From Candidatus Dojkabacteria bacterium (GTDB taxonomy: Bacteria > Patescibacteriota > Dojkabacteria > B142 > OLB20), in NCBI GenBank assembly GCA_030583785.1, contig CP129475.1, positions 978,209 through 1,042,208 on the forward strand: DNA of 64,000 nucleotides. The letters run 5' to 3'. Positions 1 through 64,000 of the stretch are shown one piece after another. Under the pieces are notes generated by a model. That model saw only the letters and a list, made by a program, of their open reading frames with translations. It made no database searches and was not told the DNA's origin. Within the stretch, counting starts at the first letter, position 1; the number at the start of each line of letters is the position of its first letter. A program made the position numbers and the translations under genes.

Positions 1-327
1 ATGGATGTTAAGCTGTTTGCTGATGAAGAATTAATGGTCACAATAACCATGTTTCCTGATGTCATGACTCTTGCAAACGAAGATCCGGTAAGATTATTGG
101 CAATGATAGCTAAGTCTTTACTTTATGGATATCATTGCGGACAGATCTATCCGGAACCAGATGCAGGCATCATAGATACTCAAGCAAGTCAGATCGAAGC
201 CTATATTTGGAACATTGGTCTACAACAGAAAACACCGGGTTTCACCTTGACTCCAGATGAACAAGCAATCTATGACTTCTGGATGAACTCAGGTTTTCAG
301 CTTCCCAAAGAAAGGATTATAGTTTGA
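1..327 (+). CDS. hypothetical protein, 5' end truncated by the window start (this is the C-terminal fragment)
   Basis: ORF is open from base 1 and stops at 327. No motif I recognise. Confidence 0.4.
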   Translation: MDVKLFADEELMVTITMFPDVMTLANEDPVRLLAMIAKSLLYGYHCGQIYPEPDAGIIDTQASQIEAYIWNIGLQQKTPGFTLTPDEQAIYDFWMNSGFQLPKERIIV

Positions 328-431
328 CTGTGTTCGTTTGCTGTGCAATAATTACTAAGCGATGAAGATGATATTAAATAACAATAATCAAAATTTACTC
401 TCCTAACGGGGTAGCTTTGATATTGTTCAAG

Positions 432-455
432 ACTCCCCAAACAGGGAGTTTTTTA
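432..455 (+). terminator. putative rho-independent terminator
   Basis: Stem ACTCCC with loop CAAACA then GGGAGT, followed by a TTTTTT run. It sits downstream of the stop at 327 and upstream of tRNA-Asn. Confidence 0.4.
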
Positions 456-465
456 TTTGAAGAGT

Positions 466-538
466 TGGACGATAGCACAATCGGTAGTGCGCCCGGCTGT
501 TAACCGGGGGGTTGCAGGTTCGAATCCTGCTCGTCCAG
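466..538 (+). tRNA. tRNA-Asn (anticodon GTT)
   Basis: Cloverleaf is readable by eye. Acceptor TGGACGA pairs with TCGTCCA, the anticodon stem is CCCGG/CCGGG with loop CTGTTAA, and the T-arm is GCAGG-TTCGAAT-CCTGC. CCA is not encoded. Confidence 0.85.
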
Positions 539-578
539 CTTTGCAGATAAATTCTTAGATTTATGATAGTATCCTTCT

Positions 579-860
579 ATGGCAGTAAATAGAGACATTA
601 CAGAAAAGGTAGCGGACTTAATAAAAATTGCTATTCCATCGTCAGAAATTGATCATTATACATCGCAGTTAAACACTGCCTTGGATCAAGTTGATGTACT
701 TCAAGAGATAAATACGGAATCGACTCCCATAACAGCTCAAACGCATGGGTTAACAAATATTTTTGGAGAAGATCGTGCTTCAGAATCTCTAAATTTAGAT
801 GATTATCACAACAGTAAGAATTTTCGTAAGGGCTATTTTGTAGTCAAGAAAGTCATTTAA
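579..860 (+). CDS. gatC: Asp/Glu-tRNA amidotransferase subunit C
   Basis: 93-aa protein directly upstream of gatA. Its stop overlaps the gatA start (TAATG). Size and synteny match GatC. Confidence 0.8.
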   Translation: MAVNRDITEKVADLIKIAIPSSEIDHYTSQLNTALDQVDVLQEINTESTPITAQTHGLTNIFGEDRASESLNLDDYHNSKNFRKGYFVVKKVI

Positions 861-2305
861 TGGACATAAAAAAAGCCACAATCAAAGATATTCAAGAAGG
901 ACTAATTAACAAGAGCTTCTCAGCGAAAGAACTTGTTCAAGAGTATTTTCACGGAATTAATTCTCGGAATAAAACCATTAATGCTTACATCTACCTAGAT
1001 CAGGAAAGTGCTGAAAAGCAGGCAGAACTTGTAGATGCTAAGCTTAAAAAATCAGAGAAGATACTTCCGCTTGAAGGCGTTCCCGCAGCTTTGAAGGACA
1101 ACTTTAATTTGATCGGAACGCCAACTACTGCAAGCTCTAATATGCTTCGTGATTATATTTCTCCGTATAATGCCACAGTTACAGAAAGGTTAATAAAATC
1201 AGGTGCGCTACTTCTTGGCAAGACTAATATGGATGCTTTTGCACATGGTTCGTCTACCGAGACTTCTGACTTTGGCGTAACTCTCAATCCTTATAATCAA
1301 GAACATGTGGCCGGAGGTTCATCAGGGGGTAGCTCGGCAGCTGTTGCAGCAGATATGTGCTGCTATGCGATTGGTAGCGAGACTGCAGGGTCAGTTAGAG
1401 GTCCGGCAGCTTGGTGCAATCTTTATGGCTTTGCTCCAACATATGGAAGAATTAGTCGCTACGGTGTCGTTGCTATGGGATCATCGCTTGATAGACCGGG
1501 AGTGCTTGCAAATTCTGTTTATGACTGTGCTCTAGTCACAGATTCTGTCAGTGGAAAAGACGAAAAAGATGCAACATCTATTCCAGAAGCAGAAACAACT
1601 TATGCCAACAATCTAGAAGCGGAACTTAACAATAATATAAAACTAGGAATACCCAAACAATTTCTTGATGATCGTATTGATTCGCAAGTTAGAGAACAGG
1701 TGATGCAACAAATAAAAGAGCTCGAAAAGAAGGGTGCAAAACTAATTGAGATCGACCTACTTGATCCAAAATATTCAATTGCAGTTTATACAATAGTTTC
1801 TCGTAGCGAAATATCATCAAATCTGGCAAGGTTGGATGGAATTCGTTATGGACATAGCTCTGAACAAGTTTTAGAAAGCATTATTGAGCAGATAGCTTTA
1901 AACAGATATGAAGGGCTTGGTAATGAGGCGAGGCAAAGGAGCATGACAGGTGCATATGTGCTTTCTGCAGGATACTACGATGCTTATTACAAGAAAGCAC
2001 AGCAAGTAAGAACTTTGATCATCGAAGATTTTAAAAAAGCATTTGCAAAAGTTGATCTTATCATCGGACCGACAATGCCATCGGTTGCACCAAAACTTGG
2101 AGTTACCAGCGGGAATCCGGTCTTTGGAGAGCTAGCAGATATGCTCACTGAACCCAGTGCGCTTGCTGGGTTGCCATGTATATCAGTACCTGCTGGCTTC
2201 AATAATGAAGGACTTCCTATCGGCATGCAGATATTTGGACCACAGTATTCTGAGCAACTGGTCTTAAACACGGCATATTTTTATGAAAAACATTTAGCAA
2301 AATGA
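860..2305 (+). CDS. gatA: Glu-tRNA(Gln)/Asp-tRNA(Asn) amidotransferase subunit A (amidase-signature enzyme)
   Basis: Amidase signature [13 protein letters not shown] and the catalytic Ser motif [12 protein letters not shown]. 481 aa. Confidence 0.92.
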
Positions 2306-3747
2306 ACAAAGAGTTTGAATTTGTGATTGGACTCGAAGTCCATTTACAGGCAAAAACTGAATCAAAAATGTTTTGTAGATGCGCCGCAGATTATTTCGGA
2401 CAAAAACCGAATTCGAGGGTTTGTCCTGTCTGTTTGGGCTTGCCTGGTGCTCTTCCTGTTCCAAATGCACTAGCAGTAAAAAAATGTCTTAGTCTTTGCC
2501 TCGCAACGAATTGTCAAATAAACAAGATTAGTAAGTTTGACCGCAAAAACTACTTCTATCCAGATTTACCTAAGGGATATCAAATATCACAGTATGATTT
2601 GCCACTTGGTGAAAATGGATTCTTAGAATTCGATGTAGACAGCGATTCGCGCAGGGTCAGGATTCGTCGCATTCATTTAGAAGAAGATACTGGAAAATCG
2701 ATGCACACAAACGAAGAAACTTTGCTTGATTTTAATAAGTCCGGAATACCATTAATTGAAATTGTTACAGAACCAGATTTCGTCGATATAGAAGAAGTAC
2801 TGGCCTTTGCTAAAAGATTAAGGCAAACAGTTCGTTACCTTGGCATCAGCAATGCTGATATGGAAAAGGGGCAAATGCGTTACGAACTTAACATGTCGCT
2901 TAGAAAAGTCGGCAGTCAAAAGCTACCCCAGTACAAAGTAGAAGTTAAAAACATCGGCTCAATATCCGTTTTAGAAAAGGTAATAAAGTACGAGTTCGAC
3001 CGACAGGCAGACATTCTTGCTTCTGGTAAGCTTCCAACGCAAGAAACACGAGGTCTTCGTGACTTAAGTGGAAAAACCTACTCGCAAAGAATCAAAGAAG
3101 ACGCAGATGATTATCGATATTTCCCGGAGCCAGATATACCTCCAATGCACTTTTCAGATGAATACCTAGAAGAAATTAAGAGCACTATTTGTGAACTGCC
3201 ACAGGCAAGAAAGCATCGATATGTATTTGATTACAAATTAGAACCCGATACTGCAGAAGTGTTGATAACTTCCAAGGTCCGATCCGATTGGTTTGAAGAA
3301 GCTATTGAGAAGATTAAAGACACAGCCTTAATTAAAGAGATTGCAAAATGGCTGATAAAAGATGTTAACGCCATTATTAAAGAGCAGAAGCTCAAGCTAA
3401 GTGAGCTTAAATTTACTCCCAAGCAGTTCTCTCAATTAGTAGAGATGCTTTATCAGAAGAAACTATCAGGCACTCTGGCAAAACAGGTTTTAGCAGAGAT
3501 GAATTCTACTGGAGATGAACCCGAAGCTATTGTTAATAGAAAGGGACTAAGTATTATGGCAGATGAAACCGAACTGATCAAGGTTATAAAAACAGTCTTC
3601 AAAGATAACGCAAATGTTGTTGGCGATACAAAGAAAAATCCCAATGCCGCCAAGTTCTTATTAGGACAAGTCATGAAGGCCACAAAAGGTAAAGCAGATC
3701 CAGCAGAGAGCGCAAGATTAATCGCAGATTTGTTATCAAAAGAATAA
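2302..3747 (+). CDS. gatB: Asp/Glu-tRNA amidotransferase subunit B
   Basis: N-terminus reads [17 protein letters not shown], and the C-terminus carries a GatB/YqeY domain. Start overlaps the gatA stop (ATGA). Confidence 0.92.
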
Positions 3748-3776
3748 GCACCTGCTATACTTTCCGTAAATTAATA

Positions 3777-4430
3777 TTGAATATGAACAAATTCAGTCTG
3801 CTTACGATTTTGTCTGTAATTACACTTAGTTTTTCGCTATTAGCAATTGATATTGCTACTGCACAAGAAGTTATAGAAACCGAACAAATCGGGCAAGGTG
3901 AAACTCCAAGAATTATTGACCCTGGTCTTGTTCCCAGAATGAGCTTTTCTCCAATTCAGACTTGGCCTGAAAAAAAAATCACTGTAATCATCGATATTGA
4001 TTCCAAAATTGATTCCGATCGCGTGAGTGTGGATTGGGTCAACTTCCCGGCCTCGACCTTTTTAATACAAGGACCATTTCAGGATGTTGTTTCTGTTCGT
4101 GCCGGTCAAACAACAAGACTCGAAAAAGATTTCATTGTCAGACCAGGATTGTTAAAACTGAACGAAAGCAACAAAGAAGTCTATTTCGGCATAAGAGTAA
4201 ATGCCTTTGTTGCAGATGTAAACTATCTTAGCTCAATTGAAGAGAAGCAACTATTTAACTCTGACTATGAACTGCTTCCGATTTCTGATCAATACGCGAC
4301 TAGTAAGATCCTTTCTACTGTTGCTAATTATGCTCTCGTGATCATCTGTATTGGAATTATTGTAGGGATTATTTATATCGTCGTTAAAAAAATCAGAACT
4401 TATGTTAATACCCCGGATCTTGAGACTTAA
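3777..4430 (+). CDS. secreted protein, C-terminally membrane-anchored, unknown function
   Basis: N-terminal signal peptide. The C-terminus reads LLPISDQYA, then a hydrophobic helix, then KKIR. It shares the ISD-type C-terminal motif with the two Cys-rich proteins at 12.7-16.3 kb. Confidence 0.55.
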   Translation: MNMNKFSLLTILSVITLSFSLLAIDIATAQEVIETEQIGQGETPRIIDPGLVPRMSFSPIQTWPEKKITVIIDIDSKIDSDRVSVDWVNFPASTFLIQGPFQDVVSVRAGQTTRLEKDFIVRPGLLKLNESNKEVYFGIRVNAFVADVNYLSSIEEKQLFNSDYELLPISDQYATSKILSTVANYALVIICIGIIVGIIYIVVKKIRTYVNTPDLET

Positions 4431-4464
4431 GTAATATTTCATCTTCACCTGCTAGTATTTACTC

Positions 4465-6174
4465 ATGGTATGGAATCTTCTCACACAAGTCCCAGACGAA
4501 ATAAGTATTCAATTAAAGGAATACGAGCCGATAGTTCGACAACTTCTCTATAACCGAAAAATCACAGATTTAGAAACAGCAGAGAATTTTTTTTCACCAA
4601 GTCTTGATCAGCTTCTAAGTCCATTCAATCTTCCAGATATTCAAAAGGCGGTTAACACAATTCTTTATGCAATTAAGTCCAAACAAAAAATCTTTGTCTA
4701 TGGCGACTATGATGTTGACGGGGTATGTGCAACAACAATTGTGTTCGACTTTCTTTACAGAAGACTACAAGCAGATGTGGTTCCATACATTCCAGATAGA
4801 TTCGTCGAGGGTTATGGTCTCTCAAAGGCCGGTTTAGATACAATTATCAGGCAAAAAGGACAGCTAATAATCACAGTCGATTGCGGAATTCGGGATATTG
4901 AACTTGTGTCAAAATATTCTAAAAAAGGGCTCGACTTCATTATTTCTGATCATCACGAGTTGCCAGAAGTCAAAGGGAAGATTACCTTTCCAGAAAAAGC
5001 TTTAGCGGTTGTTCATCCCAAAAGGCCAGATTCAGATTATAAGTTTAAAGAAATATCCGGAGCAGGCGTTGCCTATAAACTTATGTGCGCCCTTGAAGAA
5101 ACTGCTTATGAACAGAAATTACTTCATGAAAAACGGGCAACAACCGACTACCTAGATTTAGTCGCACTTTCAACTGTCTGCGATGTTATGCCACTCGTCT
5201 CAGAAAACAGAACCTTAGTTTCGTCTGGCATAGACAAGATTCGCGAAAATCCCAATAAAGGTATTGCTGCTTTGCTAAATATTGCTCAAGTACAAAGAAA
5301 CGAAATCTCCACATACCATCTGGGCTATATTCTCGGTCCAAGAATCAATGCGGGAGGTCGAATATCTAAAGCCATAGACGGGGTTCGCCTTATGAGCAGT
5401 CATAACCAAAATACCATTAGCAAAGTTGCAGAAGAACTCGATCTATTAAACAAAGAAAGGCAAAAACAAACTTTAGAAACGATGCAATCGGCCGAAAAAT
5501 TCATTGAAGGGAAGATTCCTAAACTGATTTTCATAGCACAACCAGATTGGTCCGAAGGGATTGTAGGGCTCGTAGCTGGCAAGCTAAGCCAAAGTTATTA
5601 CAGGCCAACACTTGTGGCAACAATCCTTGAAGACAAGGTAAAAGGATCGGCAAGAAGCGTGCCTGGATTTAATATCACAGAGGCAATTGCCAATAGCGCA
5701 AATAAGCTTACCAGATTCGGCGGTCACGAACAGGCAGCAGGCTTCTCTCTAAAAAGGGATAATCTAGAAGATTTTATGAACGAAATTACAGAATATGTTA
5801 ATACCAATCTATCCGAAACAGATCTAGTGCAGACATTAAGAATTGATGCAGAACTAAACCTATCTGAGATTAACTTTGATCTAATAGATAGTATAAACAG
5901 GTTCGAACCCTTTGGGCATGGGAATAATACACCATTATTCTGTGTCCGTAATATTCCAATAAAGAATGTATTCACTTTAGGTAAAAATTTGGAACATGTA
6001 AAAATTGTTACGCACAATGCTAATGGCTTAGAATTAATTGGCTTTGGTATGTCAGATAGATACGAAGAGTTAAAGCATTGTGTTAAGATTGATGCAGTCG
6101 GTCATTTAAGCACTAATACTTGGCGCGACAAAAAGACTATTCAATTAGTTATTAAAGATTTCATTAATGTTTAG
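4465..6174 (+). CDS. recJ: single-stranded-DNA-specific exonuclease RecJ
   Basis: DHH phosphoesterase motifs (VYGDYDVDG and IISDHH) followed by a DHHA1 domain. 569 aa. Confidence 0.9.
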   Translation: MVWNLLTQVPDEISIQLKEYEPIVRQLLYNRKITDLETAENFFSPSLDQLLSPFNLPDIQKAVNTILYAIKSKQKIFVYGDYDVDGVCATTIVFDFLYRRLQADVVPYIPDRFVEGYGLSKAGLDTIIRQKGQLIITVDCGIRDIELVSKYSKKGLDFIISDHHELPEVKGKITFPEKALAVVHPKRPDSDYKFKEISGAGVAYKLMCALEETAYEQKLLHEKRATTDYLDLVALSTVCDVMPLVSENRTLVSSGIDKIRENPNKGIAALLNIAQVQRNEISTYHLGYILGPRINAGGRISKAIDGVRLMSSHNQNTISKVAEELDLLNKERQKQTLETMQSAEKFIEGKIPKLIFIAQPDWSEGIVGLVAGKLSQSYYRPTLVATILEDKVKGSARSVPGFNITEAIANSANKLTRFGGHEQAAGFSLKRDNLEDFMNEITEYVNTNLSETDLVQTLRIDAELNLSEINFDLIDSINRFEPFGHGNNTPLFCVRNIPIKNVFTLGKNLEHVKIVTHNANGLELIGFGMSDRYEELKHCVKIDAVGHLSTNTWRDKKTIQLVIKDFINV

Positions 6175-6688
6175 CCGAGTTGCCAATTACATCAGTAATA
6201 ACTTCTACAATGTTTTCCTTACAGGATTAGTAATTCTTAACATCGCTCCATTGCTCGCACCTGTATTTGCACATTTGGGCTGGAATGCTCCTGCAAGTAT
6301 TATTTACAATATCTACTCATTTTTTTGTCATCAATTCGGATGGAGGAGTATTCATATCTTTGATTATCAATGCGCCTGGTGTGCTAGAGATATGTTTATC
6401 TGGGGATCTTTCTTGTTTATCGCAGTTTTAGTTAAGATAAGAAAAGTTAAGGGTATTAAGTGGTACTGGATAATACCTTTTACAATTCCTATTGCTTTAG
6501 ATGGTGTAATTCAAACAATAGCAACATTATTCGGTTACAATTCTGCAGATCCTTATTACCAAAGTTCCAATCCGATCCGTATGTTAACGGGTGCAATCTT
6601 CGGAACAGGTCTAGGACTGGCAATGTTGCCAATGTTGCGAGGACTTACAACCGACGAAAAAAAAGTTACTAATGCAAGCAATGATTAA
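6167..6688 (+). CDS. small polytopic membrane protein (DUF2085-like)
   Basis: About four hydrophobic helices with a Cys/His-containing loop. Overlaps the recJ stop by 8 nt. Confidence 0.5.
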   Translation: MFSRVANYISNNFYNVFLTGLVILNIAPLLAPVFAHLGWNAPASIIYNIYSFFCHQFGWRSIHIFDYQCAWCARDMFIWGSFLFIAVLVKIRKVKGIKWYWIIPFTIPIALDGVIQTIATLFGYNSADPYYQSSNPIRMLTGAIFGTGLGLAMLPMLRGLTTDEKKVTNASND

Positions 6689-6899
6689 TAAAGATTTATC
6701 AAAGCAAAATAATAACGAGATGCCTGCTTGGCAGGCTGCATTGTTATCGATAGTTTCAATGGTAATAATTTATGTAGTTTTTATACAGCTTTGGATTCTT
6801 ACATCAAACAAGTATTTGCCAAGCGAAGACTTTGATTTTTCCGTTAAAACTCCTGCGTATAAAGAACAGTGGTTTGTTAGACGCGAAAATTCTCAGTAG
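6672..6899 (+). CDS. small membrane protein, hypothetical
   Basis: 75 aa with a single TM helix. Weakly supported ORF. Confidence 0.3.
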   Translation: MQAMINKDLSKQNNNEMPAWQAALLSIVSMVIIYVVFIQLWILTSNKYLPSEDFDFSVKTPAYKEQWFVRRENSQ

Positions 6900-6902
6900 A
6901 TA

Positions 6903-8258
6903 TTACACAGCAAGTGGATACCTCTGGCATAGCTCTTTAACTTCGACAGCAACTGTTTTAATTTTTGCATCATCTTTTGCCTGCTTGTCAAAATCTTCAA
7001 AGTCGCTGCTTTCGTAGGTACTAATTATTGAACCGACTCTGCTGATCCAATTTGCAATTTTTTGCATATCTTTTTCTTTGAGTCCTCTCGTTGTAATCCA
7101 AGGGGTTCCAAGTCTAAGAGCAGAAGGGTTTGCAGGTGGATTTGTTTCTTGAGGCATTGTGTTCATGTTGGTAACGATGCCTGCATAATCTAAGGCTCTG
7201 GCAAGTTCTTTGCCTTTGTAGGATTTCTCTGAAAGGTCGATTAAGAGCAGGTGTTTGTCTGTGCCACCACTAACAATATTGAAACCTTCCTTGATAAGTT
7301 CTGCTGAGAGAGCTTGAGCATTAATAACAATCTGTTTTGCGTATTTCTTAAACTCTGGTTGCATAGCCTCGTAAAGGCCTACTGCTATTCCTGCAATCGT
7401 ATGATTGTGCGGACCACCCTGTAATCCTGGAAAGACTGCTCTATCAATTTTTGCCATCAGTTCTTTTTTGGCAAGAATTATTGCTCCTCTAGTTGCTCGA
7501 AGTGTCTTATGTGTAGTGAATGTGACGACATCGGCAATTCCCACTGGCGATTTGTTAACACCTGCTGCTACTAATCCTGCTTCGTGTGCAATATCTGCCA
7601 GATAATACGCCCCGACTTTATCAGCAATTTCTCGCATTCTTTTATAGTCAATCTCTCTTGGGTATGCGGTTCCCCCTGTGATAATAAGCTTGGGTTTTAC
7701 TTCTAGAGCAATTTTTTCGACTGCGTCGTAGTCAAAAAGTCTTGTCTTGGGATCTGTTTTATACTGAATACTATTAAAGAACCTAGAGGTAATGTTAACT
7801 TTTCTGCTTCCGCCGACATACTTAAGGATATTATGATCTTGTTTGGATTTTGGTTCGTAAGACCATCCGTGCGAAAGGTGTCCTCCGTCTGGAAGATACA
7901 TCCCCATAATCGTGTCTCCCGGTTCAAGTAGCCCAAGGTAAACAGCTAGGTTTGCTGCACTTCCTGAGAGCGTCTGAACATTGACTGCCCAGTCTGATGG
8001 AAGGTTGAAAAGCTTGGTCGCTCTTTCGATGGCAAGTAGTTCAAGCTTATCAATATTCTCATTGCCTTCGTAATATCTTTTGTGCGGATATCCTTCTGAA
8101 TATTTATTCATAAATACAGATCCAACTGCTTCTCTAACTGCTACTGACGAAAAATTCTCAGAAGGGATCATTGATAGTTTATTTTGTTGCCTATCGATTT
8201 CGTCTCGAAGTATTTGATAAAGCTCGGGATCAGCAGATTTTAATATTTGTTTTGTCAT
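6903..8258 (-). CDS. glyA: serine hydroxymethyltransferase
   Basis: PLP-lysine motif TTHKTLRATRG and the N-terminal SENF/EGYP motifs. Carries an insertion of about 20 aa and a C-terminal extension, for 451 aa total. Confidence 0.93.
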   Translation of the reverse strand: MTKQILKSADPELYQILRDEIDRQQNKLSMIPSENFSSVAVREAVGSVFMNKYSEGYPHKRYYEGNENIDKLELLAIERATKLFNLPSDWAVNVQTLSGSAANLAVYLGLLEPGDTIMGMYLPDGGHLSHGWSYEPKSKQDHNILKYVGGSRKVNITSRFFNSIQYKTDPKTRLFDYDAVEKIALEVKPKLIITGGTAYPREIDYKRMREIADKVGAYYLADIAHEAGLVAAGVNKSPVGIADVVTFTTHKTLRATRGAIILAKKELMAKIDRAVFPGLQGGPHNHTIAGIAVGLYEAMQPEFKKYAKQIVINAQALSAELIKEGFNIVSGGTDKHLLLIDLSEKSYKGKELARALDYAGIVTNMNTMPQETNPPANPSALRLGTPWITTRGLKEKDMQKIANWISRVGSIISTYESSDFEDFDKQAKDDAKIKTVAVEVKELCQRYPLAV

Positions 8259-8332
8259 GATACTATTGGTTTAGTTCCACTAAAGTATGATCTGGAGTTA
8301 ATATAACATTTGTAACAAGTTAAATTAAAGCG

Positions 8333-10336
8333 ATGACTGATATTGGTGCTTTCATTCTTTGGTATCTGGCTTCAATCCTGCTAGGCTTTATCGGGCTTCC
8401 TTTAAGCAATTTTCTTTTTCCTAAATGGAAGGATAGGGGATACATTTTTGCTAAAGCAATCGGACTTTTTATCATCGCGATGCCTTTATGGTTGCTTGTT
8501 TCGTTAAGGATAATTGAGTTTAGTGTTGTCTCTGTTTGGATCGCATTCTTTATCGGAATTACGCTTTCTTTCTTTGCTCTTCGCAAGCAGAACTTCAAAA
8601 TCAACAAGATGATGCTTTTTCAGGAGTTCTACTTTCTTACTGTGCTAGCAATTTGGGCTTATATCAGATCGTTTAATTCTCAAATTCAAGGTACAGAAAA
8701 ATTCATGAACCTTGCTTTTATGAACAGTATTGATCAATCAGGGTTCTTTCCTCCTTCAGATCCTTGGTATTCAGGTGGAACCATCAATTACTATTATCTA
8801 GGACATTATATGCAGGTGTTCATCGGTAAGCTTGTTGGGATCACTACAGGGTATACATACTCGCTTGCTCTAGTAACAATCATTGCCCAATTAAGTGTTT
8901 CGGTATTCTCTATCATTTACCGACTTTGCGGATTTGTCAAAGAGCCCTTGGCAGCGCGCATCGCTTTCCTAGGCTCTCTCTGGGTAAGTTTTGGCGGGAA
9001 TATGCATTATCCGTTTATGTACATTCAAAGTCTAATAAACGGTACCGAATTTAAGTACTTCTTTCCTGATCCGACAAGAATCATTCCGTTTGCCATAGAT
9101 GAATTTCCTGCTTACAGCATTGCTTTAGGCGATTTACATGGTCATTATATTGTGCTTCCTTACTTTATTCTGGCTGTAGCCTTGTTTGTGCAATCACGAA
9201 CAATTGCTCTAGGAAGCAAGAAGAAGTTAATTTTCAATGCAATTGCCTCACTATTCATAGTTTCGTTATATGGAATAAATAGTTGGGACGCAATTACTGT
9301 GATTTTTATGTTTAGTCTATTGCATTTGTATCAGGCCTTCGAAGCAGGCAAGAAAATTAAGAAATCCATTTACGAATTCTTGTTGGCGCAGATTGTATTA
9401 ATTCTTCCTGGAATAATTCTTATGTTGCCTTATATCCTTAACTTCCAACCTGCCGTTGGAGGTTTGGGTTTTGTTCCATTTGATCGCAGAAGTCCTATCG
9501 GTCCATGGTTACTTATGTGGGGTTTCTTTTTAATTCCAACAATTCTCTTCTTATTATCGGTTATTCGTAAAAAGATAGCTGTCAAAACTGCAAACATAGC
9601 TCCGATTCTGCTTTTTGTATGTGCTTCCTGTTTAATATTTGGAGTAGAGGTTTTGTATTTCAGAGATATCTTTGTGCAATCCAATTTTAACTACTTCCGC
9701 ACGAATACTGTTTTTAAGTTTTATTATCATGCATGGATTCTTTGGGGAATAGCGGCTAGCTGGTTTGTATTTGCATTAATCAATAAATCGCTATATAGAC
9801 CGGTTATTAAAAAGGCCATTTTATTTGGTTTTGTAGTTTTAGTGTCTTCTTCTGTTGTCTATATTCAAAAGGCTGTTAATGATTTCTATCCGTTGAATAA
9901 TCCTGGGATAGTAGCTCTCGACGGAACAAAATATCTTGAAACAAACCATCTACCTGATTATCTAGCTATAAGCTGGCTTAGAGATAACTTGTCAGGCCAG
10001 CCCGTAGTTCTAGAGGCGGTTGGGGAAGCATACACATATTCTGCGCGAATCAGCACCCATACAGGTTTCCCGACTGTGATGGGCTGGCCGACCCATCAGT
10101 GGCAATGGCGAGGAAACGCTAATCTTGCCTTCTCAAGATCAGACGATGTTAGAACAATTTACACAACAGATTCAGAAGAAGTTTTACGGACTTTGCTTGC
10201 AAAATACGAAGTTGAATACATTCTGGTTGGTGGAGAGGAAAGGCTAAAATACACGGAACTTAACACAAGTTTATTCTCAAGATTGTTTAAGCTTGTCTAT
10301 AATGAGAACTCAACTGCGATTTATAAAGTTGATTGA
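8333..10336 (+). CDS. large integral membrane protein, Chlor_Arch_YYY / DUF2298 family (GT-C-like)
   Basis: More than 12 TM helices with the family-typical motif GGTINYYYLGHY. 667 aa. Confidence 0.6.
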   Translation: MTDIGAFILWYLASILLGFIGLPLSNFLFPKWKDRGYIFAKAIGLFIIAMPLWLLVSLRIIEFSVVSVWIAFFIGITLSFFALRKQNFKINKMMLFQEFYFLTVLAIWAYIRSFNSQIQGTEKFMNLAFMNSIDQSGFFPPSDPWYSGGTINYYYLGHYMQVFIGKLVGITTGYTYSLALVTIIAQLSVSVFSIIYRLCGFVKEPLAARIAFLGSLWVSFGGNMHYPFMYIQSLINGTEFKYFFPDPTRIIPFAIDEFPAYSIALGDLHGHYIVLPYFILAVALFVQSRTIALGSKKKLIFNAIASLFIVSLYGINSWDAITVIFMFSLLHLYQAFEAGKKIKKSIYEFLLAQIVLILPGIILMLPYILNFQPAVGGLGFVPFDRRSPIGPWLLMWGFFLIPTILFLLSVIRKKIAVKTANIAPILLFVCASCLIFGVEVLYFRDIFVQSNFNYFRTNTVFKFYYHAWILWGIAASWFVFALINKSLYRPVIKKAILFGFVVLVSSSVVYIQKAVNDFYPLNNPGIVALDGTKYLETNHLPDYLAISWLRDNLSGQPVVLEAVGEAYTYSARISTHTGFPTVMGWPTHQWQWRGNANLAFSRSDDVRTIYTTDSEEVLRTLLAKYEVEYILVGGEERLKYTELNTSLFSRLFKLVYNENSTAIYKVD

Positions 10337-11169
10337 GAAGCTTTGAGGGTGTTCTCCAGAAGCATTGCGACTCCTAGTGGCCCGATTCCTCCTGGAACAG
10401 CAGTGATCCAAGAACACTTGTTTTGAATATTCTGATGACTGATGTCTCCTTTGGCTTTATTATTAACTATTCTATAGCCTGCATCGATAATTATTACCCC
10501 TTCTTTTACATCACTGTCTGATAGATTAATATCTGATCCAGTTGCAGAGATAATAATATCAGCGTTCTTTGTAAGATTAGAAATTGCTTTAGTATGCGAA
10601 TGAGCAATGGTAACTGTAGCGTTCAAATTCAGAAGCAATGCTGCTAGAGGTTTCCCAAACAGGATGGAACGATTTATAATCACTGTGTTTTTCCCCTTCA
10701 AGTAGTCGTTTAGATTCGAATCATAATATATCGAAATGTATTCAAGTGCCTTGAGAACAGCGAGAGGTGTAGCTGAAGCCAGTGCGTTTATATTATTAAA
10801 GATTCTGCCAAGATTCAGCGGATTAAGTCCATCGACATCCTTTCTTGGATCAATGGCTGCAAGGGCAGAGCTGGCATCTACTCCAACAACTGGGAGCTGC
10901 AGAATAATCCCATGTACGGAAGAGTCTTGATTCAGGCGATTTATACTATCAATGATTTCTGCAATATTGGTTGATGTTCTGATTAACAAAGATTCAATTC
11001 CGCATTGTTTTGCCTTCTCTTGTTTTAGCTTGACATATACTTCGCTGGTAGGGTTTTCACCCGCAAGCACGATACCAAGTTTCGGTTTCTGAGCAAGCAT
11101 TGAAACATGGCTTTTTATACCTTCAAGAATCTGATCTGCAATTTTATTGCCCGGTAATATTTGCATCAC
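10321..11169 (-). CDS. folD: bifunctional methylene-THF dehydrogenase / methenyl-THF cyclohydrolase
   Basis: The N-terminus (ILxGxxIA) and the C-terminus (PGGIGP) match FolD. Convergent with the previous gene and overlaps it. Confidence 0.9.
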   Translation of the reverse strand: MMQILPGNKIADQILEGIKSHVSMLAQKPKLGIVLAGENPTSEVYVKLKQEKAKQCGIESLLIRTSTNIAEIIDSINRLNQDSSVHGIILQLPVVGVDASSALAAIDPRKDVDGLNPLNLGRIFNNINALASATPLAVLKALEYISIYYDSNLNDYLKGKNTVIINRSILFGKPLAALLLNLNATVTIAHSHTKAISNLTKNADIIISATGSDINLSDSDVKEGVIIIDAGYRIVNNKAKGDISHQNIQNKCSWITAVPGGIGPLGVAMLLENTLKASQSTL

Positions 11170-11223
11170 TTATTGCCTGTTGCTAAACTACTACATAATT
11201 AATAGATTATACTCTAAGTAGTA

Positions 11224-12699
11224 ATGAGCAGAAAGTACACTTTCAAACTTGCCCCCAAATTAGCTTTCAATATATATCTCCCTTCAAGTGTTAAGTATGG
11301 TGGAGAGGGCCTTTTGACGATGTTACTGTATTTGCAACCCAGATTCTGGAAGTTTTTCCTCGTTTTCTTGATTCCTGTTTTCTTTGTAACTGGTACTCAA
11401 GATTTTGGTGCATCACACTTGTTGTTCCTTTATGCATTTGTCGTTTTGATTCTGTTTACACAGATTATGCTTAAGCTTCTTGGTAAGGGTGATTTTCTGC
11501 CCACAGTATCTTATGACTTACTATTGTTAACTTACACTAGTGTTATTGCCATTTCATTGTTACTTGCTGTTGTAAATTCACAAAACACATTTGCGCTTTG
11601 GGGCGGAGGTCTGTATAGGATTATTTCCGGATTAAGCATAATAGCTTACTGGTTTCTCTACTATCTAACGAATATTTTTGGACGCCAAGAAGGAATGCTA
11701 AGAAGGAGCATAGAGCTTATCGCAATATCAGCAATGATTGCATTTGTAGTATCTCTTGCTAATGCTTTACTAGAATATCCTTTTCCTCTTGGTGTCGGTA
11801 TATTTCATGGATATGTATTATTGATGCCTGTCTGGCTTTTATTATCCTTATCTTCGGTTAGATTAAACAAGCTATTCTTCGTTAATTTTGTTATTAGCAT
11901 AGTTCTACTAGGTCTTTATCCAGCAATAGAATTTGTGATTGGTTTGCTAGTTGCCTTTTCTGTCTTGTTGCTAATTGAACTTCTTTCAAATAAAGGAAAA
12001 ATAAAGCAACTAACCACAAAATTTTCTAAAGATTTTGACCTATACAGTGATAATCAGATTAAGTTATTTTCTATTCCAAGGCGAAACAAAAGTCTTGTAA
12101 AAATAGTATCTTCCGTAGTTTTTATTGCTCTCTCTCTTCTATGGTTATTGTCAAATCGCACCCTCTTTGTTTTTCCTCTGCTTGAAGCAGGACTGCCGGA
12201 ACTTCAAAAACTCGTATCTGTGCAGCACATTATCTTTGGAAATGGCCTGTTCTCAGAAGCCGGTGGAACAACAGTAACCGAATTAGTTAGATCTTACGGA
12301 TTATTAAGTTTTGTTGTGTTCTTTTCTTTGCTTCTAGTAATTCTTAGAGATCAATTTAAAGTTCTTAAAACAAGCAAGAATGATTACGAGAAAGCACTTT
12401 CAAAATCTGTTCTAACATTTGTTCCCGCAAGTATCGTTGTGTTTGCATTAAGCTGGACAACAGAGCTTCACCTGATAATTTTCTGGATTTGGATTGGTAT
12501 TGCCGGTGTTTTGAAATCGAGAGTTCTCGATAACGAGTTTCTAAAATTTGAACACAAATACATTAATTTGTCCTCAATTAAGAATAAAAATACAAGAAGA
12601 ATTGTTGAAATTGCCAGATTTGTAGCAATTTTGTTAATCATTGTAGCCGTAGGTTATTTCTTTAATCTACTGAATTCGATTCAAGTATTTATCAACTAG
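11224..12699 (+). CDS. polytopic membrane protein, unknown function (possibly a surface-polymer ligase or polymerase)
   Basis: About 12 hydrophobic segments and no soluble domain I can recognise. Confidence 0.5.
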   Translation: MSRKYTFKLAPKLAFNIYLPSSVKYGGEGLLTMLLYLQPRFWKFFLVFLIPVFFVTGTQDFGASHLLFLYAFVVLILFTQIMLKLLGKGDFLPTVSYDLLLLTYTSVIAISLLLAVVNSQNTFALWGGGLYRIISGLSIIAYWFLYYLTNIFGRQEGMLRRSIELIAISAMIAFVVSLANALLEYPFPLGVGIFHGYVLLMPVWLLLSLSSVRLNKLFFVNFVISIVLLGLYPAIEFVIGLLVAFSVLLLIELLSNKGKIKQLTTKFSKDFDLYSDNQIKLFSIPRRNKSLVKIVSSVVFIALSLLWLLSNRTLFVFPLLEAGLPELQKLVSVQHIIFGNGLFSEAGGTTVTELVRSYGLLSFVVFFSLLLVILRDQFKVLKTSKNDYEKALSKSVLTFVPASIVVFALSWTTELHLIIFWIWIGIAGVLKSRVLDNEFLKFEHKYINLSSIKNKNTRRIVEIARFVAILLIIVAVGYFFNLLNSIQVFIN

Positions 12700-12744
12700 T
12701 AGTTAACATCTCTACAGTAAACGGCTACAATATTAAAAAAAGTT

Positions 12745-14691
12745 ATGAAAAGTAAAAAAATTCTAGTAATCGTTCTGTTTTTAATTACTGTTTTAGTTGG
12801 CGTAGCTGCTGTTTATGTAGGCCTTCAATTGCAGGAACAGCCAGATGTTACTCCAGATGATACTAGTGCATTTGGGAGTGGGACAATAATCAATATTTGT
12901 GGAACAAATCCTCCGAGTGGTAACTGGGCTCAGCATGATGCAAATCCTTTATGTCAAGGCTGCTCGAACGGTAGTTGCACGGCACCTGCGGGAGGAAATG
13001 TAAGAGTATTTCGATGTAATCCAGGTGAAGAAGGTTCAGAAAACGGAGGTGTCACCTGTACTAGAAACGAGCAGGTACTTTCAGGTACAGTAAGTTTTAG
13101 TCAGGCATTCAACAACGATTGTCAAATAATTCAAATGGATGTCTTTGGTGATTCTACATATAATCAATTGAGAGACTTTGTGGTATGGAGAGGAAATAGG
13201 TTTGGAAATTGCGGAACACAAGTTACAAACACACCAACCCCGACTCCAACGAGTAGGTTAGCAATATGTGGAGAGTCATGTAATACGAATGCAGATTGTG
13301 CACCTTCAACTGGAGGAGCAAGAGTAATATGTCAGAATAATAGGTGTGTAAATGAGAACTGTCCAAACAATACAACACCAGGAACAATATGTTCATGCGG
13401 AAACACAGCTAGTTGTGGAGAGCCATGCGGAAAGAATACACTTCCACTATGTGGAGATGGAATTAGTGAATGCGGATTTATAGGTTCAGGAGGGATAACA
13501 CAGTGTAGAGAGAGCCAAAGGAATCCGTGGAACCAGTATTGTTTACCAACAAATCCTGCCAATGGTTATACAAGGCAGAGATGTACAACAATAGCTGCAT
13601 GGCACCTATTTGCACCAAACGGACAGGCGGTAACGACACAAGCTCAGGTGAGAGAAGCTTGCGTACCTTATACACCAACTCCTACTCCAAGCACGACAGT
13701 CAGTCCAACGGTAAGTCCAACAGTAACGGTTTCACCGACACCTTCTCCAACGACAACACCAACATTTACTGGTCAACAATGCGGCGATACTTGTACACCT
13801 TCTAACGGCGCAAGTGCATGCCCACAAGATCATACATGTGTTGATCCAAACAATGACAATGTCGGAACTTGTGTGTTAAACCTTTGTGTACAAAACTCGA
13901 ATCTCTGTTACTCAGACGGTTGTACACCAGTTCCAGATTGTGGTGAAGTCTGCGATCCATCGCAGTCAAATGCTTGCTCGGTAGATCATAGTTGCTTACC
14001 TTCGGGTACAAGTAATGTGTGTGTATTAAACCAATGTAACGACAATCCAGCACTTTGCGAAGCAGACAGATGTACTCCAATCGATGCAATTACAGTTACA
14101 AAAGCAGCTGTATCATCTTGTTCGTCTACTGGAGATCAGTTGACAGCAACTTATACAATTCGGGTGACAAATCCTAATCCTTCATCTAGAACAGTTACAG
14201 TAACAGATAACATATCGTTACATGCACCAGGCTCTCAGGTACAGACAAGCTCTATTTCAAATGGTGGAAGTTTATCCGGAACTATTATTACTTGGTCAAA
14301 TCTTTCACTTCCGGCAAGTTCAAGTGTCGATCTAACTTATCAAGTGGTGTATAACAGATCTTCGTTTAATTCTGCCTCAAGAAACATAGTTGTTGTCACC
14401 GAAGGAGGAATCGAGCGAGGCAGAACAGAATATACGCTCGTGCCATTCTGCTTGGCCGGAACTGCACTTATTTCAGATGAGGCGGATAGAATAATCATAG
14501 CTGCACTGCTTATAACTCTTGGTTTTGCAGCATACAGATTCAAAGCACATCAAGCTTTCGGCGAAATCGTCTGGAACGGTGCCTTAGTAAAAATTATTGG
14601 AAAGAACAATCCATTGAGTAGGAAAATACTCGAAGATCAAGCTCAAACTTTCGAATCTGGAGCAATTAGAAAAATTAAATCTGACGAATAA
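12745..14691 (+). CDS. Cys-rich surface protein with Thr/Pro linkers, a C-terminal DUF11-like domain and a C-terminal anchor
   Basis: Signal anchor, more than 60 cysteines, TPTPTP linkers, and a DUF11-like segment (TYTIRVTN..TVTVTD..ITWSNL). C-terminus reads TALISDEADRI, then TM, then RFK. Confidence 0.7.
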   Translation: MKSKKILVIVLFLITVLVGVAAVYVGLQLQEQPDVTPDDTSAFGSGTIINICGTNPPSGNWAQHDANPLCQGCSNGSCTAPAGGNVRVFRCNPGEEGSENGGVTCTRNEQVLSGTVSFSQAFNNDCQIIQMDVFGDSTYNQLRDFVVWRGNRFGNCGTQVTNTPTPTPTSRLAICGESCNTNADCAPSTGGARVICQNNRCVNENCPNNTTPGTICSCGNTASCGEPCGKNTLPLCGDGISECGFIGSGGITQCRESQRNPWNQYCLPTNPANGYTRQRCTTIAAWHLFAPNGQAVTTQAQVREACVPYTPTPTPSTTVSPTVSPTVTVSPTPSPTTTPTFTGQQCGDTCTPSNGASACPQDHTCVDPNNDNVGTCVLNLCVQNSNLCYSDGCTPVPDCGEVCDPSQSNACSVDHSCLPSGTSNVCVLNQCNDNPALCEADRCTPIDAITVTKAAVSSCSSTGDQLTATYTIRVTNPNPSSRTVTVTDNISLHAPGSQVQTSSISNGGSLSGTIITWSNLSLPASSSVDLTYQVVYNRSSFNSASRNIVVVTEGGIERGRTEYTLVPFCLAGTALISDEADRIIIAALLITLGFAAYRFKAHQAFGEIVWNGALVKIIGKNNPLSRKILEDQAQTFESGAIRKIKSDE

Positions 14692-14696
14692 ACACT

Positions 14697-16325
14697 ATGG
14701 ATCCTAAAAGAAAGGCACTATTAATATTTCTCTTTTTAGCCACAGTTGTGGTTGGTGTAGCTGCTGTTTACATAGGCCTACAGCTACAGGATCAGCCAGA
14801 TGTTACTCCAGATGATACTAGTGCAGCACCTGCTGCATGTTGTGAGAATGCCGGTGGTCCTTGTGATGCAGGTACTAGCTGTGGTGGATTTGATTTACAA
14901 CAAGCATGTAATGCAGGAAGAGGCTGGTGTTGGTGTGCACAGACAAATAACAAATGTCCAGAAGATCCTGGACAAACTTTAGAAACTTTTTGCGGAACGA
15001 GTAATTGGGATGGAAATGTTACTTATACATGTCCGAGCGGTCAAGTTATCTCATCAGCTCCAACAGCATTTCGAGATTGTGGAGTTTGCGGTGGTCCAAC
15101 CTCTCCACCAAATACAAACACTCCAACACCAACGCCACGAAAGGCAATATGTGGAGAGTCATGTAATACGAATGCAGATTGTGCACCTTCAACTGGAGGA
15201 GCAAGAGTAATATGTCAGAATAGAAGATGCGTAAATGAGAATTGTCCAAACAATACAACACCAGGAACAATATGTTCATGCGGAAACACAGCTAGTTGTG
15301 GAGAGCCATGCGGAAAGAATACACTTCCACTATGTGGAGACGGAATCAGTGAATGCGGATTTATAGGACCGGGAATAACCCAATGTAGTGAGAGTCAAAG
15401 AAACCCATGGAATCAATATTGTCTACCAAGAAATCCAGCCAATGGATATACAAGGCAGAGATGTACAACAATAGCTGCATGGCACCTATTTGCGCCAAAC
15501 GGACAGGCGGTAACAACACAAGCTCAGGTGAGAGAAGCTTGTGTACCTTATACACCAACTCCTACTCCGACACCAACATATCAGATTGCTGATTGCGGTG
15601 ATCCTTGCGATCCTGCTCAGGGCTCGTCTGCATGCGTTGTTGGACATACTTGTACCGATGTAAATGGAACAAATCAATGTGTTCTTAATCAATGTGTGAC
15701 AAATCCGGCTCTTTGTGAAGCAGACAGATGTAGCCTGTTAAACGAGGTACCATTAACAAAAAGCGCAAGAACAATATGTAGTGATTCAAATACCCCAGCT
15801 AATCAGATTGCAGTGTTTACAATTGTTGCTCAAAATGATCAAGCTGTAGCAAGAACATTCACGATCAGAGATACATTAGACTCAAGAATAACAGATTCAA
15901 TGGTAGTGCAGGCTAGTCTTACAAACGGAGGAACTGTCAGCGGAGGAGTCATTACCTGGCAAAATCTTCAGGTACCGGCAAACGGAACATTGACACTTTC
16001 GTATCAGGTGGCTTTAACTGGTAATCTTACAAACGAGACGCTATCCAATAGTGTTCTGCTGCTTGAGAACGGAGTTGAAAGAGGACAGGACTCAATTCAA
16101 TATACTCCAGGGTTATTACCATGTACTGCACTTATTTCAGATGAGGTAGACAGGATACTGATTGCAGCGGCTTTAATACTGCTTGGGTTTTCAATGTATA
16201 CATTCAAAGTTCATTATCAAATTGGTGATCTACTTAACCCTGAAGGTGCTTACTGGAAGAGCAAGCACAAAGCCAAAGCTGCAAAGTTCGGGGAGAAAAT
16301 AAGCAAAACCATTGACGGTCGATAG
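14697..16325 (+). CDS. Cys-rich surface protein, tandem paralog of the previous gene
   Basis: Same N-terminus and same C-terminus (TALISDEVDRI, TM, K). It shares a near-identical internal cassette of about 145 aa with the upstream paralog. Confidence 0.7.
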   Translation: MDPKRKALLIFLFLATVVVGVAAVYIGLQLQDQPDVTPDDTSAAPAACCENAGGPCDAGTSCGGFDLQQACNAGRGWCWCAQTNNKCPEDPGQTLETFCGTSNWDGNVTYTCPSGQVISSAPTAFRDCGVCGGPTSPPNTNTPTPTPRKAICGESCNTNADCAPSTGGARVICQNRRCVNENCPNNTTPGTICSCGNTASCGEPCGKNTLPLCGDGISECGFIGPGITQCSESQRNPWNQYCLPRNPANGYTRQRCTTIAAWHLFAPNGQAVTTQAQVREACVPYTPTPTPTPTYQIADCGDPCDPAQGSSACVVGHTCTDVNGTNQCVLNQCVTNPALCEADRCSLLNEVPLTKSARTICSDSNTPANQIAVFTIVAQNDQAVARTFTIRDTLDSRITDSMVVQASLTNGGTVSGGVITWQNLQVPANGTLTLSYQVALTGNLTNETLSNSVLLLENGVERGQDSIQYTPGLLPCTALISDEVDRILIAAALILLGFSMYTFKVHYQIGDLLNPEGAYWKSKHKAKAAKFGEKISKTIDGR

Positions 16326-16365
16326 AGTATTGTCCGTAGATTATGGTAAAATTACCTAGCATTTT

Positions 16366-16439
16366 CGGAGCTTAGTTCAGTTGGCTAGAATGCGCGCTTT
16401 GGGAGCGCGAGGTCGCCAGTTCGAGTCTGGCAGCTCCGA
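16366..16439 (+). tRNA. tRNA-Pro (anticodon TGG)
   Basis: Acceptor CGGAGCT pairs with AGCTCCG. Anticodon stem CGCGC/GCGCG with loop TTTGGGA. T-arm GCCAG-TTCGAGT-CTGGC. Confidence 0.85.
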
Positions 16440-16443
16440 TTTA

Positions 16444-17022
16444 TTAATCTATCCGCATCTTCTTCATCTGTTTGTAGAGCTTTGAGGCTTCTTCCGCTTG
16501 TTCATCGTTATAATCTTCCCTTCCAGATCTTAATACTGTTTTTATGATTGTAATGAGTCTTTTTCCTGCTTCGATTAGAATGTTCTTTCTTTCTTGCACA
16601 TCTTTGTTACATTCATCTTTCAATTCGAAAGGGCATTCGAGATCAATATGCTCAGCTAGTAGTATTGCGTCTACTGAACGCATTTGACTTCCAACAAATG
16701 AGATTAGTGCCTCTCGTCTCATTTCTGAAATATTTCTTAATGGCAGTGGTTCTATCTGTTGTTGTCTATGATAATCATCTGCTAAACGATCGATCTCTGC
16801 ATAGTTTATTATCTGATTTAGGGTACTATTAATATCTGGGGATGTTCTGGCCTTAAATAGAATTTCTTGAACTCCTTCAGATGGGATTATTCCGTCATTT
16901 AATTTCCCAAGATAGTAGAATATCGAATCACGAGCTTCGGTTTCAGCGTTGGTATTATCTAATAGGTGTAATGCGCCTCTATAAAGACTACTTATGCAAA
17001 TATTATTATCCTTCTCCAACAT
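16444..17022 (-). CDS. hypothetical protein
   Basis: 192-aa soluble ORF. Its stop lies 4 nt from the 3' end of tRNA-Pro. Confidence 0.5.
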   Translation of the reverse strand: MLEKDNNICISSLYRGALHLLDNTNAETEARDSIFYYLGKLNDGIIPSEGVQEILFKARTSPDINSTLNQIINYAEIDRLADDYHRQQQIEPLPLRNISEMRREALISFVGSQMRSVDAILLAEHIDLECPFELKDECNKDVQERKNILIEAGKRLITIIKTVLRSGREDYNDEQAEEASKLYKQMKKMRID

Positions 17023-17033
17023 TAGGGACTTGT

Positions 17034-18530
17034 TCAGAGGTTAACAACGAGAATGATATCATAGTTACCGGTATTGGCAAAACCAGAGGTGGAACCATTT
17101 ACTGCACGATTGCCAGTAATTTTCTGCAGCGAAGCTAGAGTATAAGGCTTGTCACCGTTTGTGAAATCAAGAATAGTAACTTCATCTTCGGTAAGTATGC
17201 TGGCAGTTTTTGTCTCTTCTTTTAAGATGATAGGAAATTTAGAGTCTACGATTTCAAGGTATTTCTCTGATGAGAACGAAGGTTTTCCTGCAGAGTCTTT
17301 GCTTGTTGAGATTACACCGATTTTGGGTTGCTCTGAATATACTCTAGGATAATTAATTACACCTGAAATGTAATCGTGTACTTTGCAAAAAGGATTTTCA
17401 AGGCATATCCTCCAATCGGTTGGAACCATGTAGTAGGGTCCACCAGGGCGATTATGGGGTTGCTTGTTAATCAAAGCTTCTTTACCTGCAAGCTCAGGGC
17501 TAAGAATTACATTAGAAATTTTGTCATTACCGAGTTGTGGTAGTAGTTGGATAAGTTCGACAATCTCGCCGAAGCTTAATTGACTGAATACTATTCTTTC
17601 TCTAAACACTCCAAACAGATTAAGAATTTTTGTCGGATTTAATAAGGTCCCCGATGATAAGACTCTGTCTTTGACCGCTTGAATAAAAATCTGTTGTCTT
17701 TCTGCTCTTCCCCAATCTTGAGTGAACTGCCTGCTCCGAACAAAACGGATTGCTCTTTCAGCATCCATAAAATGTCTGCCTTTAGGAAAATAAAGACTCT
17801 CCCAGCCGTGGTCATTATAAGGGTAGATCTCATAAAATGCTTTGGGGTTATCAATCCAGAGACCCGTTTTACCGTTATGTTCTTCTCCAACTATTTCGAC
17901 TATCTCGTTAAATGCTTCAAGAGTCACAAAAACATGGTAATGCACCGGTATTCCTGTAACGGATGCAACTGTTGTTTTTAATACTTCTATCCCCCCCTGA
18001 GGACATTTTTTTGTTTCAGCTTTGTCGTAAACCCAATGAATACTTCCATGGAATTTTAGACAATCAATTTCAACATCAACTCCCATGTCTCTGGGGATTG
18101 AGATCATAGTTACATTTTTATCTTTGTGGTTATAAACCACCTGCATGATAGTGTCGGTGTTTCTAGTACCGGACTGGTTTTCTGGTCTTGTATTTACAAA
18201 CACTCCATTTTCTAGTTTTACATTTCTGGAATCAACACCGACAAGAAGCACCGAAGTAAGTCCGTCAGTATGTTCTAGGATTGTAGTGAATGATTCCCCT
18301 TGAACCTGTGGTTGGATCTCGTTCTCCCTGTTGTCTTGAAGTTGATTAGGATCATTGGCGACTGCTCTGAATGTATTTATTTCATCTTGGTTTTTTGCCA
18401 AAATCGATTTGCCAAGAACTATTCCCATGATAATCAAAAGAGGGAATACTATGAGAAGTACTCGCTTAAAGCTAAGTTTTCGTTCTTGAGCAATGGGTTT
18501 TGGGTAGATTGAAGGTTCTAAGACAATCAT
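17034..18530 (-). CDS. LytR-CpsA-Psr (LCP) family cell-wall glycopolymer phosphotransferase
   Basis: N-terminal TM helix, LCP motifs (VLLVGVDSR, DTIMQV, ISIPRD, FVRSR) and a LytR_C-like C-terminal extension. Confidence 0.8.
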   Translation of the reverse strand: MIVLEPSIYPKPIAQERKLSFKRVLLIVFPLLIIMGIVLGKSILAKNQDEINTFRAVANDPNQLQDNRENEIQPQVQGESFTTILEHTDGLTSVLLVGVDSRNVKLENGVFVNTRPENQSGTRNTDTIMQVVYNHKDKNVTMISIPRDMGVDVEIDCLKFHGSIHWVYDKAETKKCPQGGIEVLKTTVASVTGIPVHYHVFVTLEAFNEIVEIVGEEHNGKTGLWIDNPKAFYEIYPYNDHGWESLYFPKGRHFMDAERAIRFVRSRQFTQDWGRAERQQIFIQAVKDRVLSSGTLLNPTKILNLFGVFRERIVFSQLSFGEIVELIQLLPQLGNDKISNVILSPELAGKEALINKQPHNRPGGPYYMVPTDWRICLENPFCKVHDYISGVINYPRVYSEQPKIGVISTSKDSAGKPSFSSEKYLEIVDSKFPIILKEETKTASILTEDEVTILDFTNGDKPYTLASLQKITGNRAVNGSTSGFANTGNYDIILVVNL

Positions 18531-18638
18531 AAAAGTGCAACTTCATCTATAAGCATATAACTAATTGCGATTCTAGTAAAGAGGGCTAATTGCACTCTAG
18601 ATCTTGATGTTGTATAACATATAGTTTTTGATAAGCAG

Positions 18639-19283
18639 ATGGATATATTTATAGATTTTGACAGCACAATATGTTCCAAAGAATCTATGGAGGAACTATT
18701 CTTATGTAGCCATGGATCTAACGCACATGTATTAGAAGAGATTAAGGCGATTACAGAGCAGGGTATGTCCGGTAAGATTAGTTTTGAAGAATCCTTGCAA
18801 AGAAGGTTGTCGCTAATCAACTATGATAGTCAGCTCTTTTCTAGAGTTATTGATATTCTTAAAGAGAATATTGCCGATGGTTTTAGAGAGTTTGTTACAG
18901 AATTTCCAGATATGCAAATAATTTCTGGTGGATTTAAGAATCTTATTGTAGAAGCATTGCGAGACTGTAAAGTGCTTGAGCAGAATATTCATGCTAATGA
19001 GCTCATTATCTCGAATAATAGATTACAAGTTGTAGATTCTGTTCTTGCCAAATCAAATGGTAAATCTAAGTTAGTCTCCCAGCTGAAAAGGGGATCCGAC
19101 ACAATCATTATTGGAGATGGTTATACAGATTATGAAGTTAAACTTCATGGGCAGGCAGATACCTTCATCTATTTTCAAGGATTTGTGTTAAGAAACGAGG
19201 TCAAGGTTAAAGCAGATCACTGCGTAAGTGATTTTTTCGAACTAATTGAGTTACTAAATAGCCTTGAGCATAAGGTTTTCTAG
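18639..19283 (+). CDS. HAD-superfamily phosphatase (phosphoserine-phosphatase-like)
   Basis: Motif I is FIDFDSTI and motif IV is GDGYTD. Confidence 0.7.
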   Translation: MDIFIDFDSTICSKESMEELFLCSHGSNAHVLEEIKAITEQGMSGKISFEESLQRRLSLINYDSQLFSRVIDILKENIADGFREFVTEFPDMQIISGGFKNLIVEALRDCKVLEQNIHANELIISNNRLQVVDSVLAKSNGKSKLVSQLKRGSDTIIIGDGYTDYEVKLHGQADTFIYFQGFVLRNEVKVKADHCVSDFFELIELLNSLEHKVF

Positions 19284-19348
19284 TAGGATTTGGACAGTCC
19301 GATAACTCTGTGTTATTATGGACATTGTAAATAGTTATTATATAAATC

Positions 19349-21583
19349 TTGACACAAGAACTGTTTGCAAACCATAAGGGGATTGAGAATAGAGGATTTG
19401 CCACTTCATTCTTCCAAGAATCTCCGGCTATGTCTCCAGATGATATCTGGGGTAAAGCTCTAGAAACAAAGGGTGTTAGCCCAGAACTGCGCACGCTATT
19501 TGATCGTTATGCCGATCTAATATATAGCTCTGAGAACGGATACAATCATTTGGGTAAAACTGGAAGAGCTATTCGTAAGATTCAGCAGATGTTTTATCCT
19601 GACTCCTTACCTACAAAAGAGAGACTTTATTCCGAAGTCGAATCTTATTTTGATGCTGAATTCGACTGGAGATTAAAACAGTATGAGATAGATGGCTTGG
19701 CATCCAGAGGTTCTGAAGGTGAAGTAATCTTTAACGAGGATCTTCAACCAACGATAGTCTTTCATATAGATGCTGATATCATCGAAAAAGCCGATGGGTT
19801 AAATAATGGAATGGGCGAAGCTTTTTTTGGAGGCCTATACAATGCACTTAGTCGGTCAAGAAGTTTGGGTATTAAACCAACAATATTTATTAATCAGTTA
19901 GCAAGACCCGATTTAAGTCTTACTGAAGATGGTGATGAGAGATTTCAAAGGTTAACAGGCTTACTTAGGCAGAGAATCGCAGACCAGGGAGATGAACAGG
20001 CAACAGATATTTTGGAAAACCTTAAATACGATAAACTTGACGATCGTGCAGCTTATGACATCGAATATTGGAAAAGCTATTTAGACAGAATTCTAGCTGA
20101 GGGTGGTAATGCTTTTCGAATCAGTGCAGAATGGTCAAGATTGTTTGATGCTGACAACAATCTTGACCTGAAAAATGCTGAATTTTTCTGTGAAATATTA
20201 CGCGAAGCAAAGGAGAGGGGTCTAGACACTACGATTTGTCTTCAACATTTTACTTTTCCAGACTGGATTGAAGGAGATTGGAGCGGATCGGACACACCAC
20301 AACTATTTGCCAATTATGCCCGAAATGTTGCAGAGCTTTTAAGAGAGCGGAATTTGCTTCCATCGGAATTTCTAACTGTCAACGAACCTTCTGCCACAAT
20401 TCCTGCAGGATATATTGCAAGAGAATGGCCGCCGTTTAAGGGTTTAAAGCAAGAAGATGTGCTTGCCATTCTTCAGGGAAACTATTTAGAAGAAGCAAGG
20501 TTGCTTGGTATTGATCTCAAACCGGAAGATATCATCGAGAATCTTCCGAATCCAAGACAGTGGATGCTTCCAAGGATGTTTAAATCCATTCGGTTATTGT
20601 TGGATTCCTATCAAGGCTATCGAACAGCAGTAAATAATATGGTTGAAGGACATATTTTAGCTAGATCAGAAATTAAAAAAGTTGTCCCTGATGCAAGAGT
20701 CGGATATTCACACAATACTCCAATCTTCTTACCAGTAAGTTGGAAGGGTCGAGCTAAGAATATTATTACGACTGCTGATTCGATATTTCTAACTTTCTTC
20801 AACGATGATTTTCGAAATGAATTACTTAGAAGGTCTATCCAGTCAGGTGAGTTATTGACAGATTCAGATAATATCCAGGTATACAATGCATACTATGGTG
20901 CAGCTTCAATCGCGGCTAACATAGCCCGTGTCCCAATCGATCCGGATTCGCCAGACAAGACATTTGTTAACGGTTGGGTCGAAATGCCTGAAGCCATTTT
21001 AATTGCTACATTTCGAAGAAATATTACATTATTAAACACAATAGAAGCTATCTATCGCAGGCAAATTCGTGAGCATGGAAGAATTGTAAACCCAATCAAT
21101 TTGCCCGATGTCAATTTCACAGAAATTGGACTACCAAGTCTTGCTGATCCTACAGATAGACTTAGACGATTACTTGATATCGTAGAGCTGTCCAAAAAAC
21201 TATCTTTGGCGCAGGTCGACAAGGTGTTAATTTGGACATTGAGAAATAATATGGAATGGCTAGCTGGGAAACAACCTTTCGGACTAGATAACGAGGATGG
21301 CACGAGTAAGCCAAAATCAAAAGATACAGTTGAACCTATCGATTACTCACAGAAAGGTCTATTGATCGAGGAAGCATATATATATCAGAAGAGACTAAAC
21401 CAAATGCGCCTGCTTATGCTTCAACAAGGCACTGACACAGCTGGACAAACAAAAGATATCGAAGAAACATATAAACAAATATCAGATTTCTTGGCAGAAA
21501 ATGATCCACAACGAGCAAGAAGGCGATCAGCAATGAAAAGAGAACTTTTTGGAAGACTAGGCAGAAGACTTGTTAACCTCTAA
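19349..21583 (+). CDS. glycoside hydrolase family 1-like TIM-barrel protein with long N- and C-terminal extensions
   Basis: GH1-like signatures: NAFRISAEWSRLFD, the acid/base motif LTVNEP, a nucleophile-region motif FTEIG, and the C-terminal W.LRNNMEW..G....FGL. The TTG start is uncertain. Confidence 0.55.
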   Translation: MTQELFANHKGIENRGFATSFFQESPAMSPDDIWGKALETKGVSPELRTLFDRYADLIYSSENGYNHLGKTGRAIRKIQQMFYPDSLPTKERLYSEVESYFDAEFDWRLKQYEIDGLASRGSEGEVIFNEDLQPTIVFHIDADIIEKADGLNNGMGEAFFGGLYNALSRSRSLGIKPTIFINQLARPDLSLTEDGDERFQRLTGLLRQRIADQGDEQATDILENLKYDKLDDRAAYDIEYWKSYLDRILAEGGNAFRISAEWSRLFDADNNLDLKNAEFFCEILREAKERGLDTTICLQHFTFPDWIEGDWSGSDTPQLFANYARNVAELLRERNLLPSEFLTVNEPSATIPAGYIAREWPPFKGLKQEDVLAILQGNYLEEARLLGIDLKPEDIIENLPNPRQWMLPRMFKSIRLLLDSYQGYRTAVNNMVEGHILARSEIKKVVPDARVGYSHNTPIFLPVSWKGRAKNIITTADSIFLTFFNDDFRNELLRRSIQSGELLTDSDNIQVYNAYYGAASIAANIARVPIDPDSPDKTFVNGWVEMPEAILIATFRRNITLLNTIEAIYRRQIREHGRIVNPINLPDVNFTEIGLPSLADPTDRLRRLLDIVELSKKLSLAQVDKVLIWTLRNNMEWLAGKQPFGLDNEDGTSKPKSKDTVEPIDYSQKGLLIEEAYIYQKRLNQMRLLMLQQGTDTAGQTKDIEETYKQISDFLAENDPQRARRRSAMKRELFGRLGRRLVNL

Positions 21584-21621
21584 ATTATTGCTGTTTACAA
21601 TTTCTGTGCTATCCTTATTCT

Positions 21622-22356
21622 ATGAAATTTCAAGTTTCAAAGATTCCACATATAGATGCTGCTAAGCATCTGGCCGGATTGATCAATAAGTCCTTGGCAG
21701 ATGCACAGAATAAGGTATTATTATCACTTGCCGGAGGAAGTGCTGTTGATGTCTATAACGAAGCCGATGCTCTGCTTGATGACACACTAAATTTCTCTAA
21801 TCTATTCGTAGTAATGGGAGATGAAAGATGGAATATTGATCCGATGCACAAAGATTCGGATTGGCTACATTTTACGCAAACATCCCTATATAATTTCTTT
21901 GCCACTCACAACGCTAAGTTGATAAATACTTTACATGGTACAAATCATAAGTCAGAAGCCGCAGAGCTCGACCAACTATTCAAGATAGCCTTAACAGAAG
22001 GCTTTGAAACAATAGCTATGTTGGGAATTGGAGCCGATGGACACACTGCAGGTATACTTCCTGCTGAAAGAGAATTATTTGAGAAGACTTTTAGAAACAA
22101 TGCGCATGCAGTTGCACACGAACTTGACACAGTTTACCCTCAAAGAATTACAATCACTCCTTATACAATAAGTAACATAGACCATGTCTTTGCCTATGCT
22201 AAAGGAGAAGCAAAAAAACATACACTCCAGTTAATTGCTGATCTTGATAAATCTTTTCCCGATAATAAATGGCAAGATAATCTTCATAAATATCCTGCTC
22301 TATTTCTATCTACAGCAGATGCAAAAATATTTACAGATCAATTAATAAGACAATGA
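21622..22356 (+). CDS. pgl: 6-phosphogluconolactonase
   Basis: Motif LGIGADGHTAGILP from the GlcN6P-deaminase/6PGL family. Sits directly upstream of zwf and overlaps its start. Confidence 0.8.
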   Translation: MKFQVSKIPHIDAAKHLAGLINKSLADAQNKVLLSLAGGSAVDVYNEADALLDDTLNFSNLFVVMGDERWNIDPMHKDSDWLHFTQTSLYNFFATHNAKLINTLHGTNHKSEAAELDQLFKIALTEGFETIAMLGIGADGHTAGILPAERELFEKTFRNNAHAVAHELDTVYPQRITITPYTISNIDHVFAYAKGEAKKHTLQLIADLDKSFPDNKWQDNLHKYPALFLSTADAKIFTDQLIRQ

Positions 22357-23786
22357 AAGCAGAGATTTTCCAAGATGTTGCCAATTTACCGACTATCATG
22401 GTTATCTTTGGTGCAACAGGGGATTTAACTAATAGGAAACTAATTCCAGCCTTATACAACTTAGACAGACAGGGGCTTCTTCCAGATACTTTTCAGATAA
22501 TTGCCTTTGCCCGTAAAAATCTTACAACCAAGGAATTTTGTGAATACAGCAAATCTCAAATCAGTAAGTACAAGGTAGCACAAATTGAGGATGTTACATG
22601 GAAAAGGTTCACTAGAAGAATTAATTACCTTCATGGAGATTTCAAAGAAGACCAAGCTTACAGTCATTTAGCTAAAGAATTAAATAAGATTGATTCAGAT
22701 TTAGGCGTTTGCACACATAAGATCTTCTATCTAGCAATTAGTCCCGACCTATACGAAAGAGTGTTTCAAGGTATCGGACATACTCGTCTGAACCAAATCT
22801 GTCAAAACTTGAAAGATACAAGGGTAGTAATTGAGAAGCCCTTTGGCAGAAATTTGGATTCTTTCTTAAAGCTTAATGCTCAGGTAAGCTCAGTATTTGC
22901 AGAAGAGCAGATCTATCGAATAGACCATTTTCTAGGTAAAGAAACTGTACAAAATATCCTTTATTTCAAGGCTGGGAATCCAGTTTTTATGAGTGATTGG
23001 TCCGAATCGCGAATTGATACAATAGATATTGTCATGCACGAAACTCTAGGGGTAGAAGATCGGGCAGCTTATTATGATTCTTATGGACAGCTTAGAGATA
23101 TGATTCAGAGCCATATGCTTCAGCTTGCAGCGCTAATCTTGGCAGAAATTCCTGAATCAATGGATGCGTCCACAATCAGTAAGAATAAAGAAGAAGTTCT
23201 GAATTCAATTTATATAGAAAACATTAAGCGGGATGTTCACAGAGCTCAATATTCCGAGGGAGTTGTTGAAGGCAAGCTTGTTAACGCCTACGCCGAAGAG
23301 AAGGGTGTAAAAACTAATTCAATAACTGAAACATATGTCCGAATAAAAGCTAAAGTAAAAGGAGGTAAATGGCATGGATTGAAAATCAATCTTGAAACCG
23401 GAAAGCGTATGCCAGAAAAAAAGACAGAGATTCGCTTGCATTATAAATCTGCAGAACCTACAAAAGGTTTAGTGGGCAAGAATTGTCTCATCTTTAGACT
23501 TCAGCCTAGCGAAGGTATCAGTCTAGAGATGCAAGTCAAAAAACCCAATAATGCAAAACTTGAAACTGTAACTATGAATTTTGACTATGATCGAAGCTTT
23601 AGAGAGATATTGCCCGATGCCTATGAGAAAATCTTATTAGATGTAATTCGCATGAGCAAAAACCTTTTTCCCTCTGCTGCAGAACTTGAAGCTTCATGGA
23701 AATTTACGGACATGATAGTAGATGAGTGGCGAAATGATAATATCGAGATCGCAAAGTATCCGGCAGGAACATTAGTTATTAATTAA
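22353..23786 (+). CDS. zwf: glucose-6-phosphate 1-dehydrogenase
   Basis: Motifs IFGATGDLTNRKL, EKPFG and RIDHFLGKE. Confidence 0.92.
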   Translation: MKAEIFQDVANLPTIMVIFGATGDLTNRKLIPALYNLDRQGLLPDTFQIIAFARKNLTTKEFCEYSKSQISKYKVAQIEDVTWKRFTRRINYLHGDFKEDQAYSHLAKELNKIDSDLGVCTHKIFYLAISPDLYERVFQGIGHTRLNQICQNLKDTRVVIEKPFGRNLDSFLKLNAQVSSVFAEEQIYRIDHFLGKETVQNILYFKAGNPVFMSDWSESRIDTIDIVMHETLGVEDRAAYYDSYGQLRDMIQSHMLQLAALILAEIPESMDASTISKNKEEVLNSIYIENIKRDVHRAQYSEGVVEGKLVNAYAEEKGVKTNSITETYVRIKAKVKGGKWHGLKINLETGKRMPEKKTEIRLHYKSAEPTKGLVGKNCLIFRLQPSEGISLEMQVKKPNNAKLETVTMNFDYDRSFREILPDAYEKILLDVIRMSKNLFPSAAELEASWKFTDMIVDEWRNDNIEIAKYPAGTLVIN

Positions 23787-23791
23787 TATCT

Positions 23792-24427
23792 ATGAAGGAA
23801 CATAAATTTGAGATATTTTTTGGAATAGTTTTATTTACGCTGCTCTTGTCTGTAGCAATATTCTTTGCAGGCGGCAAACTGTTAAATAGCGATTCAAATG
23901 ATGATAAACCGAATGTAGTTGTCACTTCGCAGATTATTCTGGACAAGATTAACGACGAAGCCTTTATAGTAACCAAAACCATCTTTTTGGATCAAAAGAA
24001 AACAATAAGAATTGATCAAGGATCTGATTGGTCAAATTTCTGGTGGGGTCAGACAATTACAACCGAAGGGATAATCAGGGTTGACCTTGGAGTGGACTAC
24101 AAGCTTTTATCTGAAAATGACATTGCGATTGACAAAGAAAGTAAAACGATAAGCATCAATGTACCAGAGGCAACAATTTTAGATGCAAGCCTTTTTGGAG
24201 ATCTGAATGTTGAAACAAGTTCTGGAATACTGAGGCAGCTTTTTGCTAGTGATCGGAATAAAGACTATAACCTCGCTTTGCAGTCACTTATAGAAGATGC
24301 ATCTGAGACAATAATCAATAATGAGGAGCTTGTTGCAGAATCTGAAAATGAAAGCTTAAAAATTCTCCAACTTGTGCTTTCTGATCTTGGCTATAGAGTA
24401 GTTTCATCATCTAGCACCGCGGATTGA
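23792..24427 (+). CDS. membrane-anchored hypothetical protein
   Basis: N-terminal TM helix followed by a soluble domain of about 180 aa. Confidence 0.5.
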   Translation: MKEHKFEIFFGIVLFTLLLSVAIFFAGGKLLNSDSNDDKPNVVVTSQIILDKINDEAFIVTKTIFLDQKKTIRIDQGSDWSNFWWGQTITTEGIIRVDLGVDYKLLSENDIAIDKESKTISINVPEATILDASLFGDLNVETSSGILRQLFASDRNKDYNLALQSLIEDASETIINNEELVAESENESLKILQLVLSDLGYRVVSSSSTAD

Positions 24428-24877
24428 CTTTAGATGTCTATGCCAGTTTTGTTTCAGCCATAGATTAGCTTGTTTGTAAGTATCTCCGAGCCCTCGTTTT
24501 TGCATCTCTTTGCGAATCACGCCTCCCTTGTGTGGGTGATCAAATAGTTGTTGCAAAGGTGAATTAAATCCATGGAAATAATGACACATCTCGTGTGCAA
24601 TGGTCCCTTCTACAACATAATCGGGGATTTCAGGATTCTTGAAGTAGCCAGTTACAATAATCATGCTGATTCGTGGATCTTCATATGCTTCTTTAGGGGT
24701 TTCCGCCAATATCTTTTTTAAACCTCTTGTTTCTGCAGAGGCCCATTTGATGCAACCTAATTGTCGAACTGATTTCCTTCCAAAGCTGATTACAACTCTA
24801 TTTAGTCGAGCAACATCTACAAAGTTGTTCTCCCAAAGTTCGTACATTTTTTCGCTTAACCAGGCATTATTTCTCAT
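24407..24877 (-). CDS. SprT-like / DUF45-type zinc metallopeptidase-domain protein
   Basis: HExxH motif IAHEMCHYFHG. The start is probably an internal Met (MRNNAWL), which removes the overlap with the divergent downstream gene. Confidence 0.6.
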   Translation of the reverse strand: MRNNAWLSEKMYELWENNFVDVARLNRVVISFGRKSVRQLGCIKWASAETRGLKKILAETPKEAYEDPRISMIIVTGYFKNPEIPDYVVEGTIAHEMCHYFHGFNSPLQQLFDHPHKGGVIRKEMQKRGLGDTYKQANLWLKQNWHRHLKSIRGAR

Positions 24878-24908
24878 CAATGATCCGCAAGTTTTGTTAT
24901 AGTTTACT

Positions 24909-25610
24909 ATGCGAATAGAAAAATTCAAAAGACAAAGATCAAGAACAAATCTCAAACAGATTTTTTCGATTAAACTTAATTATAAAAGAGTCTTTTCGAT
25001 AGTGATCTTGGCGGGTTTGATCTTTTTGGCGGTTCCATTTACATTGCGCTATATGGTCTTAAGTTCATATACTAACTATATGTATGAAATCGGCGATGAA
25101 ATACCCCCAACTAGGATTGCAATTGTTTTCGGTGCTGGTTTATCAGAATATGCTAATCAACCAAGTCATATCCTTGAGGATCGAATACTCACCGCAATAG
25201 ATCTTTACAAAGCGGGAGTGGTTCAAAAGATTATTATGAGCGGCGACAATCGCTTTGTTGATTATAACGAACCAGAAGTTATGATCAATTATGCTAAAGC
25301 TAGAGGTGTCCGAGATCTAGATTTACAAGCTGACTTTGCAGGAAGAAGAACTTTTGACACCTGTTTAAGAGCAAAAGATGTATTTGGAGTTCACGAAGCA
25401 ATTCTCATAACACAGGAATTTCATCTACCAAGAGCCTTATATGTTTGTAACAGTATAGGTGTTAAATCTATTGGAGTAGTCGCAGACAGAAGAGACTATC
25501 AACAGATTGAATACTTCAGACTGCGCGATACTTTAGCTTTATTGTTAAGCTTTTGGGACTTATATGTAATTAGACCTGAAGTTGTTCCCGGAGAAAGAAT
25601 AATTATATAA
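24909..25610 (+). CDS. SanA/YdcF (DUF218) family envelope protein
   Basis: N-terminal TM helix and DUF218 motifs (IVFGAGL, IMSGDN, TFDTCLRA, ITQEFHLPRA). Confidence 0.7.
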   Translation: MRIEKFKRQRSRTNLKQIFSIKLNYKRVFSIVILAGLIFLAVPFTLRYMVLSSYTNYMYEIGDEIPPTRIAIVFGAGLSEYANQPSHILEDRILTAIDLYKAGVVQKIIMSGDNRFVDYNEPEVMINYAKARGVRDLDLQADFAGRRTFDTCLRAKDVFGVHEAILITQEFHLPRALYVCNSIGVKSIGVVADRRDYQQIEYFRLRDTLALLLSFWDLYVIRPEVVPGERIII

Positions 25611-25641
25611 ATGTGTACCTAGTCGTGGTAAAATCACCTAT

Positions 25642-25714
25642 GCGCTCTTAGCTCAATGGATAGAGCACCTGTCTTCGGAACAGGGGGTTGGGGGTTCGAC
25701 TCCCTCAGAGCGCA
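25642..25714 (+). tRNA. tRNA-Arg (anticodon TCG)
   Basis: Acceptor GCGCTCT pairs with AGAGCGC. Anticodon stem CCTGT/ACAGG with loop CTTCGGA. An extended -10 element (TGGTAAAAT) lies just upstream. Confidence 0.85.
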
Positions 25715-25757
25715 GGATTGTATGGTTTCTGATATAATTACCATGCTTCATCGCTTC

Positions 25758-25829
25758 GGGCTGGTAGCTCAATGGTAGAGCAGTTGCCTCTTAAGCAATT
25801 GGTTCCGGGTTCGAGTCCCGGCCAGCTCA
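25758..25829 (+). tRNA. tRNA-Lys (anticodon CTT)
   Basis: Acceptor GGGCTGG pairs with CCAGCTC. Anticodon stem GTTGC/GCAAT with loop CTCTTAA. T-arm CCGGG-TTCGAGT-CCCGG. Confidence 0.85.
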
Positions 25830-25913
25830 TAAAAAAAAGACAAAATCTATAGAAAAACCTTCTTGTTATGCTTCACTTGAGTTGTTAGACTGTAAATATA
25901 CTCAACTTATGAA

Positions 25914-28900
25914 ATGAGAAAAAAGCGAATGTATATTCCGTTAAATCCTTTGTTAGATGCTCTTCCAGAGATAACTAGAAAAATCAGAGAGATTGAAAAT
26001 AAGATATATATATTATTGATAGCAGTTGTTCTTCTTGGAGGTGTATTTGCGGGAGTTAATGGACTTAATATGTTTGGAGGAATATATGCACAGCAGTTTT
26101 GTCCTCTTCCGGCAGCCCCTGCCAAAGTTCTGTCACTAGTTACAATTACTCCTGATTCTGAAGACGGTGTTGTGGATTGTTCATCTCTAGATATTATTAT
26201 CGGAGCAGGAGGAACAGTTGTCGTTGATAGATATGTAACAGAGAATGGCACAAGCGAGGGTGATTGGGGGGTTACGCTACTTGTTAAGAGTCTTACAGTT
26301 GAAAATGGCGGATTGATCTCTGCCGATGGTAAAGGTTATACAAATACTGATGACGAAGTTGTTAGTGGTAAAGGTGGAAACGCAACTACTACAGCTGGTG
26401 GATCGGGGGGAGCACATGGGGGTGCCGGTGGAGAAGGTTTAGCACCTGTAGGTGGCTCGGCTCCAGTTCCAGGTGTGGCATATGGAACAGAAGAAAATCC
26501 CTCAACTCTAGGAAGTGCTGGAGGCAACAGTTTTGATGGAGGTTTAGGTGGAAATGGAGGTGGATCTATTCGAATTCGAGCCAGTGAATACTTAGTAATT
26601 AATGGACAAATAACTGCTAATGGAGCACAGGGACTCGCTCAAGGGAACAGTTCAGGGGGTGGTGGAGCAGGAGGTAGTATTTGGATTGAAGCAGAATCGT
26701 TTTCTGGGAATGGAATAGTAGAAGCAAAGGGAGGAAGTGCTCAAGAGGTTACATACCAAGGAGGAGGTGGCGGTGGAGGTAGAATTATTATGTTCTGCAA
26801 CTCCTCAAATCTTTTTACTGGCAGTGTGTCTGTTTCTCCAGGAATCACTTCACTTTCTCAAGATGGAGGAATAGGTTCTCGGCTTGGGCCAACCTGCATA
26901 CCAAACGAACCGACTCTACTCAAGCAATTCTCAAAATATGATCCCCCAGGAGCTACTCCTCTACAAACTGTAGAAATCGGCCAAGGTGGTGTCATGCGGA
27001 CAGACAGACTAGATTCTGTGTTGTTTGTTGCCAATATGTCCGATATTGATGTAACGGACACTCTTACACTACAAATTGAAGTCAGACCAATTGGAACAAG
27101 TTTTACTGGAGTTCCAACTCATACTCAGTCAGTTAACATGAGCAATCCTCAGAATTGTTCTAGTCCTCCTTCGGGTTGCGGAACAATAGATATACCAAAG
27201 GCACAACTACCTGCCTCTACAGAGTATCATTGGCAGGCAAGAATAAGAGATAATAGAGGTGGAATAAGTGAATGGACACAATTCGGAAATAATAATGATG
27301 GTGAACGAGATTTCTTAATAACAGGAACACCGACAAATATTCTTCTTGTAAGTGGTGGCAATCAATCAGGCGTTGTCGGTCAGCCATTGGCTAACCCTAT
27401 GTTGGTGCGTGTGCTTGATGCTGCTGGTTATGGTGTACCAGACCAAAGTTTGACTTGGTCAATCCAAAACGGTGGTGGCACTCTTGGGTCACAAACATCA
27501 ATTTCCAATACAGAAGGTGTTGCTCAGAACACCCTAACACTTGGAGTTGTATCCGGAAACAATTCTAACACTGTTCGAGTGAGCGGTGTAGGCTCAGCTT
27601 TAGATATCAATCATTCATCAATCTCAGATGAAGCTGTAAGATTCTCGCTTTCAACGCCAACGGTTGCCATCCGATCAGAAGAATTTACCTTTTCGGTCAT
27701 AGCCTATGACCAATATAATAATATTGCGACCACTTACGATGGTTCTCCCAATCTATCTGTCGTTAATCCATTGAATTATTCACAGACTGTAGGTGGGAAT
27801 TTTGTACCTAGCTCAATTACTTTCCAACTAGGTGATCAAGGGCAAAAGGTGATTAGTAATGCAACCTTTGATACATTGGCGAGTATCGCAATAAAGGTAG
27901 TTGACGGAGATATCTTTGGATATTCAAATGCAATTGCCATTGTTGACACATTGGGGCAGTGTCCAGACGCTGATGGTATTATTGATTCGGGTGGAGACAT
28001 TGTCTGGGAAGCAGGAAATTATCCGGGAGCAATTATTGATTGCAGAGGATTAGACATTGTAGTTAAGTCGTCAAATACATCTCAAGTAACAAATCTTGTT
28101 ATCAGGCCTTCCTTAACTGAATCAGTTCCGGCGACCCTTCTTGCCGATAGTATAACAATAGAAAGTGGAAACTCTCTAAATTCGGACAGAAGAGGATTTA
28201 CTGCAGGTCAAGGACCAGGTACAGGATGTGGAGCAGCTCATGGAGGTTACGGAGTAAGTGTGTCAAACAGAGGAGTGCCGTATGGTTCAGTTAAAGAACC
28301 GGTAACGATGGGATCCGGAGGTTGTACACGAAGTTACTTTGGTAATCTCTCAGTAGGAGGCGAAGGAGGAGGAGCAATCAAAATTGTTTTAACTGGTAAC
28401 CTTGTCGTTAATGGAAGACTTACAGCAGATGGAGGACCGGGAACTAGCAATATAACACAAGGAGCGGTGGGAGCAGGAGGATCACTATGGTTGAGTGCAG
28501 ACAGAATAGACGGTAGCGGACTCATAAGTGCTAACGGAGGAAACAGAGCAGGAGCAGGAGGATCAGGAGGAGGAAGAATAGCCATATACGAGAACAGTAG
28601 AGGAAGTTTTCCAATAACAAACAAGAGTAACATACAGGCATTTGGAGGAGGAGGCGGAAGCTTTGGAGGAGCAGGAACAATATACATAGATGCAGATGGA
28701 CAAAGCGGAGGCAACGGAGATTTATGGATAAACAATAACAATAGAAATACAGAAGCAGCAGGAGTACCATACGATGCAGTAAACCCGGTACAGCAGTTTA
28801 ACAAGATATATCTAAAGGAATACGGACACTTGCAGATAATGGGACTGGATTCGACCTTGGTAATACCAAGCCAAGAAAGTGTTGAAGGTGATAACTCAGC

Positions 28901-31900
28901 TCCAATTTTAGAAGTTATCGGTACTATTCAACTACCTAGTAATTACATTGTAGATAGATATACTCTTTCGATTGCCGGAGATTACACTGGTGCTTCTGAA
29001 TTAATAATAGGTAACGGCAGTAATCCGGCCAATTTAAGACTATATGCGTATAATCAGAAGCGGTACTCTAATAAATCCCCTAACCATGATGTTTATGAAT
29101 TTTCTTCTTTGACAGTCCGTAGTGGTGCATCCCTGTTTCTGTTCTCTTATGATGGTAATGGTTCTGCAAACAATGGCCGAGGACTTCAAGATTATGGGGT
29201 AAGAATAATTGTGGACGAAGACTTTGAGATTGAAGCAGGAGGCTTAGCAACAAGCAATGGAAGAGGTTATGCTACTGCATTGGGACCAGGGACAGGATGT
29301 GGAGCAGGTCATGGAGGTTACGGAGTAAATGTAGCTAACAGAGGAGTACCATATGGTTCAGTTAAAGAACCTGTAACAATGGGATCCGGAGGTTGTACAC
29401 GAAGTTACTATGGTAATCTTTCAGTAGGAGGAGAAGGAGGAGGAGCAGTAAGACTGAATGTAGGAGGAGTACTTAGGGTAGATGGAAGTCTGACAGCAGA
29501 CGGAGGACCGGGAACAAATAACCTAACACAGGGAGCAGTAGGAGCAGGAGGATCACTATGGTTGAGTGCAGACAGAATAGACGGTAGCGGACTCATAAGT
29601 GCTAACGGAGGAAGCAGAGCAGGAGCAGTAGGATCAGGAGGAGGAAGAATAGCCATATACGAGAACAGTAGAGGAAGTTTTCCAATAACAAACAAGAGTA
29701 ACATACAGGCATTTGGAGGAGGAGGCGGAAGTTATGGAGGAGCAGGAACAATATACATAGATGCAGATGGACAAAGCGGAGGCAACGGAGATTTATGGAT
29801 AAACAATAACAATAGAAATACAGAAGCAGCAGGAGTACCATACGATGCAGTAAACCCGGTACAGCAGTTTAACAAGATATATCTAAAGGAATACGGACAC
29901 TTGCAGATAATGGGACTGGATTCGACCTTGGTAATAACAGATGAAGAAGGACTCGAAGGAGACACAACAGTACCAAGATTAGAGCCACAGGGATTAATAA
30001 GTCTACCGGAGAGATTTGTGGTAGACAGAGTAAACCTAGACATTATAGGAGACATAGAAGGAGCAGGAGATTTAGAGATAGGAAATGGAGATGAACCAGC
30101 GGCAGTAACATTGTATGCTTACACACAGAAGAGATACACAGCCAAGAGTCCAAACCACGATGTGCATATACTAGAGAGTTTAATAGTTAGAGACAAATCT
30201 GTACTTAACTTGGTATCTTATGACGGCAACGGGACATACATGAATGCATCTTCACTGTCTGACTATGGAGTAACACTAACACTAGGTCGAGACTTTACAG
30301 TAGAGACTGGAGGAATAGTAACAACAAATGGAAGAGGTTACGCAAGAGGAGCAGGACCTGGGACAGGATGCGGAGCAGCTCATGGAGGTTACGGAGTAAA
30401 TGTGTCAAGTCAGGGAGTACCGTATGGTTCAGTTAAAGAACCGGTAACGATGGGATCCGGAGGATGTTCTAGAGACTACTTTGGGAACTGGTCCTTTGGA
30501 GGAGAGGGAGGAGGAGCAGTAAGACTGAATGTAGGAGGAGTACTTAGGGTAGATGGAAGTCTGACAGCAGACGGAGGACCGGGAACAAATAACCTAACAC
30601 AGGGAGCGGTAGGAGCAGGAGGATCACTATGGTTGAGTGCAGACAGAATAGACGGTAGTGGACTCATAAGTGCTAACGGAGGAAGCAGAGCAGGAGCAGT
30701 AGGATCAAGTGGAGGAAGAATAGCCATATACGAGAATAGTAGAGGAAGTTTTCCAATAACGAACAAGAGTAACATACAGGCATTTGGAGGAGGAGGCGGA
30801 AGCTTTGGAGGAGCAGGAACAATCTACATAGATGCAGATGGACAAAGCGGAGGCAACGGAGATTTATGGATAAACAATAACAATAGAAATACAGAAGCAG
30901 CAGGAGTACCATACGATGCAGTAAACCCGGTACAGCAGTTTAACAAGATATATCTAAAGGAATACGGACACTTGCAGATAATGGGACTGGATTCGACCTT
31001 GGTAATAACAGATGAAGAAGGACTCGAAGGAGACACAACAGTACCAAGATTAGAGCCACAGGGATTAATAAGTCTACCGGAGAGATTTGTGGTAGACAGA
31101 GTAAACCTAGACATTATAGGAGACATAGAAGGAGCAGGAGATCTAGAGATAGGAAATGGAGACGAACCAGCGGCAGTAACATTGTACGCATACACACAGA
31201 AGAGATACACAGCCAAGAGTCCAAACCACGATGTGCATATACTAGAGAGTTTAATAGTCAGAGATAAATCTGTACTTAACTTGGTATCTTATGATGGCAA
31301 CGGGACATACATGAATGCATCTTCATTGTCTGACTATGGAGTAACACTAACACTAGGTCGAGACTTTACAGTAGAGACAGGAGGAGTAGTAACAACAAAC
31401 GGAAGAGGTTACGCAAGAGGAGTGGGACCAGGGACAGGATGCGGAGCAGCTCATGGAGGTTACGGAGTAAGTGTGTCAAGTCAGGGAGTACCGTATGGTT
31501 CAGTTAAAGAACCTGTAACGATGGGATCCGGAGGATGTTCCAGAGACTACTTTGGGAACTGGTCTTATGGAGGAGAAGGAGGAGGAGCAGTAAGACTGAA
31601 TGTAGGAGGAGTACTTAGGGTAGATGGAAGCTTGACAGCAGACGGAGGACCGGGAACAAATAACCTAACACAGGGAGCAGTAGGAGCAGGAGGATCACTA
31701 TGGTTAAGTGCAGACAGAATAGACGGTAGCGGACTCATAAGTGCTAACGGAGGAAGCAGAGCGGGAGCAGTAGGATCAGGAGGAGGAAGAATTGCCATAT
31801 ACGAGAATAGTAGAGGTAGTTTTCCAATAACAAACAAGAGTAATATACAGGCATTTGGAGGAGGAGGCGGAAGCTTTGGAGGAGCAGGAACAATCTACAT

Positions 31901-34900
31901 AGATGCAGATGGACAAAGCGGAGGCAACGGAGATTTATGGATAAACAATAACAACAGAAATACAGAAGCAGCAGGAGTACCATACGATGCAGTAAACCCG
32001 GTACAGCAGTTTAACAAGATATATCTAAAGGAATACGGACACTTGCAGATAATGGGACTGGATTCGACCTTGGTAATAACAGATGAAGAAGGACTCGAAG
32101 GAGACACAACAGTACCAAGATTAGAGCCACAGGGATTAATAAGTCTACCGGAGAGATTTGTGGTAGACAGAGTAAACCTAGACATTATAGGAGACATAGA
32201 AGGAGCAGGAGATCTAGAGATAGGAAATGGAGACGAACCAGCGGCAGTAACATTGTACGCATACACACAGAAGAGATACACAGCCAAGAGTCCAAACCAC
32301 GATGTGCATATACTAGAGAGTTTAATAGTCAGAGATAAATCTGTACTTAACTTGGTATCTTATGATGGCAACGGGACATACATGAATGCATCTTCATTGT
32401 CTGACTATGGAGTAACACTAACACTAGGTCGAGACTTTACAGTAGAGACAGGAGGAGTAGTAACAACAAACGGAAGAGGTTACGCAAGAGGAGTGGGACC
32501 AGGGACAGGATGCGGAGCAGGTCATGGAGGTTACGGAGTAAGTGTGTCAAGTCAGGGAGTACCGTATGGTTCAGTTAAAGAACCTGTAACGATGGGATCC
32601 GGAGGATGTTCCAGAGACTACTTTGGGAACTGGTCTTATGGAGGAGAAGGAGGAGGAGCAGTAAGACTGAATGTAGGAGGAGTACTTAGGGTAGATGGAA
32701 GCTTGACAGCAGACGGAGGACCGGGAACAAATAACCTAACACAGGGAGCAGTAGGAGCAGGAGGATCACTATGGTTAAGTGCAGACAGAATAGACGGTAG
32801 CGGACTCATAAGTGCTAACGGAGGAAGCAGAGCAGGAGCAGTAGGATCAGGAGGAGGAAGAATTGCCATATACGAGAATAGTAGAGGTAGTTTTCCAATA
32901 ACAAACAAGAGTAATATACAGGCATTTGGAGGAGGAGGCGGAAGCTTTGGAGGAGCAGGAACAATCTATGTATTCTCTAGGTCAATAAACCCAGAGGTAG
33001 GTAGTCTTTACTTATTCTCAAATAGAAGCAATATCGATTATTCTGAAGACTTTGTTGCTGGTGAATTCTTCCTACATGATTTAATACTCGATGATGGAGT
33101 AAAAGTAAAATTAAACAGTAATCTAGATGAAGGTTACGGAACAATTTACAACCTGACAGGTGATTTCTATCTAGGAGAAAATTCTCTTATTGATGGGTTT
33201 GCAAGAGGCTATCCTTCAGAGCAGGGACCAGGAGCGGGTCAAACTGGTCTAGGACAATCTGGAGGTGGGGGAGCAGGTCATGGCGGTAGTGGTGGTAATG
33301 GTGAATCTGATGGAGGCAACCCATCTCCCGTTGGAGGACAATTCTATGGAAATCAACGAGAACCTTTAACAGTTGGATCTGGTGGTGGTAGATCAGGTGC
33401 TGGTGCCGCCGGAGGCAGAGGTGGCGGAGCGATTGCCTTAAGAGTTAGAACTGGACATGTAGAAATTAACGGCAATATTGATGTGCGAGGTGAGGCTGGA
33501 CTTATTGCATCTCCAGGTGGAGGCGGAGGCGCTGGGGGGTCAGTTCTAATTGAAGGTCAAACATGTGATATCTCAGGCAATATTTTGGCAAATGGCGGTA
33601 ACGGAGGAGAAGAAGCATTTGATGGAGGTGGTGCAGGAGGCGGAAGGGTGTCAATTCTAACAACCCAGGGACCTTGTGACATTAATGGCTTGGTCGATGT
33701 TAATCAAGGCTCGAGTAGCGGAGGTCAATCTGGACAGGTAGGAACTTATCCAACGCTTGGTACTATCCCTGCAGTTCCAGACTTTCGTGATCAGTTTAAA
33801 ACAGACTCAGTAACTACCATTCCAGTTGGAGGAATAACACAAGAACAGGAAGTAGTTCTAAAAGTTAATATGTCCGACCCCGGAGGGTCTGAATCTAATA
33901 GTATCTCACTTCAAGCTCAATTCGAAGTTGTTAGAGTCGACGAAGAATTTACTGGGGTTGCATTGATATCAAGTGAAAACTTCTTCTTAGCATCAGATAG
34001 TCAAGATGAAGAGTCATCGGTGCTTGGAATATCGACAAGCACAACGGGTAATTATTCAGGTGGTGCGCCCCTACTCGCGGAAGCTAGCATCAGTGATCTC
34101 ATACCTGGAGCCAGTTATAAATGGCGTGCCAGAGTTATTAACCCATCTGAAGGAATATCTGGAACATGGGTAGAGTATGGAGGGAATGGTTCAGATCAAG
34201 CCGACTTTATTGTCAGTACGGTAGAGTCGTTAACCATCGAATCTGATAAATACAATGTTGAAGTTGGAGAGCCAATTACTCTAACTGTAAGTTCTTTGGA
34301 TGAAGATAATCAACTGGATCCATCATATCGAGGAACTGTTCAGTTCATATCTAACTCTGAGACTGCAGTTTTACCGGTTAATTATTCTTACACTTCAATT
34401 GATCAAGGTGTGAAAGAATTTACAGAAGAAACGATTTTTGTTGAACCAGGTGTATATACCATTACAGTCAGAGATACAATCAATGCTCTCTTGCAAGCAA
34501 CAACAGCAGATATAACTGTAACAGGTGATCCCGAGTCTGAAAATAATATTGATCCAGATATTTGTTTGATAGAGCCAAATCGCATCGAATGTCAACAGCC
34601 TGTTAGGATATCGAATGTTAGAATAAGTCTTATAGAAAGAGGATCAGTTAGAATATGTTGGGATACAAATATTGCAACCAGAGGCACGATTAATTATGGT
34701 CTTCTTGAGAACGCTCAATTGACAGATTCTGTTGGCCCCGAATCAACTTATAAAGTAAGAGATCATTGTTTAGATCTAATAGAACTCGATGATCCAGAAG
34801 AATACATATTCAGAATTACAGCGGTATCTTATGCTGGAAGAAGCGCTACATATACAGGAGGTTTCAATACTTTAGGAGAAGTAATCACAGATATTCCCGA

Positions 34901-36122
34901 GGTAAATGCCTGTATATTAACTGATTCAAACTTCTACGCATTAAATGCACAAAATCAGATTGTCTTTAGTTATCGAACTTTGTCGCCAACTAATTGTAGC
35001 TTCACTTATTCACAGACAGGCAGATTCTCAAGAACGAATCAATCACAGGAACAGTTATTGTCGCATCAAACAACAGTTGAACTTAGCGAATTAGCTGCAG
35101 ATATTGATCTTGATTACTTGATAAATTGCAGCGTAGAAAGTATGGATGAATTAATATCTTGTCAGACTGCAGGATCAATTCCTAGCAATGTTTTCTCGGA
35201 TAGATTAAGGTCAGACGGTGAGATTGAACAATCTACACTCCTAAGAACAATAACCGAGTCTGTAGTACCGCTTGTTCTCGTTTCATCTGCATTCGCTCTT
35301 CTTGCCGCCAATACTATTGCTTATCCACAGGTCGGTTTGTACGCACTTGCTTGGATTAAAGATAGAAAACGCTACTTACCTTGGGGTATTGTCTACGACT
35401 CAAGAAATAAAAAACCAATTCCGTTTGCTGTCGTTCGGCTTTATCAGGAAGGAATGCTAGTAGTTGAAAGACTAACTGATATGTCAGGAAGATATGGAAT
35501 GGTGGCTGATCCAGGTAGTTATAATCTGGTTGTCGAGCATACCGACTATGCTCGTATTGCCAGGAAACTGGAAATTACAAAAGAAGATTCAACAGTTAGT
35601 GAAGATTTCGCTCTAAGTATCGGCGAAAATAGCTCTGCCGCAACAAGAACTAAACTAAGAGAGGTCTTAAGAACCATTAATAACCTTGTGGTTTATATCG
35701 GATTTGCGTTTGCGATTGTGATCACAGTCATCTCTCCAGTACTGATTAATTTCTTGGTGTTGGCATTTTATATTGTTCAGTTTGTTATTGTTGCGATTCT
35801 GGAAAATCTATCTAAGCGAAGATGGGGATACATATTTGATTATCAAAGCAAAAGTAGGATTCCTAGAGCCTTTGTGCGCTTGTTTAGCGTTGCTGAAGAA
35901 AGACAAATTGATGTTCAAATCGCGGATGATCAAGGAAGGTATGGATTCTCTGCGGAACCGGGGGAATACAGAATCAAGGTTGATGCAGACAACTATCAGA
36001 TGGCAGGAATCAAAGACGGTTTTCTTAGGGTTAGTATCGATAAGGCCGAGAAACTAAACAAGAATATTGCTATGGAAAGATCTTTGCAGAAAGGTGCAAG
36101 CAAAGGTTTCCTTTCTACCTAG
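25914..36122 (+). CDS. giant (3402 aa) glycine-rich surface protein
   Basis: Signal/TM anchor, then about seven glycine-rich GGAI-type beta-helix-like modules, plus Ig-like (Big) domains. The C-terminus has multi-pass TM segments interleaved with two carboxypeptidase-regulatory-like domains. Confidence 0.85.
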   Translation: MRKKRMYIPLNPLLDALPEITRKIREIENKIYILLIAVVLLGGVFAGVNGLNMFGGIYAQQFCPLPAAPAKVLSLVTITPDSEDGVVDCSSLDIIIGAGGTVVVDRYVTENGTSEGDWGVTLLVKSLTVENGGLISADGKGYTNTDDEVVSGKGGNATTTAGGSGGAHGGAGGEGLAPVGGSAPVPGVAYGTEENPSTLGSAGGNSFDGGLGGNGGGSIRIRASEYLVINGQITANGAQGLAQGNSSGGGGAGGSIWIEAESFSGNGIVEAKGGSAQEVTYQGGGGGGGRIIMFCNSSNLFTGSVSVSPGITSLSQDGGIGSRLGPTCIPNEPTLLKQFSKYDPPGATPLQTVEIGQGGVMRTDRLDSVLFVANMSDIDVTDTLTLQIEVRPIGTSFTGVPTHTQSVNMSNPQNCSSPPSGCGTIDIPKAQLPASTEYHWQARIRDNRGGISEWTQFGNNNDGERDFLITGTPTNILLVSGGNQSGVVGQPLANPMLVRVLDAAGYGVPDQSLTWSIQNGGGTLGSQTSISNTEGVAQNTLTLGVVSGNNSNTVRVSGVGSALDINHSSISDEAVRFSLSTPTVAIRSEEFTFSVIAYDQYNNIATTYDGSPNLSVVNPLNYSQTVGGNFVPSSITFQLGDQGQKVISNATFDTLASIAIKVVDGDIFGYSNAIAIVDTLGQCPDADGIIDSGGDIVWEAGNYPGAIIDCRGLDIVVKSSNTSQVTNLVIRPSLTESVPATLLADSITIESGNSLNSDRRGFTAGQGPGTGCGAAHGGYGVSVSNRGVPYGSVKEPVTMGSGGCTRSYFGNLSVGGEGGGAIKIVLTGNLVVNGRLTADGGPGTSNITQGAVGAGGSLWLSADRIDGSGLISANGGNRAGAGGSGGGRIAIYENSRGSFPITNKSNIQAFGGGGGSFGGAGTIYIDADGQSGGNGDLWINNNNRNTEAAGVPYDAVNPVQQFNKIYLKEYGHLQIMGLDSTLVIPSQESVEGDNSAPILEVIGTIQLPSNYIVDRYTLSIAGDYTGASELIIGNGSNPANLRLYAYNQKRYSNKSPNHDVYEFSSLTVRSGASLFLFSYDGNGSANNGRGLQDYGVRIIVDEDFEIEAGGLATSNGRGYATALGPGTGCGAGHGGYGVNVANRGVPYGSVKEPVTMGSGGCTRSYYGNLSVGGEGGGAVRLNVGGVLRVDGSLTADGGPGTNNLTQGAVGAGGSLWLSADRIDGSGLISANGGSRAGAVGSGGGRIAIYENSRGSFPITNKSNIQAFGGGGGSYGGAGTIYIDADGQSGGNGDLWINNNNRNTEAAGVPYDAVNPVQQFNKIYLKEYGHLQIMGLDSTLVITDEEGLEGDTTVPRLEPQGLISLPERFVVDRVNLDIIGDIEGAGDLEIGNGDEPAAVTLYAYTQKRYTAKSPNHDVHILESLIVRDKSVLNLVSYDGNGTYMNASSLSDYGVTLTLGRDFTVETGGIVTTNGRGYARGAGPGTGCGAAHGGYGVNVSSQGVPYGSVKEPVTMGSGGCSRDYFGNWSFGGEGGGAVRLNVGGVLRVDGSLTADGGPGTNNLTQGAVGAGGSLWLSADRIDGSGLISANGGSRAGAVGSSGGRIAIYENSRGSFPITNKSNIQAFGGGGGSFGGAGTIYIDADGQSGGNGDLWINNNNRNTEAAGVPYDAVNPVQQFNKIYLKEYGHLQIMGLDSTLVITDEEGLEGDTTVPRLEPQGLISLPERFVVDRVNLDIIGDIEGAGDLEIGNGDEPAAVTLYAYTQKRYTAKSPNHDVHILESLIVRDKSVLNLVSYDGNGTYMNASSLSDYGVTLTLGRDFTVETGGVVTTNGRGYARGVGPGTGCGAAHGGYGVSVSSQGVPYGSVKEPVTMGSGGCSRDYFGNWSYGGEGGGAVRLNVGGVLRVDGSLTADGGPGTNNLTQGAVGAGGSLWLSADRIDGSGLISANGGSRAGAVGSGGGRIAIYENSRGSFPITNKSNIQAFGGGGGSFGGAGTIYIDADGQSGGNGDLWINNNNRNTEAAGVPYDAVNPVQQFNKIYLKEYGHLQIMGLDSTLVITDEEGLEGDTTVPRLEPQGLISLPERFVVDRVNLDIIGDIEGAGDLEIGNGDEPAAVTLYAYTQKRYTAKSPNHDVHILESLIVRDKSVLNLVSYDGNGTYMNASSLSDYGVTLTLGRDFTVETGGVVTTNGRGYARGVGPGTGCGAGHGGYGVSVSSQGVPYGSVKEPVTMGSGGCSRDYFGNWSYGGEGGGAVRLNVGGVLRVDGSLTADGGPGTNNLTQGAVGAGGSLWLSADRIDGSGLISANGGSRAGAVGSGGGRIAIYENSRGSFPITNKSNIQAFGGGGGSFGGAGTIYVFSRSINPEVGSLYLFSNRSNIDYSEDFVAGEFFLHDLILDDGVKVKLNSNLDEGYGTIYNLTGDFYLGENSLIDGFARGYPSEQGPGAGQTGLGQSGGGGAGHGGSGGNGESDGGNPSPVGGQFYGNQREPLTVGSGGGRSGAGAAGGRGGGAIALRVRTGHVEINGNIDVRGEAGLIASPGGGGGAGGSVLIEGQTCDISGNILANGGNGGEEAFDGGGAGGGRVSILTTQGPCDINGLVDVNQGSSSGGQSGQVGTYPTLGTIPAVPDFRDQFKTDSVTTIPVGGITQEQEVVLKVNMSDPGGSESNSISLQAQFEVVRVDEEFTGVALISSENFFLASDSQDEESSVLGISTSTTGNYSGGAPLLAEASISDLIPGASYKWRARVINPSEGISGTWVEYGGNGSDQADFIVSTVESLTIESDKYNVEVGEPITLTVSSLDEDNQLDPSYRGTVQFISNSETAVLPVNYSYTSIDQGVKEFTEETIFVEPGVYTITVRDTINALLQATTADITVTGDPESENNIDPDICLIEPNRIECQQPVRISNVRISLIERGSVRICWDTNIATRGTINYGLLENAQLTDSVGPESTYKVRDHCLDLIELDDPEEYIFRITAVSYAGRSATYTGGFNTLGEVITDIPEVNACILTDSNFYALNAQNQIVFSYRTLSPTNCSFTYSQTGRFSRTNQSQEQLLSHQTTVELSELAADIDLDYLINCSVESMDELISCQTAGSIPSNVFSDRLRSDGEIEQSTLLRTITESVVPLVLVSSAFALLAANTIAYPQVGLYALAWIKDRKRYLPWGIVYDSRNKKPIPFAVVRLYQEGMLVVERLTDMSGRYGMVADPGSYNLVVEHTDYARIARKLEITKEDSTVSEDFALSIGENSSAATRTKLREVLRTINNLVVYIGFAFAIVITVISPVLINFLVLAFYIVQFVIVAILENLSKRRWGYIFDYQSKSRIPRAFVRLFSVAEERQIDVQIADDQGRYGFSAEPGEYRIKVDADNYQMAGIKDGFLRVSIDKAEKLNKNIAMERSLQKGASKGFLST
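28140..32965 (+). repeat. about 4.5 tandem copies of a 1071-nt (357-aa) in-frame coding repeat inside the giant gene
   Basis: The GGATCC landmark recurs at 28311, 29382, 30453, 31524 and 32595, exactly 1071 nt apart. Copies 3 to 5 are virtually identical at the nucleotide level. Antisense ORFs recur with the same period. Confidence 0.9.
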
Positions 36123-36763
36123 CTGTAAAATAAGGCAACTTGATTAGTGAAGGCTGAGTGTTTCTTTAGAATTGGCTTCCATGCAGCTTGATTACTGGCA
36201 ACCAAATCAAGGCTAAATTCGGCTTGTGGTCTTCTGTAGAACTCGACAATTCTCAGCTCTTTATCGTTCTCGGAATCCGTGAAATCAGGGTGACCTTTAT
36301 AACCGTAGTCAGGGAAGTCAGGATTATCGATTTTTACAAAATGACCAAAACCAGCAATAACAGCCATTCTTGCCGTCCAGGAATGAGGCATATTTCTAGC
36401 TAAAACCCTTTTGTTATCCGAGTATAAATTATAGCTACTTGTGCCTTCTAACCATCTTCCCTGTATTACGCTTAATTGATAATTTGGTAAGAAATGTAAC
36501 ATCGAAGATCTAAATAACTCACCGGCTTTTAAGTCACATACAGATATGTTTGGATTGTCGGGATTTCTTGTGGATACATCTATACGGAGTCTTGATTTAC
36601 CTTCAACCCAGAAATGCGCATGATAAGGTATACCAAGGACTTCTTGTTGAAAACAGACATCATCGCTTGTGATCGTGTATTTTATAGAACCACGCTCAGA
36701 TCCGTACTCGCCAGAATATCTGTTATTCCCAATGATTGTATAGAAAGGATCGGAATTAATCAC
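36119..36763 (-). CDS. hypothetical protein
   Basis: 214-aa soluble ORF, convergent with the giant gene. The two stop codons overlap within CTAG. Confidence 0.5.
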   Translation of the reverse strand: MINSDPFYTIIGNNRYSGEYGSERGSIKYTITSDDVCFQQEVLGIPYHAHFWVEGKSRLRIDVSTRNPDNPNISVCDLKAGELFRSSMLHFLPNYQLSVIQGRWLEGTSSYNLYSDNKRVLARNMPHSWTARMAVIAGFGHFVKIDNPDFPDYGYKGHPDFTDSENDKELRIVEFYRRPQAEFSLDLVASNQAAWKPILKKHSAFTNQVALFYS

Positions 36764-36816
36764 GATTAAGCCTGTATGTAGTGATTATATAACAAAAGGA
36801 TGCTTCGACAAAGCTT

Positions 36817-36835
36817 TACACCCCCTAGGGGTATA
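36817..36835. promoter_or_regulatory. GC-rich inverted repeat, candidate CsoR-family operator
   Basis: TACACCCCCTAGGGGTATA sits 16 nt upstream of the CsoR-like ORF and resembles the ATACCC..GGGTAT operators described for CsoR-family repressors. Confidence 0.45.
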
Positions 36836-36850
36836 TGATATTATTTATTT

Positions 36851-37087
36851 ATGAAAAGCACAGAGAAACGGATAAACATCATTGCCGGACAACTTGAAGG
36901 CATTAAAAAGATGATCGATGAAGGAAAAGATCCTTTATCTGTGTTAACTCAATTTAAAGCAGCAAGGTCAGCTTTAGATTCATGTATGAGTTCGTATATT
37001 AACGAGCATTTTTGGCAGATTCTTGAATCTTGCGATGATAAAGAAGCAACATGCAAACGCTTTCTTGAGGAATTAATTATTTCTTAA
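36851..37087 (+). CDS. CsoR/RcnR/FrmR-family (DUF156) metal- or thiol-sensing transcriptional repressor
   Basis: 78 aa with the family pattern R.N.I.GQL.GI..M and conserved Cys residues (DSCMS and ESCDD..TC). Confidence 0.7.
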   Translation: MKSTEKRINIIAGQLEGIKKMIDEGKDPLSVLTQFKAARSALDSCMSSYINEHFWQILESCDDKEATCKRFLEELIIS

Positions 37088-37104
37088 TTATTATTATTAA
37101 GTCT

Positions 37105-37446
37105 ATGGCATCCACAGTAGTTGTTGATGAAAAGAATTTTAGTTCTGCTGTTCTTAAGGCAGACAAACCGGTGTTGGTTGATTTTTGGGCTAGCTGGTGC
37201 CAGCCGTGTTTAATGATGGAACCAGTTCTTGAAGAGCTAGCAGACGAAATGAAAGAAGATCTTATAATTGCAAAGCTGAATACTGAATCACCTGAAAGAG
37301 GTATGCTAGCATCACTTTATAATGTAATGAGTATTCCTAACATGAAACTCTTTAAAGATGGTAAAGTTATTTCAGAATTTGTTGGTTTTCGTCCCAAACC
37401 TGTTCTAAAAAAAGAATTAGAAGAGGCCCTGAAATCAACGAAATAA
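37105..37446 (+). CDS. trxA: thioredoxin (variant active site WCQPC)
   Basis: Thioredoxin fold in which FWASWCQPC replaces the canonical WCGPC. Confidence 0.85.
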   Translation: MASTVVVDEKNFSSAVLKADKPVLVDFWASWCQPCLMMEPVLEELADEMKEDLIIAKLNTESPERGMLASLYNVMSIPNMKLFKDGKVISEFVGFRPKPVLKKELEEALKSTK

Positions 37447-37467
37447 TTTAGCTCAATTATTATTATT

Positions 37468-38403
37468 TTGCTGATGGCAGACATTCATAATGTTGTTATT
37501 ATTGGTTCCGGACCAGCAGGCCTAACGGCTGCTATTTATCTTGCTCGTGCCAATCTAAAGCCTGTTGTAATCGCTGGTCTTGAATTTGGTGGACAACTTA
37601 TGAATACAACCGAGGTTGAGAATTTTCCGGGTTTTCCTGAAGGTATTATGGGTCCAGAATTAATGCAAAAGATGCTCAAGCAAGCCGAACGCTTCGGCGC
37701 AGAAATCAAATTCATAAATGCCGATAAGGTGGATTTTTCATCTGACGAAAAGAAGGTATATTCCGGAGAACAAGTATTTAATGCCAGATCAATTGTGTTG
37801 GCAACAGGTGCTTCACCAAAAAAATTAAATTTAGAAAGTGAATCTAAGTACTGGGGTAAAGGCGTTTCAAGCTGTGCAACCTGTGATGGAGCTTTCTATA
37901 AAGGTAAAGTTGTAGCAGTAATAGGTGGTGGTGATAGCGCTATGGAAGAAGCACTTTTCTTAACCAGATTTGCCTCAAAGGTTTATGTCATTCATCGCCG
38001 TAACGAATTTAGAGCCTCGCAAATCATGCAAGATAGAGTCCTTAAGCACGAAAAAATTGAACCTATTTGGGATTCAGAGGTAGTCGAGGTTCTTGGAAAT
38101 GAAAACATTGTAACAGGTCTTCGCCTAAAGAATATCCAGACATCTAAGGAGTCAGAATTGTCCGTAGATGGAATGTTTCTTGGTATAGGTCATATTCCTA
38201 CAACATCATTTTTGCAGGGTTCTGTGGATTTAGATGAACAAGGCTACATAAAAGTCTCCGATAATACCCATACCAACATAGAAGGAGTATTTGTGGCTGG
38301 AGATGTCCACGACCATAAATACAGACAAGCGATTACTGCGGCAGGTATGGGTTGTATGGCAGCATTAGATGTTGAGAAATGGCTAGAATCTAAAGGCTAT
38401 TAA
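37468..38403 (+). CDS. trxB: thioredoxin-disulfide reductase
   Basis: FAD-binding GSGPAG, the redox-active CATC, and the NADPH-binding GGGDSA. Confidence 0.92.
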   Translation: MLMADIHNVVIIGSGPAGLTAAIYLARANLKPVVIAGLEFGGQLMNTTEVENFPGFPEGIMGPELMQKMLKQAERFGAEIKFINADKVDFSSDEKKVYSGEQVFNARSIVLATGASPKKLNLESESKYWGKGVSSCATCDGAFYKGKVVAVIGGGDSAMEEALFLTRFASKVYVIHRRNEFRASQIMQDRVLKHEKIEPIWDSEVVEVLGNENIVTGLRLKNIQTSKESELSVDGMFLGIGHIPTTSFLQGSVDLDEQGYIKVSDNTHTNIEGVFVAGDVHDHKYRQAITAAGMGCMAALDVEKWLESKGY

Positions 38404-38896
38404 TTAGTCCGTTCATTGCTTCGGCAATGATGCTAGTATCTCTTCGTATAACGAAATCAATTTCTTGGTAATTTGATTTACTATTATTGATAAGTTCTAG
38501 TGCTTTTGCGGGGCTTACCCATAATAGTTCAAAACCATCAGTTTGTTCAGCTTTTGTGAAGTTTGTTTTCTTGATTTCACCCGATACAACACCGGTAAAA
38601 CAGTATGAGGTTTGTATTAGTTTGACTCTACTTCTAACCTCATGAACATAGCCAAGTATAAAAACTTCATCGATTTTGCAGCCTGTTTCTTCGAGTATTT
38701 CTCTTGAGATCGCTTCGATCAATGACTCTTCAGATTCAAGGCCTCCTCCGGGAAGTTTATAATAGCCTTGGTTTTTTACATGCATTAGTGCCATGTCTCC
38801 GTTCTTATTTAAGATGATACCTCGTACCGATACTCGAAATACTGCATCTAATAATTGATCATCTGCAGAATCGGAAATGCTTGTAATTAATTTCAT
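38390..38896 (-). CDS. NUDIX hydrolase
   Basis: Nudix box GGGLESEESLIEAISREILEETG. Confidence 0.75.
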   Translation of the reverse strand: MKLITSISDSADDQLLDAVFRVSVRGIILNKNGDMALMHVKNQGYYKLPGGGLESEESLIEAISREILEETGCKIDEVFILGYVHEVRSRVKLIQTSYCFTGVVSGEIKKTNFTKAEQTDGFELLWVSPAKALELINNSKSNYQEIDFVIRRDTSIIAEAMNGLINSL

Positions 38897-38915
38897 AAGG
38901 TTACTTTTAACATTT

Positions 38916-40058
38916 TTATCTACCTAATTTGGGGGCAATATCAATTTCTGGCAAGGAGGATCCAATGGTTTCAGATATCCTTTTTTCACTTTCTGTTTTT
39001 GGAATTGCTTTGGCCGTTATATATAATAGGCTCGAAACCAATATTACCGCACCTCCGGAGTATAACATCATCTCAAATAAGAGTTCAAAAAGTCTTTTTA
39101 GAAACAAAGCTATGGCAGCAGACATTTCTGTTGATAGGGCAGACTGTTGAAGTATATCCGGAAGAAACAAATTAATTATTAACTGAGGCGAATTACTTCC
39201 AAGAAAGCCTATTGCAAAAACTACAACCCCAGTAACGATGAAAAAGCCGGCGAAAGTTGATAAGGCATTTCTGATGTTAAATGAACCTAAGAATATTGTT
39301 AAGACTAGGATTGAAATCGCAGCTACAATTAGGCAGATACCAAGAATCAAAGATGAGGTTGCGGCATCTTTTAAGGCCATGATCGAACTTAATAGGCTAT
39401 CTCTAGTTTCTTCTTGTTGCGCATCGAGAATTTGCAGAAAATACACTTCCGAAGTAAGATCCGGGTAGTTCAAGATTGTTGAAAAAACCTTATTGTTATT
39501 ATAGTTGCTACTTTGAAGTGTATCTAGATACGAGGTGATTTGGTTTTGTATTAACTGTTGTCCTGGAGCAGTGAGCTCTTCTCTGCAGATAGGAAATATC
39601 TTATTCTTCTCAATTGTTTCGTCAGTGCATACGGGTAATTCTCTGCTATAGCGTGCAATCTGATCAAAGGTGATCATACTAAGATCAAGCTCTTGGATTT
39701 CTTTGTCTATTAGTTGGTCAGGAATATAAATCCGTAGTTCATTGTTTTTGCCATTAATCCAGTCAAATAGTCTATCCACATTTTCTTCTGCAGCTTCTAC
39801 GGTAATAGTAGGAAAGTCTATCAGAGAAACGATATACTCAGCAAAAGATGTTTCAAGAGCTTCTTCACCAATGGTGTCAATAATAAATTGGTCTTCAATT
39901 GAAAGGCGGATTTCTTTATAGATTCCCGAAGGTGCAAGTGATCTCTTGTATGTCGCACTGTCAAGGGCGCGCAATCTAAAAGTAAGAATGCTAATACCAG
40001 TTGTGGCAAGAAGAAGTGCCAGAAACAGGAGGACTAGACGAATGCTTTTACTTATCAC
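38916..40058 (-). CDS. membrane protein (N-terminal TM, soluble domain of about 200 aa, C-terminal multi-TM), paralog of the upstream gene
   Basis: Shares topology and the N-terminal motif YK.SL..SGIY with 40048..41118. Confidence 0.5.
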   Translation of the reverse strand: MISKSIRLVLLFLALLLATTGISILTFRLRALDSATYKRSLAPSGIYKEIRLSIEDQFIIDTIGEEALETSFAEYIVSLIDFPTITVEAAEENVDRLFDWINGKNNELRIYIPDQLIDKEIQELDLSMITFDQIARYSRELPVCTDETIEKNKIFPICREELTAPGQQLIQNQITSYLDTLQSSNYNNNKVFSTILNYPDLTSEVYFLQILDAQQEETRDSLLSSIMALKDAATSSLILGICLIVAAISILVLTIFLGSFNIRNALSTFAGFFIVTGVVVFAIGFLGSNSPQLIINLFLPDILQQSALSTEMSAAIALFLKRLFELLFEMMLYSGGAVILVSSLLYITAKAIPKTESEKRISETIGSSLPEIDIAPKLGR

Positions 40059-41118
40059 TTTTTATATTTGCGTTAATAAATAATAAAGCTATTCGAAGTA
40101 GAATGGTAAACAATAACATTGTAATACCAATATAGAGAGGTGGCTCTAATAGTCCTTTTATAAAATGTGTAGCAAGAATTGATACTCCATAAGGCTCGCT
40201 AATCAATTGCGATACGACATCTTCGGCAATTAATCTGGGTATCAATGCTGCTAAAGTTAATAATAGCGCAGTAAAAAATGAGATCGAGCTTAATGTGGCT
40301 ACAAGTACTCGCAAGTTAAAATCCTTCTGTGATAAGGCAATAATGGTAAAGAAAACCGATGCCAAAATTAATAACAATGGAATAATTACTCGAAAAGAGA
40401 AAATCGCTCTCGTCAGGTCTAATGAGTCTCTAATTTGTGCTAATTGTGATTCGTCTCTAATTAGTAATGCGATTGGTGTGTTTTCGTTTAGGTCGCCAAG
40501 ACCAGATTCATCTAATATCGTTGCAAGTAAGTTTTCATTATCAAGTGTAGTAACTGCCTTTTGCTCAATTGCATTTAGAATATCTTCTCTAAGTTTTTGA
40601 TCAGAGGGTAGGCATGAAGGTATAAGCAACTGTTCTCGATTACTAAAGTCTTCAATAATTATTTTTTCCTGAGTTACTGTACAGGCTTCAAGCATAACGA
40701 ATTCCCTCTCTATAGCCTGAAGAAAACCCTTGGCAATTTCTGAAGAGTTGTAGTTGGATTGAAGTCTTTCTTTTGGGAAATAGAATTCAAGTGACTCGCT
40801 TCTAGAATCAATGAATGATAACGCCCTCTCAATATTTTCTTCTGCTATTTCTTTAGCGATATCATCGAATTCAATACTTCTGATTATTGGTCGAAGCAGA
40901 ACGAAAGCGCTACTATCTTGTTGCTCTTTATCTAACTGTGACAGAAGCCGAGCTTGAATCTGTGAATCGATTTGATAATAGATGCCACTTGTTTCTAATG
41001 ACTGTTTGTAAAGATTTGGATTTAACAGCTGTTGTGATACGGTTAAAAGTAACAGTCCGAAGAAAGCTGAAGCCACGGCCATGGCGCAAAAGACTGTTTT
41101 AATGATAGATGAAACCAT
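40048..41118 (-). CDS. membrane protein, tandem paralog
   Basis: Same architecture as the downstream paralog. Overlaps it by 11 nt. Confidence 0.5.
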   Translation of the reverse strand: MVSSIIKTVFCAMAVASAFFGLLLLTVSQQLLNPNLYKQSLETSGIYYQIDSQIQARLLSQLDKEQQDSSAFVLLRPIIRSIEFDDIAKEIAEENIERALSFIDSRSESLEFYFPKERLQSNYNSSEIAKGFLQAIEREFVMLEACTVTQEKIIIEDFSNREQLLIPSCLPSDQKLREDILNAIEQKAVTTLDNENLLATILDESGLGDLNENTPIALLIRDESQLAQIRDSLDLTRAIFSFRVIIPLLLILASVFFTIIALSQKDFNLRVLVATLSSISFFTALLLTLAALIPRLIAEDVVSQLISEPYGVSILATHFIKGLLEPPLYIGITMLLFTILLRIALLFINANIKSDK

Positions 41119-41170
41119 CTGATGGTATTTTGCTAAAGTTTAGCTTAAGCAGTAGGATCGTGCAACAATT

Positions 41171-41992
41171 CTATACCGCCATTGGTGCCTTTAAGGCAGA
41201 GTCGTGTTTGTAATCAATGAGTTCAATATCGTCTTTCGTAAATTTATTAATATCATTGATCTTCGGATTAAGCTTTAATACTGGTAATGGATGAGGTTTT
41301 CGCTTGAGTTGTTCTTCTACTTGACTGAAATGATTTTGGTAGATGTGTGTATCACCCATTACATGAATAAATTCACCTGCTTTTAGATTAGTAACTTGTG
41401 CAACCATATGTGTTAAAAGCGCATAGGAGGAGATATTGAAAGGTACTCCTAAGAACATGTCACAACTTCTTTGATACATTTGCAAAGACAACCGATCGTT
41501 GTCTACATAAAATTGAAACATGATATGGCATGGAGGTAAGGCCATTTGATCGAGCTCTCCGGGGTTCCATGCTGAGACAATGATTCTTCTATCAAAAGGA
41601 TCTTCTTTGATTTTGCGAATCGCTTCGGCAAGCTGATCTATAGTTCTGCCGTCGGGGGCATTCCAGCTTCTCCATTGAACTCCGTAAACTCTTCCAAGGT
41701 CTCCTGGGAACTTTGCTTTGGGTTTCCAGTAATCAGCTTCTGCATTTGCATCCCAGATATGTGTTCCAAGTTTATTCAATTCATTATTATCTGAACTACC
41801 AGAAATGAACCATAAAAGCTCGGCAACAATTGAATTGAAATTTACTTTTTTTGTGGTGACAATTGGAAATCCTTGAGAGAGATCGTAGCGGATTTGCATG
41901 CCAAAAACTGACCTAGTGCCGACTCCGGTTCGATCTTTTCTATCCTTACCATTTTCATACACATATTTTAGGGCTTCGAGGTATTGCTTCAT
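41171..41992 (-). CDS. thyA: thymidylate synthase
   Basis: Near-canonical ThyA (MKQYLEAL..DRTGVGT..PCH..FQFYV). Start placed at MKQYLE rather than the upstream extension in the ORF track. Confidence 0.93.
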   Translation of the reverse strand: MKQYLEALKYVYENGKDRKDRTGVGTRSVFGMQIRYDLSQGFPIVTTKKVNFNSIVAELLWFISGSSDNNELNKLGTHIWDANAEADYWKPKAKFPGDLGRVYGVQWRSWNAPDGRTIDQLAEAIRKIKEDPFDRRIIVSAWNPGELDQMALPPCHIMFQFYVDNDRLSLQMYQRSCDMFLGVPFNISSYALLTHMVAQVTNLKAGEFIHVMGDTHIYQNHFSQVEEQLKRKPHPLPVLKLNPKINDINKFTKDDIELIDYKHDSALKAPMAV

Positions 41993-42005
41993 ATTATAAA
42001 TAATT

Positions 42006-42500
42006 TTACTTATTTGAATATTGTTCTTCGCTGTCGTTGAGAACGACAAGCTCAACATTAGCCATTTTAAAAATCTCTCGACTTCGTTGTGCTCTATGGT
42101 AGAGATTGTTACAAACTACTCTAATTATTCCAGCGTTGATTATTAGTTTTGCACATGTGTAACAAGGCTCCATTTGGCAGTACACTGTTGCACCGTTTAT
42201 GGCGATTCCTTCTCTGGCGGCATTAACAATAGCATTCTGTTCTGCGTGTGTGGTGCGAATACAGTGATTGGAAACTGATCCGTCTTCGTTGGTGACCTGA
42301 TGCATTTCGTGTCCCACTTCGTCGCAATGAGGAAGACCAGCAGGGGCACCGACATAGCCAGTTGAAAGGATTCGTTTATCTCTGACGATGATTGATCCGC
42401 TGTAACCTCGATCACAGGTTGCCCGGGTGCTTACAGTTGCAAGAATTTGCATAAAATACTCATCCCAGTTGGGTCTGGTTCTTTGGCTTTTCTTGTTCAT
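42006..42500 (-). CDS. dCMP deaminase (CMP/dCMP-deaminase zinc-binding family)
   Basis: Zinc-ligand motifs HAEQNA and PCYTCA. Start probably at the internal MNKK; the longer start at 42539 remains possible. Confidence 0.85.
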   Translation of the reverse strand: MNKKSQRTRPNWDEYFMQILATVSTRATCDRGYSGSIIVRDKRILSTGYVGAPAGLPHCDEVGHEMHQVTNEDGSVSNHCIRTTHAEQNAIVNAAREGIAINGATVYCQMEPCYTCAKLIINAGIIRVVCNNLYHRAQRSREIFKMANVELVVLNDSEEQYSNK

Positions 42501-42579
42501 GATGCGTAAAATATAGCAGTTATGATTTACCTTCGGCAATAATTATATGTATATTGTTCTTAATTAATTCTTTTGACTT

Positions 42580-43122
42580 ATGAAACCCAAATTAATAATG
42601 ATTATGGTTTGTAGCCTTGACGGAGTGATCGCAACAGATAAGAACACAGACAGCTTCTCTTGGAATTCTCCGGAAGATAAATCGCACTTTCGCAAGCTCA
42701 CAAAAGAAATTGGTACTGTTATCATGGGCAGTAAAACTTTTCAAGAGGTGGGCATGACTCCTTTAAAAGGAAGGAAGAATATTATAGTTACATCCAGGCC
42801 AGATGATTACAAAGTGACAGAAGATACATTTTTTATATCTGGAAACGCAGAAGATGTCGTCTCCTATTTACAGATTAACGGAATTAAAACCGCAGCTGTA
42901 GTGGGTGGTTCATCCGTTAACTCCCAGTTCTTGCAAGCGGGATTAATCGATGAGTTGTATATAACCGTTGAACCAATACTTTTTGGAAAAGGTCTCCATC
43001 TTGCGGAGTCGATTTCAGACCAAGTTAACCTGCAACTAATTGATTCTCAGAAACTCAACGAGCAAGGAACAATGCTTTTACATTATCAGGTGCTAAACAA
43101 TCATGATTCTAAGCAAAACTGA
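42580..43122 (+). CDS. dihydrofolate reductase family protein (RibD_C-like)
   Basis: Motifs IMVCSLDGVIA, IMGSKTF and VVGGSSV. Adjacent to thyA and dcd. Confidence 0.7.
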   Translation: MKPKLIMIMVCSLDGVIATDKNTDSFSWNSPEDKSHFRKLTKEIGTVIMGSKTFQEVGMTPLKGRKNIIVTSRPDDYKVTEDTFFISGNAEDVVSYLQINGIKTAAVVGGSSVNSQFLQAGLIDELYITVEPILFGKGLHLAESISDQVNLQLIDSQKLNEQGTMLLHYQVLNNHDSKQN

Positions 43123-43765
43123 TATCTTGTCGCGGCTCAAAGAAGGCGAAATTACTTTCAGTCCTGCCTTAGATGGCTTTCAGTTGCAACCACATGCGGT
43201 AGATTTAAGACTTGGGACTGAATTTCACATTCCTAAAACTTGGGAAATTACAAAGTACGGGAGACAAGCAATCTCTATTGATCCTCTTGATTCGCAGAAG
43301 AAAAAAAATTTTGAAAAGGTCGAGTTGAAAATGGGACAGTTTTTTGAACTATTGCCCAAAGAAGCTGTAATTGGAACAACTTATGAACAAATTGGATTGC
43401 ACGCTAAAGACATTATGTGTGTTCTCTATCCAAGATCTTCCATTAACAGAAGGGGGCTAAGTGTTGCTTTGTCTGGGATTGTCGATGTCGGCTACACTGG
43501 TCATCTAATGATTCCGATAGTCAATAATACAGATCAACAAATTATCAGAATTTATCCCGGGGAAAGGGTCTGTCAGCTCGTTTTCCACGAGATCAGTTCT
43601 TCACTTACTACAGAAGAAGCCTTATTGCACGGGCTTACTCAGCCCAAGTACAACAAGGCAGTGAAGGGTTTCATTGCGGGAAAGTCAGATGGAAGGGCAG
43701 AAATTGATCTGATAAAAGCCGGAAAAATCACCTTACTAAAGAAAAAATTCAGCATCAAATACTAA
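43103..43765 (+). CDS. dcd: dCTP deaminase (dCTP deaminase/dUTPase superfamily)
   Basis: N-terminus reads ILS..DI...L..G.I.F.P and continues to HAVDLRLG. 220 aa. Confidence 0.85.
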   Translation: MILSKTDILSRLKEGEITFSPALDGFQLQPHAVDLRLGTEFHIPKTWEITKYGRQAISIDPLDSQKKKNFEKVELKMGQFFELLPKEAVIGTTYEQIGLHAKDIMCVLYPRSSINRRGLSVALSGIVDVGYTGHLMIPIVNNTDQQIIRIYPGERVCQLVFHEISSSLTTEEALLHGLTQPKYNKAVKGFIAGKSDGRAEIDLIKAGKITLLKKKFSIKY

Positions 43766-43772
43766 TATTGAT

Positions 43773-44363
43773 ATGAATCGTCCAATCTGGTGTATAAAAT
43801 CCGATACATTATTTAGAAAAAACAAGTTCTTAGGTTTCAAAACCGATGACCCTGAAGACTATCTTGACCTAATAACCAATTATTCTGAATTCCGCGAAAG
43901 AGATCTTTTAGAAACTGATCCAAGTTATAAGCAGATTATTCCGCAGATAATCATTAGGCATAAAAATAAATATCTTCTACATAAAATTGATTCCAAAGGT
44001 AACGAATCAAGACTACATAATTTGTGGCCAATATTTGTTGGCGGCCATGTAGATCTTATCGATTCTGAGTCAGACAATATTGTTGAGGCCGCCATCAATC
44101 GAGAACTCGCAGAAGAGGTTACGATAAACGGCTCGATTACAACAAGAAAGTTTCTAGGTTTGATATACATCGAAAATGACAACCCCGTAAATCATGTGCA
44201 TATCGGATTGGTTTACATTTACGATATCGACACATTCGATGTCGTTTCTAACGAAGAAGAAATTGCAGATATGCGCTTTGTAACCTTAAATTATTTGCAA
44301 AAAAATATTTCCCGATTAACCTATTGGTCAAGGGTTGTAGTTGAGTCGGGTATTTTTGTCTAA
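43773..44363 (+). CDS. Nudix-like hydrolase
   Basis: Degenerate Nudix box GGHVDL..SE...VEAAINRELAEEV. Confidence 0.55.
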   Translation: MNRPIWCIKSDTLFRKNKFLGFKTDDPEDYLDLITNYSEFRERDLLETDPSYKQIIPQIIIRHKNKYLLHKIDSKGNESRLHNLWPIFVGGHVDLIDSESDNIVEAAINRELAEEVTINGSITTRKFLGLIYIENDNPVNHVHIGLVYIYDIDTFDVVSNEEEIADMRFVTLNYLQKNISRLTYWSRVVVESGIFV

Positions 44364-44439
44364 GAAAAATATACAAAAAGTGTTACTCTCTTCTTAATTT
44401 CCCGTTATACTATTTATAAATATAATAGTTATCTCCACT

Positions 44440-44628
44440 ATGCAAAGAAAATATCAGCAAAGTTGGAGGGATCTCCAGGTTAAACTGGAGCGCCGGCTAG
44501 AAGATAGCAAGCAGAGAGCAAAAGGAAGCAGATGTCCTGATTGCATGAACAGGCTCTACTTTCTCGAAGGTGGATTTCTCTGCCCGGTGTGCGGATTTTC
44601 CGCAGAATCGGTTTATACCGACCTCTAA
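44440..44628 (+). CDS. small zinc-ribbon protein
   Basis: Motifs CPDCMN...CPVCGF in a 62-aa ORF. Weakly supported. Confidence 0.3.
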   Translation: MQRKYQQSWRDLQVKLERRLEDSKQRAKGSRCPDCMNRLYFLEGGFLCPVCGFSAESVYTDL

Positions 44629-44679
44629 GCAAAGTGGTGACTATTTTTACTGGAAAGCAACTTGCACTTGCACCATTAG

Positions 44680-45345
44680 TTAAATAAGAATGTCGTTAAG
44701 GACAGTAATAATGTCTTGAGTAACTTGCTCTATTGTTTGATCGGCATTTATTATGGTCCACCCTTGCTTAACTGCAACCTCTTTATAAGCTTTCGCAGCT
44801 TTACTTAAGTGATCTATACTGTCTTCGTGGATATCGCTTTTCTTCCCTTTTAAATATGATCTGTAGCCCTTTTTTCCAACTCTTTTTTGTCCAACAGCCG
44901 GATCTAGATACAAAAGAATGGTTTTGTCTGGAACTGGGAGTTTAAGAATATCGTATTCCAAATCTAGAAGCCATTTAATGAACTTTTCTCTTTCGGTTTT
45001 GTTCTGGATCTTTCCGGCCTGATGACCGATATTTGATGAAGTATAACGATTAGCGATCACGATTTTATTTTCGCTCAAATACCTTCTAATCTTGGTTGCG
45101 GCGCTAAATCTGTCTATAGCAAAAAGGATGGATGCTTGGTAGGCGTCAATGTCTTCAAGCTTGCCGAGTCTGCCATTAAGATATTCTTCTACCATTGCTG
45201 CCCCGGGAGAGCCATATTGAGGAAAGTCCATTAATTCGACATCGAATTTACGAGTCAGAAGATGATCTTTAATAATTTTTGTTTGGGTAGCTTTTCCGCT
45301 TCCGTCTGTGCCATCAATAACTATGAATAATCCCTTATTCTTCAT
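44680..45345 (-). CDS. tmk: thymidylate kinase
   Basis: P-loop FIVIDGTDGSGKATQ, and the size matches dTMP kinase. Confidence 0.9.
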   Translation of the reverse strand: MKNKGLFIVIDGTDGSGKATQTKIIKDHLLTRKFDVELMDFPQYGSPGAAMVEEYLNGRLGKLEDIDAYQASILFAIDRFSAATKIRRYLSENKIVIANRYTSSNIGHQAGKIQNKTEREKFIKWLLDLEYDILKLPVPDKTILLYLDPAVGQKRVGKKGYRSYLKGKKSDIHEDSIDHLSKAAKAYKEVAVKQGWTIINADQTIEQVTQDIITVLNDILI

Positions 45346-45401
45346 TTTATACTGGAGAAGATCTTAGATATAATGATCAAGCTTAGTCAGTTATAGCACG
45401 A

Positions 45402-46499
45402 ATGAATTTTTGGCGACAACTTAAAAAACCAATAATTGGATTGTCTCCTATGGATGGTGTTACAGATGCGCCATTTCGCTACATTGTGGCAAAATATTCC
45501 AAACCCGATGTAATCCTTACAGAATTTATCAATGTTCACGGAATTCATTATGGGGCAGAAAAACTGTTTGTAGATTTCTTGTATCATGAGATTGAAAGAC
45601 CAATAGTTGCTCAAATATACGGTAAAGAACCAGAGTATTTCTATACTGCAGCTCAGGTGGCTTGTGAACTGGGATTCGATGGCGTAGATATTAATATGGG
45701 TTGTCCTGCAAAGAATGTTGCCTCGAGCGGATCCGGAGCAGCCCTTATTAAAACTCCGGACTTAGCTAGAGAAATAGTACTTATGACAAAAAAAGGTGTC
45801 ACGGATTTTCTAGAAAAAGGATTTAATCCCGACTCGGCAAAACTTAAACGCAAAGTAGAAGAAACAAAAAACAAGTTATCTGAACTTGGAGTAAATTTCG
45901 GAGATAAAAACAAACAGATTCCTGTGTCAATTAAGACCAGAATTGGGTACGATTCAGATATTACCGAGGAATGGATTGGTAATTTATTAAAGGTCTCTCC
46001 AGATGCCATTACTCTTCACGGAAGGACACTCAAACAACTTTATGGAGGAAGTGCCAATTGGGGGTCGATTGCTAGAGCCGTTGAACTCATCAAAAGGAAT
46101 AATCTTGAGACCGGTCAGGAAACTATCGTTCTTGGGAATGGAGACATTAGTAGCAGAAATGAGGCTCTAACAAGAATTACAGAATCAAAGGCAGACGGAG
46201 CCTTGGTGGGCAGGGCGGTCTTTGGAAATCCAATGTTTTTCAAGGGCGAAAATCTGAATAACAAAATTGAGGCGTTTAAGATTGCTCTTGAGCATTCTTA
46301 TTTACAGGAAAAAGTTAAAGGTAAAGATTCTTTTGTGCAGATGCGAAAACATCTTGCTTGGTATGTTAAAGGATTTGCTGGTGCTGCTTCACTTCGCGCC
46401 AGTTTAGTCAGAACTTCAAGCGCAGAGGAAGTGAAGCAGATACTAACTGAAGAATTAAATAATTCAGAAGGCATTGACAATTCAATTTTGACTGAATAA
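45402..46499 (+). CDS. tRNA-dihydrouridine synthase (Dus family)
   Basis: FMN-binding TIM-barrel motifs (LSPMDGVTD, INMGCP) and the catalytic Cys region. Confidence 0.88.
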   Translation: MNFWRQLKKPIIGLSPMDGVTDAPFRYIVAKYSKPDVILTEFINVHGIHYGAEKLFVDFLYHEIERPIVAQIYGKEPEYFYTAAQVACELGFDGVDINMGCPAKNVASSGSGAALIKTPDLAREIVLMTKKGVTDFLEKGFNPDSAKLKRKVEETKNKLSELGVNFGDKNKQIPVSIKTRIGYDSDITEEWIGNLLKVSPDAITLHGRTLKQLYGGSANWGSIARAVELIKRNNLETGQETIVLGNGDISSRNEALTRITESKADGALVGRAVFGNPMFFKGENLNNKIEAFKIALEHSYLQEKVKGKDSFVQMRKHLAWYVKGFAGAASLRASLVRTSSAEEVKQILTEELNNSEGIDNSILTE

Positions 46500-46525
46500 T
46501 CTTATAAACAATTAATGAATATGCA

Positions 46526-46675
46526 ATGAATGACCCTTATGATGATGATGAAACTACAGTACCTTCATACTACGGAAACGAAGATGCAGATGTAGACGAA
46601 GATGCTTTAGATAGTCTGGCTGACGAATTTCAAGTCGAAGACGACGAAGAATTTAGTTCTGAGCAATCTGAATAA
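46526..46675 (+). CDS. small, highly acidic protein (49 aa), absent from the ORF track
   Basis: ATG to TAA in a 104-nt gap between genes. About 45% of residues are Asp or Glu, consistent with a disordered protein. Confidence 0.35.
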   Translation: MNDPYDDDETTVPSYYGNEDADVDEDALDSLADEFQVEDDEEFSSEQSE

Positions 46676-46696
46676 ATTCTCAATAATAGAAAATAG

Positions 46697-47809
46697 ATGA
46701 CAAGTTCACAAAAACTGTTTTCTCTGCAAACTATCGGTCTGATAGTATTTGTGCTTATAGTCATTTTGGTATCAGCTCTTGGTGCAACTTATAGGGAACA
46801 AAGCCAAGATATCTATAGTGCAACTGTCGTGCGAGTGCTTGATCTTGTTCAAGAAGGGGGAATCTATTATCAGAATGTCGAGGCAAAGATTGATGATTCC
46901 GGAAAATTAATCAGTTTGCGTATCCAGGTTCGTGACTTAAATTTAGAAGAAATAAATAGCGGAGACAATATTTATGTCAGAGACGCACAGACTTCCATCA
47001 GCGATATCTATAGCTTTGCCGGACATAGGCGCAGCAATATTCTTTTTTGGGTAAGCATCGTCTTTTTTGCAGTAATGTCAGTAATACTTGGTAAGGAGGG
47101 CTTCAAGTATATTGTCCCAACAATGCTCACATTTCTGCTTGTGTTTTCAGGGATACTGGAAGCACTATTTAGTATTAGCAATCTCTATGTAATTGCCTTG
47201 TTGATATTGGGTCTTCTCGCCTTTATTAGCATGCTGATTCAAGTTCGTAATGTGCGTATTGCCATTACTGTTGCAATCTCACAAATGATTACGCTGTTCT
47301 TAATCCTTCTGATTAATGTAATGCTCTTTAAAACGACATTTATGACAGAACTATTTTATACCAATGTGACTCTTATTTCATCGCAGGTTCGTCTTATAGA
47401 GTTCTGGAATCTTATAAATGTTGCAGTTCTGTTTATTGCTTTCGGTGCAACAATTAATACGACATTAGATGTAGCCCAGAGCATTGTAAAAAAGAAAAGA
47501 ACTTATCCAAAAACTTCAACAATTAACCTTATTCGAGAAGGCACAGTTCATAATCAACTTGCTGTAGGTCGAGTTGTAAACAGCTTCTTTTTCGTTTTTC
47601 TAGGAGTCACACTATCTTCGATTGTATTGTCTTCAGGCTCTGGGTTACCGTTTTGGGAGGATCCCTATGTGGTTCAAGGTGTTCTTTGGTTCATGGGGGC
47701 ATCACTTGCTGCTCTATTAGTAGGCCCCATAACTGCCTTGATCACTGCGATTTCTTTAAGTCAGGGCGAGAGTCCTATTCAGTTAGCACTTCGAGAAGGT
47801 AAAAACTAG
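46697..47809 (+). CDS. polytopic membrane protein (YibE/F-like topology)
   Basis: N-terminal TM helix, a beta-rich domain, then about 7 further TM helices. Confidence 0.5.
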   Translation: MTSSQKLFSLQTIGLIVFVLIVILVSALGATYREQSQDIYSATVVRVLDLVQEGGIYYQNVEAKIDDSGKLISLRIQVRDLNLEEINSGDNIYVRDAQTSISDIYSFAGHRRSNILFWVSIVFFAVMSVILGKEGFKYIVPTMLTFLLVFSGILEALFSISNLYVIALLILGLLAFISMLIQVRNVRIAITVAISQMITLFLILLINVMLFKTTFMTELFYTNVTLISSQVRLIEFWNLINVAVLFIAFGATINTTLDVAQSIVKKKRTYPKTSTINLIREGTVHNQLAVGRVVNSFFFVFLGVTLSSIVLSSGSGLPFWEDPYVVQGVLWFMGASLAALLVGPITALITAISLSQGESPIQLALREGKN

Positions 47810-47877
47810 AAAATCCCTTTATAATTTTGGAAGGCTGTCTTAAATGAGTTATAATTCAGCGTCTTAATAATAATAAA

Positions 47878-48951
47878 ATGTCAAAAGGCTATACATACAA
47901 AGTTAATCGTCAAAAAAACGGAGAGGTTGAATTAGTTATCCAGGTAGATAAGAATAAGTTCAATGAAGAAAAGGCAAATACATTCAAACGAATGTCTACA
48001 GAAGTATCTTTGCCAGGTTTTAGAAAAGGAAAGGGTCCTCAAAATCTACTTGAAGCAAAACTAGGAACTAGATTATACGAAGAAACCCTAAACAGGATTG
48101 TACCAAGTGTTTCTGTAAGTATTCTCGAAGAAGAAAACTTAAATCCAATTACGCAGCTAAACTACACAGTAAAAAAGGTGTCTGAAGACGAAGGTATTGA
48201 ATACACAGCAACATTTATTGATTTTCCCGAATTTAAGCTTGGAGATTTTTCCAAAATCAAATTACTTGAAGAAGAAGTTACGGTCTCAGATGAAGAGCTT
48301 GCAAATTCAATACAACGCCTTTTTCAAATAAATCACCAACAAAAAAAGGATAAGAAAGAAGATAAGAAAGAGGGTAAAGAAGAAAAGAAAGAGACTGATA
48401 AGTTCGAAGTCACAGACGAATCCGTCAAAGATCTAGGCATGGGACTAAACACTGTTGCAGAACTTCAGAAAGAGCTTAAAGAAAGGTTATTGGTCGACAA
48501 GAAACGAGCTTTTGAAAACAAAAAGTACGGAAAAATGATAGACGATGCCATCAAGGCATCAAAAATTTCAGTTCCGGAAGCACTAATTGATCAAGAGGTT
48601 AAAGCCAGAATGGCAGATTATCAAAAACAAGTCGAAGACCTAGGACTTAAACTTGAAGACTTTCTTAAATCTCAAAATACTTCAACCGAAGAAATGGAAA
48701 AGGGCTGGAGAGAAGAAGTTAGAACTAGGGTTGCCCAAGAGCTTCTTTTCGTGAAAATTTCCAAAGAAAATAATTTGAAAGTGTCTTCCTTAGAAGTAGA
48801 ATCAGAGATCAATGCCATTATCGATCCGGAAATGAAGAAAGAATACGACAACGACAGAGGCAGAAGATATATTTCGGCAGTAATTCTGCAGCAAAAATCT
48901 GCGTTATGGTTACGCGAACAGATCGAAGGCAAAAAGAAGGAGTCAAAATAA
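47878..48951 (+). CDS. tig: trigger factor, short form with no recognisable PPIase domain
   Basis: Ribosome-binding signature GFRKGKGP within a conserved N-domain, and a TF C-domain. The FKBP-like domain appears replaced by a K/E-rich segment (QQKKDKKEDKKEGKEEKKE). Confidence 0.75.
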   Translation: MSKGYTYKVNRQKNGEVELVIQVDKNKFNEEKANTFKRMSTEVSLPGFRKGKGPQNLLEAKLGTRLYEETLNRIVPSVSVSILEEENLNPITQLNYTVKKVSEDEGIEYTATFIDFPEFKLGDFSKIKLLEEEVTVSDEELANSIQRLFQINHQQKKDKKEDKKEGKEEKKETDKFEVTDESVKDLGMGLNTVAELQKELKERLLVDKKRAFENKKYGKMIDDAIKASKISVPEALIDQEVKARMADYQKQVEDLGLKLEDFLKSQNTSTEEMEKGWREEVRTRVAQELLFVKISKENNLKVSSLEVESEINAIIDPEMKKEYDNDRGRRYISAVILQQKSALWLREQIEGKKKESK

Positions 48952-48998
48952 GTAACAATATGCCGGCGTGCTAGAATAAGTCCGAAGTATATTGCAAA

Positions 48999-50090
48999 TT
49001 GATCGAGTCCATAACATTACAAAATTTCCGAAATTTACAGGGTAATTATCTTCCTACCACCGGTATAAATCTTATCGTGGCCAGAAACGGTGCCGGCAAA
49101 AGCAATTTCTTAGATGCTATTTACCATTTAAGTCGGGGAAAATCCTTTCGAACAATAGCAGAAGGCAATGCCATTAATTGGGACTCCAGTCTGCCTTTTG
49201 CCAGAATCGAATCTCATATATCAGGAAGTAAAAAATTAGCATTGATTTTGAGTCAATTAGAAGGTCAAAATCGTAAGCGTTTTGAAGTCGACGGCTCTCC
49301 AAAAAAAAGGTTGACCTTTGTTTCCAATATTATAACTGTCTTATTTGCCCCACAAGACTTAGATATTGTCAGTGGTTCTCCGGATATAAGACGGGCAGAG
49401 ATTGATGATTTTCTCAGTCAGTCGAGTAAGGTCTACGAAGAAAATTTGCGCGAGTATAAGCAAGTTATCGTAAGAAGAAATAAGCTCCTGCAAAGAATTG
49501 CAGAACGAAAAGCCAACGAGAAGGAATTAAAGTTCTGGGATGAGAAACTGGTTGAATCTGGAACTGGATTAATCAAGATGCGTTACGATACATTAAACAG
49601 ATTTGCCCCATCTGTAATTAAGTATTCCAACGATCTGTTTGCAGGAGAAATCGGGAATCTTAGGATTGAGTATTTAAGTCGTTTTGCTGACTCACCTGAA
49701 GCCGATAACATCGCAGATGAATTTCTTAGTACTATCATAAAAGGAAGGGTAAAAGAACTTGCGGCAGGCAGAACATTATATGGTCCCCACCGCGATGACT
49801 TAAACATTGTTTTTGACAATAGACCAATTCGAATATTTGGATCTCGTGGGCAACAAAGGATTGCGGCACTGATCATTAAGTTTGCTATGCTTAAATACCT
49901 TTCGGAGAATAATCAACAAAGCCCAATCCTATTGCTGGACGATATTATGAGTGAACTAGATCCCAAGCATCGACATAACCTAGAGGAGTTCATTCAGGAG
50001 CTTGGCACACAATGTTTTATTACAGGAACAGATGAGTCTCAATTTAGCAGGAACTTTATGGGAAAGAATAACAACCTTCGGTTACAGTAA
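48999..50090 (+). CDS. recF: DNA replication and repair protein RecF
   Basis: N-terminus and Walker A (LQNFRN...LIVARNGAGKSNFLDAI) and the C-terminal LLDDI. TTG start. Confidence 0.88.
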   Translation: MIESITLQNFRNLQGNYLPTTGINLIVARNGAGKSNFLDAIYHLSRGKSFRTIAEGNAINWDSSLPFARIESHISGSKKLALILSQLEGQNRKRFEVDGSPKKRLTFVSNIITVLFAPQDLDIVSGSPDIRRAEIDDFLSQSSKVYEENLREYKQVIVRRNKLLQRIAERKANEKELKFWDEKLVESGTGLIKMRYDTLNRFAPSVIKYSNDLFAGEIGNLRIEYLSRFADSPEADNIADEFLSTIIKGRVKELAAGRTLYGPHRDDLNIVFDNRPIRIFGSRGQQRIAALIIKFAMLKYLSENNQQSPILLLDDIMSELDPKHRHNLEEFIQELGTQCFITGTDESQFSRNFMGKNNNLRLQ

Positions 50091-50447
50091 TAAATCTCTG
50101 ATTGCTTTTTGGTCAAATTCGGCATCAATTTCGTTGTATGTATCGATAGCTTCGTTTTGAGTAACGGGATCCTTTCCGGCGAATAGCTGTATTTCTTCTG
50201 AACCGCGCAGGTCAATATTGATTGGGGTTCTTTGCGAACCAACCATACCGTTAAGAGGGTTCATAACATTAAGCATGTAGGCATTACCGCAAACATGACA
50301 CTTAAGATGAAGAACAGTATTTACAGCAGAGCTGCGAACTATTCTGAAATCGTCTTCTGCATATTTGGAACCACAATTATCACAATGTTTAGGGGCAACA
50401 GCCAAAAGATTTTTTATGAGGTTTTTTGAATCTGCTTTATTGTGCAT
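50082..50447 (-). CDS. hypothetical protein with a CxxC...CxxC zinc-ribbon
   Basis: Motifs CDNCG and CHVCG. Sits downstream of sufU at the end of the operon. Confidence 0.45.
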   Translation of the reverse strand: MHNKADSKNLIKNLLAVAPKHCDNCGSKYAEDDFRIVRSSAVNTVLHLKCHVCGNAYMLNVMNPLNGMVGSQRTPINIDLRGSEEIQLFAGKDPVTQNEAIDTYNEIDAEFDQKAIRDLLL

Positions 50448-50491
50448 TGTTTACTAAGTATAGCTTTATCTAGAAAGATTGGTCAACAACA

Positions 50492-50863
50492 CTAATTATT
50501 TTTCTTGATTAATAGAGCCTTCTCTAAAGCATCTATGCTAAGGGCTGCACATTTGCTTCGAGAAGCGGTTAATTCAACTTGCAGAAGCTGCATCAAATCA
50601 TCTAGCTTAAAATCTTCTGCCTCTTTAATTGTTCTGCCTTGCAGCCATTCTGTCATTATTGAAGCACTAGCTATTGCTATGGCACAACCTTCTCCGGTAA
50701 AACCAGCTTCAGTTATTATATCTCCATTCCGTTTAAGGAATAGTTTTAAAGTGTCTCCGCAGCTAAGGTTTTCTGCTTCAATGATAACATCTGCGTCAAT
50801 AACTTCTCCGTAATTTCTCGGATTTTGATAATGGTCAAGTAAGAATTCCCGATAAATATCCAT
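50492..50863 (-). CDS. sufU: Fe-S cluster assembly scaffold SufU/IscU-like
   Basis: Motifs LLDHYQNPRN, SCGD and GCAIAIASAS. Confidence 0.85.
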   Translation of the reverse strand: MDIYREFLLDHYQNPRNYGEVIDADVIIEAENLSCGDTLKLFLKRNGDIITEAGFTGEGCAIAIASASIMTEWLQGRTIKEAEDFKLDDLMQLLQVELTASRSKCAALSIDALEKALLIKKNN

Positions 50864-50900
50864 AAATCAATATCTTGCAGATGTATTCTATCACGAAAAG

Positions 50901-52118
50901 CTATTTTCTAAATTTTTTTATGGACTCAACGAGCGTCGCTGCAAGTTTGTCGATATCTTGGTAGTCGTTGTAGAGGTAAATTGAGGCTCTAACAGTAGCA
51001 GAAGTTTTTAATACATCTCGCAATAATATTTGATTGCAATGATGTCCTGCACGGACTGCGATGTTCCTTTCTGCTAACAGTTGGGCAATATCATGTGCAT
51101 GGACTTTATCAACATTAAAACTTACAACTCCACCTCGATCCTGTGAAGATTCGGGCCCCAAGATGCTAACTCCTTCGATGCTGATTAATTTTGCGATCAA
51201 ATAGCTTGTGAGTTCTTCTTCGTGGGCAACAACCTTATGCATGCCAATTTTTTGCAGGTATCGGATAGCTTCTGCCAGAGCAATAGCACCTGCAATATTT
51301 GGAGTTCCTGCCTCGTGTTTGGCTGGAATATCTGCCCAGGAGCTTTGCAGGTAATCCACCTTGTTGATCATGCCACCGCCAACAATTGCAGGATTCATCT
51401 TTCTAAGCAGTTCAGATTTTCCATATAAAACACCTATCCCCGTAGGACCGAGCATTTTGTGTCCAGACAGGGCATAAAAATCCACATCGAGTTTGTGTAA
51501 ATCAAGCTGATAATGAGGAGCGTATTGAGCTCCATCAACAATTATTATTGTTTCGGGGGACAAGAGCCTGACAAGTTTTACAACAGTTGCAATAGGTGTG
51601 ATTGTCCCTAGTACATTGCTCATATGAGTAAGGGCAAGTGCTCGAACATTGCCTTGTTTAAGTTTTGCTTCTAGTTCTTCTAGGTCAAGTTGATAATTGT
51701 CGTCAAGCCCAAGATAGTCAATTTTGATGTTGTTGTTAACTGAAGCCTGTTGAATTGGTAGCATGCTGGCATGATGCTCCATTTTACTTGTTAAAAGAAC
51801 ATTTTCTTCACCTGCAATGATTAAATCAGGTATCAGGCTTAAAGATACATAATTCAGGCCAGCAGTTGTGCCGGAGGTGAAAATAATTTCTTCAGGGCTT
51901 ACTCCGAAATGTTTGGCAACAATAATTCTTGCTTCTTCGTATTTAGCTGTGGCTTGTTCAGAAAGAGAATATAATCCACGATGAACATTTGCATTTTCGA
52001 ATGTATAGAAATTTGTAAGCGAGTCAATGACTACCTGCGGCTTTTGCGATGTAGCAGCGGAATCTAAATAGACTAATTCATTATGAAAATTTAGTATTGG
52101 AAAATCCTCCTTATTCAT
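50901..52118 (-). CDS. sufS: cysteine desulfurase (class V aminotransferase, SufS-type)
   Basis: PLP-lysine region SGHKMLGPTGIG and a C-terminal RAGHHC active-site loop. Confidence 0.9.
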   Translation of the reverse strand: MNKEDFPILNFHNELVYLDSAATSQKPQVVIDSLTNFYTFENANVHRGLYSLSEQATAKYEEARIIVAKHFGVSPEEIIFTSGTTAGLNYVSLSLIPDLIIAGEENVLLTSKMEHHASMLPIQQASVNNNIKIDYLGLDDNYQLDLEELEAKLKQGNVRALALTHMSNVLGTITPIATVVKLVRLLSPETIIIVDGAQYAPHYQLDLHKLDVDFYALSGHKMLGPTGIGVLYGKSELLRKMNPAIVGGGMINKVDYLQSSWADIPAKHEAGTPNIAGAIALAEAIRYLQKIGMHKVVAHEEELTSYLIAKLISIEGVSILGPESSQDRGGVVSFNVDKVHAHDIAQLLAERNIAVRAGHHCNQILLRDVLKTSATVRASIYLYNDYQDIDKLAATLVESIKKFRK

Positions 52119-52791
52119 TTTCTTCTCTTTTTCTTATTGTACATGAATATACTCCTCTGTCGTCTGTCTTAAAGAAATTTATTAGCTCTGCTGCAGATGG
52201 TAAAACATCTCTAAGTCTAAAGGGATTATATCTTTTTAAATCAGGAGTCCTGGCATAAAATACTAAATCAAGATACATACTTAGATTGAACAAGGAGTCG
52301 TCTGCATACCTATGAGAACTTCTTGCCCCGCGAAAATAGCCTCCATCATACAGAGTGAACATTAGCTGTCCGTATGGTCGTATCACCCTTATAGCTTCTG
52401 AGACTCCTCTGCAAACATCTTCTTTGTCTCTTGCATAACAGGCAAGAGCATAGGTTGACATGGCGAGATCAAAAGAATCGTTTGCAAATGGTAGGTGAGT
52501 GAAATCTGCTACAATCAATTTGTTCGGATTAGATTTCTCGGGAGAAAGGTCAAGATTGAATACTTGCAAACCACGATGAATTTGATCCAGTTCGGTTGAG
52601 AATCTGCCTGTTCCTGCGCCAAGATCGAGAATGTTCTCGAATCCATAGGCATGGATATATTTTACAAATTCTCTGGGGGTTGGAAAGCCATGCAAACTAC
52701 AAACAACGCTCGCACTTCTTTCACGATTGATTCTTTTGGCAGATGCCATTATTCTTCTGTATTCGTCATCAGATAGCCTCTGTTCTATCAT
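52111..52791 (-). CDS. class I SAM-dependent methyltransferase
   Basis: Motif I reads ILDLGAGTGRFS. The gene lies inside the suf operon. Confidence 0.7.
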   Translation of the reverse strand: MIEQRLSDDEYRRIMASAKRINRERSASVVCSLHGFPTPREFVKYIHAYGFENILDLGAGTGRFSTELDQIHRGLQVFNLDLSPEKSNPNKLIVADFTHLPFANDSFDLAMSTYALACYARDKEDVCRGVSEAIRVIRPYGQLMFTLYDGGYFRGARSSHRYADDSLFNLSMYLDLVFYARTPDLKRYNPFRLRDVLPSAAELINFFKTDDRGVYSCTIRKREENE

Positions 52792-52856
52792 TCTCGAATA
52801 GTAATCCCGGGAATTATAGCCTAGAGACTAGGATTCTGTGAAATTTTTGACGACCG

Positions 52857-53954
52857 TTAGTAGTTTCGACTTTGCCAAGATTTAACAGATCCCTCGAGTT
52901 TAGTATCTGTCGGTGGTTGGTATTTATTGTTTCCCATTGGATCCCAAGCTCGCCTTATATTATGAGCAGGAAGCTGTATATGTACCATGGTTCTATCGTC
53001 TGGGTTTTCTGGTCTTATTCCTGATCTCCCAGGTCTCATGGCTTGCAAATCAATAATCCATGGAGGAGTGGATACTTCGGCTTCATCATCTCTGTAGGCA
53101 GAATAATATCCATCTGTCGTAAGTGCGAATTCATATCCACATGGGAAAGCATCAATTTGGACAACACCTAAGAGATGGTTTAATCTGCTTGCCTCGACCA
53201 TATTTCTATTACCATCAGGGTCTGCACCAACTGGAATCGCTTGGTTCGTATTTTTTGTTGGGTTGGCAACAATAACTGGTGCAACATCAGTTCTTGCACC
53301 GATCGTTGCAACTTGAAGAATATAAGGGTACTGACCTGTAGCATCAGGAAGTGCCATCGCAACTTGTAATGTTGAAGCCCCTTCAGATAGTCTTAATTTC
53401 TGAATATTCTCTATGACTTTACCAATTAGAAATTCAAAAGCTCTATGTCTGGCCTCTGGACGATCTGGAGAGCCTCCTAATCTTGGCCTATTCGCTTGTC
53501 TATCTTGATATACAATTAATCCTGCAAAGAGATCATTTGCAACATTACCAGTCTTCGACTGTTCTGTGGCAGGATCTGTATATGTGTAATTACTGAACAA
53601 ATTTTCTGCTATCACCATTGTAGCAATCGAGGTAATTTGTGAAGCGATTTTTGCAGATTGGTCCGTTTTTTGCCCTTGGACATCAACAGATCCACCGTCG
53701 GCAATTGCTGCTATTGGTATAACAACACCTAGTCCACCTTCTAGGACAGCTTCTATCGATCTTGCTGAGGCAGCATCCTGCGCATCTTGTCCTTTTTCTG
53801 CGACTATCGTTACCATTCCTGGATTCTGTTCATCGCCAAAGGGTAGTTCGGCAGTATAATTGGATCGGTTCCTAAAGAATCCAAAATCACTTGTGTCAAA
53901 TTTCACTGACTTGTAAATTGGAGGCATAACACCATCTTCTCGTTCGCTACTCAT
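52857..53954 (-). CDS. protein of unknown function (365 aa) inside the suf operon
   Basis: No motif I recognise. Same strand and tightly spaced between the short sufD and the methyltransferase/sufS genes. Confidence 0.5.
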   Translation of the reverse strand: MSSEREDGVMPPIYKSVKFDTSDFGFFRNRSNYTAELPFGDEQNPGMVTIVAEKGQDAQDAASARSIEAVLEGGLGVVIPIAAIADGGSVDVQGQKTDQSAKIASQITSIATMVIAENLFSNYTYTDPATEQSKTGNVANDLFAGLIVYQDRQANRPRLGGSPDRPEARHRAFEFLIGKVIENIQKLRLSEGASTLQVAMALPDATGQYPYILQVATIGARTDVAPVIVANPTKNTNQAIPVGADPDGNRNMVEASRLNHLLGVVQIDAFPCGYEFALTTDGYYSAYRDDEAEVSTPPWIIDLQAMRPGRSGIRPENPDDRTMVHIQLPAHNIRRAWDPMGNNKYQPPTDTKLEGSVKSWQSRNY

Positions 53955-53989
53955 ATTGAAATAGTTAATTTTCTTAAGAATACCACAAA

Positions 53990-54478
53990 TTAAGAATTTT
54001 GTAGCTGATTTGTTGAAATTCGATCTAATATGTCCTTGATGAAGCCTTCGACAAGCATTTTTTCTGCCATATTTGCAGATATACCTCGGCTTTGCAGATA
54101 ATAGAGATATTCATCGTCGATATTTCCAACCGTGGCTCCGTGACCACCTTTTACGCTTTCTTCGGTAATTTCTAGGCTGGGTATGGCTCTGGCCGATGCC
54201 TTGGTACCAATAATCAACACATCAATTCGAAGATAGGCGTCTGTGTTTTCTGCACCTTTGTTAATGATAAGAAGCCCTTCCAGATCAAATCTGGACTTAT
54301 CATAGACAACAGCTTTGATTCTGGTTAAGGATTTTAAGTTCGGACTGTTATGAACAACAGATATCTTATTACTTAATAGATCATCATTTCTACCGATGAA
54401 TAAACCCAGAAGTTCTGTGTCTTCAGTAATTTCAATTATTTGATCTGGAATTGTTAGATCAATGACTTTTGTTTTCAT
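53990..54478 (-). CDS. sufD: minimal SufD-like protein (only the C-terminal SufBD core)
   Basis: 162 aa matching the C-terminal part of SufB/SufD ([23 protein letters not shown]). Follows sufB and overlaps it. Confidence 0.6.
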
Positions 54479-55938
54479 CCTACGCTTCCTGCCATACTCA
54501 TTTGAATAAGTGCGTTCATTTCCATGGCATATTCCATGGGAAGTTCTTTAATGATTGGTTCAATAAAGCCAGATACAATTAGATAGGCTGCATCTTCTTC
54601 TGATAATCCACGACTCATTAAATAAAACAACTGTTCCTCGTTCACTTTTGAAACGCTTGCCTCGTGACCAAGATTAACATCTTTTTCGTCAATATCATTG
54701 TATGGATATGTGTCCGTTTGAGATTTATTGTCGAGAATAAGTGCATCGCAAATTACTTTAGATTTTGATTTTTTTGCTCCTTTAACTATCTTAAGAAGTC
54801 CGCGATAGCTTGTTCTTCCTCCATCTTTGCAGATAGACTTGGATTGAATCAAGCTTGTTGTGTGAGGGGCTCGGTGGATAATTTTGGCTCCCGCATCTTG
54901 ATGTTGAGATTTTTGAGCAAGGGCAATAGACAAGACTTCTCCGTGTGCACCAGGTTCAAGTAAATAAACAGAAGGGTACTTCATGGTTACTTTTGAACCA
55001 AGATTGCAGTCAATCCATTCCATTCTTCCGTTAGCAAGAACGGTGGCTCTTTTTGTGACAAGATTGTATACATTGTTTGACCAGTTCTGAATAGTGGTAT
55101 ATCTGACCCTTGCATTCTTTTTGACGATGATTTCGACAACGGCGCTGTGCAATGAATCAGAGCTATAGATTGGTGCGGTGCAGCCTTCGATGTAATGAAT
55201 ATCGCTGCCTTCTTCGGCGACTATCAAAGTTCGTTCAAATTGACCCATGTTTTGGGCATTAATTCTGAAGTAGGCTTGAAGAGGAATATCTACCTTTACG
55301 CCTTTTGGAACATAAATAAAACTGCCCCCGCTCCAGACCGCACTGTTAAGAGCGGCAAACTTGTTGTCTGATGAAGGGATTACGGTTCCGAAGTATTGAT
55401 GAAATATTTCTGGATACTGTTTATATGCCGAATCTGTATCTAAAAAGATTACGCCCTTTTCGTTAAACTTTTTTTGCAGATTGTGATAAACAACTTCTGA
55501 TTCGTATTGTGTAGCAACTCCTGCTAAGAATTTTCTTTCTGCCTGCGGAATGCCTAATTTTTCGAATGTATTTTTGATCTCTTCGGGGACACTGTCCCAA
55601 CTTTGTTCGTTTCTATCGGTAGCTCTTACAAAGTAATGTATGTTGTCGAACTTGATGTCAGATAAATCTGCGCCCCATGTCGGCATTTCTTTTTTTAAGA
55701 ATATGTCGTATGCCTTGAGTCTATTGTTTAACATCCAGTCATCTTCGTTTTTTAGTTTCGATATTTGCTTGATGATTTTTTTATTGATTCCCTTACCTAG
55801 ATCAAAGCTGTTTTTAATATTGTCTTTGAATCCGTATTTCTTTTCGTAATCTGAGTTAATTGTATTAACAACAGCAACTTCTTCTGCGATTATGTCCGAA
55901 GCATTGGTTTTTTGTTGCTGAAGGTTTTTATTGCTCAT
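54475..55938 (-). CDS. sufB: Fe-S cluster assembly protein SufB
   Basis: Strong SufB similarity across the protein ([11 protein letters not shown] and [13 protein letters not shown]... [21 protein letters not shown]). Confidence 0.92.
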
Positions 55939-56669
55939 ATTGTTTTGTAACCTTTTTGGTTTATTCTTTCGACTATGTCTAAGTCGCCAGACTCTACAAT
56001 TTGGCCGTTACGCATGACATGTACTTTATCTGGGGAGATGATTTCGAAGATCCTTTGATAGTGGGTGATAATTAGAACTCCCATCCTTTTTTGGAGTTCT
56101 TGTATCTTTTTGACTCCGTTGAAGACAGTTTTTAGAGCATCGACATCTAGTCCTGAATCAGTTTCGTCAAGTATAGCGTATTTAGGCTCTAGAACTGCAA
56201 GTTGCAAAATTTCTGATTTCTTTTTTTCGCCACCTGATAGTCCTTCGTTCAGATTTCTATCAAGCATCTTTTCATCGAGTTCTAGCAAAGCAGCTTTTTC
56301 TTTTAATAGCTTACGAAAAGCAAATACCGGTAGTTTTTTATCTTTTGGCAATCTTGCGTTATAAGCCATTCTTAAGAAGTTGCTGTAATTAACCCCTGGG
56401 ATCTCGGTGGGGTATTGAAAGGCCATAAACAGACCCTGCAAGGATCTTTCGTCTGGTTCTGCATCTGTGATGTCGAAATTGTCGAGTTCGATCTTTCCAG
56501 TTTCAATTTCTAAAAATGGATGGCCACTAAGTGCTTTTGCTAAGGTTGATTTTCCTGATCCGTTTGGTCCCATGAGTACATGTATTTCACCTGCCGGCAG
56601 AGATAGATTAACTCCGTTCAGAATTTTGTTGCCTTCAACTGAGGCATGCAAGTTTGTTATTTTAAGCAT
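55935..56669 (-). CDS. sufC: Fe-S cluster assembly ATPase SufC
   Basis: ABC ATPase with Walker [11 protein letters not shown], the signature LSGGEKK, and the SufC-typical N-terminus L.I.NLH. Confidence 0.93.
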
Positions 56670-56854
56670 GATTGCATTGCTAGAAAATACATTTTAACAG
56701 ACAAACAGAATTACACCTTGGGTTTTTCTAAATTTTAGTGCTGATCATTTGGAACGAGCTTTGATGATCCTTTTCGCAAACCAGATAAAATCTCGTGGTT
56801 CGTTAAGATTCTTAAGTATAAGCATGATTAATCCGGTTTGTGGTTTTGCCTCTT

Positions 56855-59104
56855 TCATGGTGTGTATTTCCAATTAATTACAGTACCTGCAGGAATATCT
56901 GCCGATATGATTTGTTGTGCAATTGGTGTTTCGATGTAATCTTTTATACTTCTTTCGATTGGTCTGGCTCCGAATCTTGGATCGTAAGCTGCGGTAACCA
57001 TCTTTATTAGCTCCTCGTCGGGGGTAACTAGAGCTATTTGTTTAGCAAGTAGGTTATTTTGGATGCGTTTAATTTTTAGTTTGGCGATTTGAAGAAGATC
57101 CTCGATAGCAAGGGGATTAAAGGGAACTATCTCGTCAAATCTATTAATAAATTCGGGGCGAAAATGCTTAAGTAGTTCAGGCAAAATTTGATTTTCAAGG
57201 AACTGTTTTTTATCTGCTTTGAATTGTGAATTTTCTGAAGACAAATCTTTAAAAATTGCGTCGGAGGCAATGTTACTTGTAAAGATTAGGATTGCGTTTC
57301 TATAATCTGCGAGTTTGCCTCTGCTGTCGGTAAGGCGACCTTCATCCAGAACTTGTAAAAAGATATCAAAGATTTTTGGATGAGCTTTCTCGATCTCATC
57401 GAGCAGAATGAGCGAATATGGTTTCTGTTGAATTGGGTTGGTAAACTGGCCTCCTTCTTCGTAACCTGTGTAACCCGGCGGTGACCCTATTAGTCTTTGG
57501 CTGGTGTGTTGCTCGCCGTATTCACTCATATCAAGACGAACAAAGGCTCTTTCGTCGTCGTAATAAATGTTGGCAAGTTGTTTAGCAAGTTCTGTTTTTC
57601 CAACTCCACTGGGACCAAGAAATAGAAAGGAACCGATCGGTTTCTTTTGATCTTTAAGTCCTGCTCGTGATCTTTTTATTGCTTCGACAACAACAGAGAC
57701 TGCTTGGTTCTGTCCGATTACAACTGATCTAAGGTTTTCGTCGAGTTTTATCAATTTTTCTCTGTCGGTAACAGAAATCGATTGCAAAGGTATGCCAATT
57801 TTCTCTGATAAAACTCGACGAATAGTCTCAGATTCCACCACATTTGATCCAGCAAAGGCAGTTGCGGTAAATGATTCTTCTAGCAGGGCAATTGCCTTCT
57901 GGGGGAAATAAAGACTGGCGAGATATCTTTTGCAAAGCTCAATAATTTCAGTAAGTAGTTCCGGAGAAATACTGATATTTTGTGCTGTTTGAAGTTCCTG
58001 TGCTTTAATCGCTAATATGTTTGCCAGATCATTTTTATCTGGTTCGGAAACTTGAACAATATCAAAGTTTTCATTGAATAATTCGTTTTTCTCTAAGGTT
58101 GAACGATAGAACGAGGGCTCTGCACCTATCAAGACTACAATTTCTTTATTCCTAAACACCAGATTGAGAAAACTATTTAAGGCGAATCCTTCTTGTGAGA
58201 TTTCGCTGAATCTGATTCCCTCAATGAAAAGAATTAGTTTTCCAAGCTTACTCAATTCTTCCATAAATTCCGGTAGGTTGGAGCCGGGATATTCGGCACT
58301 GGCAATCAGTGAAGAGAAATTGATTTTCAAAATTCTATATGCTGCCAAATTTGCAGGAACATTGCTATTATGAACCAGCTCAAAGGCAAGGCCTTCAACT
58401 ATTGCAGATTTGCCGACACCATTTTCACCTATCAGCAGAACACTGCTTTTTTCTTCTCTGGTGATTATTCTAAGAATCTGATTAAGTTCTTTTTCTCGGC
58501 CAACAATAGGTCGTGTATTTGTTTTTTGGGCTTCGAGTGTCAAATCTTCGCATAATTTGGCCACATTTGGCGCAACATCTGCGATACTGCCGGCTGTTTT
58601 TCTAGTTCTCTTATCGCTAGATTCTGATTTATTTATAAGTGGATTCGATCCTTTAATTGCCAGTTGAAGAGCTTCAATTTCTAGTGATGCTTGCCAAAGA
58701 TGGACTAGTTCGACAAATTCATTATCACCGGCTTTAATGCAGGCATTAAGGATCAATGCTCTCGCATCTGGACTGAAAATAACTTTACCAGAAAAAGTAA
58801 CTTGCTCCGCCTGCGCTGTTCTGTATCTAATGGCGGCTTCTTCTGCAGTTCTAGGTTCAATTTTTAGTTCGATTAATCTTTGCCGATATTGTGCTTTTGC
58901 GACTAAGGCTAAGAATATGTCGTAGTCTGTCAGGATTCGTTTTCCCTGATTTCGTAGCTTTTCTCCTAGTTCGAGTAAGAATTTGTAGATTTCAGTTGAT
59001 AGCTTTTCGGAAACAAGGATTGAGCTTCTAGCAGAATTAGATTGCGTCGGTTGCTTCGCAGGATTTACTGTTCTGATTTGTGGCTGTGGCTGCAATTCTG
59101 TCAT
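56855..59104 (-). CDS. Clp/Hsp100-family AAA+ chaperone (ClpC/ClpA/ClpB-type, two AAA domains)
   Basis: D1 Walker A is GENGVGKSAIVEGLA and D2 Walker A is GPSGVGKTELAK. The sensor region reads LIGSPPGYTGYEEGG. Confidence 0.88.
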   Translation of the reverse strand: MTELQPQPQIRTVNPAKQPTQSNSARSSILVSEKLSTEIYKFLLELGEKLRNQGKRILTDYDIFLALVAKAQYRQRLIELKIEPRTAEEAAIRYRTAQAEQVTFSGKVIFSPDARALILNACIKAGDNEFVELVHLWQASLEIEALQLAIKGSNPLINKSESSDKRTRKTAGSIADVAPNVAKLCEDLTLEAQKTNTRPIVGREKELNQILRIITREEKSSVLLIGENGVGKSAIVEGLAFELVHNSNVPANLAAYRILKINFSSLIASAEYPGSNLPEFMEELSKLGKLILFIEGIRFSEISQEGFALNSFLNLVFRNKEIVVLIGAEPSFYRSTLEKNELFNENFDIVQVSEPDKNDLANILAIKAQELQTAQNISISPELLTEIIELCKRYLASLYFPQKAIALLEESFTATAFAGSNVVESETIRRVLSEKIGIPLQSISVTDREKLIKLDENLRSVVIGQNQAVSVVVEAIKRSRAGLKDQKKPIGSFLFLGPSGVGKTELAKQLANIYYDDERAFVRLDMSEYGEQHTSQRLIGSPPGYTGYEEGGQFTNPIQQKPYSLILLDEIEKAHPKIFDIFLQVLDEGRLTDSRGKLADYRNAILIFTSNIASDAIFKDLSSENSQFKADKKQFLENQILPELLKHFRPEFINRFDEIVPFNPLAIEDLLQIAKLKIKRIQNNLLAKQIALVTPDEELIKMVTAAYDPRFGARPIERSIKDYIETPIAQQIISADIPAGTVINWKYTP

Positions 59105-59388
59105 AGAAGATTAATAGTTTGAAAACCAAGAATTATGAACAGCAACAACAAGGTAGATATTGAACAGATCGAAAGCACAATAGCAAATCTTCTGGTTAGC
59201 TTTGTAAGATCATGACCACGGAAGTCAAAGAATGCAGGTAGATCCCAAAAGATTATTTGGTCCTCTTTCTGCAGTTGGATAGATTCTCCTTTGCATGCTG
59301 GGCATAACAAGGATGAATTTGAAATAGGAAGAGGAGAATATCCCCATCCTTGGCACTCTGGACATTTTACGATGTTTTGATCAGACAT
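59101..59388 (-). CDS. small zinc-ribbon protein with a C-terminal TM helix
   Basis: Motifs CPECQG...CPACKG, then a hydrophobic helix. Overlaps the Clp ATPase start in an ATGA junction. Confidence 0.45.
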   Translation of the reverse strand: MSDQNIVKCPECQGWGYSPLPISNSSLLCPACKGESIQLQKEDQIIFWDLPAFFDFRGHDLTKLTRRFAIVLSICSISTLLLLFIILGFQTINLL

Positions 59389-59443
59389 TTCTTTAATATC
59401 TTAGCATTTACAGAAATGCCTGCCTACACAAATTGCGGTTCGT

Positions 59444-59728
59444 TTATGAAGCTTCTGGAAAAATCTGCATACCAGTTTCTGCGTCCTTAATGATAATGCA
59501 GAATACAGGACAGCTCTGTGCAGCAGCGAGAATCACATCGTCTTGATCCCAATCTGTTTCAAGGATATAGGCATTGTTTTCTTCGTCGAGCTGAAAAGTG
59601 TCTGCGGCAATAGCCACGCAACTAGCAGCACCAATACAAAGGTCTTGTAAGACTTCGACAATGTATTTGCTTTTGCCGGGATTAGTTCCTGTTTGGTTAC
59701 TTCCGTCGATTTTTACTTTTGCAGGCAT
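59444..59728 (-). CDS. single-cluster ferredoxin ([3Fe-4S]/[4Fe-4S] type)
   Basis: Motif CIGAASC...CP, as in small archaeal-type ferredoxins. Confidence 0.6.
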   Translation of the reverse strand: MPAKVKIDGSNQTGTNPGKSKYIVEVLQDLCIGAASCVAIAADTFQLDEENNAYILETDWDQDDVILAAAQSCPVFCIIIKDAETGMQIFPEAS

Positions 59729-59785
59729 TTAATTAGGATAAAACTTTATGACCTGATGATACTTTAAGTGACCTTGTTTGGCAAA

Positions 59786-61009
59786 CTAATAAGCATATCT
59801 CTCTTCTGGGGATGGTCCGGTGTCAACGATAGCAGGAGGGTCTTCTGGTTCTTTTGATCTTTTGACAATTTTAGTTCGGGATACCGCACGGTTACGAATA
59901 GATATGAATGTGAACAGTATTAGGATTAGAGCGATAACTATTAATCCGGTTGTTAGTGCATTGTTAAAATCCCCAAAGTAGAAGGCTACAACTGCAATTA
60001 TTGCCATAGCAGAAGTTTCTACATAGAGTGTTTGTTTTGTTGTTAGGCCTGCTACCATCAACCGGTGATGTAAATGCACTCTTCCACTGATAGATAATAG
60101 TTTGAAGATATTAATTGTTTTATTTTCTTTCATTCTATTGATTAACACCCAGATCATATCGAGTATAGGTATGCTCAAGATAATGATGCTTGTGGTTAAT
60201 TTAGGCCCATTACCGGCTGTGGCTACAGAACTAATCATGATAGAGAGAACTGCAATTATGAAACCGTAACCATGACCTACCGTTCCGCCAATTATTTTGG
60301 AAGGAGGGTAGTTGTATAGAATGAACCCCAGAATTCCAAATGCCAGAACAAATGGAATAAATGCCAGGTCTAACGCTCCAAAACGAACACTTAAGATTGA
60401 CATAACTAAGGCTGCGATTATCGCCATTCCTTCTCCAAGCGCGTCGATTCCACAAACCCAGTTTAGTGCGTTGACTATAAGTAGAATCCAAATAACCGTG
60501 ATGATGTCGGCTGGAAGGTTCATATAATAGACCAATGATCCGAAATTGATAGCAGTAGAACTTGCTACAAAATCGAGGTCAAGTCCTGCTACAGAGATTC
60601 CGGTTATTGTAGAGCCTGTTATTACTACTATTACTGCTGCAATGAGTTGAAACAGAAGCTGTACTTTTCCAGAAAGTTCGTATTTATCATCTAATATTCC
60701 CACAATAGTCAGTATTGCAAGTCCAACAAACATTCCGCCCATCTGAGTAGACATATGAACAGTACCGGCAGCTATAATCATAAAAGGGATTATTACTGCT
60801 AGAGCTCCAAGTCTGGGCTTTACATTATCATGTAGTCTTTGACTTATTGTTTTATCGGTTCTTTTGCGCATAGTTGCAGGAAGATCAACAAAGTCAAACT
60901 TCTCTGCAATTACTCCAATGATTGGTGTAAGGATTACCGCTGCCAAGAATGCTAGAAGTGCATAAGGCAACATATTAATGTATGGTTCTAGGCTAACTAT
61001 ATCGGTCAC
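59786..61009 (-). CDS. glycosyltransferase family 4 polyprenyl-phosphate sugar-1-phosphate transferase (WecA/TagO/MraY family)
   Basis: 10 to 11 TM helices. Motifs ILDD..., NALNWVCGIDALGEG (the NxxNxxDGxDGL motif) and HLHHR. Confidence 0.75.
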   Translation of the reverse strand: MTDIVSLEPYINMLPYALLAFLAAVILTPIIGVIAEKFDFVDLPATMRKRTDKTISQRLHDNVKPRLGALAVIIPFMIIAAGTVHMSTQMGGMFVGLAILTIVGILDDKYELSGKVQLLFQLIAAVIVVITGSTITGISVAGLDLDFVASSTAINFGSLVYYMNLPADIITVIWILLIVNALNWVCGIDALGEGMAIIAALVMSILSVRFGALDLAFIPFVLAFGILGFILYNYPPSKIIGGTVGHGYGFIIAVLSIMISSVATAGNGPKLTTSIIILSIPILDMIWVLINRMKENKTINIFKLLSISGRVHLHHRLMVAGLTTKQTLYVETSAMAIIAVVAFYFGDFNNALTTGLIVIALILILFTFISIRNRAVSRTKIVKRSKEPEDPPAIVDTGPSPEERYAY

Positions 61010-61533
61010 TAGTAAATTACTAATAATGAAACTAATTGATAAAATCCAACAATACCAAGCATATTAAATACCGCTAGACCACTGTTAAGCATAAACGAAA
61101 GACGACGATCGAACTTATAGATTGAACTGCTAAGATTAATTAGCATAACTTGTGCAGCACCAACAACAACAGGAAGGGCAATCAGAAACTCTTTGTCCAC
61201 AAGTTCCCAGCTTTTTGTGGCCTGCTTATAGACTAATGGAACTTCTGTTATGTTGTCGAAGGTTGATCCCGCTATCATATATAGCATCACCAATATCAAA
61301 AGAACTGAAGAGGTAATTGCAAGGCTTGTGTTTAGGTTTCGCCAGTAGGGGAAGACCTGAGCGACATTACCGGCTTTGTTGATTTGATTTTTAAGATTGT
61401 AGTACCACTCGAGACGAGATTTTTTTAGCGGCAACGAATATTGATCTTCTGAAATCAAGATGCTTTTTTCTTGGTTAATTTGAACCAAGGCAGAGGTTGT
61501 ATTTGCTGTTTTGTTTTTCTTCCTGAAGATCAT
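61009..61533 (-). CDS. membrane protein, hypothetical
   Basis: 174 aa with 3 to 4 TM helices. Abuts the GT4 gene on the same strand. Confidence 0.45.
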   Translation of the reverse strand: MIFRKKNKTANTTSALVQINQEKSILISEDQYSLPLKKSRLEWYYNLKNQINKAGNVAQVFPYWRNLNTSLAITSSVLLILVMLYMIAGSTFDNITEVPLVYKQATKSWELVDKEFLIALPVVVGAAQVMLINLSSSIYKFDRRLSFMLNSGLAVFNMLGIVGFYQLVSLLVIY

Positions 61534-61682
61534 TGCTAGATTATAGCACTATCTTTTAGTCCCGCCATTATTTGAAAAAAAGCCACTCCTTTGGTATTAT
61601 CAAGTGAAGGAATGGTACTTGTGGTGAGCGAATGCTCACCATTTCGTTTCTAACCTTCCTCTAAATTTTTAGTAATAACATT

Positions 61683-62963
61683 ATGTCATCACAAACAGAT
61701 TTTCTGTCTGCGATTAACCAGATTGCGGCAGAAAGAAACATTGATCCAGACGAAGTACTCGAGGCCATTAAACAGGCTGTAAAAACCGGTTTTAGAAGAG
61801 ACTATCCAGAGGAAGAAGAGGGTTCTGTACTTGAGGTCGAAATTGATCCAACAATGGGCGCGATTCGCGTATTCGCAGATAAAAAAGTCGTTGACAAGGT
61901 AACAAGTCCTGCAACTCAAATCAGTCTTAGCGATGCCAAAAAATTAGAAAAAAAGCTTAGCATCGGAGATCACCTATTAGTCGACATTACTCCCTCAGGA
62001 GATTTCGGCAGGGTAGCTGCACAGGCTGCCAAACAGGTAATCCTACAGAAAATACGAGAAGCCGAAAAAGAAGCAGTGATGGTTGAGTTTAAGGATAAAA
62101 TTGGAGAAATCGATTACGGAGTTGTTCAAAGAATGGATGGAGAGAATGTGATCTTCGAAATCCGCAGAGCTATCGCCTTAATGCCAATAGACGATCGAAT
62201 CCCATCAGAATTCTACAGAAGTGGCAGTAGATTGAAAGTATTGCTTAAGGAGATATCAACGGGTCCAAGAGGCAAACAATTAATTGTTTCCAGAGCCGCT
62301 CCTGAATTCTTGGTTGGATTATTCAAGATTGAAGTCCCAGAAATATTAAGCGGTTCAGTAGAGATTAAGGCTATTGCTAGAGAGGCAGGTTCTCGTTCAA
62401 AGGTTGCAGTAGTATCAAACTCGGACGGGGTTGATCCAATCGGTTCTTGTGTTGGACAAAAAGGAGTCAGAATCAATGCAATTATGAACGAACTAAAATT
62501 CGGACCGGTAGAAGAAAAAATTGACATTATACTTTGGGACGAAGATATCCAGCATTTTATCGCTAATGCCTTAAGTCCAGCACAGGTTATTAGTGTCGAA
62601 ATTACAGATTCACAAAATCACGAAGCAAAAGTTATTGTCCCAGATGATCAACTTTCACTTGCTATCGGAAAAGAGGGGCAAAATGTTCGACTTGCAGCAA
62701 GACTTACAGGATGGAACATCGATATACAAGGGGAAACTCTTAAAGCCAACGACCAGGAACAACACGGAAAAATCGACTCCGAAAATACTGCTGAAAATGC
62801 TGATTCTCTATCCTCACTAAAATTGTCTACAAGAATTCTTAAGGTTCTCGAAAAGGCTGGGATCACTTCTGTATCTCAGTTAAAAGAATCGATTGAACAA
62901 GAAAAAGCTATTGCAGGAGTTGGTGAGAAATCATTAGAAGAAATAAAGGCTGCTCTAAGCTAA
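61683..62963 (+). CDS. nusA: transcription termination/antitermination factor NusA
   Basis: N-terminal domain, S1 domain and two KH domains (GSCVGQKGVRI), plus a C-terminal HhH module. Confidence 0.92.
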   Translation: MSSQTDFLSAINQIAAERNIDPDEVLEAIKQAVKTGFRRDYPEEEEGSVLEVEIDPTMGAIRVFADKKVVDKVTSPATQISLSDAKKLEKKLSIGDHLLVDITPSGDFGRVAAQAAKQVILQKIREAEKEAVMVEFKDKIGEIDYGVVQRMDGENVIFEIRRAIALMPIDDRIPSEFYRSGSRLKVLLKEISTGPRGKQLIVSRAAPEFLVGLFKIEVPEILSGSVEIKAIAREAGSRSKVAVVSNSDGVDPIGSCVGQKGVRINAIMNELKFGPVEEKIDIILWDEDIQHFIANALSPAQVISVEITDSQNHEAKVIVPDDQLSLAIGKEGQNVRLAARLTGWNIDIQGETLKANDQEQHGKIDSENTAENADSLSSLKLSTRILKVLEKAGITSVSQLKESIEQEKAIAGVGEKSLEEIKAALS

Positions 62964-63334
62964 TGAACAAAATTAAAACGGTCAAGAAAAAACAGGCAAT
63001 GCGTACTTGCATTGCAACAGGCAAGAAGTATCCAAAAAACGACCTTATCAGGTTTGTACGCACCTCAGATGGAACTATCAAGGTTGATCTAACTGGCAAG
63101 TTGGAAGGCAGAGGTGCGAATATGGCAATGGAAGCAGATAACTTCGACTTAGCCATAAAGAAGAAAGCTTTTAATCGCGCTTTCAAGTTAGAAAAGAATT
63201 TAACTACGGATGATTTAGCAACATTAAAAAAGGATTTTCTCGCCGCAATAGAAGAGAAGCTATTCCGTAAAGGTAAACAGAAAGTTACGATAAAAGTCTC
63301 GAGATCTGAACTAGAAAATATAGCAAATAAATAA
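62963..63334 (+). CDS. ylxR: YlxR/DUF448-family RNA-binding protein
   Basis: Motifs RTCIATGK...LIRFV and GRGANM. Canonical position after nusA. Confidence 0.75.
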   Translation: MNKIKTVKKKQAMRTCIATGKKYPKNDLIRFVRTSDGTIKVDLTGKLEGRGANMAMEADNFDLAIKKKAFNRAFKLEKNLTTDDLATLKKDFLAAIEEKLFRKGKQKVTIKVSRSELENIANK

Positions 63335-63336
63335 TA

Positions 63337-64000
63337 CTAGATCAGTTTTACAGATTCACTAACGGCTCCAACGAAAGTTGAGATTTCTTCTGATGCATGA
63401 GATGCATTTATCTGGACTCTGATCTCATCTCTGCCTTTAGGCACAACCGGATAGTTGATTGCTGTAACTAAGTATCCACGCTTGAATAATTCCTTTGTTA
63501 GTAATTTCGTTTTTTCTGTATCTCCGATAAGGATAGGTTGTATCGGATGAATTGAATCTGAAGCCATTTCGATGCCGATTTTCTTAATCTCTTCTTTGAA
63601 AAGTTGTACATTACTTTCTAGCTTTTGTAGTAGAGCCTGTCCTTCTGTCGAATCGAGCAGATTAACTGCTTGATTTGCTGCGGCTGCAGTTCCCGGGGTG
63701 ATAGAATTTGAATAAATATAGGTTGCTGCACTTTCTCGCAGATAATCAATTACTGCTTGATTTGCAGCAACATAGCCTCCGTCGGTGCCAAAACCTTTTC
63801 CTAGTGTTCCAACTAAAACATCAGCTGTTCCAAGACTGACTTCTTCGGTCCCTCGTCCGGTTTTTCCGAAGGCGGCAACACCATGACAGTCATCGATAAT
63901 TGTCAGGACTCCTTGTTCATATTCTTTATCGTACATGTCTGCAATTGCCTGGAGTTTCTGTAAATCTTGATATTCGCCGAGCATGCTAAATACTCCATCA
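63337..64000 (-). CDS. alpha-oxoamine synthase-family PLP enzyme (Kbl/BioF/serine-palmitoyltransferase-like), partial
   Basis: Motifs DDCHGVAAFGKTGRG and GTLGKGFG..GGY (PLP lysine). The frame is open to the window end, so the N-terminal half lies outside. Confidence 0.75.
   Translation of the reverse strand, partial: DGVFSMLGEYQDLQKLQAIADMYDKEYEQGVLTIIDDCHGVAAFGKTGRGTEEVSLGTADVLVGTLGKGFGTDGGYVAANQAVIDYLRESAATYIYSNSITPGTAAAANQAVNLLDSTEGQALLQKLESNVQLFKEEIKKIGIEMASDSIHPIQPILIGDTEKTKLLTKELFKRGYLVTAINYPVVPKGRDEIRVQINASHASEEISTFVGAVSESVKLI

Follow-up and report, generated by a model that had tools for sequence, protein, structure and literature searches.

Concerted evolution of bacterial duplicates through gene conversion is exemplified by the tuf genes and the rRNA operons. 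The locus described here, two tandem genes of a Candidatus Dojkabacteria bacterium, resembles these examples in its mosaic tracts, its homogenised synonymous sites and the purifying selection on the shared segment. However, whole genes are homogenised in tuf and rRNA, whereas here it is one domain inside otherwise saturated paralogs. Modular cassette exchange between paralogous surface proteins takes place in UspA1, UspA2 and UspA2H of Moraxella catarrhalis, where cassettes are interchangeable and some are near-identical between paralogs that are otherwise different, as is the case at our locus. The UspA proteins are trimeric autotransporters with coiled-coil and repeat cassettes, in contrast to the putatively globular, disulfide-rich domain between Thr-Pro linkers that we describe below.

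Gene conversion between adhesin genes is also documented for babA/babB and sabA/sabB of Helicobacter pylori (reviewed e.g. in PMC5483490 and PMC4552749). There, as proposed here, non-reciprocal recombination copies an internal segment between surface paralogs of one genome, and the resulting chimeras show sharp identity steps without any need for dedicated machinery. The H. pylori paralogs are conserved over long stretches at the 5' and 3' ends, and it is the variable middle containing the binding domain that is swapped, with a change of adhesion as the outcome. The Dojkabacteria locus, which belongs to a CPR bacterium, differs in that saturation extends over the gene ends and most of the remaining sequence, sharing is limited to one internal domain, and the observed effect is homogenising. 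Little is known about how the ultra-small CPR bacteria build and vary their surfaces for attachment to partner cells, and a literature search returned nothing on this domain family, nor any work on gene conversion among the surface proteins of CPR bacteria.

Architecture of the two tandem genes

We analysed a stretch of 64,000 nucleotides of contig CP129475.1 (assembly GCA_030583785.1), referred to as the window. Both ORFs named in a preliminary description of this DNA were recovered, lying on the same strand with a spacing of 5 nt (Table 1). Gene 1 encodes an N-terminal anchor followed by N-module A, the cassette domain and a long Thr/Pro/Ser/Val linker; behind the linker come two Cys-rich repeats of about 50 aa, a DUF11-like Ig domain, a conserved motif with a TM helix and a charged tail. 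In gene 2, the anchor is followed by N-module B ('CCENAGG...'), the cassette domain, a short Thr-Pro linker that consists only of TPTPTPTPT (15552-15578), one Cys-rich repeat, the DUF11-like Ig domain and again the motif with TM helix and tail. With a hydrophobic N-terminal anchor, Cys-rich modules joined by Thr-Pro, an Ig-like stalk and a C-terminal TM helix plus tail, both products have the look of surface proteins. The anchors (79 % amino acid identity) and the C-termini are homologous, and the proteins are rich in Cys (42 residues or 6.5 % in p1, 38 or 7.0 % in p2) with Thr-Pro linkers, all of which agrees with the preliminary description. Judged by sequence, p1 and p2 are tandem paralogs, probably located at the surface, and belong to a Dojkabacteria protein family that is modular and rich in Cys. 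The anchor-coding repeat contains a 33-nt perfect match (12838-12870 = 14793-14825), and because its dS is intermediate (0.65), it may represent a second, older conversion tract.

Table 1. Positions of the features in the window (position 1 is its first letter).
Feature	Gene 1 or single position	Gene 2 counterpart	Strand	Basis or remark
Gene 1 (p1, QY330_04615)	12745..14691		+	ORF, 648 aa
Gene 2 (p2, QY330_04620)		14697..16325	+	ORF, 542 aa
Anchor-coding repeat	12763..12870	14718-14825	+	Repeat finder, 83 % identity
Left Thr-Pro linker	13231..13260	about 15114-15143	+	Diverged
Cassette copy 1	13261..13688		+	One complete 143-aa domain, 16 Cys, plus TPTPTP linker codons
Cassette copy 2		15144..15568	+	28/426 nt different from copy 1, one codon deletion
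Left homogenised tract	13261..13482	15144-15365	+	dS 0.11, dN 0.01
Middle unconverted or older patch	13483..13566	15366-15446	+	pS 0.84, dN 0.05, one codon indel
Right homogenised tract	13567..13688	15447-15568	+	Four synonymous differences, dS 0.14, dN 0
Right Thr/Pro/Ser/Val linker	13672..13779		+	Alignment to gene 2
DUF11-like, predicted Ig beta-sandwich domain	14095..14484	15753-16145	+	Pfam scores, AlphaFold, Foldseek
Conserved C-terminal motif 'TALISDExDR(I/L)' plus TM helix	14461..14550	16125-16214	+	71 % nt identity
tRNA-Pro(TGG)	16365..16440		+	Directly 3' of gene 2; context only

The preliminary description had assigned a DUF11-like beta-sandwich to both proteins, of which the fold stands up better than the label. 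The Ig-like beta-sandwich is well supported by modelling: the AlphaFold model of the domain (pLDDT 87, pTM 0.82) has eight strands, and the best Foldseek matches were Ig-like domains of pilins and adhesins (E = 1.6e-4, TM 0.62). The DUF11 assignment is borderline at the sequence level, since the whole proteins scored 17.5 and 21.7 bits against Pfam DUF11 (PF01345) at a cut-off of 24.6, and the excised gene 2 domain came out just above it with 25.6 bits; four of nine family members matched DUF11 at E<0.01, and seven of nine matched DUF7927. It is the predicted Ig-like beta-sandwich that p1 and p2 have in common with the DUF11, DUF7927 and pilin-type Ig-like domains of Gram-positive surface proteins, and the most similar structures are the pilins EbpB and LrpA and a fibrillar-adhesin domain (TM about 0.6). 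What distinguishes p1 and p2 from DUF11/DUF7927 proteins, besides scores at or below the cut-off, is a motif of their own, a TM helix and a long tail behind the domain. The proteins therefore do not end in the DUF11-like domain, as had been stated, but in a charged tail of 35-65 aa behind motif and helix. Between the two genes, the domain is 37-38 % identical. No NCBIfam model for LPXTG sorting signals matched either protein at E<=1; the corresponding position reads LPCTA in p2 and LAGTA in p1, followed by an acidic 'LISDExDR', the TM helix and the tail.

Identity step and mosaic structure of the cassette

The repeat finder returned the cassette as two blocks (13261-13491 vs 15144-15374, 96 %; 13492-13688 vs 15372-15568, 91 %) with spacings of 1883 and 1880 nt, separated by a 3-nt indel. 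In the codon alignment, the DNA identity of the cassettes is 93.4 %, with one codon indel in addition to the 28 substitutions. The identity step reported earlier is real and the peptide quoted with it correct, but the wording 'almost identical' for the block of about 430 nt was slightly generous. Per-window identity revealed no uniform divergence but a step at the cassette borders, with 6.6 % differing positions inside compared to 538 of 1158 aligned nt (46.5 %) in the remaining gene sequence (Fisher P = 8e-58). The direct flanks (57-60 nt on each side) differ by 40-46 %, and third-codon-position identity rises from 0.15-0.6 outside to 0.85-1.0 inside the cassette. On the left, the border is sharp at 13261, with the Thr-Pro linker in front of it already diverged; on the right, identity ends just past the first TPTPTP (13688/13689). 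The step in DNA identity from about 54 % to 93 % coincides exactly with the domain borders.

Synonymous divergence follows the same borders. Outside the cassette, dS ranges from 1.2 to infinity (saturated) and dN from 0.3 to 0.9, whereas the left and right tracts have a dS of no more than 0.11-0.14. Because the identity step reaches the synonymous sites, we conclude that gene conversion or cassette transfer has carried DNA from one paralog to the other. A recent gene conversion or cassette exchange had been suggested before; the copying of DNA is confirmed by the dS values, but a mosaic with a saturated patch does not fit one clean recent event. Over the whole cassette (dS 0.28, dN 0.02), the few differences are nearly all synonymous (dN/dS about 0.07), from which it follows that purifying selection acts on the domain in gene 1 as well as in gene 2.

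The differences are unevenly distributed. The middle patch of 84 nt holds 17 of the 28 substitutions (17 of 81 aligned nt; P = 5e-7 against the remaining cassette), and its synonymous sites are saturated while the protein is still 89 % identical. Perfect runs of 79 nt (13261-13339) and 98 nt (13360-13457) lie in the left tract, and the maximal exact matches within the cassette are 79, 98 and 47 nt long. A permutation analysis confirmed that the clustering is non-random (P = 0.0008-0.0015). Because perfect runs alternate with a saturated patch, the pattern points to tracts of at least two ages or to patchy repair, with the provision that the phasing of the 28 differences comes from one MAG assembly, in which cross-polishing over the 430-nt repeat could create or blur a mosaic.

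The cassette domain family and its relatives

A full HMMER profile scan yielded 99 cluster representatives, 60 of them at E<1e-10. Since nearly all of the 99 span the full profile, at varied positions in proteins of 120-1150 aa, the cassette is a complete and independently occurring domain bounded by Thr-Pro linkers and not an arbitrary stretch. Its Cys framework is invariant across the family, 8 disulfides are predicted for the domain, and the AlphaFold model, a confident one, reached a pLDDT of 85 and a pTM of 0.70. Pfam has no model for the domain, and the PDB and BFVD libraries searched returned no matching fold. Using the cassette alone or a 33-sequence profile as query, an index of 5.8 billion proteins gave essentially no matches, and a scan of JGI metagenome contigs found no close relatives; the source organism seems to be absent from that contig collection. 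The locus defines a previously undescribed, putatively extracellular family of disulfide-rich domains, whose structure and binding would be reasonable subjects of study. In other multi-copy cases of this family, the copies share only 31-58 % protein identity, which makes the 96 % found between the cassettes of p1 and p2 exceptional.

A related genome contains a syntenic locus (L001), in which the first array gene (P0004) carries the cassette domain and the second gene combines a homologue of N-module B (47 % identity, E = 6e-31) with an Ig-like module and no cassette. For this reason the comparison suggests gene 1 as the ancestral carrier of the cassette, an assignment of donor and recipient that is drawn from distant relatives (30-50 % amino acid identity) in a family with freely shuffled modules. 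Module A (E = 1e-4) is combined with the cassette in P0008, and no significant similarity was detected between module A and the N-module of P0004. The closest relative of the C-terminal half of gene 2 (P0003, 59 % identity in the DUF11-like domain) has no cassette. Just left of the border, gene 2 retains the family-typical start 'PRKAICGE', compared to 'SRLAICGE' in gene 1, and gene 2 may therefore have held an old cassette copy of its own that was later overwritten.

A third genomic copy of the domain is part of QY330_01865, a full-length gene of 829 aa. Among strain alleles of this copy, the C-terminal half of the domain is about ten times more different than the background, and it varies at the very residues by which genes 1 and 2 differ. 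QY330_01865 was rejected as donor of the middle patch, having a nucleotide identity of about 56-60 % there. Sequence from another strain was considered as a possible source of the patch.

Probable gene conversion and alternative explanations

The most probable explanation, to which we assign a probability of roughly 0.75, is that the domain is kept alike by homologous gene conversion or module transfer between the tandem paralogs, without dedicated machinery. The cassette domain would first have moved from gene 1 to gene 2 in a module transfer, the rarer kind of event, whose junctions lay within or beside Thr-Pro linker codons. We propose this direction because module A together with the domain recurs in a relative and the first gene of L001 has the domain, and because relatives of the N- and C-terminal parts of gene 2 occur without it. 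From then on, RecA-type recombination would have had no substrate of sufficient length other than the shared stretch, so that later tracts of non-reciprocal homologous recombination (gene conversion) between the copies 1.88 kb apart would have re-homogenised the cassette up to the homology limits and not beyond. The middle patch would have been left unconverted or restored through patchy mismatch repair, no dedicated machinery would take part, and the domain itself would have a binding or structural role as a disulfide-rich module outside the cell. Gene conversion between tandem surface paralogs is a familiar textbook event, found here in a previously undescribed domain, and the locus would offer a clean, quantifiable case of domain-level gene conversion in a CPR bacterium. 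The effect that can be demonstrated is concerted evolution: a single domain is homogenised, with purifying selection acting on it. This does not agree with the proposal in the preliminary description that the exchange is a mechanism of surface-protein diversification; for diversification, the shuffling of modules among relatives and the strain-level differences give no more than hints.

If gene 2 had received the module in one recent step, as an insertion or replacement through domain shuffling at the linkers, and had since changed by point mutation only, this would account for borders that coincide exactly with those of domain and linker and for the L001 homologue of the gene 2 N-module without cassette. 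Such a history predicts even divergence, however, and neither the concentration of substitutions in the middle patch, with its saturated synonymous sites, nor the 79- and 98-nt perfect runs (P about 0.001) are compatible with this expectation, which makes it quite unlikely. Protein selection alone, acting on a domain that is simply far more constrained than the remaining protein, fits the very low dN of the cassette and the invariant Cys framework, but leaves unexplained why synonymous sites are near-identical in three quarters of the block. In the anchor region, an amino acid identity of 85-90 % goes along with a third-position identity of just 55-75 %, the same domain is far less conserved between copies elsewhere, and no Rfam model matched the cassette region, so that an embedded RNA element was rejected as well. 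We give this explanation next to no probability. The pattern could also be an artefact of assembly or polishing, in which a repeat consensus in the MAG conceals copies that are truly more different or truly identical. The locus is indeed hard to assemble: short-read assemblies of the same organism from >20 samples all break here, and in look-ups of the flanking proteins all of about 50 contigs ended no further than the 5' anchor of gene 1, or else within the right-hand end of the gene 2 cassette. Strains at least 99.9 % identical are present in samples such as DRR859393, DRR859397/8, SRR33233609/11, SRR23332755, SRR34539587 and SRR17055907. The independent contigs reach into the cassettes only over the last 30 nt of copy 2 and leave the interior of both uncovered. 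These breaks are, however, consistent with the real 33-nt repeat in the anchor region; the source contig is 1.17 Mb long, both copies are in frame, and their differences are almost purely synonymous with one clean codon indel. Moreover, an independent assembly from another sample (L008) reproduced the right junction of gene 2 at 100 % identity, and in both L008 and L009 the transition from cassette to gene-2-specific sequence is exact, including the gene-2-specific bases 15542 and 15569. An artefact is very unlikely in our judgement; the systematic failure of short-read assemblies at the locus keeps its variation hidden in most public data.

A programmed variation system that shuffles the cassette, either a diversity-generating retroelement (DGR) or an expression site with silent donor cassettes, would suit surface-type proteins of a modular family, the variable C-terminal half of the third-copy alleles and a possible alternative module in other samples (see below). 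The genes within about 7 kb encode RecJ, DUF2085, SHMT, DUF2298, FolD, an LCP protein, a HAD-like protein, GH1, a Glucosamine_iso-family protein (PF01182) and G6PD, with no RT or recombinase among them. The 28 differing sites (21 transitions, 7 transversions) show no adenine-specific pattern, as A occurs in p1 at 6 and in p2 at 11 of them; on these two grounds a DGR was rejected. Both cassettes, the only two in the window, belong to full-length genes that each have a start, the window contains neither truncated nor silent copies, and the differences between p1 and p2 are overwhelmingly synonymous. We regard programmed variation as highly improbable.

Unlikely, in our view, is a reading in which the 16-Cys domain, a fold without solved relative, would be the module by which an episymbiotic CPR bacterium binds its partner or host, with a strain-variable C-terminal half, forming a machinery-free system of surface variation at the level of modules. 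The C-terminal half would be exchanged via short conversion tracts among at least three copies (genes 1 and 2 and QY330_01865) and among strains, and the junction between anchor and ectodomain would act as a second swap point. The alternative sequence found at this junction was absent from the JGI metagenome contigs scanned. It comes from contigs of other samples, in which the sequence switches at 12858 within the anchor-coding repeat and reads '...PDDTSAAGPNEGYT' after 12857, possibly encoding an alternative module behind the anchor.

Divergence of the two tandem paralogs

The two genes lie on a 1.17-Mb contig of a metagenome-assembled genome (MAG) of Candidatus Dojkabacteria (WS6, CPR). The near-identical block that the preliminary description had reported between gene 1 (p1) and gene 2 (p2) was confirmed by a protein-guided codon alignment, in which 28 of 426 nt differ within this cassette, compared with 538 of 1158 nt in the remaining aligned codons (Fisher P = 8e-58). 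The step is sharp, with 40-46% differences in the 57-60 nt directly flanking the cassette. A repeat finder returned the cassette as two blocks, which are split by a 3-nt indel. Using tblastn, only these two copies and no truncated ones were found in the window, and the family anchor and C-terminal motifs occur there in p1 and p2 only.

Synonymous sites show the same step, as had been asked of them: dS according to Nei-Gojobori is far lower in the cassette than in all other regions, and therefore synonymous sites were homogenised beyond what protein constraint can do. The N-terminal anchor serves as a control within the genes: despite 85-90% protein identity, its third positions agree at just 55-75%. 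Gene conversion or module transfer between the tandem paralogs is well supported, a process of a well-known kind that has a parallel in bab and sab of H. pylori (PMC5483490, PMC4552749). Other mechanisms were rejected: the 28 differences between the cassette copies are not adenine-specific, no reverse transcriptase (RT) or recombinase was found among the neighbours within about 7 kb of the locus, and the region has no Rfam match.

Coordinates in the window and p1/p2 divergence of the features
Feature	Position (p1, or outside p1/p2)	Position (p2)	dS	dN	Remarks
p1, QY330_04615	12745-14691				648 aa; anchor, A, cassette, Cys repeat x2, DUF11-like, C-terminus
p2, QY330_04620		14697-16325			542 aa; anchor, B, cassette, Cys repeat x1, DUF11-like, C-terminus
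Cassette	13261-13688	15144-15568	0.28	0.02
Left segment	13261-13482		0.11	0.01
Middle patch	13483-13566		saturated (pS 0.84)	0.05
Right segment	13567-13688		0.14	0
Repeat block 1	13261-13491	15144-15374			96%
Repeat block 2	13492-13688	15372-15568			91%
Maximal exact match	13261-13339				79 nt
Maximal exact match	13360-13457				98 nt
Maximal exact match	13567-13613				47 nt
N-modules			1.59	0.91	modules A and B
Cys repeat			1.17	0.46
DUF11-like domain			1.23	0.80
TM region			1.75	0.30
C-terminal motif	14461-14550	16125-16214
Exact p1/p2 repeat	12838-12870				33 nt
tRNA-Pro(TGG)	16365-16440				+ strand; ARAGORN; 40 nt downstream of p2
Envelope-related genes	8333-12699 and 17034-18530				flank the locus
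Giant ORF	25914-36122				+ strand; 3402 aa

Mosaic structure and probable direction of transfer

The differences are unevenly distributed: 17 of the 28 fall into the middle patch (17/81 nt vs 11/345 nt in the cassette remainder, P = 5e-7), and exact runs as long as those observed are not expected from 28 randomly placed differences (P = 0.0008-0.0015). The patch still encodes 24 of 27 identical residues, although no other part of the domain is less conserved across the family. The proposed recent gene conversion or cassette exchange stands as conversion or transfer, but the pattern is a mosaic and not that of a single event. It would fit three tiers: the genes were duplicated long ago (dN 0.3-0.9), the whole domain came to be shared at an intermediate age (middle patch dS at least 1, dN 0.05), and its left and right parts were recently homogenised anew. 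The same pattern would also arise from one recent event between copies of ~80% identity if mismatch repair was patchy. The recent tracts end exactly where pre-existing homology ends, which would be expected if the saturated flanks block heteroduplex extension. The preliminary description had also seen a mechanism of surface-protein diversification here; the demonstrable effect is that one domain is kept alike between p1 and p2.

With architectures assigned by module-by-module BLAST, we compared the paralogs with their relatives. Synteny extends to the related contig L001, where DUF2298, an opposite-strand FolD gene and a gene for a 484-aa membrane protein precede a paralog array. The first array gene, P0004, has the cassette (44% identity). 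In the second, p2 module B (47%, E = 6e-31) has an Ig-like module behind it, and both the cassette and a DUF11-like domain are lacking. In P0008, from another Dojkabacteria MAG, module A (30%, E = 1e-4) is joined to the cassette, and P0003, the closest relative of the C-terminal half of p2 (59% in the DUF11-like domain vs 37-38% between p1 and p2), has no cassette. Based on this distribution among distant relatives, parsimony favours a transfer from p1, the putative original carrier, to p2. Counting against this polarity, the N-module of P0004 shows no significant similarity to module A; a further caveat is that the family-typical start 'PRKAICGE', just outside the identical block, is kept by p2 but not by p1. 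The L001 array (8001-15561) comprises four paralogs (670, 476, 733 and 607 aa) with the same anchor and each with a different N-terminal module, the 607-aa one (L001_g4) having a large module without Cys-rich repeats. Compared with two paralogs in the window, the array therefore grows or shrinks and swaps modules between lineages.

A third cassette copy of the same genome lies outside the window in QY330_01865 (P0016; 60% protein and about 51-70% DNA identity), an 829-aa protein of different architecture (cassette at nt 1684-2133 of L021/L019). Between its two strain alleles, L021 and L019, there are 113 differences in 5490 nt, 36 of which are located within 187 nt spanning the cassette's middle and right parts (82% and 85% identity, compared with 99.6% in the left part). 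Divergence over the C-terminal half of the domain is ~10x higher than elsewhere (about 98-99% identity). The residues that vary, C[R/S/N]E and LP[T/R], are the ones by which p1 and p2 differ as well. In the right part, the P0109 allele agrees with p1/p2 at six consecutive variable sites; overall, 13-14 matches against 6-7 are only suggestive.

Domain family and predicted protein type

When 1.84 billion representatives were scanned with a profile built from five cassette sequences (A1), 99 proteins matched at E<=1e-3, 60 of them at E<=1e-10. The whole profile is spanned by nearly all matches, which lie anywhere between residues 30 and 900 of proteins 120-1150 aa long; judged from these sequences, the cassette is a complete domain. 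An alignment of 33 sequences (A2) contains 17 invariant columns, 16 of them Cys; in the window, the domain counts 16 Cys among its 137 aa. It matched no Pfam family and no NCBIfam model, and the AlphaFold2 model built with A2 (pLDDT 85, pTM 0.70) had no match in PDB and BFVD. All cassette loci bearing organism titles are Dojkabacteria or Saccharibacteria MAGs, and in other cases with two copies per genome or per protein these are merely 31-58% identical. We regard the undescribed disulfide-rich domain family and its CPR setting as modestly new.

The description as Cys-rich proteins with Thr-Pro linkers proved correct (ectodomain 7-9% Cys). The DUF11 label is borderline by sequence, but an Ig-like fold is well supported by the predicted model (pLDDT 87), which in PDB is closest to Ig-like domains from pilins (EbpB and LrpA) and to a fibrillar-adhesin domain. 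In all family members, the motif '[LV]P.[TS]AL[IF][ST][DE]E.D[RK][IL]' comes after this domain, with a TM helix and a charged tail behind it. The motif, seen throughout P0003-P0012 and the L001 genes, directly precedes the helix (tail 35-65 aa) and resembles an LPXTA sorting signal. It matched no NCBIfam sorting-signal model and may be an undescribed Dojkabacteria anchoring or sorting signal. Because of the N-terminal hydrophobic segment, the Thr-Pro linkers, the Cys-rich ectodomain and the C-terminal motif, helix and tail, it is reasonable to predict that these are membrane-anchored extracellular proteins.

Independent assemblies and surroundings of the locus

The junction from cassette to unique sequence in p2 is reproduced exactly in L008 and L009, contigs of other samples with >=99.9% identity to the window. 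Contigs arriving from upstream all end inside the first 150 nt of p1, three of them at 12857-12867, where the 33-nt p1/p2 repeat would break a k = 31 graph. At least four contigs from short-read assemblies of several samples (L011, L013, L014, L016) contain the upstream region and the first 113 nt of p1 and switch at 12858 to 'PDDTSAAGPNEGYT' for 37 nt, where they end (window region 12745-12894). L024 and L025 belong to this group as well, L025 with the same layout, and eight further similar places were reported. The 37-nt sequence is absent from the window and from the JGI contigs, and represents either an alternative gene 1 allele or a path into another, unseen paralog.

The flanking genes encode a DUF2298 membrane protein, a LytR-CpsA-Psr protein and a polytopic membrane protein of 491 aa without annotation, the last of which is conserved beside the array in relatives. 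Rfam matched no family, tRNA included, in 12000-17000 at the gathering threshold; the tRNA-Pro gene was found by ARAGORN. Further downstream, the giant ORF lies in a stretch where G+C is elevated (0.44-0.455 vs about 0.38) and the GC skew is very strong (0.27-0.31). With weak Pfam matches only (Big_1 and CarboxypepD_reg-like), it probably encodes a giant surface protein.

What the first reader, a model, noticed from the sequence alone, without database searches (positions are those of the whole stretch)
28140..32965. Near-identical 1071-nt tandem coding repeats inside a 10.2 kb giant surface-protein gene
Within the 3402-aa ORF a 357-aa unit recurs about 4.5 times at an exact period of 1071 nt. 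The GGATCC landmark falls at 28311, 29382, 30453, 31524 and 32595. Copy 1 has diverged, whereas copies 3 to 5 and the second half of copy 2 are almost base-for-base identical. That pattern points to very recent expansion or ongoing recombination, or to assembly collapse. Arrays of this kind are typical substrates for copy-number variation of surface antigens or adhesins, and short reads commonly mis-assemble them.
Basis: seen in the sequence. Interest (0 to 1): 0.7.

Follow-up and report, generated by a model that had tools for sequence, protein, structure and literature searches.

The report
Homogenised five-module repeat in giant surface protein
A 10.2 kb gene of an uncultivated ultra-small (CPR) bacterium encodes a membrane-anchored surface protein whose central rod is built from 4.5 tandem 357-residue beta-helix modules; the modules are kept nearly identical by gene conversion while their number stays fixed across the protein family, which is an ordinary mechanism in a well-preserved example.

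Summary
ORF 25914-36122 (3402 aa) holds an in-frame, indel-free array of period 1071 nt from about 28190 to 32968, which is 4.46 copies. Neighbour identity rises from 76.6% to 99.6% towards the 3' end.

The organism is a Patescibacteria/CPR bacterium, 99.65% identical over a 4 kb contig to 'Microgenomates bacterium OLB22'.

The unit has no Pfam or NCBIfam model. It is predicted to fold as a right-handed beta-helix like those of autotransporter and TpsA adhesins, continuous across the unit junction.

Recent expansion and copy-number variation are not supported. The syntenic ortholog in WS6 bacterium OLB20 and 17 distant family representatives all carry the same count: five array cores and four tails. 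Units are more alike within a protein than between orthologs, with no positional orthology. That is concerted evolution at a fixed copy number. A 405-nt conversion tract in copy 1 shows the mechanism directly.

The canonical count argues against assembly collapse here. One contig from another reactor shows a different copy 1/2 junction, so the array sequence varies between populations.

This is a new member of a known kind, of moderate interest.

The parts
25914..36122 (+). Giant gene, 3402 aa. It encodes a predicted membrane-anchored surface protein.
   Evidence: ORF list and translation. It is syntenic with a 10.2 kb ortholog in WS6 bacterium OLB20.
26010..26066 (+). N-terminal hydrophobic segment (aa 33-51), either a signal peptide or a signal anchor, preceded by a basic N-region.
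   Evidence: Kyte-Doolittle scan, score 2.43.
27393..27548 (+). Ig-like domain (weak Big_1 match, aa 494-545) in the N-terminal non-repeat part.
   Evidence: Pfam PF02369, E 4.5e-7, below the gathering score. Ortholog fragments also carry Big_1.
28190..32968 (+). Tandem array of 4.46 copies of a 1071-nt (357-aa) unit, comprising five glycine-rich 'cores' and four 'tails'.
   Evidence: HMM count is 7 cores / 4 tails for the whole protein.
28176..29246 (+). Copy 1 (register used here). It is a mosaic: head about 80% identical to copy 2, centre 98.5%, tail about 50%.
28461..28865 (+). Gene-conversion tract in copy 1, paired with 29532-29936 in copy 2.
   Evidence: 6/405 mismatches inside against 245/666 outside. 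Third-codon-position mismatch is 2.2% inside and 52% outside. The longest mismatch-free run is 202 nt, against a maximum of 55 in 5000 permutations.
29247..30317 (+). Copy 2, 94.3% identical to copy 3. Most differences lie in the first 189 nt.
30318..31388 (+). Copy 3, 97.9% identical to copy 4. This is the unit used for the structure prediction.
31389..32459 (+). Copy 4.
   Evidence: It is identical to the BROCD contig L001 over about 1080 nt.
32460..32968 (+). Copy 5, a partial copy containing the core only. It differs from copy 4 at 2 positions in 506 nt and ends right after the GGAGTIY motif.
   Evidence: The right junction is confirmed at 100% identity by four Logan contigs.
30885..31449 (+). 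Longest exact repeat, 565 nt, identical to 31956-32520.
32969..35261 (+). Post-array ectodomain: a further glycine-rich beta-helix, then Ig/fn3-like domains. It is anciently paralogous to the pre-array part.
   Evidence: aa 168-492 align with aa 2456-2788 at 32% identity. Orthologs carry fn3 and Pur_ac_phosph_N hits.
35262..35801 (+). C-terminal membrane anchor region with three predicted TM helices (aa 3117-3135, 3252-3270, 3278-3296) and a CarboxypepD_reg-like domain between them (aa 3158-3226).
   Evidence: Hydropathy scan. Pfam PF13715, E 4.6e-7.

Best explanation
The array is the central rod of a giant envelope protein of a CPR/Patescibacteria bacterium. The protein has an N-terminal signal or anchor segment, a roughly 3060-residue ectodomain, and a C-terminal anchor of three transmembrane helices.

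Each 357-residue unit has two parts: a glycine-rich core and a less glycine-rich tail. Both are predicted to be turns of one right-handed parallel beta-helix, so the 4.5 units stack into a continuous stiff solenoid. My estimate of its length is about 30-38 nm; this is an inference from the usual 4.8 Å rise per turn and 20-25 residues per turn, not a measurement.

The array is old, and its count (five cores, four tails) is conserved across the protein family. The near-identity in this genome comes from recent, repeated intragenic gene conversion between units. That process leaves copy number unchanged, has homogenised copies 2-5, and has overwritten the centre of copy 1. It does not come from a new expansion.

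Shown here: the repeat, the mosaic conversion tract, purifying selection on the remaining differences, the conserved count, greater similarity within proteins than between proteins, and the predicted fold. Inferred: surface exposure, the rod or spacer and adhesion role, and selection on rod length.
For: Repeat anatomy.

Conversion tract with a sharp boundary at 28865/28866, and saturation at third codon positions outside it.

Differences between copies are mainly synonymous and at third positions (3v4: 17 synonymous against 4 non-synonymous codons; 18 of 23 differences at position 3). They are therefore real, selectively filtered differences, not errors.

Syntenic ortholog (L025, WS6 bacterium OLB20):
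- It has the same neighbours (G6PD, DUF4230, DUF218 ... CsoR, Trx, TrxR).
- It has five cores at about 351-aa spacing and a stitched length of 3402 aa.
- Its units are only 45-66% (cores) and 41-56% (tails) identical to each other.
- They are 39-45% and 29-37% identical to the window's units.
-.

Family-wide evidence:
- 461 representatives match at E <= 1e-30.
- 33 of the 77 entries scored with tail hits (76 representatives plus the window's own protein) have exactly four tails.
- 17 representatives plus the window share the 7-core/4-tail layout, with the first tail at about aa 900-1000, apart from P0175 at 1424.
- Identity within a protein exceeds identity between proteins in 132/136 (core) and 119/136 (tail) pairs.
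- There is no positional orthology: same-position identity 33.4 against different-position 33.1 for tails, and 41.8 against 41.4 for cores.

Another lineage (L027) has the same count, with copies 2-4 100% identical in DNA.

Topology.
Against: No reads were available, so the copy number in this assembly is supported only indirectly, by the canonical count.

Surface location rests on hydropathy and domain analogy. No function has been tested for any family member.

The wider family does contain proteins with 5-8 tails, so the count is not absolutely invariant.

Equal counts in different lineages could in principle arise from contraction and re-expansion under selection for length, rather than from conversion alone.

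Strain-level copy-number variation within this species could not be measured.
Confidence: 0.72

Rival explanations
1. The protein is a variable-length 'Periscope'-type stalk. The near-identical repeats serve as a substrate for frequent unequal recombination, so that copy number, and therefore stalk length, differs between cells and strains. The 4.5 copies seen here would be one allele among several.
For: DNA identity of 94-99.6% over 1071-nt units exceeds the Periscope screen threshold of more than 50 residues and at least 80% identity (PMC8201768; PMC9704523). The array sequence does differ between populations: L001 joins the copy 1 tail to a head of copy 5 type, with only about 2 nt shared at the switch point, so it cannot be a k-mer chimera of the window's structure. 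The wider family includes members with 5-8 tails.
Against: The count is the same in the syntenic ortholog, in 17 distant representatives, and in another fully homogenised lineage. The L001 difference is equally well explained by conversion of the copy 2 head. No contig with a different count was found.
Confidence: 0.15
2. A very recent expansion took place. An ancestor with one or two units duplicated them within this lineage, and divergence has simply not yet had time to accumulate.
For: Identity rises steadily towards the 3' end (76.6, 94.3, 97.9, 99.6%), as serial duplication at one end would produce.
Against: The five-core/four-tail layout, including the terminal half unit, is shared with orthologs whose units are old (45-66% identical in the cores). 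Copy 1 is a mosaic of very old and very young segments, which duplication alone cannot produce. The stitched protein length equals that of the ortholog.
Confidence: 0.08
3. An assembly artefact is present. The true array has more (collapsed) or fewer (over-expanded) copies, or consensus polishing has exaggerated the near-identity of copies 3-5.
For: The exact repeats reach 565 nt. Every short-read assembly of this species breaks at the array. A collapsed-loop contig exists (L001, whose last ~55 nt repeat its own offsets 25-79). A third homolog has a 100-N scaffold gap inside its array.
Against: The window has the canonical count and the same stitched protein length as the ortholog. The differences between copies are biased towards synonymous changes, so they are not noise. 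Both junctions and the copy 4/5 sequences are reproduced in independent assemblies at 99.9-100%.
Confidence: 0.05

Closest known systems
Periscope Proteins (SasG, Rib, Sgo_0707 SHIRT, ShdA PATR repeats; Whelan et al. 2021, PMC8201768; review PMC9704523)
   Same: Both are surface-attached proteins with a tandem array of long repeats that are highly identical at the DNA level. The repeats encode a folded, rod-forming module. Intragenic recombination is favoured by the DNA identity, and short reads cannot resolve such arrays.
   Different: The unit here is 357 aa, against about 50-165 aa for typical Periscope domains. It is a stretch of continuous beta-solenoid rather than a separate domain on a linker. 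The defining repeat-number variation was not found: the count is conserved across the family. The anchor is a set of C-terminal transmembrane helices, not LPXTG or an outer-membrane barrel.
Beta-helical adhesin passengers of type V secretion (autotransporters UpaB, Pet, pertactin, Ag43, Fap2; TpsA proteins FHA, HMW1, EtpA)
   Different: There is no sequence-family match. There is no C-terminal beta-barrel translocator and no N-terminal TPS domain. The host is a CPR bacterium, a group generally regarded as lacking an outer membrane (my own knowledge, not tested here). Sequence identity in the structural alignments is only 7-23%.
Concerted evolution of intragenic tandem repeats by gene conversion (the general phenomenon)
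   Same: Units are more alike within a gene than between orthologs. Mosaic conversion tracts have sharp borders. Copy number is preserved.
   Different: Nothing differs in the mechanism. The notable point is how strictly the five-core count is kept across very divergent members.
AgmC N-terminal domain (NCBIfam NF047640, adventurous gliding motility protein of Myxococcus)
   Same: Both contain glycine-rich beta-helix-like repeats. There is a weak match to aa 142-299 of the pre-array region.
   Different: The score is 30.6 bits against a cut-off of 275. The match lies outside the array, so this is not a member.

Membership tests
Periscope Proteins | [quoted passage not shown] | tested here: met
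   Units are 357 aa. Over the 190-aa cores, copies 2-4 are 92-98% identical in protein; copy 5, whose 190-aa window runs past the array edge, is 83-91% identical to them. Tails of copies 2-4 are 99-100% identical. DNA identity between neighbouring copies 2-5 is 94.3-99.6%.
Periscope Proteins | Cell-surface attachment | tested here: inconclusive
   Predicted only. There is an N-terminal hydrophobic segment and three C-terminal TM helices, plus Ig-like and CarboxypepD_reg-like domains. There is no LPXTG motif and no experimental localisation.
Periscope Proteins | Repeat number differs between homologues | tested here: not met
   The count is five cores and four tails in the window, in the syntenic OLB20 ortholog, in 17 distant representatives, and in the fully homogenised L027. 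Only more remote family members have 5-8 tails.
Periscope Proteins | Repeat number differs between closely related strains or within a population | not testable with these tools
   All same-species assemblies are broken at the array, and no reads were available. L001 shows sequence variation at the copy 1/2 junction, not proven count variation.
Periscope Proteins | The repeats form an elongated rod-like stalk | tested here: met
Right-handed parallel beta-helix fold (pectate-lyase-like / adhesin passenger-like) | Stacked coils of short beta-strands that superpose on known beta-helices | tested here: met
Type V autotransporters | C-terminal outer-membrane beta-barrel translocator domain | tested here: not met
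   There is no Pfam autotransporter hit. The C-terminus has alpha-helical TM segments and CarboxypepD_reg-like domains.
Two-partner secretion TpsA proteins | N-terminal TPS (haemagglutination activity) secretion domain | tested here: not met
   There is no such Pfam or NCBIfam hit on the whole protein at E <= 0.1.
Diversity-generating retroelement target (variable repeat / template repeat) | Adenine-specific differences between repeat copies, and a nearby reverse transcriptase | tested here: not met
   The substitution spectrum is not A-biased, and most differences are at third codon positions. None of the 30 neighbouring ORFs scanned has a reverse-transcriptase hit.
AgmC_N (NF047640) | Score at or above the curated cut-off of 275 bits | tested here: not met
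   30.6 bits, at aa 142-299, outside the array.

The most novel reading that the evidence does not exclude
The five-core beta-solenoid may act as a length-calibrated 'molecular ruler' that is conserved across a large, unnamed family of giant envelope proteins in CPR and other bacteria. On this reading, selection fixes the number of modules, for example to span a defined envelope-to-partner-cell distance in an episymbiont. Gene conversion repeatedly erases divergence between the modules. The result would be a surface-protein repeat class that is the opposite of Periscope proteins: high DNA identity without length variation.
Probability: 0.3. Interest if true: 0.55.

Novelty: new member of a known kind. 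Interest (0 to 1): 0.38.

Why it matters
Giant surface proteins are among the few candidates for how ultra-small CPR bacteria attach to partner cells (my own knowledge, not tested here). They are routinely broken or lost in metagenome assemblies.

This locus gives an intact example of one. It also delimits a 357-residue beta-solenoid module that Pfam and NCBIfam do not describe, although 461 cluster representatives match it at E <= 1e-30.

Near-identical repeats here do not signal copy-number plasticity: the module count is conserved while the sequence is homogenised. That is a practical warning for annotation. Fragments of this gene end up on short contigs and can be mis-binned, as with the fragment filed under a Chitinophagaceae MAG. 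High repeat identity should also not be read automatically as antigenic length variation.

Tried and rejected
- Tandem Repeats Finder found nothing because the period exceeds its 500-nt limit.
- Pfam and NCBIfam have no model for the unit.
- A profile of the unit with its homologues has no sequence relative among solved structures.
- The word-indexed homologue search returned only partial hits of 43% identity or less, because glycine-rich words saturated the candidate list. The exhaustive HMMER search was needed to reach the family.
- Megablast of the array against the plasmid collection found no match.
- A scan of JGI metagenome contigs for close relatives found nothing.
- The exact product of the giant gene is not on record in the assembly index.
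- The diversity-generating-retroelement idea was rejected: there is no A bias and no reverse transcriptase.
- Positional orthology of the diverged copy 1 with unit 1 of orthologs was looked for and not found.
- Antisense ORFs inside the array (28334-28804, 29732-30055, 30824-31216, 31895-32287, minus strand) recur with the repeat in the glycine-rich region. I set them aside without testing them.
- Literature searches for OLB20/OLB22 gave nothing specific.
- I could not estimate copy number from the coverage of the collapsed contig L001 (cov 41.6), because the coverage of the flanking contigs was not available.
Full report
**1. The observation**

The window carries one 10,209-nt ORF, 25914..36122 on the plus strand, encoding 3402 aa. 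GGATCC occurs at 28311, 29382, 30453, 31524 and 32595, spaced exactly 1071 nt apart.

A self-comparison at a shift of 1071 nt rises from background identity (about 0.25-0.3) at about 28190. It returns to background after 31897/32968. The array therefore spans about 28190-32968, which is 4.46 units of 357 codons. It is in frame and has no indel in any copy.

With unit starts at 28176 + 1071k, nucleotide identities between neighbours are:
- copies 1v2: 76.6%
- copies 2v3: 94.3%
- copies 3v4: 97.9%
- copies 4v5: 99.6% (506 nt compared)

Tandem Repeats Finder is silent only because its maximum period is 500. The longest exact repeat is 565 nt.

Two refinements apply. Copy 1 is a mosaic rather than uniformly diverged. 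In copy 2, the differences from copy 3 are concentrated in the first 189 nt.

**2. The differences between copies are real, and the pattern is gene conversion**

Differences between copies fall mostly at third codon positions and are mostly synonymous. For 3v4, 18 of 23 differences are at position 3, giving 17 synonymous and 4 non-synonymous codons. For 2v3 the counts are 29 synonymous and 17 non-synonymous codons. Sequencing or polishing noise would not look like this.

Between copies 1 and 2, a 405-nt tract (28461-28865) has 6 mismatches. The remaining 666 nt have 245. Third-position mismatch is 2.2% inside the tract and 52% outside. The longest mismatch-free run is 202 nt, against a maximum of 55 in 5000 permutations. 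A young segment embedded in an old copy, with a sharp border, is the signature of gene conversion.

The substitution spectrum shows no adenine bias, and none of the 30 neighbouring ORFs scanned has a reverse-transcriptase hit. A diversity-generating retroelement is therefore ruled out.

**3. Organism and context**

A 4034-nt contig of 'Microgenomates bacterium OLB22' (LLEV01000004) aligns to 31747-35769 at 99.65% identity. The organism belongs to the Patescibacteria (CPR) group.

The neighbouring genes are housekeeping genes: GatA/GatB, RecJ, SHMT, FolD, G6PD, 6-phosphogluconolactonase, thioredoxin and thioredoxin reductase, Dus, trigger factor, RecF and a Clp ATPase. tRNA-Arg and tRNA-Lys lie just upstream of the giant gene.

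**4. Other assemblies of the same species**

Exact-protein look-ups with the two flanking genes found 32 contigs carrying them, from NCBI MAGs and Logan assemblies of public runs, and returned 20. None crosses the array.
- Four Logan contigs from four different runs (L016, L017, L019, L022) are 100% identical to the window. All end at 32939, exactly 30 nt inside the right edge. That is what a k=31 graph does at a repeat.
- Left-flank contigs end at 28321 (L005) and 28375 (L004).
- OLB22 holds the array only as fragments (L002, L003).
- A 1350-nt metaSPAdes contig (L001, coverage 41.6) is filed in a Chitinophagaceae MAG. It is a collapsed loop whose last ~55 nt repeat its own offsets 25-79.

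L001 also joins the copy 1 tail to a unit head identical to the window's copy 5 head, not to the window's copy 2 head. Only about 2 nt are shared at the switch point, so it cannot be a graph chimera of the window's structure. The array sequence therefore differs between reactor populations.

**5. What the protein is**

Hydropathy analysis gives an N-terminal hydrophobic segment (aa 33-51) and three C-terminal TM helices (aa 3117-3135, 3252-3270, 3278-3296).

Pfam gives only weak hits: Big_1 (aa 494-545), CarbopepD_reg_2 (aa 3158-3226) and a transthyretin-like NOMO domain (aa 3315-3362). Neither Pfam nor NCBIfam matches the 357-aa unit. The pre-array part (aa 168-492) is anciently paralogous to the post-array part (aa 2456-2788), at 32% identity.

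Structure predictions and fold searches gave the following.
- One unit: pLDDT 71.6, pTM 0.74, all short beta-strands.
- Two units: pLDDT 74.2, pTM 0.75, with pLDDT 83-95 across the unit junction.

I infer that the array forms one continuous solenoid rod of roughly 30-38 nm. This rests on the usual beta-helix rise per turn and was not measured.

The protein is not an autotransporter or a TpsA protein. It has no barrel domain and no TPS domain.

**6. Comparison across genomes**

The C-terminal 1050 aa found a syntenic ortholog in candidate division WS6 bacterium OLB20 (P0045, locus L025). It has the same neighbours on both sides.

That 10.2-kb region also holds five cores, at 1044-1056-nt spacing. 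Stitched across two frameshifts it gives 3402 aa, the same length as here.

Its units are old. Cores are 45-66% identical and tails 41-56% identical within OLB20. Between the two genomes they are only 39-45% and 29-37% identical, and copy 1 shows no preference for unit 1.

An exhaustive HMMER search with one unit found 3720 cluster representatives at E <= 1e-3 and 461 at E <= 1e-30. The top hits are proteins of 2.6-4.6 kaa with 5-8 matched stretches.

I built HMMs for the core and the tail from these sequences and counted the modules.
- 33 of the 77 entries scored with tail hits (76 representatives plus the window's own protein) have exactly four tails.
- 17 representatives plus the window share the same layout: seven glycine-rich cores, five of them in the array, and four tails, with the first tail at about aa 900-1000 in all but one (P0175, at 1424).
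- Identity between units of one protein ranges from about 45% to 100%.
- Among 17 canonical members, identity within a protein exceeds identity between proteins in 132/136 pairs for cores and 119/136 for tails.
- Same-position identity equals different-position identity: 41.8 against 41.4 for cores, and 33.4 against 33.1 for tails.

This is concerted evolution at a fixed copy number.

A JGI contig (L027, protein P0170) shows the same count at a 1146-nt period, with copies 2-4 100% identical in DNA. A partial Microbulbifer protein (P0298) is homogenised in the same way. A third homolog (L024) has a 100-N scaffold gap inside its array.

**7. Interpretation**

The array is an ancestral architectural element. 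Its near-identity in this genome reflects recent and probably continuing gene conversion.

It is not a new expansion. The canonical count and the identical stitched protein length also argue against assembly collapse here, although only reads can prove that.

The closest named concept is the Periscope Protein class: long, highly identical DNA repeats that encode rod-like stalks of variable length (PMC8201768; PMC9704523). This protein meets the repeat-identity criterion and, by prediction, the rod criterion. It fails the defining criterion of length variation at the level of homologues. Strain-level variation could not be tested.

It works like a beta-helical adhesin stalk, and the mechanism that keeps its units alike is ordinary intragenic gene conversion.

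**8. Verdict**

I class it as a new member of a known kind. It belongs to an undescribed but widespread module family. The strictly conserved five-core count is its most interesting aspect.

Noticed in passing
L025:5986 and L025:~10000 (WS6 bacterium OLB20, JYNZ01000007): The syntenic ortholog of the giant gene is split into three ORFs (1151, 1211 and 928 aa) by two single-base frame changes. Both are reproduced at 100% identity in an independent Logan contig (L026, SRR29904086). It could be a recent pseudogene, a gene split into three parts, or programmed frameshifting.
   Followed up: partly
L001 (JACFNA010000386.1, 1350 nt): A collapsed-repeat contig from this CPR gene is deposited in a MAG labelled Chitinophagaceae bacterium BROCD012. 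This is probably a binning error, possibly caused by its raised coverage (cov 41.6).
   Followed up: partly
L028:3018-19181 (JGI 3300069644): One related genome carries two giant paralogs of this family head to tail (P0166, 3387 aa, followed by P0171, 3384 aa).
   Followed up: no
L008:1110-1985 vs window 25758-25829: A Logan contig follows the window up to the first ~47 nt of tRNA-Lys. It then continues into a different T-arm and a T2SSE-type ATPase gene. This is most likely a k-mer chimera between two organisms that share the 5' half of the tRNA, rather than a rearrangement.
   Followed up: partly
L004:5851-6740 vs window 21622-22356: In MAG GCA_019454465.1 the 6-phosphogluconolactonase gene, a single 244-aa ORF in the window, is called as two ORFs of 120 and 142 aa. 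The aligned pieces overlap around that point, which suggests a local indel or an assembly error there.
   Followed up: no
window 35262-36119 (aa 3117-3402): The C-terminal anchor has an unusual layout: TM helix, CarboxypepD_reg-like domain, two TM helices, then a second transthyretin-like domain. With the ectodomain outside, this would place the beta-sandwich domains on the cytoplasmic side. The same Pfam domains recur in homologs (P0046, P0076, P0157).
   Followed up: no
window 24407-24955 (-) and 24909-25610 (+): A 182-aa minus-strand ORF with no family match overlaps the start of the DUF218 gene by 47 nt. Related assemblies call it as 156 aa, so the TTG start listed here is probably too far upstream.
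   Followed up: no

What the first reader, a model, noticed from the sequence alone, without database searches (positions are those of the whole stretch)
25914..36122. Architecture of the giant protein: glycine-rich GGAI-type modules and a multi-TM C-terminus with carboxypeptidase-regulatory-like domains
A Gly-rich module of about 170 aa occurs at the N-terminus (about 26.3-26.8 kb), once in each 357-aa repeat, and again at about 33.2-33.7 kb. Its pattern runs (K/R)GY..GPG..GHGGYG, then GGGAI/V, then GGGAGGS(L/I)W, then ANGG, then GGGGRI. This resembles the right-handed beta-helix repeats of Pmp-type adhesins and autotransporter passengers. One Ig-like (Big) domain follows the N-terminal module. 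Near the end, hydrophobic helices alternate with two small domains matching the carboxypeptidase-regulatory-like fold (..AVVRLYQ..TDMSGRYG....PGSYNL and ..AFVRLFS....DDQGRYGF..EPGEYRI). The protein may therefore be membrane-embedded through a multi-pass C-terminus rather than sortase-anchored. I do not know this arrangement from described adhesins.
Basis: partly seen in the sequence, partly recalled or inferred. Interest (0 to 1): 0.55.

Follow-up and report, generated by a model that had tools for sequence, protein, structure and literature searches.

The report
Giant membrane-anchored surface protein, CPR bacterium
This 3,402-residue gene of an ultrasmall candidate-phylum (WS6/Dojkabacteria) bacterium most likely encodes a cell-surface fibre built from seven glycine-rich coiled beta-sheet modules, and it is held in the membrane by a three-helix tail, common in these bacteria but apparently undescribed, whose two small folded domains probably face the cell interior.

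Summary
One intact ORF (25914-36122, +) encodes 3,402 aa. It has seven copies of a ~190-aa Gly-rich module: one near the N-terminus, five in a 1,071-nt tandem array, and one after the array. The C-terminus has three hydrophobic helices alternating with two transthyretin/carboxypeptidase-regulatory-like sandwiches.

The Gly module is a real conserved domain, not low complexity. It has no Pfam model or PDB sequence relative. It shows a ~34-aa periodicity, and AlphaFold2 gives short-strand coils. Fold searches list mostly beta-helix proteins, none significant. It is not a Pmp or autotransporter member.

The C-terminal tail is not unique. About 3,500 cluster representatives match at E<=1e-30. In the 151 best hits examined the module almost always ends the protein, behind very different ectodomains; every named source is a CPR lineage. 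Basic flanks, and one relative with a histidine kinase fused after the second sandwich, place both sandwiches in the cytoplasm.

A 35%-identical, 3,517-aa ortholog keeps the same architecture and the same seven modules.

Most likely this is a Sec-exported surface fibre or adhesin with a CPR-type anchor. I rate it a new variant of a known kind, of moderate interest.

The parts
25914..36122 (+). Giant gene, 3,402 aa plus stop codon
   Evidence: ORF list and translation. The 35%-identical full-length ortholog P0236 has a conserved start region.
25914..26099 (+). Extended N-terminal region with a hydrophobic signal or signal-anchor helix (aa 33-51) and a possible cleavage site IYA/QQ
   Evidence: Kyte-Doolittle peak of 2.43 at aa 33-51. 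The N-region motif MYI..N.L...LP..T is shared with P0236. Cleavage is inferred, not tested.
26265..26879 (+). Gly-rich solenoid module N (aa 118-322)
   Evidence: HMM domain E 2e-56. It is 50% identical to the positional counterpart in P0236. It gives a weak AgmC_N match.
26901..27329 (+). Beta-rich domain with the motif YHWQARIRD..GG.SEW. It has no Pfam model. A second copy lies at 33747-34238.
   Evidence: Read from the translation. The same motif is in P0236 and P0068. No Pfam or PDB sequence hit. The fold was not predicted.
27339..27908 (+). Big_1 Ig-like domain (aa 476-570) followed by a second Ig-like domain (aa 571-665)
   Evidence: Pfam PF02369 scores 38.0 bits against a 34.9 cutoff on the sub-segment. 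The second domain is inferred from sequence pattern only.
28125..32972 (+). Tandem array of 357-aa units: four full units plus the Gly module of a fifth. Gly modules lie at 28131-28688, 29199-29759, 30270-30830, 31341-31901 and 32412-32972.
   Evidence: Start-to-start spacing is 1,071 nt. Units are 74-99% identical in protein and up to 97.7% in DNA. AlphaFold2 on aa 1095-1640 gives pLDDT 78.
33141..33746 (+). Gly-rich solenoid module C (aa 2410-2611)
   Evidence: HMM domain E 7.5e-59. It is 51% identical to the positional counterpart in P0236.
33747..35183 (+). C-terminal stalk: second YKWRARVIN domain, an Ig-like domain, an FN3-like domain and one further beta-rich domain
   Evidence: Read from the translation. 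There is weak PDB sequence similarity to titin and neogenin FN3 domains (E 0.0055-0.17). The region is conserved in P0069 and P0236.
35229..36119 (+). C-terminal anchor module as a whole (aa 3106-3402)
   Evidence: Family HMM E 5e-92. 27 relatives by profile word search. 3,523 cluster representatives at E<=1e-30.
35262..35363 (+). TM1 (aa 3117-3135) plus a short hydrophobic extension to aa 3150, followed by KDRKR
   Evidence: Hydropathy. A single long helix in AlphaFold2. Family profile of basic residues.
35385..35615 (+). Transthyretin/CarboxypepD_reg-like sandwich D1 (aa 3158-3234), predicted cytoplasmic
   Evidence: Pfam PF13715 at 30.2 bits. AlphaFold2 pLDDT is about 90 or higher for most of the domain. 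Foldseek matches carboxypeptidase D. Topology is inferred.
35667..35801 (+). TM2-TM3 hairpin (aa 3252-3270 and 3278-3296) joined by a short uncharged loop
   Evidence: Hydropathy. Two helices in AlphaFold2. Family profile.
35826..36080 (+). Transthyretin-like sandwich D2 (aa 3305-3389), predicted cytoplasmic
   Evidence: NOMO_5th at 21 bits. AlphaFold2 pLDDT is about 90 or higher for most of the domain. The homologous domain in P0143 is followed directly by HisKA and HATPase_c.

Best explanation
The gene encodes a Sec-exported giant cell-surface fibre, most likely an attachment protein, of a Dojkabacteria (WS6, CPR/Patescibacteria) bacterium.

The ectodomain (about aa 63-3100) is a chain of seven glycine-rich beta-solenoid modules with coils of about 34 residues. 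Five of them sit in a homogenised 357-aa tandem array. Ig-like and FN3-like sandwich domains are interspersed, and paired cysteines probably stabilise the modules.

The protein stays on the cell through a C-terminal module typical of CPR proteins. TM1 crosses inward. A transthyretin-like sandwich (D1) lies in the cytoplasm. A TM2-TM3 hairpin dips out and back, and a second sandwich (D2) is again cytoplasmic.

Shown: the domain content, the repeats, the conservation, the anchor family and its C-terminal position.
Inferred: export, the solenoid fold, the cytoplasmic location of D1 and D2, and the adhesive role.
For: - Gene and repeats.
- Seven modules detected by HMM, and the same seven at matching positions in the 35%-identical ortholog P0236.
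- The module is conserved in 66 copies from 64 other proteins from Planctomycetes, Verrucomicrobia, CPR and others. Two of ten scanned end in a GC-type dockerin surface anchor.
- Periodicity of 34-35 aa in both the Gly and the hydrophobic pattern. AlphaFold2 shows short-strand coils at pLDDT of about 84-97 in the coil region. Weak Foldseek lists consist mostly of beta-helix proteins.
- Extracellular indicators: N-terminal hydrophobic helix, Big_1, and 28 cysteines, all before the anchor, with a 32-residue spacing within each array module.
- Anchor: three helices and two sandwiches. The family is always C-terminal; 126 of 151 end exactly at the protein end. It sits behind diverse ectodomains: RCC1, Beta_helix, Lcl_C, Ig, CHB_HEX_C and DUF4215.
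- Topology: K/R occupancy of about 0.6-0.9 at several positions after TM1, before TM2 and after TM3, and almost none in the TM2-TM3 loop. P0143 fuses HisKA and HATPase_c directly after D2 with no intervening hydrophobic segment.
- Literature context: very large proteins of Patescibacteria are reported as preferentially surface-targeted and as candidates for host recognition (PMC13059738).
Against: - No binding partner, host or expression data exist.
- No significant structural neighbour was found for the Gly module (best PDB E 0.31). Model coordinates were not inspectable, so the solenoid geometry and handedness rest on DSSP strings and periodicity.
- Carboxypeptidase-regulatory-like domains are usually extracytoplasmic in characterised proteins (my own knowledge). 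This lowers the prior for a cytoplasmic D1 and D2.
- In the Paceibacterota-type subfamily two hydrophobic segments precede D1, so the number of membrane passes there is ambiguous.
- No dedicated topology predictor was available.
- The repeat copy number could be an assembly estimate, because units are up to 99% identical and older draft assemblies broke there.
Confidence: 0.62

Rival explanations
1. Envelope spacer or ruler. The protein is a structural element of the CPR cell envelope, such as an S-layer-associated strut or a spacer that sets the distance to the host, rather than a specific adhesin.
For: The number of Gly modules (seven) and their positions are conserved between orthologs that are only 35% identical. 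This holds even though the internal modules were homogenised in one lineage (78-99% identity) and are old and diverged in the other (33-51%). That pattern suggests selection on length. Both genes sit among housekeeping genes.
Against: The equal copy number rests on only two genomes and could be coincidence. No S-layer domain (SLH or similar) was detected. This reading is not exclusive of adhesion.
Confidence: 0.15
2. Enzymatic beta-helix. The Gly-rich modules are catalytic, like polysaccharide lyases, depolymerases or tailspikes, and digest host or prey envelope polymers.
For: Beta-helix is the fold of pectate lyases and tailspikes, and such proteins appear in the weak fold lists. A His (GHGG) and a Tyr (PYGS) are conserved in the Gly-rich loop.
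Against: No hit to any lyase, hydrolase or Beta_helix Pfam model, even at E<=10. No significant fold match. Sevenfold repetition of a catalytic domain would be unusual.
Confidence: 0.08
3. Inverted tail topology. D1 and D2 are extracellular, and the C-terminal region is a four-pass bundle that displays the two sandwiches next to the membrane.
For: CarboxypepD_reg-type domains are typically extracytoplasmic (my own knowledge). Many family members have two hydrophobic segments before D1.
Against: It would put all the strongly basic flanks outside the cell and leave uncharged or acidic 6-7-residue loops inside. This protein and its Dojkabacteria relatives have only one TM-length segment before D1. 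P0143 continues from D2 into a histidine-kinase core, which must be cytoplasmic.
Confidence: 0.13
4. Pmp-type or autotransporter-type passenger, as the first reader suggested by analogy.
For: Each of six modules carries one GGGA(I/V) motif, and a solenoid is predicted. Autotransporter and TPS passengers appear among the non-significant fold hits.
Against: No Chlam_PMP, autotransporter or TPS model matches. FxxN is at chance level. There is no C-terminal beta-barrel; the protein has a helical anchor instead.
Confidence: 0.02

Closest known systems
Carboxypeptidase-regulatory-like / transthyretin-like domains (Pfam PF13620, PF13715; carboxypeptidase D C-terminal domain, PDB 5aq0 and 1qmu)
   Same: D1 and D2 adopt this seven-strand sandwich. 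Foldseek gives target-normalised TM 0.72-0.83, rmsd 2.0-2.4 A and 21-26% identity. Relatives carry PF13620 above its threshold.
   Different: Here the domains are wired between transmembrane helices, occur as a fixed pair at the extreme C-terminus, and are predicted to be cytoplasmic. In this protein the Pfam scores are just below threshold.
AgmC N-terminal domain (NCBIfam NF047640, Myxococcus adventurous gliding motility protein)
   Same: It is the only curated profile that touches the Gly-rich module. It matches aa 142-299 at E 1.6e-7, and it also matches three Planctomycete/Verrucomicrobial homologs.
   Different: The score is 30.6 bits against a cutoff of 275. That indicates a distant shared repeat type, not membership. 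I found no literature on AgmC structure or function.
Chlamydial Pmp and autotransporter/TPS passenger beta-helices
   Same: Glycine-containing coil motifs and a predicted parallel beta-solenoid used as a surface stalk.
   Different: No HMM match, no FxxN motif, no beta-barrel or TPS domain, and a helical membrane anchor. CPR bacteria are generally regarded as lacking an outer membrane (my own knowledge).
Giant repeat adhesins of other bacteria (LPXTG-anchored Ebh/Embp type; RTX adhesins)
   Same: Several thousand residues, homogenised tandem repeats, Ig-like domains, and a likely attachment role.
   Different: No LPXTG motif and no adhesin-repeat Pfam model among the matches. The repeat unit is a Pfam-less Gly-rich solenoid, and the anchor is a 3-TM, 2-domain module.
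GC-type dockerin-anchored Gly-module proteins of Planctomycetes (NF041540)
   Same: They share the same Gly-rich module, often in tandem with a ~250-aa period.
   Different: They carry a different, lineage-specific anchor, have a shorter repeat period, and lack the Big / FN3-like frame seen here.
Giant Omnitrophota proteins (bioRxiv 10.1101/2023.11.21.568195)
   Same: Ultrasmall, host-dependent bacteria with very large surface proteins that contain long beta-helix regions and C-terminal transmembrane and intracellular parts.
   Different: Those proteins exceed 10,000-30,000 aa and carry SecA-DEAD, dockerin or peptidase domains. No sequence relationship was seen here.

Membership tests
Chlamydial polymorphic membrane protein (Pmp) repeat family, PF02415 | Multiple GGA(I/L/V) and FxxN tetrapeptide repeats; match to the Chlam_PMP profile | tested here: not met
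   No PF02415 match at E<=1 on the whole protein or E<=10 on isolated modules. GGA[ILV] occurs six times, once in each of six modules. FxxN occurs 5 times against 5.9 expected by composition.
Autotransporter (type V secretion) | C-terminal beta-barrel translocator domain | tested here: not met
   The C-terminus consists of three alpha-helical hydrophobic segments plus two sandwiches. No autotransporter Pfam hit.
LPXTG sortase substrates | LPXTG-like motif followed by a hydrophobic helix and a short basic tail at the C-terminus | tested here: not met
   No LP.[TSA]G motif anywhere in the protein. The tail is about 300 aa with three helices.
CarboxypepD_reg / transthyretin-like clan (PF13620, PF13715) | Profile match above the gathering threshold | tested here: inconclusive
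   D1 scores 30.2 bits against 32.2 for PF13715. D2 matches only NOMO_5th, at 21.1 against 27. Homologous modules in relatives pass PF13620, at 36-57 bits against 32.3.
CarboxypepD_reg / transthyretin-like clan (PF13620, PF13715) | Seven-stranded transthyretin-like beta-sandwich fold | tested here: met
   The AlphaFold2 sandwiches have pLDDT of about 90 or higher for most of each domain. Foldseek matches carboxypeptidase D, N and M transthyretin-like domains with probability 1.00 and target-normalised TM up to 0.83.
Bacterial Ig-like domain group 1 (Big_1, PF02369) | Profile match above the gathering threshold | tested here: met
   38.0 bits against 34.9 on segment aa 480-737. The whole-protein scan gives 30.3 bits.
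AgmC (NF047640 equivalog domain) | Score at or above the curated cutoff of 275 bits | tested here: not met
   30.6 bits.
Right-handed parallel beta-helix (PF13229 and relatives) | Profile match, or a solved-structure neighbour with a significant score; right-handed coil | tested here: inconclusive
CPR C-terminal 3-TM / two-sandwich anchor module (unnamed family defined here) | TM1, basic stretch with (P)WG motif, sandwich 1, TM2-TM3 hairpin, basic stretch, sandwich 2, all at the extreme C-terminus | tested here: met
   Alignment with P0002 and P0003 at about 35% identity with the shared motifs. The family HMM matches aa 3116-3395 of the stop-to-stop frame (which begins six codons upstream of the ATG) at E 5e-92. 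The module ends within 7 residues of the stop codon.

The most novel reading that the evidence does not exclude
The C-terminal module is an undescribed, CPR-wide transmembrane coupling device. Its three helices and two cytoplasmic transthyretin-like domains would connect surface ectodomains, including this giant fibre, to cytoplasmic partners. Contact with a host or substrate would then be reported inward (outside-in or mechanical signalling) rather than the module merely holding the protein in place. The natural fusion of the same module to a histidine-kinase core (P0143) would be the overt version of that function.
Probability: 0.22. Interest if true: 0.75.

Novelty: new variant of a known kind. 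Interest (0 to 1): 0.5.

Why it matters
All cultivated CPR/Patescibacteria are obligate episymbionts on other microbes (10.1101/2024.11.25.624915). How they recognise and hold on to hosts is largely unknown beyond type IV pili. This gene spends 10.2 kb on one surface protein, and its seven-module architecture is preserved at 35% identity.

The more general point is the tail. A single recognisable C-terminal module appears behind very different ectodomains in the 151 examined members of a family of about 3,500 representative proteins, and every source that names an organism is a CPR lineage. It could serve as a sequence signature for listing the surface-displayed proteins of these uncultured bacteria. 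Its apparently cytoplasmic sandwich pair, once fused to a histidine kinase, gives a concrete and testable idea of how surface contact might be coupled to the cell interior.

The Gly-rich module is also a widespread domain that has no Pfam model.

Tried and rejected
- Tandem Repeats Finder found nothing because its period limit (500) is below 1,071 nt. The repeat finder and protein alignment were used instead.
- Pfam and NCBIfam on the whole protein and on eight sub-segments gave nothing for the Gly module, the non-Gly half of the unit, or the two YxWxAR domains.
- A PDB sequence profile search with the Gly module returned only a chance hit to ribosomal protein uS9.
- The genome-contig scan returned only a 4-kb contig of the same population, binned as 'Microgenomates OLB22'.
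- Literature searches for the anchor or for AgmC found nothing relevant.
- The third cluster look-up added no taxonomic names.
- None of the 150 listed anchor-bearing relatives contains the Gly module. The P0236 ortholog does contain it, but it came from a separate cluster look-up.
- Rejected ideas:
  - Pmp or autotransporter membership (see the membership table).
  - Sortase anchoring.
  - Low-complexity artefact: the module is conserved across phyla.
  - Horizontally acquired island: the higher GC of 28-34 kb is explained by Gly codons, and the flanks are housekeeping genes.
Full report
**The gene**

A single ORF runs from 25914 to 36122 on the + strand and encodes 3,402 aa. Glycine makes up 16.4% of residues. 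The gene sits in an ordinary chromosomal setting. Upstream lie 6-phosphogluconolactonase, glucose-6-phosphate dehydrogenase, DUF4230 and DUF218 genes, then tRNA-Arg and tRNA-Lys. Downstream lie thioredoxin, thioredoxin reductase and a NUDIX gene. The rest of the window holds GatA/GatB, RecJ, SHMT, FolD, ThyA, trigger factor, SufB, a Clp-type AAA+ ATPase and similar genes. The raised GC and strong purine skew at 28-34 kb coincide with the Gly-rich repeats and need no other explanation.

**Organism**

The last 196 residues match a 'partial' protein of candidate division WS6 bacterium OLB21 at 99% identity. A 4,034-nt contig binned as Microgenomates OLB22 matches window 31747-35769 at 99.65%.

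**Checking the observation**

The 1,071-nt period is exact for five in-register copies. At protein level there are four full 357-aa units plus a fifth that keeps only the Gly-rich half. Units 3 and 4 are 97.7% identical in DNA. Unit 5 is 99-100% identical to unit 4 for its first 180 codons and then diverges.

An HMM built from the internal copies detects seven Gly modules of about 190 aa each, at aa 118, 740, 1096, 1453, 1810, 2167 and 2410.

Big_1 passes its Pfam threshold when the segment is scanned alone. It is separated from the N-terminal Gly module by a ~150-aa domain (motif YHWQARIRD..G.SEW), and a second Ig-like domain follows it. The same order recurs after the last Gly module: Gly module, YxWRAR domain, Ig-like domain. 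This suggests an old duplication of that three-part block.

**The Gly-rich module**

It is a conserved domain, not compositional noise. A search with one unit returned 64 proteins, all 'hypothetical'. The six with precomputed Pfam hits (CarboxypepD_reg or Ig-type domains) have none on the Gly module itself. The sources are Planctomycetes/Phycisphaerae, Verrucomicrobia, a Pacebacteria (CPR) genome, a gammaproteobacterium and many metagenomes. The module HMM finds 66 strong copies in them, usually in tandem with a period near 250 aa.

The family consensus keeps the same series as here..DGRGY..G.GPG.G...GHGG.G....YGS...P..LGSGGG...GG.GGGA(V)RL.V.G.L.VDG.I.A.GG.G....GG.GGSIWL.A..L.G.G.I.A.GG.....GGGGGRIA.Y....GGAGTIY.

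Both the glycine and the hydrophobic patterns have an autocorrelation maximum at 34-35 residues. AlphaFold2 on aa 1095-1640 gave mean pLDDT 78. In both Gly modules it shows short strands recurring every 31-36 residues, mostly at pLDDT 84-97. It also shows a low-confidence stretch of about 50 residues in the non-Gly half, followed by more short-strand coils leading into the next module.

Foldseek found no significant neighbour in the PDB (best E 0.31). Most of the weak hits listed are beta-helix proteins: tapirin, Hbp, Hap, UpaB, Ssp, EtpA, HMW1, LpxD, bactofilin, ice-binding proteins and pectate lyase. Against viral models the best hits were giant-virus 'collagen-like' glycine-rich proteins (E 2e-4, TM about 0.25).

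No Pfam model matches the module at E<=10, and a profile of it found no real relative among PDB sequences. The only curated profile that touches it is the N-terminal domain of Myxococcus AgmC, far below its cutoff.

My conclusion is a Pfam-less glycine-rich beta-solenoid with coils of about 34 residues. The fold assignment is reasonably supported. The handedness and any polyglycine packing remain untested.

The Pmp analogy fails on its defining features. GGA[ILV] occurs only once in each of six modules, and FxxN is at chance level.

Two homologs end in a GC-type dockerin, the Planctomycete surface anchor. This fits a displayed passenger domain that different lineages attach by their own anchors.

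**The C-terminal tail**

Hydropathy gives three segments, at aa 3117-3135, 3252-3270 and 3278-3296. AlphaFold2 (pLDDT 82) gives a long helix, a sandwich (aa 3158-3234), two helices, then a second sandwich (aa 3305-3389).

The tail is not special to this protein. It aligns at about 35% identity with P0002 and P0003, in which the same tail follows DUF4215 cysteine-rich repeats. A profile search found 27 relatives, several annotated only as 'carboxypeptidase-like regulatory domain-containing protein' from Dojkabacteria. An exhaustive HMM search of 1.84 billion cluster representatives gave 3,523 hits at E<=1e-30. A few of the top hits are unrelated proteins made of tandem CarboxypepD_reg repeats.

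Among the 151 best hits that cover more than 80% of the module, 126 end exactly at the protein's C-terminus. Their N-terminal parts are diverse: RCC1 propellers, a right-handed beta-helix, Lcl_C, Ig-like domains, chitobiase-C/Fn3-associated domains, cysteine-rich repeats and 'GYAWGENIGWINF' repeats. Full-length members usually start with a hydrophobic signal-like segment. Every source name that identifies an organism is a CPR lineage: Dojkabacteria, Paceibacterota and Staskawiczbacteria. That is only about ten names.

I found no Pfam or NCBIfam model for the module as a unit, and no paper describing it.

**Topology of the tail**

Two independent lines place D1 and D2 in the cytoplasm.

- Charge pattern. 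In the family alignment, several positions just after TM1 (consensus KKR.RPWG), before TM2 and after TM3 are K/R in about 60-90% of sequences. The TM2-TM3 loop (P..YN) is essentially uncharged. Here the flanks are KDRKR, TRTKLR and KRR.
- A natural fusion. P0143 (943 aa; its 90% cluster includes a Staskawiczbacteria protein that UniRef names a histidine kinase) has a signal peptide and an ectodomain. These are followed by the anchor module (aa 340-679), then HisKA (728-783) and HATPase_c (832-942). There is no hydrophobic segment after D2. A kinase core must be cytoplasmic. So D2 is cytoplasmic, and D1 lies on the same side across the TM2-TM3 hairpin.

All 28 cysteines of the giant lie before the anchor, with a constant 32-residue spacing within each array module. 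This is compatible with an oxidising, extracellular ectodomain.

Three cautions apply. In the Paceibacterota-type subfamily two hydrophobic segments precede D1. No dedicated topology predictor was available. And such sandwich domains are usually extracytoplasmic elsewhere (my own knowledge). I put the cytoplasmic placement at about 0.7-0.75.

**Conservation**

A cluster look-up revealed P0236, a 3,517-aa protein on a 201-kb metagenomic contig. It is 35% identical over about 3,000 residues. It shares these features with the giant:

- the extended N-terminal region and hydrophobic helix;
- seven Gly modules at nearly the same positions (117, 750, 1121, 1451, 1815, 2144, 2394);
- both YxWRAR domains, Big_1, the FN3-like pair and the anchor.

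It also has an added Pro/Thr linker. Its neighbours are different housekeeping genes, so no conserved operon partner emerges.

The N and C modules are positional orthologs (50-51% identity). The five internal modules are 33-51% identical to one another in P0236 but 78-99% identical here. So the array was homogenised or re-amplified in this lineage while the count stayed at five. This hints at selection on length, but it rests on two genomes.

**Mechanism proposed**

The steps below are inferred unless marked otherwise.

1. The N-terminal helix directs Sec export.
2. The ectodomain folds outside the cell into a long chain of solenoid modules and sandwich domains.
3. TM1 stops transfer.
4. D1, the TM2-TM3 hairpin and D2 form a cytoplasm-facing foot that retains the fibre. 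Its fixed C-terminal position is shown; the orientation is inferred.
5. The fibre mediates attachment to a host cell or to a polymer. This fits what is reported for very large surface proteins of Patescibacteria (PMC13059738).

Alternatives are an envelope spacer or ruler, a catalytic beta-helix, and an inverted tail topology. They are scored in the rivals section.

In two Paceibacterota genomes, anchor-bearing genes lie beside large genes with Peptidase_S74 (the self-cleaving chaperone of fibre proteins). This suggests a wider link between this anchor family and fibre display, but I did not pursue it.

**Verdict**

The protein is a new variant of a known kind, a giant surface fibre or adhesin. 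Its interest lies less in the giant itself than in two unannotated building blocks: a widespread Gly-rich solenoid module, and a large family of C-terminal anchors, so far seen only in CPR lineages, with probably cytoplasmic sandwich domains.

Noticed in passing
window 12745-14691 and 14697-16325 (+): Two adjacent paralogous genes (648 and 542 aa) with no Pfam match. Each has an N-terminal hydrophobic signal, cysteine-rich blocks that are nearly identical between the two (AICGESCNTNADCAPSTGGARVICQN...), Pro/Thr linkers and one C-terminal hydrophobic helix. They are probably further surface proteins with a simpler anchor.
   Followed up: partly
window about 35690 (aa ~3260 of the giant) versus P0001: The OLB21 'partial' protein is 99% identical up to ...LRTINNLVV and then reads LYRICVCDCDHSHLSCTD before stopping. 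The window continues in frame through TM2, TM3 and D2, as all homologs do. The public draft probably carries an indel there.
   Followed up: partly
L001 (LLEV01000004.1) versus window 31747-35769: A 4-kb contig deposited under 'Microgenomates bacterium OLB22' is 99.65% identical to part of this Dojkabacteria gene and starts inside the repeat array. It looks like a mis-binned fragment caused by assembly breakage in the repeats.
   Followed up: partly
P0143 (943 aa; its 90% cluster includes OGZ69805.1, Candidatus Staskawiczbacteria): The same anchor module is fused C-terminally to HisKA and HATPase_c. In at least one CPR lineage the module therefore serves as the membrane part of a sensor histidine kinase.
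   Followed up: partly
L004 7931-12910; L005 3689-5926 and 8133-10592: In two Paceibacterota-type genomes, genes carrying the anchor module lie next to large genes with a Peptidase_S74 domain (the intramolecular chaperone of fibre and tailspike proteins), inside a ribosomal-protein neighbourhood.
   Followed up: no
window 25914-26009 (aa 1-32) and P0236 aa 1-40: A ~30-residue region before the N-terminal hydrophobic helix is conserved between the two orthologs (MYI..N.L...LP..T). It resembles the extended signal-peptide regions of other very large secreted proteins.
   Followed up: no
window 25641-25829 (+): tRNA-Arg(TCG) and tRNA-Lys(CTT) lie directly upstream of the giant gene, 85 nt before its start codon. 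The ortholog's locus has no tRNA listed there, but its gene table gives only called protein genes.
   Followed up: no
window 11224-12699 (+); 38916-40058 and 40048-41118 (-): Three membrane-protein genes with no Pfam match at E<=1e-5. One is a ~10-helix polytopic protein. The other two are adjacent paralog-like proteins with an N-terminal helix, a ~200-aa soluble part and several C-terminal helices.
   Followed up: no
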